A stretch of 36,699 nucleotides of DNA from Bacteroidota bacterium. Its GTDB lineage: Bacteria; Bacteroidota; Ignavibacteria; Ch128b. Positions 1 through 36,699 of the stretch are shown one piece after another. Under the pieces are notes generated by a model. That model saw only the letters and a list, made by a program, of their open reading frames with translations, did not search any database and was not told the origin of the DNA. Made by a program: the position numbers and the translations under genes. Location of the stretch: positions 1-36,699 of the forward strand of contig JAHJVF010000320.1 of NCBI GenBank assembly GCA_018828505.1. The letters are read 5' to 3'. Numbering within the stretch: position 1 is the first letter of the stretch; each line of letters opens with the position of its first letter.

Positions 1-138
1 AGATTTATTTCTAATTTCTTGTCCAAATCTTAAATGCTTTTACGCCAATTTAAGTTTTTAAGCATTAAGTTGGAAATAAAAAACACGAAGTCAAAACATT
101 AGAAACATTTTATCCAAGAACCTCTAAAATGTAAGAAA

Positions 139-2382
139 TTATTTTCTCACACTAAACTTCCCAGATAAGTTACCAACCGTAATACTGAAATCGCCTGGCT
201 CAATAATTCTTTTATTGTCTCTACCGATAAATGAAAGATGATACGGTGTAACTGAAAAAGTCACTGTTTTACTCTCACCGGGATTAAGATATACTTTTTC
301 AAATCCTTTAAGCTGTTTAACCGGCCTCGAGACAGTTCCATAATGATCGCTTAAATATAATTGTACTACCTCTTTACCTGCTATTTTTCCAACGTTCTTA
401 ACTTGAACAGTAACAATTAAATTTTCATCGGGTGAGATTTCATTCTTATCAAATGTCAGATTGCTGAATTCATATTCCGTGTAGCTTAATCCATGCCCAA
501 AAGCCCATTGGGGGTTGTAAGTATTTACGTCAAAAGATTCAATTGGTTTATAATCGTAGTGGACGATCCCATTTGGCTTTCTCGGATAAGTGATTGGAAG
601 TTTACCGCTTGGATTTACATCACCGAATAAAATATCTGCAATCGCTATGCCTCCCTCCATACCGGGCAAAAAGCCAAGGAGAATTGCGGTCACATCCTTT
701 TCAATCTTTTCAATCAAACGGGGTCTTCCCTGAAGCAATACGAGAATAACAGGTTTTCCTGCATTTATAATTTCTTTCGCAAATTTCAATTGGATTTCAT
801 CTAATGTAAGATCATCAATATTTCCCGGACTTTCACAATATGCATTTTCACCTAAGCATAGAATCACCGCATCCGATTTTTTTGCTTCGGATACAGCTTT
901 TTTAATATTTATTTCTTTACCGAATGAAATGCCTTCAACATATTGCACGCGATTTTTCCCGACTTTATCTTTTATGGCTTCCAGAACAGTTTTTTTATCT
1001 TTTGGATAAAGTTTCTCCTCATTTCCCTGCCAGGTTATCGTCCACCCGCCGTTCATTACAGAAAGTAAATTAGCCGTAGGACCTGTGATGAGAATTTTTC
1101 TGTTTCGAGATAAAGGTAAAATTTCATTTTCGTTTTTTGTAAGAATAATCGATTCTCGAGCTGCTTCGAGATTTAATTCGGTGGATTCTTTGGAAGCAAA
1201 CATTTCCTTTAACTCTTGCTGCGGATAAGGATTATCAAATAACCCGAGCATAAATTTTACTTTCAAAATTCTTGAAACAGCTTCATCAATTCTTAACATT
1301 GGCACGCTGCCTTCATTAACCAATTCAACTAGTAAATTATAAAAGCTGAAATCATATGGAACCATACTCATATCAACGCCAGCCATCACAGCCATCCGAA
1401 CAGCTTCTTTCGGAGATTCGGCAACTTTGTCGCGGAAGTGCAATCTGGCAATATCTTCCCAATCTGAAACCACGAATCCTTCAAACTTTAATTCGTCTCT
1501 CAAAATTTCAGTTAAAAGATGATAATCTGAGTGAGAAGGAATTCCATTGACCTCAGAAGAATTTACCATAATTGTCAATGCCCCTGCTTCAATTCCTGCT
1601 TGAAACGGTGGGAGAAAATATTCTCTTAACATTCTTTCAGAAATCCACGCAGGTGTTCTATCGCGTCCGTTTATTGGGAAACTATAACCAACATAATGTT
1701 TTAAGCAAATAGCAAGTTTGTCCTTATTGCCGATATTTGAACCTTGAGCTCCTTTGATATAACTTTTCCCCATCTTACAAGCTAAGTGAACATCCTCACC
1801 AAAAGTTTCCCAGAGCCGAGGCCAAAGTGGTTGCCTCCCTAAATCCATTACCGGATAGAAATTCCATGGAATTCCAGATGCTCTCGTTTCTAACGAAGTG
1901 ACGGCTCCAATTTTTTTTACCAATTCGGTATTCCAAGATGCAGCTTGACTAAGAGGTTGTGGGAATAATGTCGCTCCGAGGGCATAATTTGCACCATGAA
2001 TTGCATCTATCCCGTAAATTATTGGAATACCAAGTTTTGTCTTTTTTGTAGCGATATCTTGAATTTTACTAATTATCTCATGCCAATAGTCAAGAGAGTG
2101 GGCTACATCGAAAACATTTAAAATTGAGCCGACATGATATTTAGTAATTGCCTCGTTGAGTTTGTCCTCATCCAACAAGTGTTTATGATCTACAGTCCCT
2201 TGAGTTTTTGAAACTGCTTGTAATGTCACTTGTGTCATCTGCCCGACTTTCTCTTCTAAAGTCATTTTCGAGATCAAGTTTTGAACTTTCTTATCAATCT
2301 CGCTCAACTGAGATTTTTGCTCATTGATGTTCCCGCCCAAGAATAGTAGTGATATTGCAATTATAAGAAATGCGATTCTCAT
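139..2382 (-). CDS. Glycoside hydrolase family 3 beta-glucosidase (secreted/periplasmic)
   Basis: 747-aa ORF with ATG at 2382 and a signal-peptide-like N-terminus (MRIAFLIIAISLLFLGG). GH3 motifs include KHYVGYS and the nucleophile context GFVVSDWEDI. The C-terminal Fn3-like domain shows FGHGLSYTEYEF and VVQLYLSD. Confidence 0.9.
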   Translation of the reverse strand: MRIAFLIIAISLLFLGGNINEQKSQLSEIDKKVQNLISKMTLEEKVGQMTQVTLQAVSKTQGTVDHKHLLDEDKLNEAITKYHVGSILNVFDVAHSLDYWHEIISKIQDIATKKTKLGIPIIYGIDAIHGANYALGATLFPQPLSQAASWNTELVKKIGAVTSLETRASGIPWNFYPVMDLGRQPLWPRLWETFGEDVHLACKMGKSYIKGAQGSNIGNKDKLAICLKHYVGYSFPINGRDRTPAWISERMLREYFLPPFQAGIEAGALTIMVNSSEVNGIPSHSDYHLLTEILRDELKFEGFVVSDWEDIARLHFRDKVAESPKEAVRMAVMAGVDMSMVPYDFSFYNLLVELVNEGSVPMLRIDEAVSRILKVKFMLGLFDNPYPQQELKEMFASKESTELNLEAARESIILTKNENEILPLSRNRKILITGPTANLLSVMNGGWTITWQGNEEKLYPKDKKTVLEAIKDKVGKNRVQYVEGISFGKEINIKKAVSEAKKSDAVILCLGENAYCESPGNIDDLTLDEIQLKFAKEIINAGKPVILVLLQGRPRLIEKIEKDVTAILLGFLPGMEGGIAIADILFGDVNPSGKLPITYPRKPNGIVHYDYKPIESFDVNTYNPQWAFGHGLSYTEYEFSNLTFDKNEISPDENLIVTVQVKNVGKIAGKEVVQLYLSDHYGTVSRPVKQLKGFEKVYLNPGESKTVTFSVTPYHLSFIGRDNKRIIEPGDFSITVGNLSGKFSVRK

Positions 2383-2462
2383 TTTAACTTACTCGCTAAT
2401 TATTTAATAAAAATTTTATTTAGCATTTAGCCATGTTGGAAAAAGAAAAACTTTTTTGAAGA

Positions 2463-4265
2463 TTAGTTTAATAAAACAAATTTTCGAACATAGGCAAGAT
2501 CATTCACCACAAATTGATATAGATAAACACCCGAGCAAAGCTGTGTATCATCTTTACTTACAGCTTCCCACGTAAACTCATGTAATCCAGATTCCACTGT
2601 TCTAAAATTCTTCGACTCAACTTTGTTTCCGAGTATATCATAAACATTAAATTGAATTTGTCCTCGGTTTGATACTTCATAACGAAACTTTGTGGTGCGA
2701 TTGAAAGGATTTGGAAAATTTTGAAATACTTTAAAAGATTTTGGAAAATATTCTTCATCCAATAAACCAGTTGAAATACTTTCCACAATTATTCCGTTAA
2801 TAAGTGGACGATCAATCAAAGCCGAAAAGTGAATGTCGAGAATTCCATCAGTAACGCTAATATTATTGAAAACTAGATCATAGGCGGTATTTTTTCCTAC
2901 TTGAGCAAAAATGTCGATCGATTCCATTTTATGTGTCTTTTCGATCACCACATCAAACTTACGTGCATCCGCTTGATTAAAATAATTTTCACATGTCATT
3001 AGTATGACTCTATAGTTTCCATTCGGAACACGAATTTTATATTGAGCTAATCCGTGTCGTTCTGATCTGTAAATTGAATCTAAATCTGTTCCATTTATTT
3101 GTATTGATGAAGAAGTATGTGCAACTTGTCCATCTAAATAACCATATTCAGTGTTTACGCTCCATTCTTGATCGGGCAGAAATGCATGCGAAACTCCGCC
3201 ACTTACATTTATTTTTATTGGAAAAGACAATTGTTTTGATTTTATGATCGTAACTGCTCTTGCTGACATCACGTTTGGAATCGGAGCTCGGTCTTTCACG
3301 TTCATTACGATCAGGTTGTATGTGTTGGCATAGTCAAATCCTGAAACGGTTAATTCAACACTTTTAAGATCGGCTCTTAATTTAACATTTGTAATTGTTA
3401 CCGAAGGGATAATATAATTTGAGATAGTTTCTGAACTAATTAAATCTAACTCCTCGGTAAAGTTTGCGATGATTTTGTCATCAGTTATTCTTGCAGAAAG
3501 AAGTGAGGGTCCTTTCAAATCAACATAGCCAATATTTGTACTATTGGTTAAACATAGTATCATCAATCCATCTTTAAAAATTACGTTTTCCTGAATAAAA
3601 TCGGAGTTATTTCCACCCCATGTGTGAGTTGCCTTTTCCCATCTTGATTGATCCCATGAATCAAAGTTGTCTGTCCAAACATGTGTAAAATTGTTTCCGG
3701 TGCCATAGTTACCTGATCCGGGCGTGTATGAATAATAGCTCACCCAATCATAATAAGCGAATGCAGGAAGAACATTCGGATCCCAAGACCCAACCCAATT
3801 CGGATATTCGGGGATCCAAATATTCATCATTATCTTTTGCGCCCGGTTGAGAGTTTGAATGTGTGCACCTGTCTGACGATAGACTTCCGTTCCATCTATA
3901 AACCAAGCTACATACGACGGAGTCCATTCAAAAGCATAAACATGAAAATCCAAGTGTGGATTAAAGTCAACGAACTGATAACGAACGTGATTAGCTTGAT
4001 TTGCAGTTATTGTATTGAACTGGATAATGTCCAAATACCTCCCCAGTATTTCAATGTCTATTTCATTCCATTCACTTAGGTTTGAAATTTCATGGTATGT
4101 AAAGAAAGATGAAAGCATTCCCTCGCGGTGTGCGGATTTAATTTTTGCCTCAAAGCGTCCATAAACGTATGCAGTTTTTGTTCTTAATTCTGCACCTTTA
4201 AAATCTTTTGAGATTGACAACATTGGTAACAACAGAACCATAAATAAATAAAATATTTTCTTCAT
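2463..4265 (-). CDS. GH16 lichenase-type beta-1,3-1,4-glucanase with malectin-like carbohydrate-binding domain and T9SS C-terminal sorting domain
   Basis: 600-aa ORF with ATG at 4265 and a signal peptide. The catalytic motif WNEIDIEILG (EIDIE encoded at 4050-4064) lacks the extra residue of laminarinase-type EIDIME. Flanking blocks resemble Bacillus lichenases (GMLSSFFTY, FHVYAFEWTPSYVAWFIDG, KIMMNIW, YYDWVSY). A mid-region malectin-like block reads YRSERHG..YKIRVPNGNYRVILMTCENYF. The tail FQNFPNPFNRTTKF...GVYLYQF is a TIGR04183-like CTD. Confidence 0.88.
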   Translation of the reverse strand: MKKIFYLFMVLLLPMLSISKDFKGAELRTKTAYVYGRFEAKIKSAHREGMLSSFFTYHEISNLSEWNEIDIEILGRYLDIIQFNTITANQANHVRYQFVDFNPHLDFHVYAFEWTPSYVAWFIDGTEVYRQTGAHIQTLNRAQKIMMNIWIPEYPNWVGSWDPNVLPAFAYYDWVSYYSYTPGSGNYGTGNNFTHVWTDNFDSWDQSRWEKATHTWGGNNSDFIQENVIFKDGLMILCLTNSTNIGYVDLKGPSLLSARITDDKIIANFTEELDLISSETISNYIIPSVTITNVKLRADLKSVELTVSGFDYANTYNLIVMNVKDRAPIPNVMSARAVTIIKSKQLSFPIKINVSGGVSHAFLPDQEWSVNTEYGYLDGQVAHTSSSIQINGTDLDSIYRSERHGLAQYKIRVPNGNYRVILMTCENYFNQADARKFDVVIEKTHKMESIDIFAQVGKNTAYDLVFNNISVTDGILDIHFSALIDRPLINGIIVESISTGLLDEEYFPKSFKVFQNFPNPFNRTTKFRYEVSNRGQIQFNVYDILGNKVESKNFRTVESGLHEFTWEAVSKDDTQLCSGVYLYQFVVNDLAYVRKFVLLN

Positions 4266-4311
4266 TTCAGGTTCTTTCTTTCAGAAGGAGTAATACTGAC
4301 ATAATTCGAAT

Positions 4312-5343
4312 TCAAAAATTAATCCCTAATGTAAACTTCTGTATATTTTTCAATCTTCCAAAATCTTGATATGCATAATCTAATTTTATTGCAAGATTCC
4401 CAACTATAAATTGTTTCACACCAAAGCCGAGCGTGAATGACTCCTCTGAATCCTTTAAGAAGAGAGATTTATACCCGCCTCTTATCGAAAACGCTCGATA
4501 GAAATTAAGTTCTGCACCAAAATTCACACTTTCATAATTATCGCTTGGATGCATTGCATCTAAAGCAAGTATTAAATCATAGTTCGCAGTTTTAATTGGA
4601 CAGTACGCCACGCCAACACGGAAATTCAAAGGCAATGCCCATTCGTTTGTTTCTAAATAAGCTGGAATTTTATCATTGTTTCCAGTGCCTTCCGGGTCTA
4701 AATCATGAAGAACGAGGTTCGAGTTTCCCAATAACTGCATCTTGGTCCCAAAATTAGAAATTGACATTGCCAAAATCATTCCATCAAATGGAGTAACATA
4801 TTGCACACCCATATCAATTGCAAAAGCCGTGGCATTCATTTTCCATATCGATTGATAAACAAATTTAGGATTAAAACCAATTGAGAATCGATCTGTTAGA
4901 TTAATAGCATACGCAAGACTTATCGCCATATCATTAGCAGTGAAAACTTCGCCTGTTCCATTAGGTTCTTCTATGGTAGTTACTTTCATATCTCCATAAT
5001 TCGAGACAGTAAAGCTCAATCCAACGGTTCCAATGTCACCAAGCTTATAAGTTGCCGCGAGGAAATTATAATTTATTCCCGCAAACCAATTGGTGTGATC
5101 GAACATAATTCCAATGCCATCTAATTTTGCTAATCCGGCAGGATTCCAAAAAATTGAACTTGGATCGTCAGATACTCCAACAAAAGCACTTCCCATAGCA
5201 GTGGCTCTTGCGCTCTGGCCGATCGATAAAAATTGAGCTGCAGTAGTTCCTTTCTTAGAAACATCGGAAATAAATCCTTGTGAAAAAATCATCGAGTTGA
5301 ATATTGTTATGCCTAAAACTGTGATAATTAATTTTGTCTTCAT
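4312..5343 (-). CDS. PorV/PorQ-like outer-membrane beta-barrel protein
   Basis: 343-aa ORF with ATG at 5343 preceded by GGAGA, 11 nt after the upstream stop. It has a signal peptide (MKTKLIITVLGITIFNSMIFSQG). The N-terminal motif GQSARATAMGSAFVGVSDDPSSIFWNPAGLA is typical of the PorV/PorQ (UPF0164-like) family. Alternating beta-strand pattern, and the C-terminal residue is Phe. The family call is by eye only. Confidence 0.55.
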   Translation of the reverse strand: MKTKLIITVLGITIFNSMIFSQGFISDVSKKGTTAAQFLSIGQSARATAMGSAFVGVSDDPSSIFWNPAGLAKLDGIGIMFDHTNWFAGINYNFLAATYKLGDIGTVGLSFTVSNYGDMKVTTIEEPNGTGEVFTANDMAISLAYAINLTDRFSIGFNPKFVYQSIWKMNATAFAIDMGVQYVTPFDGMILAMSISNFGTKMQLLGNSNLVLHDLDPEGTGNNDKIPAYLETNEWALPLNFRVGVAYCPIKTANYDLILALDAMHPSDNYESVNFGAELNFYRAFSIRGGYKSLFLKDSEESFTLGFGVKQFIVGNLAIKLDYAYQDFGRLKNIQKFTLGINF

Positions 5344-5354
5344 TTTTATCTCCG

Positions 5355-8300
5355 CTATTTAATAAGTGCAAATTTGCCAATGTGTTCGCCGATACCTGTG
5401 GCTTCGACATGATAAACATAAACGCCATAGGCAGCATCCATACCGTCTTCGGTTACTAAGTTCCACGACAAGGTTCCATCCATTGCATTCGAATCTTTTT
5501 GTAGAGTTTTAACCAAAGCTCCGGCAATTGTGTACATTCGTATTGTACATTTGCTTGGTAAATTGATAAAATCAATTTTTCTTTCTCCTCTTCCCGTTGA
5601 ATTTAAGTTTCTTCTTTCCCAAGAAGCGGCTCCTAAATAAGGATTCGGGACAACACTGATTTTACTCAATAGTTGTTTAGCTAAACTCAAATCAACTGAA
5701 ACGGGTTTTGTCGCGAAAATAAAGTAATCGCCTGTTTTAAAGGACTTAGTCGTTTTAATAAAATATTTATCCCCAGCTGCAGGTTCAACTGGTGTTATAC
5801 TTGGATTAAATGGTTTATTGTAGAGTACATTCCATGTAATTCGGGAATTAGCTACAGAAGGTGTTCCTACAAACTCTAATAACTGAATAACATCTCCAAA
5901 ACTGAGTGCCCCGGATTTATCATTATCTCTCACAGCAACTTTGGTATATGCGCCGTTAGTTTTATTTAACACTCTGAAATTAATTGGAAACTTCGTATAA
6001 AACGGAGGAGCATGAAAATAAGATGTATCTACCGGTGAATCAGAAAACTGGATCTCATAATCGTATGGCCATAACACTCCTTTTGAGGTTGTATCTCTCA
6101 AAACCATAATATTTAAATTACTCTTTCCAACTGCCCATCCGGATGCAGTATCAATTACCGAAATTACAGTGTCGTTAATTACGGAAATAACCATACCATC
6201 AAATGGTGCACTGAACCGATTAGCTCCGATAAAAGTTGTGTCTAGGTTCTGTAGAAGAGTATCGGTAACGCTCTTATAAGTTCTTATGATATCAAAGGAT
6301 TTTGTGGCATAAGTCGGTAACGGAGTCGTAGATTTAAAAAGCACTTTATATTGTGCACCATCTTTAATTTCTGAAGGATTCAGCACATTAATTTTTAATG
6401 ATCCGGTGCCAACACCATCAGCAACTCTCTTAGTATCTCCGAGAATTTCAGGGGGGATATATCCTGCCGCTGCCGCATTAGGCGTAACTACGGCACAATT
6501 GATATCAATAAATTGAACATTCCCGGCAAAATCTTCTGAGATTATTTTTATACATTCAGTGGGTTGTAATCCTGTTGTGCCAAAATTTGGGTCACCCATA
6601 TCGTACGAAACTAAAGCGTAGTAATAGCGAACTCCATTCTTAACGTCTGTGTCGATAAAAGAATGTTGAAGTCCGGTATCGTCACCTCTCCAGAAACGTG
6701 CTCCATTTATTCCAACAGGATCCGGCCCTTTGATCCCATCAACTAAATCAAATTGCGCAATCGGTTTCCAATAACGTGGGGTACCTTTTGAATCAGTTAT
6801 TATTTTAATATCATTAAACTCTGCTTCAGTGCTTCGATATACTAGATATCCTTCAAAATCTTTTTTATAACCCAACCTTGGATCATTTTTTTCAAAACCT
6901 AAAAATGGGTCCCTTGATTCTTCTGCAACTTTATCCCAGTATAGAAATACTTTCCCATCTCCTGGAACCGCAGTTAAAGTTGGTTTTAGCGGAGGTTTTG
7001 AAAAATTATAATTTGCATTGTATATATTTTGTACTGTTTCTTTATTGAAGATAATATCATTCAAGTCGTTTCCGAATACGAGAACCATAGAGAATCTTTC
7101 GCGTAATCCCTTCTCAAGCGGGAAAGGTCCTGAAGCAAATACCATGCTGATATTTGCTTTTTGAAGCAGTGTATCAAAATTTAAGTAATTCATCTTCAAC
7201 CACATTGACTCATCGTCTTTTGGCCAGCCACCGCCGGTTCCTCCTTGACCTAATCTGTAAAGAGCAACAGAGGTTAAACCGATTTGATCAGATTCATCCT
7301 TATCAGTAAAATCAAAATTTGGTTCGCCGAATGTGGGAAGTCCATCACCTTCACCCTCATCAGGGCCACGGTATTGAGGATCCCAGGGACCGACACCATC
7401 TCTTCCGAGATCGTCATTTAATGGTTCATTTTCTGCTCTATCCCATTTGCCGTTTCCGTTTAGGTCCGTATAAGGTTTCCAGTCGCCGTCGTTATCAATA
7501 CCATCGTCTCTTCTTTCATCAATCATCCCATCCTCATCATCGTCAATACCATTTAAAGCATTACCTGGACTTTCGAGATAAGCATAACCGTAATATCCAG
7601 TTTTCCATCTATCCGGAGTTCCAAAACCATCACTGTCATAACAATAAGCTAGATCAAGCTTTTTATCAAATGAAGCATTATCATCTTCTGAATCAGCCGT
7701 GCCACCCACACCTGGATCGGTATAAAAACCAAAAACTGTTGTTGGATAATCAAAATCCGATATATTTACAATGTCATAATGCCAGAAAATAATGTCTTCA
7801 GCGAGAACGTGCGACCATTGGAATCCTCTCACTTCAACTCTTAATCCAAGCCCTGCCCGTTCACGATCGGCGGAAATCGGAAAATATAACCACGGTGCAC
7901 GCGAATGTTCTTTATCCTTCGAATCATCCATCACAAAGAATGTTTCGAAGTCCGAATTCATCACACCGCGGCCAAAATAACCATACCAGAATCCATTCCA
8001 ATCCGATGTTAAATCAAGAGCTTTAGGCCATACCTTTGGCCAAGATTTTGGGTCAGTGTTAATTGCAGGTTTCTTAGAAGAAGGGTCGATATAACCAGGG
8101 ACTGGCTCTAATCCCCAAATTTCACCAGTCACAGGATCTTTGTCCATCCATTCACGATAAGAAGTTATCAGCGGGTGTATCTTTTGCTTATTTCCCGGTG
8201 CAATAATTTCAGATGCGATCAAAACACAGACTCCATCCAGATAAGAATGACCTGTCCCTTTCGGCCATTCTCCGGAAGGTTGGTGAGGCCACTGCCCAAC

Positions 8301-8480
8301 TTCACCATTGTTATAAAAAAGTGTTCTGATTAAATTTCCATCCATTAAACCTTCTCGCCGGAACTGGATATGACCTTTGGGATCGTCACGGTAAAGTTGA
8401 ACTTGCCGCGTTGTAGTTTGAGCAAAAGCTGTTAAAGATGAAACGACAATTATTAATAATTCAAAAACTATTTTTCTCAT
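5355..8480 (-). CDS. Large secreted protein of unknown function: novel N-domain, Asp-rich Ca-binding loops, Fn3, beta-rich region, variant T9SS-like C-terminal domain
   Basis: The long ORF in the track starts at GTG 8501, overlapping the TBDR stop. I prefer ATG 8480 (MRKIVFELLIIVVSSLTAFAQ signal peptide), which has GGAGG 8 nt upstream. Asp-rich loops are DDDEDGMIDE, IDNDGDW and DLNGNGKWD. The Fn3-like block reads GDGKVFLYWD...EGYLVYRS...GVRYYYALVSYD. The C-terminus VVPNPY...IRMYTIAG..V...GVYVYHV...KFALIK resembles a T9SS CTD with an insertion. Confidence 0.75.
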   Translation of the reverse strand: MRKIVFELLIIVVSSLTAFAQTTTRQVQLYRDDPKGHIQFRREGLMDGNLIRTLFYNNGEVGQWPHQPSGEWPKGTGHSYLDGVCVLIASEIIAPGNKQKIHPLITSYREWMDKDPVTGEIWGLEPVPGYIDPSSKKPAINTDPKSWPKVWPKALDLTSDWNGFWYGYFGRGVMNSDFETFFVMDDSKDKEHSRAPWLYFPISADRERAGLGLRVEVRGFQWSHVLAEDIIFWHYDIVNISDFDYPTTVFGFYTDPGVGGTADSEDDNASFDKKLDLAYCYDSDGFGTPDRWKTGYYGYAYLESPGNALNGIDDDEDGMIDERRDDGIDNDGDWKPYTDLNGNGKWDRAENEPLNDDLGRDGVGPWDPQYRGPDEGEGDGLPTFGEPNFDFTDKDESDQIGLTSVALYRLGQGGTGGGWPKDDESMWLKMNYLNFDTLLQKANISMVFASGPFPLEKGLRERFSMVLVFGNDLNDIIFNKETVQNIYNANYNFSKPPLKPTLTAVPGDGKVFLYWDKVAEESRDPFLGFEKNDPRLGYKKDFEGYLVYRSTEAEFNDIKIITDSKGTPRYWKPIAQFDLVDGIKGPDPVGINGARFWRGDDTGLQHSFIDTDVKNGVRYYYALVSYDMGDPNFGTTGLQPTECIKIISEDFAGNVQFIDINCAVVTPNAAAAGYIPPEILGDTKRVADGVGTGSLKINVLNPSEIKDGAQYKVLFKSTTPLPTYATKSFDIIRTYKSVTDTLLQNLDTTFIGANRFSAPFDGMVISVINDTVISVIDTASGWAVGKSNLNIMVLRDTTSKGVLWPYDYEIQFSDSPVDTSYFHAPPFYTKFPINFRVLNKTNGAYTKVAVRDNDKSGALSFGDVIQLLEFVGTPSVANSRITWNVLYNKPFNPSITPVEPAAGDKYFIKTTKSFKTGDYFIFATKPVSVDLSLAKQLLSKISVVPNPYLGAASWERRNLNSTGRGERKIDFINLPSKCTIRMYTIAGALVKTLQKDSNAMDGTLSWNLVTEDGMDAAYGVYVYHVEATGIGEHIGKFALIK

Positions 8481-8500
8481 TAACTTTACCTCCATTATCA

Positions 8501-11215
8501 CTAAAATGAGAATCCAAAACCTACACGTATTTCTCTTGGGGCAGAGTACATACCAGGGTTGTTTACATATTCATCAATTGTATTAATTCCGATTAGCTCC
8601 CCAGCGTATTTTATATTCAAATCAGTCGACGCACGACCAGTACTTGCATAAATGCCGTACTCATTTTTTATATCTAACAAGTTATAAATCAGTAAAAATG
8701 TATTTAGCTTTAGTCCAAAAACATCGAAACCTTTTTCAGCTCGGAGGTCTAAATTATACGTCCAAGGTTTTAATCCCCCATTTTCGAATCGAACACCTTG
8801 AGAAATTCTAATATCTTCGGTATATGGCCAACCGGAACCATACTGAAACACAAAACCTAAATTCCAATCACCAGGATCCCCCACGGTTACTGAAAGATTT
8901 AGAGTATGTCTTTGATCCCAATCGAGCGGAACAACTTTTTTTGTTTCCTCAATCGGAGGACTGGTTTGGTTATTATTGTAAACGGAATAAGGATCAGAAG
9001 CATTTCCCTCAGCGATCTGAAAAGTGTAATCGACTTTGAAACCAAAATAATCAGCAAATCTTTTATCAAGGGTTACTATCAACCCCCTAACATTTGCATA
9101 ATCTCTGTTAATAAAACGCGCATATTTAAATCCCTCGTAAGTATTAACTATTTCCATACCCAGCCAATTTCGAATGTCTCGATAGTACAATGAAGTATTT
9201 AACACAAAATTTGGAAATAAAACTTGTTGCAATCCGATTTCATACATAATTGTTTTCTCTACATTTAAATCTGGATTACCCATAATCGACGAAAGTGAAA
9301 TACCAGGAATGACAATAAAATCAGGATTCTGATAAAGATTTTCAAAATTGGGAATTTTGAAGAAATGACCGTAGGAAAATCTGAGTATTCCCTGATCAGT
9401 AATTGGGAAGGATGCGCCAAGCCGAGGGCTGATCTGGAATTTAGATTTTGCATTAACGAATTCATTATATCCGTGAAAATTTGGATTCTTTGTCGGATTC
9501 TGTTTATCTAAGGGCAATTTTGCATCCGGATTAAAATAGTCGAATCGTATTCCAGCGTTAATGATCATTATATCATATTCCATCTTATCTTGTATATAAG
9601 CAGAGATTTCATAAGGTTTTCGTGTATATAATTGATTTGATCCACGTTCTGAATAGACTCCTTCATTTGGATAAGCAGGTGTGAAAATTTTATTTCCGGC
9701 AGAATCTGTTTGATCTTCAGTGAGATTAATTAACTCTTTCCAATGATTAAAAATTTCGTGCAACCTGCTTTCGATACCAACTGATATCTTATGCTCTTTT
9801 GATATTTGAGATGATAAAGCCCATTGACCAATAAGAGTATTTGTATATCGTTTGTATCTGCCCCCTTGGTTTCCACCTGACCTAAAAGTATAATTTGAAA
9901 TTGCAATACCCTGTCTAGGATCAACATATCTTGAATCGAGTGTATCTTCATATAAATATCCTTTATAATCATGCCTATTATATGAAAGCTTGAACGTTTG
10001 AAAAGTTTCTTGAGAAGGATAATGAGCAAATTGCAAACTGTGAATCCAATTGGTTCTGAAATGATTCATAATTCCATCAGGCGTCCAAGAAAAATAATGA
10101 TCGTAATACTTGTTAAAATTGTCGTCCCAAATTAATCCGTAGCTTACATTAAATTTTGAACTAGAATAACTCAGTTTTCCATTTAATGAATATTTTCTAT
10201 CCGGATTCATTCGAACGAAAGCACCATCACCAGTATTCTGTGGGATCCAAATGGATTTATTTAGGGGATTAGGAAACAAAGGGACGTCGTCCCAAACATT
10301 ATAAACTCTTCTCCCGAATAAGTAACCATTATTATCATAGTAGCGACCAGTTAAGAAAAACGTTAAATTATTAACAATCTTTGTTGGTCCGCTAAAAGTA
10401 AATTGAAGGTTCCTTGTTGGGATTCGTTCGATTCGATCTAAATTTCTAAAAATACCAGTATGACTTGTGACATAATTCCCGACATAGGCATTAACCGAAG
10501 CTTCGTATTTATTTGATCCGCTTTGTGTAACAATATTAACAACTCCGGATAGAGCTTGACCGTATTCAGCGTTAAATGTTCCGCTAATTACTTCCATCTG
10601 TCGGATTGAAGTATTTTCGATTTCAACTCCGAAGCCGCCGCTAAATGCATCAGTTACGGATACACCATCTATTAAATAAGCGACATCGTTCGAACGACCG
10701 CCTCTAAAATGACCTCCGATAACTCCAGCTTGCAGATTAACAATTTGATTGATGTCTTCAACAGGCATCATTTTAATCTCAGAAGATGTTACAGTCGCAG
10801 AAGTTGAAGTTAGATCTCTTTGCACTAAAGGTCTATCAGCAGTAACAATAACGTCCTGACCAAGTTGAATAACAGTCGATTTTAATTTTACGTTAAGTTT
10901 AGTGGTCAAGTCAATTTTTATTAAAACTTTTTCATAAGTTATTTTTTGATAACCTACAGCACTAACGATTACGCGGTACTCACCCGGTGGAATATTATTG
11001 ATATAATAGTAACCGTTAAAATCAGTTGCAGCACCAAAGAATGTTCCTTCAATGATAACATTTGCCCCGATTAAAGCTTCACCCGATTCATATTCGTGTA
11101 CGTAACCGGATAACTTTCCAGTTGTACCTGAGAACCCAACATTTACGAATAAAGCCAAGAGCATCATAAATGAAGAAAATATTTTAAATGAAATTATTTT
11201 TTCAATATCACGCAT
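8501..11215 (-). CDS. TonB-dependent outer-membrane receptor with N-terminal CarboxypepD_reg domain (SusC-like architecture)
   Basis: The CarboxypepD_reg block reads GKLSGYV..GANVII..TDFNGYYYINNIPPGEYRVIVSAVGY. The plug reads DVIVTADRP...SEIKMMPVEDINQIVNLQAGV...RGGRSNDVAYLIDGV. A long barrel ends in the OMP-type terminus RVGFGFSF. The track start (GTG 11293) lies inside the upstream terminator hairpin. I use ATG 11215 (MRDIEKIISFKIFSSFMMLLALFVNVGFS). Confidence 0.88.
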   Translation of the reverse strand: MRDIEKIISFKIFSSFMMLLALFVNVGFSGTTGKLSGYVHEYESGEALIGANVIIEGTFFGAATDFNGYYYINNIPPGEYRVIVSAVGYQKITYEKVLIKIDLTTKLNVKLKSTVIQLGQDVIVTADRPLVQRDLTSTSATVTSSEIKMMPVEDINQIVNLQAGVIGGHFRGGRSNDVAYLIDGVSVTDAFSGGFGVEIENTSIRQMEVISGTFNAEYGQALSGVVNIVTQSGSNKYEASVNAYVGNYVTSHTGIFRNLDRIERIPTRNLQFTFSGPTKIVNNLTFFLTGRYYDNNGYLFGRRVYNVWDDVPLFPNPLNKSIWIPQNTGDGAFVRMNPDRKYSLNGKLSYSSSKFNVSYGLIWDDNFNKYYDHYFSWTPDGIMNHFRTNWIHSLQFAHYPSQETFQTFKLSYNRHDYKGYLYEDTLDSRYVDPRQGIAISNYTFRSGGNQGGRYKRYTNTLIGQWALSSQISKEHKISVGIESRLHEIFNHWKELINLTEDQTDSAGNKIFTPAYPNEGVYSERGSNQLYTRKPYEISAYIQDKMEYDIMIINAGIRFDYFNPDAKLPLDKQNPTKNPNFHGYNEFVNAKSKFQISPRLGASFPITDQGILRFSYGHFFKIPNFENLYQNPDFIVIPGISLSSIMGNPDLNVEKTIMYEIGLQQVLFPNFVLNTSLYYRDIRNWLGMEIVNTYEGFKYARFINRDYANVRGLIVTLDKRFADYFGFKVDYTFQIAEGNASDPYSVYNNNQTSPPIEETKKVVPLDWDQRHTLNLSVTVGDPGDWNLGFVFQYGSGWPYTEDIRISQGVRFENGGLKPWTYNLDLRAEKGFDVFGLKLNTFLLIYNLLDIKNEYGIYASTGRASTDLNIKYAGELIGINTIDEYVNNPGMYSAPREIRVGFGFSF

Positions 11216-11268
11216 GACCACTACCCATGAATTTTTCTTTATGAATAATACAAATGATTCTAAGAAAT

Positions 11269-11303
11269 AAAAGGCACAGCGAAATTGTAACACTGTGCCT
11301 TTT
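11269..11303 (-). terminator. Intrinsic-terminator-like hairpin between the 874-aa gene and the TBDR gene
   Basis: The minus-strand RNA reads AAAAGGCACAG-UGUUACAAUUUCG-CUGUGCCUUUU followed by AUUUCUU. The GC-rich core is 7 bp, or 11 bp with the A/U extension. It starts 5 nt after the TAA stop at 11309-11311. Confidence 0.55.
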
Positions 11304-11308
11304 GAATA

Positions 11309-13933
11309 TTATTTCAAGAACATCATCTTCTTTATACTTCTGAAAGAACCGGAATCAATACTGTAGAAATAAATCCCGCTTGATAATTTTGAAGCGTCAA
11401 AATTAACTGAATATTTTCCAGGATTTTGATACTCGTTGACAAGTTCCGAAACTTGCCTACCCAAGATGTCAAATACTTTAATGGAAACATTTCCAGGTTT
11501 TTCAATCGAATAGGCAATAGTAGTTTTGGGATTAAATGGATTCGGATAATTCTGAGATAAATTATATGTATATACATTAGTAATGTCGTCTTCAACACCA
11601 ACAGGATCCCATAAATTACCGATCCAAGTGTATAGCCATCTCGATACATCGTTCCAGGATTGATCTTCATTGTAAGGTGAATATGTCATGATTCCTTCTC
11701 TTGAACCTGTAGCGTCGGCGTCATTGATTGAAAAATCGAGTGGTAATCTCATACCTTCAAGCGGGCTGAAAAGATTATCGCCGCCTCTTTGGGCAAGTGA
11801 AGAGAATGGGATCTTTGCTTCGACTACATAACCCGTTGGGAATTTTTCTCCCCAGAAATAATTTGTTCCAGGGACTAAAAGACTGTCCCCTCCGGTTAAT
11901 CCGTCTATCATTGCTCTATCTTTAGCGAATCTTATATGATAATCCGGTTGAGCCCCGCGTTTATATGAGGTGTGCGGTTTTCCATGCCAATTGTAAAGAC
12001 CAATGAATATATCCGGCGCATCATTTAAATAAGAAGATAGACTTGGATTAAAACTAACTATATCATCTTCGACATCAAATGCGATGTACATGTTACTATT
12101 ATCCATAGCAACATAGGCTTTAACAGCTAAATCTGCATCCCCGCTTATTTTAGTATTTGTTACTACATAAGCATTGCCCTCAGAAAGGTACATTCTTATT
12201 GGTTGGACTCCTGACCACTCGGAAAGATCTCCGTCAGCCTTAAAATTCGTAGGAGGAGTTAGCGAAATTGTTCGCACACCTTTTGCTGTATTTGTTATGG
12301 GTGATGTTAGAATTGTTGGTAGAGAAACATTCCCTGCTTTATCGGTACATGTTATTGCATAATAATATCTAACCGATTGATTGGTATTTGGTGCCCTCAG
12401 TAAATGTTCAAAAATCTGAACTCCTTCAGTAACCCTTAATTTTACAACTTCGGCCCAATTCAAATCTGTAATTGGATTTTTACTGTAATAAATATCATAT
12501 CTCTCACCCGATTCACCAGGGACATCAATCCAGGTTATTAAATTTGTAAATGTTCCGGATACAACTTGAAATCCAGTAACCTTATCTGGTGGAGTATTGT
12601 CAGTTTCTCTTATTCCGGTTGGAATTAAAAGATCGAATAGTACAGTACCCTTTGAGGTTATACCTTGGGGTCCATTTGGATTACCCGAGAACTCAAATTT
12701 AAATCCGGTAATTTTATTCAGATCAAGCAATCCATTTCCTGTATAAGTTTCCCAGCCTGGGATGATAAATCCATCAGTAGGTAACGTCCATGGATCTCCA
12801 CCCATTTTGCTTACAAGAGGGATTTTTATCATTTGCCAGTCTGATGTAGTGTCAACATTTATATTTACTTGATGGTACCATTGTTCATTAGCACCCTCGC
12901 TGGCATCGAATAACATACAACGAAGAGTTACTCTTCCTGCAACCGATGCCGCTGTTTGAACCTTTAATGCCACAAGCAGATGGGTCCTAGCAGTTAAATC
13001 GGGTAAAAAAGTTCCTGCAGAAAGATTACGGGTGAAATTAACATAGCCGCCCCAGCTTTGAGACATATGGACCTGCCAATCAACCTTTAATGATGAGTAT
13101 CCTTCAAATGGGCTCACAGTGACATCTGTGAAGTTAAGATACCCTTGGTTACCAGGGTCCCATCCCATTAAATCTTTAACAAAAAAGTTGTTTACTGCCG
13201 TACTGTCGAAAGTGGTAAGTGGAGCATAACGGAATCCGATCAGTTCCAATTTATCCCATAAAACAACTCCCGATGCTGTACCCTGACTTGGAATGCCGGG
13301 TGTTGTCCATTCAATACTATAACCGACAATTTTATCGAGATCGAGTTCTCCATTGTTCATTTGACCACTCCAGCCCGGTAAAGAAAATCCTTCGTCGTTT
13401 GGTCCACCACCAGCACCTCTATCGACTAAAGGAATTAACAGTTCATTCCAACCTGGTGCAGCATCGTAAATTCCGGCTTTCTCGAAATACCAGTCTTCGT
13501 GATCGTCTTGATTTGCCCAATAATTTGAAGTACCACCTGCTTCATGCAATTTAAAGCGCATGTTCACTAATCCCGGTTTTGAAGAGGGTGTTTGAGTATA
13601 GTACCTTATTCTCAAATGGGTACCAGAAGAAAAATCCATATATGTTGCATCTTGAGTAGGAGTTAAGTGCATCATCTGGATAAACCCACCCCATGATTCA
13701 GTACTATGTACCGTCCATACACATTTCAATGCTGCATTACCATGAAACGGTGCTGGATTTGAAGTGTTATCTGTTAAAATAACTCCTCCTGTTCCGGTTC
13801 CTAATCCCGGATTAATTGGAGGGTGTAAAAAGAAAGAATCTCTGGCAACTGTTTCAAACCCATTTATTATCCACTGGGCATTGAGGAACGTTGCCGAAAA
13901 GAATAGTAGAATTAAGACAAAAAATTTTCTCAT
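11309..13933 (-). CDS. Non-catalytic surface glycan-binding-type protein: two tandem beta-sandwich modules, Fn3, CBM9-like domain, T9SS CTD
   Basis: 874-aa ORF with ATG at 13933, AAGGAGA upstream and signal peptide MRKFFVLILLFFSATFLNAQ. There is an internal duplication (aa ~21-233 vs ~241-440): ALKCVWTVHSTESWGGF / SLKVDWQVHMSQSWGGY and GFSLPGWSGQMNNGELDLDKIVGYSIEW / GFIIPGWETYTGNGLLDLNKITGFKFEF. The CBM9-like block reads DGDLSEW...DLAVKAYVAMDNSNMYIAFDVEDD...GYVVEAKIPF. The tail reads LSQNYPNPFNPKTTI...GIYFYSI. I recognised no glycosidase catalytic motif. Confidence 0.8.
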   Translation of the reverse strand: MRKFFVLILLFFSATFLNAQWIINGFETVARDSFFLHPPINPGLGTGTGGVILTDNTSNPAPFHGNAALKCVWTVHSTESWGGFIQMMHLTPTQDATYMDFSSGTHLRIRYYTQTPSSKPGLVNMRFKLHEAGGTSNYWANQDDHEDWYFEKAGIYDAAPGWNELLIPLVDRGAGGGPNDEGFSLPGWSGQMNNGELDLDKIVGYSIEWTTPGIPSQGTASGVVLWDKLELIGFRYAPLTTFDSTAVNNFFVKDLMGWDPGNQGYLNFTDVTVSPFEGYSSLKVDWQVHMSQSWGGYVNFTRNLSAGTFLPDLTARTHLLVALKVQTAASVAGRVTLRCMLFDASEGANEQWYHQVNINVDTTSDWQMIKIPLVSKMGGDPWTLPTDGFIIPGWETYTGNGLLDLNKITGFKFEFSGNPNGPQGITSKGTVLFDLLIPTGIRETDNTPPDKVTGFQVVSGTFTNLITWIDVPGESGERYDIYYSKNPITDLNWAEVVKLRVTEGVQIFEHLLRAPNTNQSVRYYYAITCTDKAGNVSLPTILTSPITNTAKGVRTISLTPPTNFKADGDLSEWSGVQPIRMYLSEGNAYVVTNTKISGDADLAVKAYVAMDNSNMYIAFDVEDDIVSFNPSLSSYLNDAPDIFIGLYNWHGKPHTSYKRGAQPDYHIRFAKDRAMIDGLTGGDSLLVPGTNYFWGEKFPTGYVVEAKIPFSSLAQRGGDNLFSPLEGMRLPLDFSINDADATGSREGIMTYSPYNEDQSWNDVSRWLYTWIGNLWDPVGVEDDITNVYTYNLSQNYPNPFNPKTTIAYSIEKPGNVSIKVFDILGRQVSELVNEYQNPGKYSVNFDASKLSSGIYFYSIDSGSFRSIKKMMFLK

Positions 13934-14009
13934 AAAAAATTTCTCCTTTTTGTTTTGTTTATGGATTTTTGATTTATTATCAATCTGTTATTTTTCATTA
14001 CCATAAGAT

Positions 14010-15641
14010 TTATCCTAATAGTCCCCAAATACTGATTATTATAAATATTAAGAGTGCAGAGAAAGTTAAATTCAATTTAATATTAGCAGCACCATCCATA
14101 CTAAATGATCTACTGACAATTATTTGCTTAAAATTTTCAATCAAAGTATAAGTAGTTTTCGATTTTCTTGTTTCTGAGGCAGATTGAGTCAAATAACTGA
14201 TCGTAAAAATTAAAACCGTTGATACCACAAATAAGAGAATTGCAAAATGCAGATAATTAATCTTCACAAAAGTTAGGAAAATTGGATTCTCAACATTAGC
14301 CGAATCAACAAACATTTCAATAAATAATTTTGATAATCCAAGCAACTCACCAATTACCAAAGTCCAAACTGCCCCTTTCGCATTAACTTTTTTACTTAAT
14401 AACCCAAACAAAAATACTGCGGTAATTGGAGGGCTCAAATATGCTTGTAAACTTTGCAGATAAACATAAACCTGATTTGCGATTACTTTAACTAACGGCA
14501 CACAAAAAATAGCAATCACAACTGTAGCTGTTGTTGCTAACCTGCCAACCAGAACTAATTTTCTTTCAGAAGAGTCAGGATTCTTCAATTTGTAAAAATC
14601 ATTGGTAAATAAACTGGCTGTACTATTAAATACACTTGCAAGTGAGGACATGATAGCTCCTAACAAGCCAGCAACAACAACACCTTTTAATCCCATTGGC
14701 AAAATATTGCTAGCCAGAAGAGTAGGGTATGCTTCATCTCCCTTTACCTCCGGGAAAATCGCAACTGCAATCAAACCCGGCAAAACGAGAATAAAGATAG
14801 GAGTGATCTTTAAAGTTGCCGCTAAGATTGAGCCTCTACAAGCATCATTAACACTACGAGCACTCAATATACGTTGAACAATAAATTGATCTGTGCACCA
14901 ATACCAATAAGCTAAAATAGGAGCGCCGAAAATAATCCCTGTCCATGGAAAATCCGGATCGTTAATAGGTTTAAACATCTGGAAAAAATGTTCAGGTAAT
15001 TTTGCCGTAAGACCGCTGAATCCACCAACATGATTTAATCCAAAAACCGTTAAAATCAAAGCACCAAGTATGATTAAAATTCCCTGAATCACATGTGTCC
15101 TGATTACAGCCGAACCGCCGCCGATAACCGTATAAATACCTGTGATCAAAATGATGATGATTGCCGAAGTATAAATATTTAAACCAAAGATTTTCTGAAA
15201 TAATAAACCTCCCGCAAAAAGTGTTACTGTTATTTTAGTAAAAATATAAATAATGACAGAAGTGACTGTAAAAATTTTTCGGCTTTTCTGATCATATCTT
15301 TTACCAAGGAATTCCGGCATGGTAATTACACCTGATTTGATATAAATTGGAGCTAAAAACCACCCAAGGAAAATGAGGATAAAAATAGCCATTAATTCAA
15401 AATGAGCAACCGCCAATCCCCTTGATGCACCAGAACCCGCCAAACCAATAAAATGTTCACTTGAAATATTTGTTGCAAAAAGTGACAAACCGATTGCGAT
15501 CCAACCTACATTTCTCCCAGCTAAAAAATAATCTGATGTTGTCCTATCTTTTTTCCCAGAAGAATATAATCCTACACTAAGAATTAGAACTAAATATAAA
15601 AATAGAATTATACTGTCAATTAATTGAAAACTAATACTCAC
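14010..15641 (-). CDS. Sodium:solute symporter (SSS/SGLT family) sugar transporter
   Basis: 543-aa polytopic membrane ORF. SSS blocks include DYFLAGRNVGWIAIGLSLFATNISSEHFIGLAG and YWYWCTDQFIVQRILSARS. It is a paralog of 22566..24158. The start is GTG at 15641 and aligns with the paralog's N-terminus. Confidence 0.9.
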   Translation of the reverse strand: MSISFQLIDSIILFLYLVLILSVGLYSSGKKDRTTSDYFLAGRNVGWIAIGLSLFATNISSEHFIGLAGSGASRGLAVAHFELMAIFILIFLGWFLAPIYIKSGVITMPEFLGKRYDQKSRKIFTVTSVIIYIFTKITVTLFAGGLLFQKIFGLNIYTSAIIIILITGIYTVIGGGSAVIRTHVIQGILIILGALILTVFGLNHVGGFSGLTAKLPEHFFQMFKPINDPDFPWTGIIFGAPILAYWYWCTDQFIVQRILSARSVNDACRGSILAATLKITPIFILVLPGLIAVAIFPEVKGDEAYPTLLASNILPMGLKGVVVAGLLGAIMSSLASVFNSTASLFTNDFYKLKNPDSSERKLVLVGRLATTATVVIAIFCVPLVKVIANQVYVYLQSLQAYLSPPITAVFLFGLLSKKVNAKGAVWTLVIGELLGLSKLFIEMFVDSANVENPIFLTFVKINYLHFAILLFVVSTVLIFTISYLTQSASETRKSKTTYTLIENFKQIIVSRSFSMDGAANIKLNLTFSALLIFIIISIWGLLG

Positions 15642-15669
15642 CAGTGTATCTGTCTTTATTTATATTAAA

Positions 15670-15684
15670 GCACAAATAATGCCA
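15670..15684 (-). promoter_or_regulatory. Candidate sigma54 (-24/-12) promoter upstream of the SSS symporter
   Basis: The minus strand reads TGGCAT-TATTT-GTGC against the consensus TGGCAC-N5-TTGC. GG and GC are both present at the canonical spacing. It lies 29 nt upstream of the GTG start and about 2.3 kb downstream of the sigma54-activator gene. Confidence 0.5.
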
Positions 15685-15801
15685 GGAATGACTGTAAAGA
15701 ATAGATTTTTTTGAGTTGATTTTATTGAAATTTTACATCAAACAGATATTCAATTATTATCTTAATAAAAACCGATTATTAAATTGATAATGATGGTCAG
15801 G

Positions 15802-17799
15802 TTATTTCAAAACGATCATCTTCCTCATATCTCGAAATGATCCAGCTTTTAATTCGTAGAAATAAACGCCGCTCGCTAATTCGGAATTCGGAATGCGGAA
15901 TGCGGAGTTATGAATTCCAGCTTCTTTAACTTCATCAACAAGTGTTGTCACTTCTCTACCTAAAATATCATAAACTTTCAGTGTTACATGACTTTGGATT
16001 GGTAACTGCCAACTGATAACGGTTGTAGGATTGAATGGATTAGGATAATTTTGATAAAGCTTATTTGGGAAGAATGTATCTTCCTCACCTGAAACACCCA
16101 CAGTTTTAGTAACAAACTCAAAGTAATTGATATTGAATCCCCCGAAAAAAAACACTAATTGCAGTTTATGTTCGCCTTGAGGCAAATAAACATTTTCTAT
16201 AAAAATATCATGCCAATTTTGCCAACCGCCAGTTGAAGGAATATCTATAACAGGTGTAATATTGATTGAATTTAATCTAAAGAGAACTTTACCACCACTT
16301 TGATTTGCTGCCGCTCTTAAAACAATATCGTAAGTGCCAGAGTGATTAACAGTTACTGTATAGTTCAACCATTCGCCACTTTCAATCCAACCAACATTAT
16401 AACCATTGCTTATACCATCGCTGCATTTTTCAATATCAACTCCATCGTTCCGATATGACCATCCGCTGTTCCAGGTAGAATTACTTCCGCCAGTATTCTG
16501 ATATGTATTATCTTTATAAGCATAGTTAATCTTTCCCAAATCATAATCGGTTGCGAATATTAATCCGGGAATATTATGTTTCATCCAAATTTTGGTTTGG
16601 TCGGTATATGGCTGACGCATCAGTGCATCGATAACGTCAGATTGAATTATACAATTATTTATTGCTAATTTTTTTGCCTGATTTACCAAAGCATTGGTTG
16701 CATAAGCCGCAGTTGGTTTTGGACCTTGTCCATTCCAATAATTTAGCAATACTTGGTATTCGGGGGTTTTCACTGCGGAAAGTGGTCCCGAAATGGATTC
16801 AATTTTCTTGTGAGGCCACCATGCCCATCCTATTTTGTTACTATTCATTAATTGAATGCATTCTGTAAACCACACATTTGAATTCTCCCCGGATTCGCCC
16901 AACCAAAGGGGTACATTCGTTGTCTCCCGCAAATTGAGCAAATACTGAATCGCCCCAGTAGTATTTGAATTCCAATATTTGTGAAAGCTATAAACCAGCT
17001 TACTATCCCATGGAGGTGTAAGTCCGCTGAAATCTGTTGCAAACCAATTTCCCTCAATAAAGATTATATGATTTGTATCGACTGATCTTATTGCATTTGT
17101 AATTTGAATATACAAGTTCCTTAATGGAACGTTGTTCGGACCCAGATCCCATTTAGGTTCATTCAACAAATCGTATCCAGCGATCCATGTTTTATTGGAA
17201 TATCGTTCCGCAATTTTTTTCCAAATGTTGACAGTCCTTTGTTGATTTGCCACACTCTCCCACAAAGATGGATACAACGGATTATAATCACTGATTGGTT
17301 CATCGCTTTGCCCACCGGGTGCGGCATGCATATCCAATATGAGATAAAGTTGATTACTTCCGCACCAACTTAAAACTGAATCGATTATACCAAAACCATA
17401 ATCGGAATAAACATCTGGAGAATCCGGATGCGTTAATATCGCATAATGAAATGGGAGTCTAATAGAATTAAATCCCCATTCAGCGATTTTATCGATATCC
17501 CCTTTTGTTACATAGTTTTTATAATATTCGGTATAAAATAGTTTGCTATTTTCAACTCCGATTAATGATTCAATTTTGTTTCTAATTTCAGTTTGGGAAT
17601 TTGCAAATCCCGACATTTGCAACATATAACCCTCATGCAGTAACCAACCTCCCAGTCCGATTCCTTTAAGAAGTATCTCCTCCCCGGAAGATTTTACAAT
17701 TTTTTTTCCATCGATTCTTAAATAACCTTGAGAATAACTATTATAGTTACAGATGAATAATTGAATAAGAATTAAGGTAAATAAGATAACTTTTTTCAT
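15802..17799 (-). CDS. GH5 beta-glucanase with CBM6 and T9SS C-terminal domain
   Basis: GH5 motifs are GIGLGGWLLHEGYM, FNSIRLPFHY, LILDMHAAPGGQ, YDLLNEP (acid/base), FHKYW and LWLGESGEN (nucleophile). The CBM6 block reads GWIESGEWLNYTVTVNHSGTYDIVLRAA...TGGWQNW...FNINYFEF. The tail reads YQNYPNPFNPTTVI...GVYFYEL. The track start TTG 17832 lies inside the -12 element of the promoter, so I use ATG 17799 (MKKVILFTLILIQLFICNYNSYSQ). Confidence 0.88.
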   Translation of the reverse strand: MKKVILFTLILIQLFICNYNSYSQGYLRIDGKKIVKSSGEEILLKGIGLGGWLLHEGYMLQMSGFANSQTEIRNKIESLIGVENSKLFYTEYYKNYVTKGDIDKIAEWGFNSIRLPFHYAILTHPDSPDVYSDYGFGIIDSVLSWCGSNQLYLILDMHAAPGGQSDEPISDYNPLYPSLWESVANQQRTVNIWKKIAERYSNKTWIAGYDLLNEPKWDLGPNNVPLRNLYIQITNAIRSVDTNHIIFIEGNWFATDFSGLTPPWDSKLVYSFHKYWNSNTTGAIQYLLNLRETTNVPLWLGESGENSNVWFTECIQLMNSNKIGWAWWPHKKIESISGPLSAVKTPEYQVLLNYWNGQGPKPTAAYATNALVNQAKKLAINNCIIQSDVIDALMRQPYTDQTKIWMKHNIPGLIFATDYDLGKINYAYKDNTYQNTGGSNSTWNSGWSYRNDGVDIEKCSDGISNGYNVGWIESGEWLNYTVTVNHSGTYDIVLRAAANQSGGKVLFRLNSINITPVIDIPSTGGWQNWHDIFIENVYLPQGEHKLQLVFFFGGFNINYFEFVTKTVGVSGEEDTFFPNKLYQNYPNPFNPTTVISWQLPIQSHVTLKVYDILGREVTTLVDEVKEAGIHNSAFRIPNSELASGVYFYELKAGSFRDMRKMIVLK

Positions 17800-17827
17800 A
17801 AAAGCGTTTGTAAATTTTACAATCTTC

Positions 17828-17843
17828 TGCAAAAATTACGCCA
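17828..17843 (-). promoter_or_regulatory. Candidate sigma54 (-24/-12) promoter upstream of GH5-CBM6
   Basis: The minus strand reads TGGCGT-AATTT-TTGCA against the consensus TGGCAC-N5-TTGCW. The -12 TTGC is perfect and the GG-to-GC spacing is correct. It lies about 30 nt upstream of ATG 17799 and about 100 nt downstream of the response-regulator stop. Confidence 0.6.
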
Positions 17844-17944
17844 AGTTTGAAAGTATTTTTTTCTGAATATATTACTTATTTTTGGATAGGGAAATTCCAA
17901 AAGGAACAGTTATTCCAGTAAATTTATTAATATGATAATTCAAA

Positions 17945-19405
17945 TCATTTGAGGCCTAATTCTTTAGCCATCCGATAATAATTCGGAGGAGCTAATCCAA
18001 GCTTTTTAGCGGCTTCGGTATCAGATTCAGAATTATTTCTGACAAATGTAAAATATTTCGCGCGAAATTCTTTTTCGATCTCCCTTAAGGGGATTATTCG
18101 TCCATCATTTTGTAGAGAAAAAACTTCTTTACTTTCTATGATAAGAGGCGAATCAAAAAGACTCACAGCCATTTTCACGTGTGCTTCGGTAATTATTTCT
18201 TCATCAATAAAAAGAATTCTTTGGACAATGTTTTTAAGTTCGCGCACGTTCCCGGGCCAGCCATAATGAATCAAGAAACTCATTGCTTCACTATTTATTA
18301 ACGGCTTATCTTTTCCCATCTCGCGGCTTTCCTGAGTTAAAAAGTAATCGACAAACAATGGGATATCCAATTTACGCTGTTTAAGTTCTGGCACGAAGAT
18401 TGGCAAAACGTTTAATCTATAGTAAAGGTCTTCCCTAAAATTTTTGTGTCTTACTTCTTCTTCTATGTTACGATTTGTTGCAGCAATTATTCTCACATCA
18501 ACTCTGATTTTTTCAGTACGTCCAATTTTTTCAATTTCACCATCCTGAATAACGCGAAGCAGTTTCACCTGAGCGGAAAATGGTAGTTCTGTAACTTCAT
18601 CAAGAAAAATTGTCCCTTTATTCGCAACTTCAAAAAGTCCTGGTTTCCTTTTATCTGCACCTGTGAACGAACCTTTTTCATATCCAAACAGTTCACTCTC
18701 AACCAATTCGTTTGGGATACTTCCACAGTTGATCACAATAAAATTTTCGAATTTCCTCTCGCTCTTATAATGAATATTATAGGCAACCAATTCCTTCCCC
18801 GTACCGGAAGCACCTCTTACTAAAGTTGTTACGTTATTTTGCGAATATTTTAGTATCGCCTCTTTCAATTTTAACATTACCGGAGATTCGCCAATGATTT
18901 CCCTTTGCTTTAGAATATTCTCAACACTAATACGTAGTTTATGATGAGATTTAGAACTTTCCCGCTCCAGAAGGCGCTTTTGATATGCATTAAAAATCGA
19001 AATCACAAAATCTGTTGGCTGGTAAATAAATTCTTCAATATCACCGGGATATTTGGTACAATACCAGTATGCACCGGCTTTCAATAAATTACTTGCAAAA
19101 TCATAGTCAGATAAATTGATCGTCATTTTTGTTATAACAATAATTTGAAGCGAAGAATCTATTTCTTTAATCTTTACAATTAATTCTTCGCCCATTAATC
19201 CGCCAGCGATCTGAAAATCCATAATTACAAGGTCGAACTCTCCCCTTCGATTATTTAGAATTTCCAATGCAGCTTTACCATTGGAAACTACTTCGTTGAT
19301 TTTAATCTTGTCTTCAAAGGGGCGGATAGTATTTTTTACTCTGCGGACATCATATTCCTCATCTTCAATTAGTAGAATTTTAATTTGACCATCTATGTTT
19401 AGCAC
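17945..19405 (-). CDS. Sigma54-dependent response regulator (NtrC family: REC + AAA+ + Fis-type HTH)
   Basis: The REC domain reads KILLIEDEEYD...DLVIMDFQIAGG. The AAA+ domain shows Walker A GASGTGKE, the sigma54-contact loop ESELFGYEKGSFTGA, and RVDVRIIAATN. The C-terminal HTH reads AAKKLGLAPPNYYRMAKELGL. The start is GTG at 19405, 12 nt after the kinase stop. Confidence 0.92.
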   Translation of the reverse strand: MLNIDGQIKILLIEDEEYDVRRVKNTIRPFEDKIKINEVVSNGKAALEILNNRRGEFDLVIMDFQIAGGLMGEELIVKIKEIDSSLQIIVITKMTINLSDYDFASNLLKAGAYWYCTKYPGDIEEFIYQPTDFVISIFNAYQKRLLERESSKSHHKLRISVENILKQREIIGESPVMLKLKEAILKYSQNNVTTLVRGASGTGKELVAYNIHYKSERKFENFIVINCGSIPNELVESELFGYEKGSFTGADKRKPGLFEVANKGTIFLDEVTELPFSAQVKLLRVIQDGEIEKIGRTEKIRVDVRIIAATNRNIEEEVRHKNFREDLYYRLNVLPIFVPELKQRKLDIPLFVDYFLTQESREMGKDKPLINSEAMSFLIHYGWPGNVRELKNIVQRILFIDEEIITEAHVKMAVSLFDSPLIIESKEVFSLQNDGRIIPLREIEKEFRAKYFTFVRNNSESDTEAAKKLGLAPPNYYRMAKELGLK

Positions 19406-19417
19406 GTTTATTGCCTT

Positions 19418-20896
19418 TTAATTTTTATATTTAATTTTAAAAAAGCATCCGCCTTCATCAAAATTTCCAGCATCAATATTCCAACCGCATCTTCTGCTCA
19501 TTTGATATGCGATGTAACAGCCATAACCGGAATTTTTTAAATCCGATGCCTTTGTGGTAATATTTTCCAGAAATATTTTTTTTATCCCTTCCGACGAATT
19601 TTCTAATAAAGATTCAGCCATACCTTTACCGTTATCGCTAATTGTGATCGTACTAGTATTATTAGCTGAATTAAACTCTGTTTTAATTTTTATGTTCAGC
19701 GCCTGATCTCCGCCATGTTCTATACTATTTTGTATTAACGGTTCAATTATTTCCCAAACTACAAATTCATTGATCGGCACTTTTGGAAGTTTTTCATCGA
19801 GTTCGACTTGAAAATTAAATGCATTAGATTTACTTGAAGTCCGTAAAAAAATGTTATCGATTATAAATTTGATTACTTTATTTAAATCAGTACTGAATAA
19901 TTGACTTCGAATCGTTTGAACCGGCGGATCATACCATTTCATATCATAAATCACTCTTGAGACAAAGCTTGAGTAATGGGTTATTCTCTCCTTAACTTCG
20001 TTAATATTTTCGGGCGAAAGCTGGCGCAAATCCTCTTTAATAAACCCCATCACCTTTTCTGCTTTGTGATGAGTATGATAAATTCTATTTGTAAAAGTAA
20101 GTTCTTTTTCGAAGTTGATTTGCTGTTTAATATTCTCTTCATGTTCTTTAAGAAGTTGTTTTTGTGCTTCATCCCTTTCCTTTACTGTATAAGATGAAAT
20201 AAAGTACATCGCGAGCAAACCCAACAGGATGAGGGATAAATATATTGCAGATGTTTCATCATAGCTTGAACTGATTTCGTTAGTGATGAACGAAAAATCC
20301 GGAGTGTTCTTGATGTACAAAGCACCGATGTATTCTCCTCGTAAAACAAACGGGACAAAAGTATTAAAGGTCTGTTTTTCCTCAATTAAGCTGTATATAA
20401 GTTCAGTCTTAGATATTTCAGATTTAATATTTTCATAAAGCGAAATTGCGTTTTTATGAACGGTTTTTGTATCAGGCGGTGTGAACTTTGAATTAAATAA
20501 ATATTCAAAAAGAATTTCGCCCTCATCAATTGCAAAGACCTTTCCCTTTTTAGTAATGAGAATACAAATCTCAGTTATGTTATGCTGAAGGATCTGTTGA
20601 CTAAAAATAATATCAAACGATTGAATAATTTTATTCGCTACATCATCATTTTCGATCATTTCAGGAGTAATTGATTCCAATAATAGTTCAAAAGAAGTAG
20701 TTGTTAAATTTGCCAACCTTTCTGCTGAATCTTTTTGATACCATTCTTGAGTGGCTTCCAGAAAATTTTTAATTGAGTTTTTGTTAATAAACGAAATGAT
20801 AATCTGAAAGATTAAAAGAATTAAAAACAGAACGGTAAGATGTTTAAATTCAAAATGATACTTTTTAATCTTTTCGAAAAATCGTTTTCTGTTCAT
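19418..20896 (-). CDS. Membrane sensor histidine kinase (atypical H-box)
   Basis: 492 aa. It has TM1 (LTVLFLILLIFQIIISFI), a ~180-aa extracytoplasmic domain and TM2 (IYLSLILLGLLAMYFISSY). The candidate H-box is RIYHTHHKAEKVMGFIKEDL. HATPase_c boxes are IIEPLIQNSIEHGG (N), ISDNGKGM (G1) and GYGCYIA (G2). Confidence 0.8.
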   Translation of the reverse strand: MNRKRFFEKIKKYHFEFKHLTVLFLILLIFQIIISFINKNSIKNFLEATQEWYQKDSAERLANLTTTSFELLLESITPEMIENDDVANKIIQSFDIIFSQQILQHNITEICILITKKGKVFAIDEGEILFEYLFNSKFTPPDTKTVHKNAISLYENIKSEISKTELIYSLIEEKQTFNTFVPFVLRGEYIGALYIKNTPDFSFITNEISSSYDETSAIYLSLILLGLLAMYFISSYTVKERDEAQKQLLKEHEENIKQQINFEKELTFTNRIYHTHHKAEKVMGFIKEDLRQLSPENINEVKERITHYSSFVSRVIYDMKWYDPPVQTIRSQLFSTDLNKVIKFIIDNIFLRTSSKSNAFNFQVELDEKLPKVPINEFVVWEIIEPLIQNSIEHGGDQALNIKIKTEFNSANNTSTITISDNGKGMAESLLENSSEGIKKIFLENITTKASDLKNSGYGCYIAYQMSRRCGWNIDAGNFDEGGCFFKIKYKN

Positions 20897-20907
20897 TACT
20901 TAGACAA

Positions 20908-22227
20908 TTATTTAATTACAATAGATTTTGAAAAAATGATTTCAGATGCAGTTTCAAGTGCCTCATCGACTCCAATCTTCTGTTTGATCGCAAGGTTTAT
21001 ATAGTACGATAACACATCTGAAATATATGTGTAGTTTTTTAAAAATGGTCTGTGAACACCACGCTCAAATAAATTTTTATAAAATACCAAATCACTATTT
21101 TGAGCGATGTAAAATGAATCTTTATAAATGCTTTCCCTTGTCGGTAAATAGCTTCCTTCTTCGTACATAATTTTTTGGGCTTCTTCACTCATTAAGAATT
21201 CAATGAGCTTTATCGTCTCAGGGATTTTCGTCGAATATTTTGAGACCATTAGATTCCATCCCCCAAAGACCGAACTCGGAATTTTACCATCGAAATACGG
21301 AGTTGCTGCTTTATCGATATATTTCAAAAGCTCGCGTTTTTTTTCAATCGCTTTATTATCAAGACTCAGAAAACTCGGCCAACCTCTTACAAATATTCCA
21401 TTATTATTTAAGAAATATCCGTAACTATGATTTTCTTTGAAATTGATAACCTCTTTTGGAGAAATATGATACAAATTCACTAAATCGACTAAGAACTTTA
21501 AAGCCTTTTTGGCTTCTTTAGTGTGCAGCTGAAGGGAATCATTCACGACTAAAGGTTTTCCAAGACTCGACATTATTTCAACAAAAATACATATCAATCC
21601 TTCGTAGTCATCAGCCTGGAATGTAAAAAAAGGATTCGTTGTTGATTTTGTTTGCTTATGTAACTCTATGAATTCTTCCCAAGTAATTGAAGAGTTTAAT
21701 TTCTCTTTAATTTTAGTATAGTTAGGTAATTTTTTCAATTCATCGCTTCGATAAAACATCAAAGCCACATCGATATAGAGAGGCAACGCCATCAAACTGT
21801 CATCATAATAACAAGAACTGAGTGCGGGTTTGATAAATTCTTCTTGCTGTTTTTTTGAAAAATATCTATCAAGCGGAATACACCATTTCGCAAATCGAGG
21901 AACCCAAATTAAGTCAACTGCAAAAAGATCAATTCGATCACTTTTATTTCTTAAGTATCGCGCAAGTAACTCTTTTCTTTCATTAGTGCTGAATTTTTCA
22001 AACGGTAAGTTTATAGCTTTAACTTCAATTTGTCCGAAATATTTTTTATTGAAACTATCTATGACCCTTTGATGAGCTTTAGAAATGTTATCCGCATAAT
22101 ATATTTTTGTTACAGATTTGCCTTTATCGGTACTCGACGACGAAATGGGTAAAAAGTTGCTAATCAAAATAAGCAATGAAATTATTACGGTGCTCATTAG
22201 GACGTAAATGATTTTTTCAAATTTCAT
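20908..22227 (-). CDS. Extracellular solute-binding protein (SBP_bac_1-like), membrane-anchored, orphan
   Basis: 439 aa with an N-terminal hydrophobic anchor and no lipobox Cys. SBP family-1-like blocks include IDLFAVDLIWVPRFAKWCIPLD and DDSLMALPLYIDVALMFYRSDELKK. No permease or ATPase genes are present in the window. Its stop is 11 nt before the kinase start. Confidence 0.72.
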   Translation of the reverse strand: MKFEKIIYVLMSTVIISLLILISNFLPISSSSTDKGKSVTKIYYADNISKAHQRVIDSFNKKYFGQIEVKAINLPFEKFSTNERKELLARYLRNKSDRIDLFAVDLIWVPRFAKWCIPLDRYFSKKQQEEFIKPALSSCYYDDSLMALPLYIDVALMFYRSDELKKLPNYTKIKEKLNSSITWEEFIELHKQTKSTTNPFFTFQADDYEGLICIFVEIMSSLGKPLVVNDSLQLHTKEAKKALKFLVDLVNLYHISPKEVINFKENHSYGYFLNNNGIFVRGWPSFLSLDNKAIEKKRELLKYIDKAATPYFDGKIPSSVFGGWNLMVSKYSTKIPETIKLIEFLMSEEAQKIMYEEGSYLPTRESIYKDSFYIAQNSDLVFYKNLFERGVHRPFLKNYTYISDVLSYYINLAIKQKIGVDEALETASEIIFSKSIVIK

Positions 22228-22408
22228 TTTTCGTCTTTTAGAATATTTCGTATCATTTATAAGATAATGTATTTAAATCTCTACTCGATTTGTTATCAAT
22301 TTAATAAAGCTTCCTTATCAAAATAATAAATTTATAAATAACAAATCATTTTTATGCACCAATTTTGTTCCAATATTGTAAAATTTGGATAATATCAATC
22401 TGAATACA

Positions 22409-22423
22409 AGGCATAATTATTGT
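22409..22423 (+). promoter_or_regulatory. Weak sigma54-like promoter candidate for the plus-strand operon
   Basis: It reads AGGCAT-AATTA-TTGT. The GG and the spacing fit the consensus, but the -12 dinucleotide is GT rather than GC. It lies about 140 nt upstream of ATG 22566 and resembles the two minus-strand candidates (GGCRT, AT-rich N5, TTGY). Confidence 0.3.
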
Positions 22424-22565
22424 TCAACTCATAATCTGAGATTAAAGAAAAAAATCTTGAACCAAACAGCATCAAGTAATATAAATTACTTTCCATATAA
22501 CTTATTTTTGCATAAGACTAATTTAAATTTCAAATCATATTTAACAACTTAACACTAGAAGAAAT

Positions 22566-24158
22566 ATGTCAGTATTAGATTATTCCATCGTTATAGTTTA
22601 TTTCCTAATCGTATTGGGAATTGGTTTTTCATTTAGAAAAAAAGGGGAAACCAGTACCGACTATTTTCTTGCCGGTAGGAATGTAGGCTGGTTGGCTATA
22701 GGTGCTTCACTTTTTGCCACAAATATATCCAGCGAGCACTTTCTTGGTCTTGCCGGGACAGGTTCGAAATCCGGATTAGCTGTCGGACATTTCGAGTGGT
22801 TGGCAGTTATAATAGTCTTAATGCTTGGTTGGATATTCACTCCCTTTTATCTTAAGTCAAATGTATTCACGATGCCCGAATTCCTCGAACGCCGTTATAA
22901 TTCTGCAACAAGATATTATCTTTCTTTTGTATCGATCATCGCATACATTCTCACTAAAGTTTCAATTGCACTTTATGCTGGGGGAATTCTATTAAATTTT
23001 GTTGTTGGATGGGATATGTATACTTCAGCGGTTGTAATAGTTCTTGTAACAGGACTGTATACAATTGTTGGTGGTCTTGCCGCAGTTATTTACACAGATT
23101 TGGTCCAGATGTTTATCTTAATAATAGGTTCAATTGCTTTAACTCTGATCGGTCTCAATCAAGCTGGAGGTTGGGACGCTCTAGTTGCCTCAACGCCGGT
23201 AGATTTTTGGCATATGTTTAAACCCATGAGCGATCCAGATTTCCCGTGGACAGGAATTCTCTTCGGTGCACCAATTTTAGGAATTTGGTATTGGTGTACT
23301 GATCAATACATAGTTCAAAGAGTTTTAAGTGCAAAAAATTTAGATCACGCTCAGGCAGGAACAATCTTTGCCGGGTTCTTAAAAATATTACCGGTCTTTA
23401 TTCTTGTACTACCAGGAATCATAGCATATAGTTTATCAAACGGAGAAGTAACCGGAGACAAAGCTTATGCATGGATGGTAACAACTCTACTTCCTTCCGG
23501 ATTAAAAGGGCTTGTAGTCGCGGGGCTCTTAGCTGCTCTGATGTCTTCATTGAGTGGAATGTTCAATTCTACTTCAACATTACTTACAATTGATATTTAT
23601 AAAAAATGGAAACCTGATGCTGATGAAACAACTGTTGTAAGATTCGGACGAATAACAACGGGTGCAATTGTTTTTCTTGGTCTGCTATGGATTCCTTTTA
23701 TAAGTTTACTAAGCGACGAGCGAATGTACGTTTATTTGCAAAGTGTTCAAGCTTATATATCTCCACCGATTGCAGCAGTATTTCTATTCGGAATCTTTTG
23801 GAACAGAGTTAATGCAAAAGGTGCCTTTGCTTCATTACTAACTGGACTAGTACTCGGCGCATTTCGTTTTATTATCGAGATTCAGCATAAAATTTCTCCA
23901 TTTGGTGAAGGATTTTACAAATATGTTGCAAGCGTGAATTTTCTTCATTATGCTGTGTTTTTATTCATTGTTTGTTCCAGTGTTTTAGTTTTTGTGAGCT
24001 TATTTACTGAAGCACCTGATAGAAAGAGATTGATGAATTTAACCTTCTCGGAAGTCGATGTTGATTTCCATCAAAAAACAAAGTATAGAAAATTAAATAT
24101 TGTGCTCTCTACTCTTCTGGTTGGAATAGTACTTTTACTTTGGTGGATATTCAGATAA
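22566..24158 (+). CDS. Sodium:solute symporter (SSS/SGLT family) sugar transporter
   Basis: 530-aa polytopic ORF. SSS blocks include DYFLAGRNVGWLAIGASLFATNISSEHFLGLAG and YWCTDQYIVQRVLSAKN. It is collinear with 14010..15641 along its full length. Confidence 0.9.
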   Translation: MSVLDYSIVIVYFLIVLGIGFSFRKKGETSTDYFLAGRNVGWLAIGASLFATNISSEHFLGLAGTGSKSGLAVGHFEWLAVIIVLMLGWIFTPFYLKSNVFTMPEFLERRYNSATRYYLSFVSIIAYILTKVSIALYAGGILLNFVVGWDMYTSAVVIVLVTGLYTIVGGLAAVIYTDLVQMFILIIGSIALTLIGLNQAGGWDALVASTPVDFWHMFKPMSDPDFPWTGILFGAPILGIWYWCTDQYIVQRVLSAKNLDHAQAGTIFAGFLKILPVFILVLPGIIAYSLSNGEVTGDKAYAWMVTTLLPSGLKGLVVAGLLAALMSSLSGMFNSTSTLLTIDIYKKWKPDADETTVVRFGRITTGAIVFLGLLWIPFISLLSDERMYVYLQSVQAYISPPIAAVFLFGIFWNRVNAKGAFASLLTGLVLGAFRFIIEIQHKISPFGEGFYKYVASVNFLHYAVFLFIVCSSVLVFVSLFTEAPDRKRLMNLTFSEVDVDFHQKTKYRKLNIVLSTLLVGIVLLLWWIFR

Positions 24159-24204
24159 TTATTTTAAAGTAAAAAAATATAGAATTGAAAAATGGATTTG
24201 AGTG

Positions 24205-26004
24205 ATGAAGATCTTTCTTGTTGTAATTTTTTTCGTCGTTATTTTTTCGCAATCTTGTAAAAATCAAACCACAGATCCGTCATCACCGAATACACTTAGT
24301 CTTGACCAAAAAGTCGATAGTGTATTAGCTTTGATGACGCTCGATGAAAAAATCGGGCAAATGACTCAAGTCGATCGGTCATTTCTTGAAAAAGAAGAAG
24401 ACATAAAAAATTATTTTTTAGGATCGTTGCTTTCCGGCGGAGGCTCTTCGCCTTCAAATAATTCACCTGCAGGTTGGGCAGATATGTATGATAGATATCA
24501 AAGCTTTGCTCTGCAAACTCGCTTGAAAATACCATTGTTGTATGGAATTGATGCAGTACACGGACACAACAATGTTAAAGGAGCTGTTATTTTCCCTCAC
24601 AATATCGGAATGGGAGCTACGAACAATCCTTCATTAGTAGAGGAAGCAGCACGGATAACTGCCGCTGAAGTTTATGGCACAGGAATTCGTTGGACATTTT
24701 CTCCATGCATTGCTGTTCCGCGTGATGAAAGATGGGGAAGAACTTACGAAGGATTTGGAGAAATTCCGGAAATCACCGAAGCAATGTCAGAAGCAATGGT
24801 GAAAGGTTATCAGGGAAACAAATTAGATTTACCCGGTTCCATTCTTGCTTGTGCAAAACATTTTGTTGGTGATGGTGGTACAGAGGGAGGCAAGGATCAA
24901 GGCGATACAAAAATTAATGAAGCAACTTTGAGATCAATTCATATGAAGGGATACATTTCAGCAATTAAAGCCAGAGTTAAGTCAATAATGGCATCATACA
25001 ACAGCTGGAATGGTTCTAAAATTCACGGAAATAAATATTTACTTACAGAGGTCTTAAAAAACGAATTAGGTTTTAAAGGATTTTTAGTTTCTGATTGGGA
25101 AGCAATTGATCAACTTCCGGGTGACTATAAAAGCGATATCGAAACATCGATAAATGCTGGCATTGATATGGTGATGGTGCCAAGAAAATACAAAGAGTTT
25201 TTAGCCAATTTGAAGTCATTAGTTAATGATAACAAAGTGCCGATATCACGTATAAATGATGCCGTTAAAAGAATATTAAAAGTAAAATTTGAATTAGGAC
25301 TTTTTGAAAAACCATATACCGATCGAACTTTCACACCATTGATTGGTTCATCTTCCCATAGAGAAGTCGCGAGAGATTGTGTGAGACAATCATTAGTTTT
25401 ATTAAAGAATGAGAATAATTCATTACCAATCTCAAAGAGCTTAAAACGAATTCACGTTGCTGGAAAAAATGCAAATAATTTAGGTTATCAATGCGGTGGA
25501 TGGACAATTTCCTGGCAGGGCGGAAGTGGTGACATTACAACCGGGACGACAATTTTACAAGCAATTAAAAACACTGTTTCACTAGCTACTAATGTAACTT
25601 ATTCCATTGATGGCTTAGGTGCAGAAGGCGCGGATTTTGGAATAGTTGTGATTGGAGAAACACCTTATGCTGAAGGTAACGGCGATCGTTCTGATTTGAA
25701 TATTTCACAGGAAGATCTTTTGGCGATTGTTAAAATGAAAGGTGCAGGTATTCCTGTTTTAACTATTCTTATTTCCGGCAGACCGATGATTTTAGGTCAA
25801 GCTCTTTCGATTAGTGATGCTCTGATCTCTGCTTGGTTACCCGGCACAGAAGGACAAGGTGTTGCAGATGTAATTTTCGGTGATTATAATCCAACAGGCA
25901 GGTTAACTCATTCCTGGCCAAGAACAATGGGTCAAATTCCAATCAATTATGGTGATTCGAATTATGATCCATTATTCCCTTATGGTTTTGGATTGAGTTA
26001 CTAA
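24205..26004 (+). CDS. GH3 beta-D-glucan exohydrolase-type beta-glucosidase, probable lipoprotein
   Basis: GH3 motifs are [29 protein letters not shown] and the nucleophile context [13 protein letters not shown]. It has two domains and no Fn3 tail. I prefer ATG 24205 over the track's GTG 24202. The lipobox-like signal is [18 protein letters not shown]. Confidence 0.9.
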
Positions 26005-26044
26005 AAAATTAAAATGTAAAACTTATAGTTATCAATGTGAATGA

Positions 26045-27406
26045 ATGAAAATCTTTATCATAGTTTTAAAGTTTTGTCTCTGTCTTCTCTTAGTTTCAAT
26101 TAGTGTAAATTGTAATTCGGTTCCCGATGACGATTACATTAGTCCAACAATTATTTCAGGGCAAGTCAAAAATCCCGAAAACCAACCATTGGCTAATGCA
26201 AAAGTTACAATTCCTACAGCTCCGGAATATGATGGGGCATTTACAAACGATTTGGGTCTTTACTGTTTAGAAAATTTTCAACCTGGAAAACACCGTATCA
26301 AAGTTGAACTTTATGGTTATGAAATTTATGAAGCGGATGTTCCCAATCCCATTAATTGTATTGCAACAATAAATCCAGTTTTAAAAAGAAAAACTTATTC
26401 GGTTCCACCGATCAAACCTTTAAGTAAAGGTCCCGTAAGAATAAATGGAAAAAAGCTGGAAGTGGATTTTGATGGAGATGGATTTTTTGAACAATACTTC
26501 GTAAAGGGGGCCGCTTATTCTATAATGCCTATAGGCAATAAGCCGATAACATCGAAACTCGAGGATAGAAGCATCCAATATCTAAAAAATATGAGTGCTA
26601 ACACTATCCGGACCTATGGTGGCGCAAGTAAGCCAATGCTCCAAAAAATGGCGGCAAATAACATTCGTGTCATTGTCGGTTTTTGGGTAAATACAGATTA
26701 TGATCTTTCAAAGTCCACAATAAGACAAAAAGTAAAAGATGATTTTATGAAGATGGTCATTGATTTGAAAGATAGTCCCGGTGTGTTGATGTGGAATCTT
26801 GGCAACGAGCAAAATTATCAAAATGGAAATAATTCATATTGGTATTCGTTGATTCAGGAATTAGCAATCTTAGCATACAATATCGAAGGTGAGAAATATC
26901 ATCCGGTCTGTGGAAGCAATGGAAAATTCTATAACATTGGCAGTCCTTCGATGAGCGCTGATGATGCTTCGCTTACCTATATGGATCTCTGGGCATCGAA
27001 TATTTATGAATTTGATTTTAGCGGTTCGTTCGCGAGTTATCGTACCAAAACTAAAAAAACCGTCGTTCTTACCGAGTGGGGAATCGATGCTCTCGATAAT
27101 AGGGCAAAGATTGAGTACGAAGATGTGCAAGCAACTCACGATAGTTTGAATTGGACACAAATATTAAAAGCGAGTGATATTTGTGTGGGTGGAACTGTAT
27201 TTGAATTCACCGATGAGTGGTGGAAAGATAAGGATCCTTACTCGCACGACTACGGAGGATACGCAACAAGTGCTCATCCCGATGGTTACTCAAACGAAGA
27301 ATGGTGGGGAGTAATCGCAGTTACCCCAGACACAAACGGCGATGGATTAGATGAATGGAGAGCAAGAAAAGTTTACTACACTCTACAAAAATTATGGGGA
27401 AAATAA
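26045..27406 (+). CDS. CarboxypepD_reg domain fused to a clan GH-A (beta/alpha)8 glycoside hydrolase, family unassigned
   Basis: 453 aa with a signal peptide or lipobox-like VSISVNC. The CarboxypepD_reg block reads ISGQVKNPENQPLANAKVTI...GLYCLENFQPGKHRIKVELYGY. The barrel motifs, in order, are FVKGAAYS, NTIRTYGG, MWNLGNEQNY (candidate acid/base), WASNIYEF, VVLTEWGIDA (candidate nucleophile) and FEFTDEWWK. Confidence 0.65.
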   Translation: MKIFIIVLKFCLCLLLVSISVNCNSVPDDDYISPTIISGQVKNPENQPLANAKVTIPTAPEYDGAFTNDLGLYCLENFQPGKHRIKVELYGYEIYEADVPNPINCIATINPVLKRKTYSVPPIKPLSKGPVRINGKKLEVDFDGDGFFEQYFVKGAAYSIMPIGNKPITSKLEDRSIQYLKNMSANTIRTYGGASKPMLQKMAANNIRVIVGFWVNTDYDLSKSTIRQKVKDDFMKMVIDLKDSPGVLMWNLGNEQNYQNGNNSYWYSLIQELAILAYNIEGEKYHPVCGSNGKFYNIGSPSMSADDASLTYMDLWASNIYEFDFSGSFASYRTKTKKTVVLTEWGIDALDNRAKIEYEDVQATHDSLNWTQILKASDICVGGTVFEFTDEWWKDKDPYSHDYGGYATSAHPDGYSNEEWWGVIAVTPDTNGDGLDEWRARKVYYTLQKLWGK

Positions 27407-27433
27407 TTCTCATAAGTCAAAGGAGAAAATAAT

Positions 27434-28678
27434 ATGATGCTAATAATTTCACGTCAGCACGAACTTACTTTCTTTTTTTTACTTTTTCATTTGCTTCTTT
27501 TTTTCGCTAATCAGGTTTCGTCCCAAGGTAATGGTTTTGTTTATACTAAAGGTCGAGGAATATATTCTTCAAATGGGGAAAAAATTCTACTGAAAGGAAT
27601 AAATTTAGGAAATTGGCTTCTCCCGGAAGGGTATATGTTTAAATTTAAAAATGCTAACTCCCCCCGGCTTATTGAAAAAGTTTTTAACGAGTTAATTGGA
27701 CCTGAGGAAACAAAAGCATTTTTCAAAACTTTCAGAGATAATTACATCACAAAGGAAGACATTGAATTTATAAAAAAAGCCGGGTTTAATTCAATCCGAG
27801 TTCCTTTTAACTCTCGTTTATTCGCTGAGGAAAGTTTTCCCGATTATTTTATACCAACAGGTTTTGAAATGTTAGATAGAGTAATTTCGTGGTGTGAGGA
27901 ATTTGGAATTTACGTTATACTGGATATGCATGGGGCTCCTTGCGGACAAACCGGCGACAACATCGACGACAGCTGGGGATATCCATTCCTTTTTGAAAGT
28001 CCAGAATGTCAAAAGCTTACTATTAACATTTGGGGAAAAATAGCAGAACGATATAAAGAAAAAAACATTGTTGCCGGCTATGATTTGCTGAATGAGCCAA
28101 TCGCTCACTACTTCGATGCTTCAAAATTAAATCCTCTTCTTGAACCTCTGTATAAGAAAATCGTTAAGACGATTCGGGAGGTTGATTCAAATCATATTAT
28201 ATTCTTAGGGGGTGCGCAATGGAATACAAACTTCAGTGTATTTGGTCCCCCGTTTGATTCGAATTTAGTTTACACATTCCATAAATATTGGTGTGATACC
28301 ACTCAAGAGGTTATTCAAGAGTATATTGATTTCAGAGAAAAATATAATGTGCCAATTTGGATGGGTGAATCAGGTGAAAACACAAATGAATGGATTAATT
28401 CCTTTAGGCAATTATTAGGAAGGAATAAAATCGGCTGGTGTTTTTGGCCATACAAAAAATTAGATGCTGCAAGTTGTGTAGCTTCGATCAATAAAACTTC
28501 GGAATTCGATTCAATTATAGTATACGCCGATAAACCTCGAACTACTTTTCAAGAAATAAGAGGAGCACGTACATCGGAAGAGATAATTAAAAAAGCACTA
28601 CATGATTATCTCGAAAATATGAAATTCCGTAATTGCGTGATCAATAAAGAATATTTAAAATCATTGGGATTGGAATAA
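27434..28678 (+). CDS. GH5 beta-glucanase (catalytic domain only)
   Basis: 414 aa with AAGGAGA upstream of ATG 27434. The motifs are collinear with the GH5 at 15802..17799: GINLGNWLLPEGYM, FNSIRVPF, VILDMHGAPCGQ, YDLLNEP, FHKYW, IWMGESGENTNEW and WCFWPYKK. Confidence 0.85.
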   Translation: MMLIISRQHELTFFFLLFHLLLFFANQVSSQGNGFVYTKGRGIYSSNGEKILLKGINLGNWLLPEGYMFKFKNANSPRLIEKVFNELIGPEETKAFFKTFRDNYITKEDIEFIKKAGFNSIRVPFNSRLFAEESFPDYFIPTGFEMLDRVISWCEEFGIYVILDMHGAPCGQTGDNIDDSWGYPFLFESPECQKLTINIWGKIAERYKEKNIVAGYDLLNEPIAHYFDASKLNPLLEPLYKKIVKTIREVDSNHIIFLGGAQWNTNFSVFGPPFDSNLVYTFHKYWCDTTQEVIQEYIDFREKYNVPIWMGESGENTNEWINSFRQLLGRNKIGWCFWPYKKLDAASCVASINKTSEFDSIIVYADKPRTTFQEIRGARTSEEIIKKALHDYLENMKFRNCVINKEYLKSLGLE

Positions 28679-28683
28679 ATCAT

Positions 28684-31269
28684 ATGAAATCTCTTGTCTT
28701 AAAAATCAAAAAATCTTTTTCCAATTTTACTGGAGCAAAAATTCCCCCCATTATTCTTCTGTTTGCCAGTTTAACCGTTTCATCTTTCCAATCGGCAAAC
28801 TCTATGAATGCTAAAATGAATAATTTAATTTCTCAAGATTTTGTCAGTGATGAAAAAACTATTTCGATTGACGAGCGGATTGAGAAACTAATTAAACAAT
28901 TGACGCTGAATGAGAAATTAGAATTATTGGGCGGTACAGGTTTTGCGACAAAACCAATTGCTCGATTAGGAATTCCGGAACTTAAAATGGCAGATGGCCC
29001 GCTTGGTGTCCGTTGGGGAAGCGCTACCGCGTTCCCATCCGGAATTGCATTAGCAGCGACCTGGAACCCACCACTTGTTCACGAAGTTGGCGCAGCTATC
29101 GGAAGAGAAGTTAAAGGAAAAGGAAGACATATTTTGCTTGCTCCTTGTGTGAATATTGCACGAATTCCTCAAGGGGGAAGAAATTTTGAAAGCTTCGGTG
29201 AAGATCCTTATTTAACTTCTCGTATGACGGTTGAGTATATCAAAGGGGTACAAAGTGAGAATGTGGCAGCTACAGTGAAGCACTTTGCAGTTAACAATCA
29301 AGAATATCAGAGATTATTTGTTGACGTAAAAGTAAGCGAGCGGGCTTTAAACGAAATTTACCTTCCATCATTCAAAGCTGCAGTGGAGGAGGCGGATGTT
29401 CTTGCTGTTATGTCGGCGTACAACAAAGTAAATGGAAGTTATTGCAGCGAAAATAATTTTCTTCTAAATGAAACACTGAAACAGAAATGGGGATTTAAGG
29501 GATTAGTTATGTCCGACTGGGGTGCGGTTCACTCAACAATCCCGACAGCAATTAACGGACTCGATCTCGAAATGCCGTTTGGACAATATCTTAATCCAAG
29601 AACTTTAAACTCCGCTTTCGATAATGGTGAACTTACTGAGGAAATCATCAATGATAAAATAAGAAGACTTCTTTTTGTGATGAACAAAATTGGATTGCTA
29701 GACAATAATCCAGAGCCAGATGAATCGCTAATCAATAGCAAATTAAATCGAGACATTGCATACCGATCGGCACTTGAATCAATTGTTCTGTTAAAAAATC
29801 AAAACAATATTTTACCCTTAGATCAAAACAAGATAAAATCAATTGCAGTTATTGGACCAAATGCGGCAATTGCCCGAACTGGTGGAGGGGGAAGTTCTAT
29901 GGTTAATTCAATTGATCCTGTAAGTCCGCTCGACGGTTTAAAAAACAGATTAAACTCTCATATCAAAATCAACTTTACTGAAGGCGTCCTGCTCGAGGGA
30001 GATGAAGCTCCAATTGATTCAAAATATTTTTTCATTGATGAAAAACTTGAAAAACCAGGTCTAACTGGCGAATACTTTAATAATATAAATCTTGAGGGCG
30101 CTCCAAAACTAAAAAAGGTTGATACAAATATTAATTTTAAATGGTGGAACGAAAAGCCTGACCCAGAACTCGAGAACGATAACTTTTCCGTACGATGGAC
30201 AGGATATATTAAAGCCCCCAAAACCGGTGAATATACTTTTACGGTATCAAGTGATGATGGAACGCGATTATATTTAGATGATAGACTAATGGTTGATGAT
30301 TGGAATGATCACGCAGTTGAAGCAAGATCTTGTAGAGTAACATTAAATGCAAACGAACCTACTAAAATAGTCTTAGAGTATTATGAACACGGAGGAGATG
30401 CTGTTGCCATCCTAAGCTGGAAAATTCCAGAAGAGGATAGTTGGAAGAACGCTATTGATGCAGCTAAACATTCCGATGTTGCTTTAATTTTTGCCGGCAC
30501 ATCATTTAATTATGAGACAGAAGGAAGAGATAGAGAAGATCTTAATCTACCTAATCTGCAGGCTGAATTGATAAATGAAATATCTGAAGTAAATAATAGC
30601 GTTGTCGTAATATTAATAACCGGTTCCCCCGTTCTAATGAATAATTGGGTCGATAAAACAAAAGGATTAGTTGCAGCTTGGTTCGGAGGAATTGAGATGG
30701 GTAATGCCATTGCTGATGTTATTCTTGGAAACTATAATCCTTCGGGTAAACTGCCGATTACCTTTCCAAAAAGATGGGAAGATTGTTCAGCGTATTCAAG
30801 CTATAAAACTCTTGATAGTGTTACTTATTACACCGATGACATTTTTGTTGGTTACAGGCACTTTGATAAGAACAATATTGAACCGATGTTTCCCTTTGGA
30901 TTTGGCTTAAGCTATACAAATTTCAAATATGAAAACTTAAATGTCGCTGTAACAGATTCTTCAAATGTTATCGAAGTAGAATTCTCGCTAAGAAACGTTG
31001 GAGATAGAGAAGGTACCGAAGTGCCTCAGTTGTACACAAGTCCATTGAATCCAAAAATTGATCGAGCAAAAAAAGAATTGAAATGTTTTGATAAAATTTT
31101 CTTAAAATCAGGTGAAGAGACTAAAGTCAAAATGAAATTAGATAAAGAAGATTTCGCATATTATGACGAGACTTTAAGATATTGGAAAGTTGATGCTGTA
31201 ATGTACGAAATTTTAGTCGGTAGTTCTTCAAGGGGCATATTATTGGAAAAGACAATCACGTTAAATTAA
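28684..31269 (+). CDS. GH3 beta-glucosidase with PA14 insertion and C-terminal Fn3-like domain
   Basis: 861 aa. GH3 motifs are LNEKLELLGG, KHFAVNNQE and the nucleophile context GLVMSDWGAV. The PA14 block reads GLTGEYFNN...FSVRWTGYIKAPKTGEYTFTVSSDDGTRLYLDDRLMVDDW. The C-terminal part reads FGFGLSYTNFKYE...VPQLYTS. The start is 5 nt after the GH5 stop. Confidence 0.92.
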   Translation: MKSLVLKIKKSFSNFTGAKIPPIILLFASLTVSSFQSANSMNAKMNNLISQDFVSDEKTISIDERIEKLIKQLTLNEKLELLGGTGFATKPIARLGIPELKMADGPLGVRWGSATAFPSGIALAATWNPPLVHEVGAAIGREVKGKGRHILLAPCVNIARIPQGGRNFESFGEDPYLTSRMTVEYIKGVQSENVAATVKHFAVNNQEYQRLFVDVKVSERALNEIYLPSFKAAVEEADVLAVMSAYNKVNGSYCSENNFLLNETLKQKWGFKGLVMSDWGAVHSTIPTAINGLDLEMPFGQYLNPRTLNSAFDNGELTEEIINDKIRRLLFVMNKIGLLDNNPEPDESLINSKLNRDIAYRSALESIVLLKNQNNILPLDQNKIKSIAVIGPNAAIARTGGGGSSMVNSIDPVSPLDGLKNRLNSHIKINFTEGVLLEGDEAPIDSKYFFIDEKLEKPGLTGEYFNNINLEGAPKLKKVDTNINFKWWNEKPDPELENDNFSVRWTGYIKAPKTGEYTFTVSSDDGTRLYLDDRLMVDDWNDHAVEARSCRVTLNANEPTKIVLEYYEHGGDAVAILSWKIPEEDSWKNAIDAAKHSDVALIFAGTSFNYETEGRDREDLNLPNLQAELINEISEVNNSVVVILITGSPVLMNNWVDKTKGLVAAWFGGIEMGNAIADVILGNYNPSGKLPITFPKRWEDCSAYSSYKTLDSVTYYTDDIFVGYRHFDKNNIEPMFPFGFGLSYTNFKYENLNVAVTDSSNVIEVEFSLRNVGDREGTEVPQLYTSPLNPKIDRAKKELKCFDKIFLKSGEETKVKMKLDKEDFAYYDETLRYWKVDAVMYEILVGSSSRGILLEKTITLN

Positions 31270-31308
31270 AAGAACAAATTCAAATTGTTATATAAAAAAA
31301 ATTCAGCA

Positions 31309-34275
31309 ATGGGAAAAAAAATAATAGTTGGAATTATATCTATTCTATATGTTGCTTTTGATCTCGGATTCGCCCAAAACTTTTCGGGAGGATTTAATTT
31401 TTACCTTCCGCCTGACGATACCTCTTCAAAAAAATTTTTGCCCTCATTTCCAATAAAGCCAATCGGCGATCAAGATTTCGTGAACATCGATTCTGATGGG
31501 AACTTTTCTGTTCAGGGAAATAAGATTAGATTTTGGGGAACAAATCTTGTTGCAGATGGCGCATTTCCAACCAAATCAAAAGCTTCATTCATTGCAGGCA
31601 GATTAAGAAAGTATGGATTCAACTTAGTTCGTTTTCATCATATGGATAACCCCTGGAGCCGAGAAAGCATATTCGAATGGGGATCGGATACACGCCATTT
31701 GAATCCTCTTACGCTCGATCGTTTTGAAAATATTGTAAATGAATTGAAGAAGAATGGTATTTACGTTAACATTAATCTCCACGTATCTCGAACATTCAAA
31801 GTCCAGGATGGTGTTGAAAATGCTGATTCAATCGTTGAGTTTGGTAAAGGAGTTACGCTATTCGATCCGCAGTTAATCGCTTTGCAGAAAGATCTTGCTC
31901 AACAATTACTTACTCACGTCAACCCATACACAGGAAAATCCTTAGTTAACGATCCGGTGATGGCAATGGTAGAAATCGTAAATGAAAACTCTCTTTATAG
32001 AATTTGGCGGGACGGAAAATTAAAATCTCGTTCGGATGGCGGTTGGTTAATTTTCCGACACGTTAGGATGCTTGATAGTTTGTGGAATGAATTTCTTTTC
32101 GCTAAATATTCAACCACGGCAAACTTAGCTGCAAGCTGGAATCGCGGATTGATTTCTCCTGGATCTGATAATCAGATTATTAACGGAGATTTCGAGAACC
32201 AGAACATTTCTGCTAATTGGATAATGGAACAACACGGAGGGGCTTCAGCAGTATTTTCCCGCGATACAGTTAATCCCTATTCTGGATCAACATCTGTAAA
32301 AATTAATGTTGTAAACACAACCGGAACTTCTTGGCATATACAATTTAAACAAATCAGGTTGACCACAAAAAAAGATTCACTTTACACAATTCAATTTTCG
32401 GCAAGAGCCGACAGTTCGAAACAGATTCAAGTCAATGTAATGCGGGACAATAGTCCATATACATATTATACCGGGAAAAGCTTTTTGCTTTCAACAAACT
32501 GGAGAACCTATTCATTTAGCTTCAAAGCAAGTGAAACAAATGTTGGACAAGTCAGGCTTGCATTTCAATTTGAAAACAACAAAGGCAATTTTTGGTTTGA
32601 CGAAATTACAATGGCAAGATCCGGTGTGAAAGGGTTATTGAGCGGAGAGTCTTTAGAAGCAAAGAACGTTAAAAGAATTGATTTCTCCGAGTGTGCCGAA
32701 TTTTCAGATAATCGAGTAATTGATATTTCCGATTTTTATATCAAACTTCAGAATGATTTTTTTGATACAATGAAGAGTTATCTAAAAAATACTCTTGGTG
32801 TTCGTGTCCCGATTACAGGTACAAATTGGAATGTAGGTCCGGCTGATTTAGCAGTTCAATCAAAGCTCGGTTATATTGATAATCACGCTTATTGGGATCA
32901 TCCTTGGTTTCCATCCGTTCCCTGGTCGTCAACCGATTGGTTCATCAACAATCAACCAATGGTAAAATCTACTGATGCCGGGACAATTCCAAGTCTTTAT
33001 GCAGGCGTACCGTTCGAAAGAAAGCCATTCACAATCAGTGAGTATAACCACGCTTATCCAAACAGATATCAAAGCGAATCGATTCTTTTCTCTACTGCAT
33101 ATTTATCTCTCCACAATGCTGACGGGATAATGTTCTTTGACTACAACAATTCAACAAATGATTGGGAAACTGATAAAATAAATAACTTTTTTAGTATTCA
33201 TCGAAATTCTGTGTATATGGCACAAATGCCTTCCTCTGCTTTTGCTTATCGAAATAATCTTATTAAAAAAGCAAATCAGACTATTCTCCTCAAATATTCC
33301 AGTTCATTTTTAAATTTACTCCCCAAGATCGATGGAGGCGGTTGGACAGGTGTAAATCTATTTCCAAAATTGTTAGGATTGAAACATTCAATAAGAAATC
33401 AATCCTTTGATTCCGATTCAACAACTGATTTCTCTCAGTTACCTCAACCAGGAAATAATCCATACAAGTCAGACACTGAAGAAATTACCTATAACACTAA
33501 TGGTTTACTTTATGTTGGCACTTCAAAATTCGTTGGACTCTCAGGTTATTTAAATAATTTTGTAAATACAGTTGTTGGAAATTTAACATTAAAGGCTGCA
33601 ACCGGATTTGGAACATTGAACTGGCTTTCACTTTCAGATGATTCATTATCAGTTTCAAAACATTCATTAGTTACAATTACTTCAATGATACAGAACACTG
33701 GGATGCTTTGGGATGGCACAACAACAGTACACAACAATTGGGGAAGTGCACCAACAACAATTTATCCGTTAACGATATTCTGCCGAATGAATATATATGC
33801 CGATTCAATCAGGGTTTATCCGCTCGACACGAGAGGCGATTTTGACCCCGCAAATTATCAGACATATTTTCCCACAACTTCAAATTTATTCGATGTAGCA
33901 TTTGTTCAATCGACTGCAAGGGCCCTTTGGTTTGGGATCGAGAAATTCGGTCACGGATCATTAACTTCAGTTGAAAATTCTGAAAGAGAAGGATTGCTTG
34001 AATTCAGATTGAAGCAGAATTATCCTAATCCATTTAATAACTCGACAATGTTTAATTATACAGTTCCATTCCTTTCGCAAATTAAATTGGAAGTGTTTAA
34101 TGTTCTTGGTCAGAAAATAAGAACTTTAATCACCGACAAAATCGCTTCAGGAAAATATTCTATAAGTTGGGATGCAACAAACGACAGCGGAGAGCAGGTT
34201 AATTCCGGTATTTATTTTGTAACTCTCTCATCGGATAAATATTTTAATTCAAAAAAAGTAATATTTTTAAAATGA
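31309..34275 (+). CDS. Large clan GH-A glycoside hydrolase with CBM4_9-like module inserted in the barrel, plus T9SS CTD
   Basis: I prefer ATG 31309 (MGKKIIVGIISILYVAFDLGFAQ) over the track's TTG 31285. Barrel motifs are FWGTNLV, GFNLVRFHHMDN and EIVNENS (candidate acid/base). The CBM4_9-like module is at aa ~297-445 (IINGDFENQ...GSTSVKINV...WHIQFKQ...FWFDEITM). The barrel then continues with IDNHAYW and FTISEYNHAYPN (candidate nucleophile). The tail reads LKQNYPNPFNNSTMF...GIYFVTL. Confidence 0.72.
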   Translation: MGKKIIVGIISILYVAFDLGFAQNFSGGFNFYLPPDDTSSKKFLPSFPIKPIGDQDFVNIDSDGNFSVQGNKIRFWGTNLVADGAFPTKSKASFIAGRLRKYGFNLVRFHHMDNPWSRESIFEWGSDTRHLNPLTLDRFENIVNELKKNGIYVNINLHVSRTFKVQDGVENADSIVEFGKGVTLFDPQLIALQKDLAQQLLTHVNPYTGKSLVNDPVMAMVEIVNENSLYRIWRDGKLKSRSDGGWLIFRHVRMLDSLWNEFLFAKYSTTANLAASWNRGLISPGSDNQIINGDFENQNISANWIMEQHGGASAVFSRDTVNPYSGSTSVKINVVNTTGTSWHIQFKQIRLTTKKDSLYTIQFSARADSSKQIQVNVMRDNSPYTYYTGKSFLLSTNWRTYSFSFKASETNVGQVRLAFQFENNKGNFWFDEITMARSGVKGLLSGESLEAKNVKRIDFSECAEFSDNRVIDISDFYIKLQNDFFDTMKSYLKNTLGVRVPITGTNWNVGPADLAVQSKLGYIDNHAYWDHPWFPSVPWSSTDWFINNQPMVKSTDAGTIPSLYAGVPFERKPFTISEYNHAYPNRYQSESILFSTAYLSLHNADGIMFFDYNNSTNDWETDKINNFFSIHRNSVYMAQMPSSAFAYRNNLIKKANQTILLKYSSSFLNLLPKIDGGGWTGVNLFPKLLGLKHSIRNQSFDSDSTTDFSQLPQPGNNPYKSDTEEITYNTNGLLYVGTSKFVGLSGYLNNFVNTVVGNLTLKAATGFGTLNWLSLSDDSLSVSKHSLVTITSMIQNTGMLWDGTTTVHNNWGSAPTTIYPLTIFCRMNIYADSIRVYPLDTRGDFDPANYQTYFPTTSNLFDVAFVQSTARALWFGIEKFGHGSLTSVENSEREGLLEFRLKQNYPNPFNNSTMFNYTVPFLSQIKLEVFNVLGQKIRTLITDKIASGKYSISWDATNDSGEQVNSGIYFVTLSSDKYFNSKKVIFLK

Positions 34276-34285
34276 ACATTAGTTT

Positions 34286-36118
34286 ATGATAATTCGAATT
34301 CTGTTTATCTCAACAATTCTATTTGTAGTTTCAAACAGTCTGGCACAGACCACCGAATCAATACTGGCTACGTTTGGTAGTGAGAAAATATCCTCAAATG
34401 AAATCAAATTTCGATATGAATTGATGCCCCATTTGAGTAAAAGGCAATTTAATCCTGAGGAAGCGAAATTAGATTTCTTATACTCGTTAATTTCAGAAAA
34501 AATGTGGGCGCGAAAAGCAAAAGAATTAGGACTTGAAGCCCGCGACGATATTCGAAGTTCAAATTCATACATCGAAAAACTTCTTGTTAGGGATGCTCTT
34601 TTTAAAGAGGTGATTGCCAAAAGAATAAATATCTCGGAAGAAGACATTCAAAAAGGAATTAACTACAGTGGGACCACCTTAACAGTAAACATAATTAGCT
34701 CAATTGATTTAGCAGAGATTCACAAAGTCTACTCACTTTTACTTAAAGGTCTCCCCCTCGAGTCTGCATCTGAATCGAACAGCTATAAAATTCAATTTGC
34801 AGACTCAGTAGAATTGACTTATGGTATGCTTGAAGAGGAGACCCTTGAGGATACAGTTTTTGCACTAGCACTAAATCAATTTTCCAAACCTATCAAAAAC
34901 AAACGAGGTTGGTTTATTTTTTATCCTGTTAATAAAGTCTATTCAATAGTTTCTAATAAGGATTCGGATAAAATTCGCGCTAATGTAATTCGTTCATTAA
35001 GAGAAAGACGAACAAAACGAATTGGCGAATCATACCTTAAGAACTTTTTTGATGGTAAAAATATTTCTATCAATGAAAGTATGTTTCAGAATTTCACCGA
35101 ACGAACTCACAATCTTCTTCGCAAAAAGCAGTTACAAGAAAATCTATCTGAAAATGATACTCTTTATTTAAACGCTGGAAACGTCAACTCACTTTTAGAA
35201 AGCTACAGTGAGGAGGAATTATCCACTATAATCGTTCAAGCAGATGAATGTGAGATCACGCTTAATGATTTTGTTTATTATTTAATTTTCGAAGGTTTTC
35301 GGACTAAAGGCTCAAAGATTGATCTTATTGCTAAAAACTTAAAACTAAAACTTCATCAATTTATCGAACACGAAATATTGGCTTGTGAAGGGTATAAAAA
35401 AGGATTACAAAATAATCCTGAATTAAAAAACGAGTTAGATATTTGGAGCAATAGCCACCTGGCTCAAGCTCTACGAAATTCATTTCACGACTCTGTTTCG
35501 GTAAGTGATGAAGATGTTCATAATTATTACTTACGACTTCAAGATAAAATTGAACAGGTTACCTATGTTAATGTTGCAAAAATTGTAACAGACAGCCTTG
35601 AGTTGGTCGAGAAATTATTTATTGATCTCAATGCCGGGAAAAAATTTGAAGAACTGATACATTATTATAATAAGATAAAGGAGGATTCGGTTAGCGAAAA
35701 TGAATACCTGCCGGTAACAAGCTTTGGAGAATTATCGAATGTCGTTGAGAATCTAAAAATTGGTAAAGTTAGCGGACCCTTCAAAACCAATGAGGGATTT
35801 TTAATAATTAAATTAATTGATAAAAAGGAAAAAACTCAGAAATATGATAAGCCGTTCAAGGAAGTAAGTTCGGAACTTAAAAATATACTAAGGTATTTGA
35901 AATTAAAAGTTTTGTACGATAATTATACAGTGCAATTAGCTGAAGAATATAATCTCAAAATTGATAATCAAGCTTTGTTAAAACTGAACCTCTCATCAAT
36001 ACCAATGTTTACTTATCGGTATATTGGATTCGGCGGCAGAATATCAGCCTCATCTTTTGTAACCCCTTGGTACGAGTGGTTTGAAATTTTCAGAAAAAAG
36101 AAAGAGTTGGCACCTTAG
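34286..36118 (+). CDS. PpiD/SurA-like periplasmic chaperone with a single parvulin PPIase domain
   Basis: 610 aa. The N-terminal anchor or signal is MIIRILFISTILFVVSNSLAQ. A SurA-N-like helical region follows. The parvulin signature near the C-terminus reads FEELIHYYN...VSGPFKTNEGFLIIKLIDKKE. The start is 10 nt after the preceding stop. Confidence 0.78.
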   Translation: MIIRILFISTILFVVSNSLAQTTESILATFGSEKISSNEIKFRYELMPHLSKRQFNPEEAKLDFLYSLISEKMWARKAKELGLEARDDIRSSNSYIEKLLVRDALFKEVIAKRINISEEDIQKGINYSGTTLTVNIISSIDLAEIHKVYSLLLKGLPLESASESNSYKIQFADSVELTYGMLEEETLEDTVFALALNQFSKPIKNKRGWFIFYPVNKVYSIVSNKDSDKIRANVIRSLRERRTKRIGESYLKNFFDGKNISINESMFQNFTERTHNLLRKKQLQENLSENDTLYLNAGNVNSLLESYSEEELSTIIVQADECEITLNDFVYYLIFEGFRTKGSKIDLIAKNLKLKLHQFIEHEILACEGYKKGLQNNPELKNELDIWSNSHLAQALRNSFHDSVSVSDEDVHNYYLRLQDKIEQVTYVNVAKIVTDSLELVEKLFIDLNAGKKFEELIHYYNKIKEDSVSENEYLPVTSFGELSNVVENLKIGKVSGPFKTNEGFLIIKLIDKKEKTQKYDKPFKEVSSELKNILRYLKLKVLYDNYTVQLAEEYNLKIDNQALLKLNLSSIPMFTYRYIGFGGRISASSFVTPWYEWFEIFRKKKELAP

Positions 36119-36123
36119 ATTGT

Positions 36124-36190
36124 TTCCGTGAAAATTAATTACAGGTTTATAACTAACCCAACTTCGACACTTAAAAAAATTTTCGCGGAA
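36124..36190 (+). other. Long-range stem-loop just downstream of the PpiD-like stop
   Basis: TTCCGTGAAAATT (36124-36136) pairs with AATTTTCGCGGAA (36178-36190). That gives 13 bp including one G-U pair, with a 41-nt loop. It is not a canonical terminator. Confidence 0.3.
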
Positions 36191-36220
36191 TCTTTCACCT
36201 AATAATTTGGAAAAAAGAAC

Positions 36221-36331
36221 ATAAATGAGCCTACTCAAAAAAGGATAATTTCAATAAAAATTGTTTTGAAATTGAACTAAAAACGAATCATTAATTTTCA
36301 ATTTTGACCTTTTTTGATTCGGCTCATAAAT
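36221..36331. mobile_element. MITE-like 99-bp element with imperfect 18-bp terminal inverted repeats and flanking ATAAAT direct repeat
   Basis: The left end GAGCCTACTCAAAAAAGG (36227-36244) and the right end CCTTTTTTGATTCGGCTC (36308-36325) are complementary at 16 of 18 positions. Identical ATAAAT hexamers abut both ends (36221-36226 and 36326-36331). The interior is AT-rich and non-coding. Confidence 0.3.
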
Positions 36332-36339
36332 AAAACTTC

Positions 36340-36358
36340 TCCGAAGGAGTCCTTCGGA
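36340..36358 (-). terminator. Candidate intrinsic terminator for the convergent minus-strand gene
   Basis: A perfect 8-bp stem TCCGAAGG/CCTTCGGA has a 3-nt loop. On the minus strand it is followed by GAAGUUUUAUUUAU. It lies about 120 nt downstream of the TAA at 36478-36480. Confidence 0.4.
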
Positions 36359-36477
36359 CTTTCTCAAAACCCCGTGACCCACCCTCTTGCCAAGCAGTAG
36401 TAGATAATAGCATTTTTGTTATAAGTGTCTGAGAAAAATCACCCAAAGTTTGACGAGCCTCTGGCTCAAAATATTTC

Positions 36478-36699
36478 TTAACAAATTAAATTTACGTCAC
36501 CAAACTGCCGCAAGTAAGAAGATTGAACCAACTTTTCCCAGGCTTTGAATAGAGCGGGAATTTGAATTGGTAAATCGGCATGTTGAAGAAGCCATTCAAG
36601 ATTTTGAATAGCATAAGGTACGCTTTTTAAGAAATGTTCTTTTCGCTCGTAAAATCCTCTGAACCCGTATGCGCCGAGCGCTTGTGTGATTCTAATGAA
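36478..36699 (-). CDS. 3' end (73 codons) of a gene running off the window; function unknown
   Basis: The frame is open from the window edge to the TAA at 36478-36480: ...FIRITQALGAYGFRGFYERKEHFLKSVPYAIQNLEWLLQHADLPIQIPALFKAWEKLVQSSYLRQFGDVNLIC*. It is absent from the ORF track, presumably because it has no start codon in the window. I recognised no family. Confidence 0.4.
   Translation of the reverse strand, partial: FIRITQALGAYGFRGFYERKEHFLKSVPYAIQNLEWLLQHADLPIQIPALFKAWEKLVQSSYLRQFGDVNLIC

What the first reader, a model, noticed from the sequence alone, without database searches (positions are those of the whole stretch)
4312..11215. SusD-less glycan-capture module: TonB-dependent receptor + ~1041-aa Asp-rich T9SS-tailed protein + PorV/PorQ-like barrel
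Three genes are packed head to tail. There are 20 nt with a GGAGG between the TBDR stop and ATG 8480, and 11 nt between the giant-protein stop and ATG 5343. They are embedded among beta-glucanases (GH16 and GH3 downstream, a CBM-rich protein upstream).

In Bacteroidota PULs, a SusC-like TBDR is paired with a SusD lipoprotein. No SusD-like gene occurs anywhere in this 36.7 kb. The position after the TBDR is instead filled by a very large secreted protein in which I recognise no catalytic motif. That protein has a novel ~290-aa N-domain, Ca-binding-type Asp loops, an Fn3 domain and a CTD-like tail.

A small beta-barrel follows, and its N-terminal motif matches the PorV/PorQ family. In known T9SS biology, PorV shuttles or holds CTD cargo at the outer membrane.

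My inference is that the trio is a dedicated surface complex. The giant protein would act as the glycan-binding lid or SGBP analogue of the TBDR. A locus-specific PorV paralog would tether it, or the four other CTD enzymes of the locus, next to the transporter. I do not know of a characterised system with this composition.
Basis: partly seen in the sequence, partly recalled or inferred. Interest (0 to 1): 0.8.

Follow-up and report, generated by a model that had tools for sequence, protein, structure and literature searches.

The report
TonB receptor, surface protein, PorV-like module
Three tightly linked outer-membrane genes (a TonB-dependent receptor, an unannotated 1,041-residue all-beta protein with a secretion-type tail, and a dedicated PorV/PorQ-family barrel) form a module found next to different nutrient-degrading enzyme sets in many Bacteroidota-related lineages, so it looks like an undescribed alternative to the SusC/SusD uptake pair.

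Summary
Window 4312-11215 (minus strand) encodes three genes in a row:
- a TonB-dependent receptor that is not of the SusC type;
- a 1,041-aa protein with no Pfam, NCBIfam or PDB sequence match;
- a PorV/PorQ-family barrel.

They are separated by 20 nt and 11 nt and sit in a beta-glucan locus that has no SusD gene.

The trio is not a local accident. In about 240 related loci the same three genes are adjacent, and the three proteins diverge in step. These loci come from Ignavibacteria, Rhodothermales, Balneolales, Calditrichota, Marinimicrobia, KSB1 and others. Paralogous trios lie beside different enzyme sets: GH16/GH3/GH5, GH130, GH144-like with GH94, GH13 with CBM20, and even GDPD/GlpD/lipase.

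The large protein is all-beta. It has a supersandwich N-domain that carries Asp-rich loops, an FN3-like domain, a variable middle region, and a very conserved, divergent type-A T9SS C-terminal domain.

[quoted passage not shown] Its cognate PorV-like carrier holds it at the surface by an uncleaved tail. There it serves the receptor as a substrate-capture partner.

I found no description of this module in the searchable literature. The idea that the barrel tethers the other CTD enzymes is not supported, and "SusD-less" applies to the locus only.

The parts
8501..11215 (-). TonB-dependent receptor (904 aa from ATG 11215). It has a signal peptide, a CarboxypepD_reg-like N-terminal domain, a TonB-box-like DVIVTA, a plug and a barrel. 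It is not of the SusC/RagA type.
   Evidence: Pfam and NCBIfam results. TIGR04056 scores 56.5 bits against a cut-off of 368. The start codon was read. Homologues lie directly upstream of the large protein in 135 of 137 loci.
5355..8480 (-). Large 1,041-aa secreted all-beta protein from an unannotated family. It has a Sec signal peptide (AFA-Q) and no lipobox.
   Evidence: No Pfam, NCBIfam or PDB sequence match. 4,337 representative clusters match at E<=1e-3. AF2 model: pLDDT 80.5.
6996..8417 (-). N-terminal beta-supersandwich domain (aa 22-495). It includes the inserted Asp-rich loop region (aa 306-402, nt 7275-7565).
   Evidence: AF2 model of the domain: pLDDT 80, pTM 0.83. Foldseek top hits are the N-terminal supersandwich domains of GH94, GH149, GH116 and GH15 enzymes (TMq 0.34-0.40, E 3e-5 to 1e-3).
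6501..6995 (-). FN3-like domain (aa 496-660), strongly conserved across paralogues.
   Evidence: Foldseek matches fibronectin type III arrays. Mean identity is 51% among paralogues and 78% among orthologues. Pfam reports no fn3 match.
5676..6500 (-). Variable middle region of beta-sandwich domains (aa 661-935). It is the least conserved part and is expanded by 300-500 aa in long family members.
   Evidence: Identity is 28% among paralogues and 51% among orthologues. Architecture survey. pLDDT is 85-93.
5358..5675 (-). Divergent type-A T9SS C-terminal domain (aa 936-1041). It has an insertion of about 20 residues after the VVPNPY motif.
   Evidence: hhalign against the local type-A CTD profile: 97.8% probability, E 9.5e-13. 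Weak matches to the PorU and PorZ CTDs and to TIGR04183, all below cut-off. It is 76% identical among orthologues, against 34-58% for the neighbours' ordinary CTDs.
4312..5343 (-). PorV/PorQ-family outer-membrane barrel (343 aa). It is nearest to PorQ but below every equivalog cut-off, and is inferred to be the cognate carrier or anchor of the large protein.
   Evidence: NF033709 224 bits against 90; PorQ 118.8 against 220; PorV 73.7 against 250; PorV2 73.3 against 325. PDB PorV 6h3i_F matches at E 1.5e-9. It lies directly downstream of the large protein in 142 of 145 loci. All 120 homologues tested match NF033709.
11262..11303 (-). Intrinsic-terminator-like hairpin with a U-rich tail, between the CBM9/CTD gene and the receptor. 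It marks a likely transcription-unit boundary upstream of the trio.
   Evidence: 13-bp stem, -19.4 kcal/mol, z -6.4, followed by UUUUAUUUCUU. No comparable structure lies between the PorV-like gene and GH16.
11309..13933 (-). Non-catalytic CBM9 + type-A CTD protein (874 aa) immediately upstream. It is a recurrent companion of the trio and a candidate T9SS-anchored surface glycan-binding protein.
   Evidence: Pfam CBM9_1 55 bits and Por_Secre_tail 48 bits. A CTD protein flanks the trio in many loci.

Best explanation
The three genes encode one outer-membrane nutrient-capture and import module that plays the role SusC/SusD plays in Bacteroidia.

1. The TonB-dependent receptor is the energised import channel.
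2. The 1,041-aa protein is exported by Sec. Its divergent type-A C-terminal domain then directs it to the type IX secretion translocon.
3. At the translocon its own PorV/PorQ-family barrel, encoded 11 nt downstream, picks it up.
4. Ordinary T9SS cargo has its CTD cleaved. This CTD stays on, and the protein stays bound to its barrel, as PorZ stays on PorQ, PorU on PorV, and type-B cargo on PorP/SprF.
5. The protein is thus displayed at the cell surface beside the receptor. The conserved parts (N-terminal supersandwich with acidic loops, FN3-like domain, CTD) would make the contacts with barrel and receptor. The variable middle domains would face the substrate.

In this window the module serves a beta-glucan locus (GH16, three GH3, three GH5, a CBM9 protein and two sodium-solute symporters).

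What is shown: gene identity, family membership of the receptor and the barrel, remote homology of the CTD, the all-beta non-enzymatic architecture, conservation of the trio, its co-divergence, and its presence in loci of differing substrate.

What is inferred: T9SS dependence, retention of the CTD, anchoring on the barrel, physical contact with the receptor, and substrate binding.
For: - **Adjacency and orientation.** A receptor lies upstream in 135 of 137 cases and a PorV-like gene downstream in 142 of 145. The pattern holds in a third, more distant scan. Gaps are 20 nt and 12 nt at the median.
- **Inheritance as a unit.** Identities of the three proteins to the window co-vary (rho 0.89-0.95 overall, 0.70-0.76 among distant loci).
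- **Modularity.** There are paralogous trios within the same genomes (L008/L153, L014/L155, L015/L158) and tandem trios (L112, L136, L144). They occur with different enzyme sets:
  - GH130 with an ABC transporter;
  - GH94, a PF10091 glucanase and GH2;
  - GH13 amylases with a CBM20 protein;
  - GDPD, GlpD and lipase.
- **Barrel.** All 120 downstream barrels tested match the PorV/PorQ family model. The window copy scores nearest to PorQ.
- **CTD.** It is homologous to the local type-A CTDs. It is 76% identical among orthologues, against 34-58% for the neighbours' ordinary CTDs and 51% for the protein's own middle region. That fits a retained, functional domain.
- **No enzyme fold.** The model is all-beta. 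Only the accessory supersandwich of GH94/GH149 enzymes is matched, and there is no (alpha/alpha)6 catalytic domain.
- **Architecture.** The order N, Asp-rich loops, FN3, variable middle, CTD is constant in 150 representatives, and only the middle expands.
- **Precedents in the literature.** Cognate PorV-like carriers protect and anchor uncleaved CTDs (PMC10202324; PMC10994853). A FadL/PorV-like barrel bridges another barrel and a surface protein in the Bacteroidota BAM complex (PMC12578637).
Against: - No experiment or complex prediction links the three proteins physically.
- The CTD fails the curated thresholds (TIGR04183 13.5 bits against 23; no Pfam match) and carries an insertion that is modelled with low confidence (aa 946-966).
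- T9SS core genes were not examined in this organism. Its use of T9SS is inferred from the four ordinary CTD proteins in the window.
- Substrate binding has not been located to any part of the protein. The supersandwich match is weak (TMq at most 0.40).
- The large protein is the most conserved protein of the locus (76-79% outside the middle region, against 64% for the receptor). That is unusual for a substrate-specific binder.
- Gene order is permuted in a few loci (L131/L223, L181, L239).
- The published Rhodothermus marinus xylan locus has a TBDR-hypothetical-hypothetical run next to a true SusC/SusD pair (PMC6987092). If that run is the same module, it complements SusD rather than replacing it.
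Confidence: 0.55

Rival explanations
1. The large protein and its PorV-like carrier form a self-standing surface adhesin, scaffold or glycan-binding pair, analogous to SprB/SprF or an SGBP-B. This pair captures polymer or organises the CTD enzymes. It does not dock on the receptor, and the receptor gene is simply co-regulated with it.
For: The cargo-carrier logic rests on the same evidence. Non-catalytic CTD/CBM proteins recur beside the trio, so surface binding functions are common in these loci. The gap between the large protein and the barrel (median 12 nt) is tighter than the gap between the receptor and the large protein (median 20 nt).
Against: The receptor is as constant a neighbour as the barrel (135 of 137). 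It co-diverges with the large protein even more tightly (rho 0.95). Within a trio the receptor is duplicated and moved together with the pair (tandem trios).
Confidence: 0.2
2. The large protein is an enzyme of a new family, for example a surface polymer-processing activity built on the supersandwich and acidic-loop domain. It would prepare substrates for the receptor.
For: Invariant acidic and aromatic residues are concentrated in the N-domain. The N-domain's nearest folds come from glycoside phosphorylases and hydrolases.
Against: Only the non-catalytic accessory domain of those enzymes is matched, and weakly (TMq at most 0.40). No catalytic (alpha/alpha)6 or TIM domain is present. The conserved N-domain occurs unchanged in loci for alpha-glucan, beta-glucan, mannoside, beta-1,2-glucan and glycerophosphodiester or lipid substrates, which argues against one chemistry.
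Confidence: 0.08
3. The trio is an assembly or export device rather than an importer. The receptor-like barrel and the PorV-like barrel would serve to place the large protein, which has a structural or protective role, in the outer membrane. The link to catabolic loci would be secondary.
For: The large protein is the most conserved component. 24 of the 120 PorV-like barrels also weakly match the BamG family model. SurA-like PPIase genes recur beside the trio.
Against: There are several paralogous trios per genome, each embedded in a different catabolic locus with its own regulator and inner-membrane sugar transporter. The receptor has a normal plug and a TonB-box-like motif.
Confidence: 0.07

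Closest known systems
SusC/SusD (TBDT plus SGBP-A) core of Bacteroidota polysaccharide utilization loci
   Same: A TonB-dependent receptor with a CarboxypepD_reg-like N-terminal extension is encoded immediately before a gene for a cell-surface partner. The pair is duplicated into many loci with different CAZyme sets, regulators and inner-membrane transporters.
   Different: The receptor fails the SusC/RagA model (56.5 bits against 368). The partner is not a helical TPR lipoprotein of about 550 aa. It is an all-beta, non-lipidated protein of 1,000-1,600 aa with a T9SS-type tail. A third obligatory gene, the PorV/PorQ-family barrel, has no counterpart in SusCD.
T9SS cargo held by cognate carrier barrels: PorZ-PorQ, PorU-PorV, and type-B CTD proteins with PorP/SprF (for example SprB/SprF)
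   Same: A large surface protein with a C-terminal sorting domain is encoded next to its own PorV-like barrel. In the known cases the CTD is not cleaved and the barrel anchors the protein (PMC10202324; PMC10994853). The window barrel scores nearest to PorQ, and the tail weakly resembles the PorU and PorZ CTDs. PorZ is the top whole-model Foldseek hit, but with a low TM-score.
   Different: The barrel is not a PorP/SprF protein, and it is below the PorV, PorQ and PorV2 equivalog cut-offs. The cargo's CTD is a divergent type A, not type B. The pair is fused into an operon with a TonB-dependent receptor, and it is multiplied across catabolic loci rather than being part of the secretion or gliding machinery.
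Atypical SusD-less PUL chu_1276-chu_1280 of Cytophaga hutchinsonii (PMC12016534)
   Same: It is a cellulose-utilisation cluster built around a TBDT-like barrel, another outer-membrane protein and beta-sandwich surface binding proteins, with no SusD homologue. It was proposed as a new type of PUL.
   Different: The components differ. CHU_1279 is 375 aa with two CBM-like domains. No protein of about 1,000 aa with a CTD and no PorV-family barrel is described. It was reported only in three related cellulolytic Cytophagales. Sequence relationship to the present trio was not tested.
BamG-BamH of the Bacteroidota BAM complex (PMC12578637)
   Same: A 14-stranded FadL/PorV-like barrel packs against another outer-membrane barrel and holds a surface-exposed protein by its extracellular loops. 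This is the geometry proposed here. 24 of the 120 PorV-like barrels also weakly match the BamG model.
   Different: That complex is housekeeping machinery with a lipoprotein partner. There is no CTD and no TonB-dependent receptor, and there is one copy per genome.

Membership tests
TonB-dependent receptor | N-terminal plug domain and a 22-strand barrel recognised by the family profiles | tested here: met
   PF00593 scores 83 bits (cut-off 27) and PF07715 Plug scores 29.2 bits (cut-off 23.9).
TonB-dependent receptor | TonB box preceding the plug | tested here: inconclusive
   The sequence QDVIVTADRP lies between the CarboxypepD_reg domain and the plug (read). No profile test was available.
SusC/RagA subfamily (TIGR04056) | Score above the curated cut-off over the full-length model | tested here: not met
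   56.5 bits against 368.25. Only model positions 2-252 of 981 are matched.
SusD/RagB family | SusD-like helical TPR fold and Pfam SusD models on the gene that follows the receptor, or anywhere in the window | tested here: not met
   No SusD family was reported for any ORF. The gene after the receptor is predicted to be almost entirely beta.
Canonical PUL | Adjacent susC/susD gene pair | tested here: not met
   No such pair is present in the 36.7 kb.
PorV/PorQ family (NF033709) | Score above the curated subfamily cut-off over the full length | tested here: met
   224.3 bits against 90, covering model positions 1-326 of 326. All 120 homologues from other trios match.
PorV proper (NF033710), PorQ proper (NF033711), PorV2 (NF052325) | Equivalog cut-off | tested here: not met
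   73.7 bits against 250; 118.8 against 220; 73.3 against 325.
T9SS type-A C-terminal sorting domain (TIGR04183 / PF18962) | Curated cut-off of the domain models | tested here: not met
   TIGR04183 scores 13.5 bits against 23. PF18962 is not reported even at E<=10.
T9SS type-A C-terminal sorting domain (TIGR04183 / PF18962) | Homology of the C-terminal ~75 residues to bona fide type-A CTDs | tested here: met
   hhalign of the family CTD profile against a profile of the CTDs of neighbouring enzymes gives 97.8% probability and E 9.5e-13 over 72 columns. That local CTD HMM also hits most family members.
T9SS type-A C-terminal sorting domain (TIGR04183 / PF18962) | Secretion dependent on T9SS; fate of the CTD (cleaved or retained) | not testable with these tools
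   This needs proteomics or genetics.
T9SS type-B CTD with PorP/SprF partner | CHU_C / TIGR04131 domain on the cargo and a PorP/SprF barrel next to it | tested here: not met
   No CHU_C or TIGR04131 match on the large protein. The barrel is of the PorV/PorQ family.
GH94 / GH149 glycoside phosphorylases | An (alpha/alpha)6 catalytic domain following the N-terminal supersandwich | tested here: not met
   Only the supersandwich is matched (TMq 0.34-0.40). The model has almost no helices. There is no Pfam GH94 match.
Fibronectin type III domain | fn3 profile match or fold | tested here: inconclusive
   No Pfam match. Foldseek of the whole model matches FN3 arrays at E 2e-6, but with a low global TM-score.

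The most novel reading that the evidence does not exclude
A second, SusD-independent class of TonB-dependent "utilisome" exists across the FCB superphylum. In it the receptor's surface partner is not a lipoprotein. It is a T9SS-delivered protein of 1,000-1,600 aa that stays bound by an uncleaved CTD to its own PorQ-like carrier barrel. The three proteins would form one complex whose variable middle domains set substrate specificity. This would give PorV-family barrels a new role as permanent subunits of nutrient importers. It would also tie T9SS directly to outer-membrane uptake in lineages such as Ignavibacteria, Rhodothermales, Calditrichota and Marinimicrobia.
Probability: 0.4. Interest if true: 0.85.

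Novelty: new variant of a known kind. Interest (0 to 1): 0.72.

Why it matters
SusC/SusD pairs are the accepted marker for finding polysaccharide utilization loci, and PUL databases depend on them. This trio may be an equivalent core for lineages and loci where SusD is absent. These include abundant environmental groups such as Ignavibacteria in sludge and aquifers, Marinimicrobia in the ocean, Calditrichota in sediments and Rhodothermales. If so, a large share of their glycan and other nutrient-uptake loci is currently invisible to annotation. The central family has thousands of sequence clusters and no name.

It would also extend type IX secretion biology. A PorV/PorQ-family carrier would act as a fixed subunit of an importer, and a type-A-like CTD would act as a permanent anchor.

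The hypothesis can be tested in cultured organisms that carry the module, such as Melioribacter, Ignavibacterium and Rosettibacter primus, and in the sequenced genome CP030158, whose organism was not identified here.

Tried and rejected
- **Direct annotation of the large protein.** Pfam, NCBIfam and PDB sequence searches gave nothing, whether run on the whole protein or on four pieces.
- **Whole-model Foldseek.** This gave mainly multi-domain beta proteins with a TM-score of about 0.1 (PorZ, PorU, FN3 arrays, insulin receptor, complement C3). These are not informative beyond "beta-sandwich array plus CTD".
- **Literature.** Ten full-text searches were run. The terms covered Ignavibacteria, Melioribacter, Calditrichota, Marinimicrobia, PorV-like, PorV2, FCB, Rhodothermus and the Cytophaga hutchinsonii chu_1276-chu_1279 genes. 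They found no description of the trio, although subscription journals are not covered.
- **Caldithrix genome paper.** It mentions TonB receptors only for B12 and thiamine.
- **Link to Rhodothermus marinus Rmar_1070-1073.** The last genome scan and the last protein search were used to test this link. R. marinus itself did not appear among the listed hits, so the link stays unverified.
- **First automated adjacency counts.** These under-counted upstream receptors because they used HSP ends. They were replaced by ORF-level counts and by inspection.
- **One alignment** was too divergent to seed a genome scan.
- **Explanations rejected.**
  - Chance adjacency: rejected by the census.
  - PorU or PorZ orthology of the large protein: rejected because there are many paralogues per genome, all in catabolic loci.
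  - A FadL-type hydrophobic-compound channel: rejected because the PorV/PorQ model is clearly met, while Toluene_X is below its cut-off (22.3 bits against 29.7).

Full report
**1. What is in the window**

The window has about 36% G+C. Its close relatives are all Ignavibacteria.

On the minus strand, in the direction of transcription, the genes are:
- 20908-22227: a solute-binding protein.
- 19418-20896: a histidine kinase.
- 17945-19405: a sigma-54 response regulator.
- 15802-17832: GH5 + CBM6 + type-A CTD.
- 14010-15641: a sodium-solute symporter.
- 11309-13933: a non-catalytic CBM9 + CTD protein.
- 8501-11215: the TonB-dependent receptor.
- 5355-8480: the 1,041-aa protein.
- 4312-5343: the PorV-like barrel.
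- 2463-4265: GH16 + malectin + CTD.
- 139-2382: GH3.

A divergent plus-strand operon adds a second symporter, two GH3, two GH5-type proteins, a CarboxypepD_reg protein and a SurA-like PPIase. No SusD-like protein is encoded anywhere in the window.

There are 20 nt containing GGAGG before ATG 8480, and 11 nt before ATG 5343.

A strong terminator-like hairpin with a U-tail separates the CBM9 gene from the receptor (13 bp, -19.4 kcal/mol, z -6.4). Nothing comparable lies between the PorV-like gene and GH16. The trio therefore probably heads a transcription unit that continues into GH16 and GH3.

**2. The three proteins**

*Receptor.* It has a CarboxypepD_reg-like N-terminal domain, a plug and a barrel. 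It scores 56.5 bits against the 368-bit cut-off of the SusC/RagA model, and only its N-terminal quarter matches.

*Small barrel.* It is a full-length member of the PorV/PorQ family (224 bits against 90). It is below the cut-offs for PorV, PorQ and PorV2, with PorQ the nearest. Its N-terminal half aligns to the solved F. johnsoniae PorV at E 1.5e-9.

*Large protein.* It has a Sec signal peptide and no lipobox. It matches no curated family and no PDB sequence. AlphaFold2 with a 46-sequence alignment gives a mostly confident, almost purely beta model (pLDDT 80.5).

- Modelled alone, residues 22-500 give pTM 0.83. Their best structural matches are the N-terminal beta-supersandwich domains of GH94, GH149, GH116, GH15 and GH161 enzymes (probability about 1.0, but TMq only 0.34-0.40). 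The catalytic (alpha/alpha)6 domain of those enzymes is absent.
- The Asp-rich stretch (aa 306-402, 23% Asp, DxDxDG-like motifs) is an excursion inside this domain.
- An FN3-like domain, two or three beta-sandwich domains and a C-terminal domain follow.
- The C-terminal domain fails TIGR04183 (13.5 bits against 23). It gives weak matches to the CTDs of PorU and PorZ.
- A profile of the family's tail aligns to a profile built from the ordinary CTDs of neighbouring enzymes with 97.8% probability (E 9.5e-13). It is a type-A-like CTD with an insertion of about 20 residues after the VVPNPY motif.

**3. Is the trio more than a local arrangement?**

The large protein belongs to a big unnamed family. 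4,337 representative clusters (50% identity) match at E<=1e-3, and 655 match at E<=1e-30.

Four genome scans fetched about 240 loci.

- The 80 closest loci (61-75% identity, Ignavibacteriaceae and Melioribacteraceae) are orthologous beta-glucan loci. They share the order symporter, CBM9/CTD, receptor, large protein, PorV-like, GH16, GH3.
- Over the first 162 loci I made an ORF-level count. A few contigs were fetched twice and were not removed.
  - A receptor homologue lies directly upstream on the same strand for 135 of 137 large-protein genes with enough flank.
  - A PorV-like gene lies directly downstream for 142 of 145.
  - The exceptions are a frameshifted gene (L102), an extra ORF (L122) and an order variant (L131).
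- The pattern persists in the most distant scan, with a few permutations or duplications (L181, L223, L239).
- All 120 downstream barrels tested match the PorV/PorQ family model.
- Intergenic gaps are short everywhere, with medians of 20 nt and 12 nt.
- The identities of the three proteins to the window copies rise and fall together (Spearman 0.89-0.95 overall, and 0.70-0.76 among loci below 55%). The trio is therefore duplicated and inherited as a unit.

The record titles name Ignavibacteria, Rhodothermales, Balneolales, Kryptonia, Calditrichota, Marinimicrobia, KSB1, Stahlbacteria, Eisenbacteria, Delongbacteria, WOR-3 and Fibrobacteraceae. There are also a few oddly labelled bins.

**4. What the trios accompany**

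Several genomes hold more than one trio (L008/L153, L014/L155, L015/L158), and some loci carry two in tandem (L112, L136, L144). The neighbouring genes differ from locus to locus:
- GH16, GH3 and GH5 in this window.
- Two GH130 genes plus an ABC sugar transporter (L161, L162).
- GH94 plus a PF10091 "glucoamylase"-type glucanase, or that glucanase with GH2 and a LacI regulator (L153, L155).
- GH13 amylases, a CTD protein with CBM20, a LacI regulator and an MFS transporter (L186, L316). This is a starch-type locus built on the trio instead of SusCDEFG.
- A GlpD-like dehydrogenase, a glycerophosphodiesterase and a GDSL lipase (L160).

This is the behaviour of a generic, re-usable uptake core, not of a beta-glucan-specific device. 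A non-catalytic CTD protein, often with a CBM, is a frequent fourth companion.

**5. Conservation pattern**

Among paralogues, mean identity to the window protein is as follows:

| Region | Identity |
|---|---|
| Asp-rich loops | 58% |
| FN3-like domain | 51% |
| CTD | 49% |
| N-domain | 41% |
| Middle region (aa 661-935) | 28% |

Long family members (1,350-1,600 aa) differ by insertions in the middle region only.

Among orthologues:
- The large protein is the best-conserved protein of the locus. The N-domain is 76% identical, the Asp loops 79%, the FN3-like domain 78% and the CTD 76%.
- The receptor is 64% identical, the barrel 67% and the GH16 catalytic domain 61%.
- The ordinary type-A CTDs of the neighbouring enzymes reach only 34-58%, even when the best match in the locus is taken.

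A secretion signal that is cut off and discarded should not be this conserved. The pattern fits a CTD that stays on the protein and makes a specific contact.

**6. Mechanism proposed**

The literature gives two models. PorU and PorZ keep their CTDs and stay bound to PorV and PorQ. Type-B cargo such as SprB needs a dedicated PorP/SprF barrel, encoded next to it, and remains attached to that barrel. Reviewers have proposed that cognate PorV-like barrels protect CTDs from cleavage (PMC10202324). Cryo-EM work shows that cargo is recognised at the translocon by its cognate carrier protein (PMC10994853).

By analogy, I propose that T9SS exports the large protein. Its own PorQ-like barrel collects it and keeps it on the surface. 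The co-inherited receptor gene then suggests that the pair sits beside the receptor as its substrate-capture partner. The BamG-BamH arrangement in the Bacteroidota BAM complex is a structural precedent. There a FadL/PorV-like barrel packs against another barrel and holds a surface protein (PMC12578637).

The conserved N, Asp-rich and FN3 parts and the CTD would make the contacts within the machine. The variable middle region would face the substrate.

All of these steps are inference. None of the interactions, the T9SS dependence or the substrate binding has been tested.

**7.

The core idea, a dedicated three-gene surface module that stands where SusD would, is supported by the census and by family membership.
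- The large protein matches neither a characterised enzyme nor a SusD-like fold.
- The barrel belongs to the PorV/PorQ family.
- The gene order is conserved.

Three points need correcting:
- The barrel is a one-to-one partner of the large protein. It occurs in loci with no other CTD enzymes, so a role in tethering "the four other CTD enzymes" is not supported.
- The module is not glycan-specific.
- The lineage is not SusD-free. M. roseus has a SusCDE operon (PMC3534657), and susCD-based PULs are predicted in Ignavibacteriae (PMC5753385).

The published R. marinus xylan locus lists a TonB-dependent receptor (Rmar_1070), a hypothetical protein with a Por CTD (Rmar_1071), a hypothetical protein (Rmar_1072) and another CTD protein (Rmar_1073). 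A few genes further on is a true SusC/SusD pair (PMC6987092). This has the shape of the trio. If it is the same module, the trio can work alongside SusCD rather than only in its place. I could not obtain those sequences to check this.

**8. Novelty and limits**

No searched paper describes this module or names the family. The nearest concepts are SusCD, the T9SS cargo-carrier pairs and the atypical chu_1276-1280 PUL of Cytophaga hutchinsonii (PMC12016534).

I rate it a new variant of known kinds: a receptor-centred uptake locus combined with a T9SS carrier-anchored surface protein.

The main weaknesses are these:
- There is no structural or experimental evidence for the complex.
- The fold match of the N-domain is weak.
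- T9SS core genes were not checked in these genomes.
- The literature search covers open-access text only.

Noticed in passing
window 11262-11303 (minus strand): A 13-bp hairpin (-19.4 kcal/mol, z -6.4) followed by UUUUAUUUCUU lies between the stop of the CBM9/CTD gene and the receptor start. The consensus terminator scan missed it because of its 9-nt loop. There is no such structure between the PorV-like gene and GH16.
   Followed up: partly
window 34286-36118 (+); also L164:1409-3094, L316:5398-7098 and about 30 other loci: A SurA-like PpiC-type PPIase gene recurs next to trios. In the starch-type subfamily it sits directly upstream of the receptor. It is present in 18 of 78 and 11 of 79 distant loci, and at the end of the plus-strand operon here. 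It may be a dedicated periplasmic chaperone for the module's barrels or cargo.
   Followed up: partly
window 17945-22227 (minus strand): A periplasmic solute-binding protein, a histidine kinase and a sigma-54-dependent response regulator lie in a row at the head of the locus, divergent from the plus-strand operon. This looks like a three-component sugar sensor that drives sigma-54 promoters. The response regulator is also found next to the trio in several orthologous loci.
   Followed up: no
window 26045-27406 (+): A 453-aa protein lies between GH3 and GH5. Its only recognisable part is an N-terminal CarboxypepD_reg domain, and the remaining ~350 aa have no family. Homologues occur beside trios in L022, L034 and L079.
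   Followed up: no
window 11309-13933 (minus strand) and the gene upstream of the receptor in many loci: A non-catalytic CBM9 + CTD protein precedes the receptor here. A CTD protein with or without a CBM (CBM9, CBM20, CBM4_9) flanks the trio in many paralogous loci. It may be a fourth, semi-constant component (SGBP-like).
   Followed up: partly
L112, L136, L144 (tandem trios); L131/L223, L181, L239 (order variants): Some loci carry two complete trios in tandem. A few have two large-protein genes per receptor, or the order receptor, barrel, large protein. One has a PPIase between the large protein and the barrel.
   Followed up: partly
Rhodothermus marinus Rmar_1070-1073 (PMC6987092), not in the window: The published xylan locus lists a TonB-dependent receptor, a hypothetical protein with a Por CTD, a hypothetical protein and another hypothetical protein with a CTD. 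They are co-transcribed with Xyn10A and lie a few genes from a true SusC/SusD pair. This has the pattern of the trio. Sequence identity to the family could not be checked.
   Followed up: partly
alignment A7 (120 PorV-like barrels from trios): 24 of the 120 barrels also match the NCBIfam BamG family model (best E 7e-12). 116 match the "PorV2" model, but below its cut-off. The relationship of these trio barrels to BamG and PorV2 is unexplored.
   Followed up: no
window 8481-8501 and 11216-11293: The mechanical ORF calls over-extend both genes. GTG 8501 would overlap the receptor stop, and the ORF start at 11293 lies inside the terminator hairpin. The ATG codons at 8480 and 11215 are the plausible starts.
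   Followed up: yes
window 5355-8480 compared with its neighbours, across L001-L080: Outside its middle region, the unannotated large protein is more conserved among Ignavibacteria (76-79%) than the receptor (64%), the barrel (67%) or the GH16 catalytic domain (61%). This is unexpected for a substrate-binding accessory protein.
   Followed up: partly
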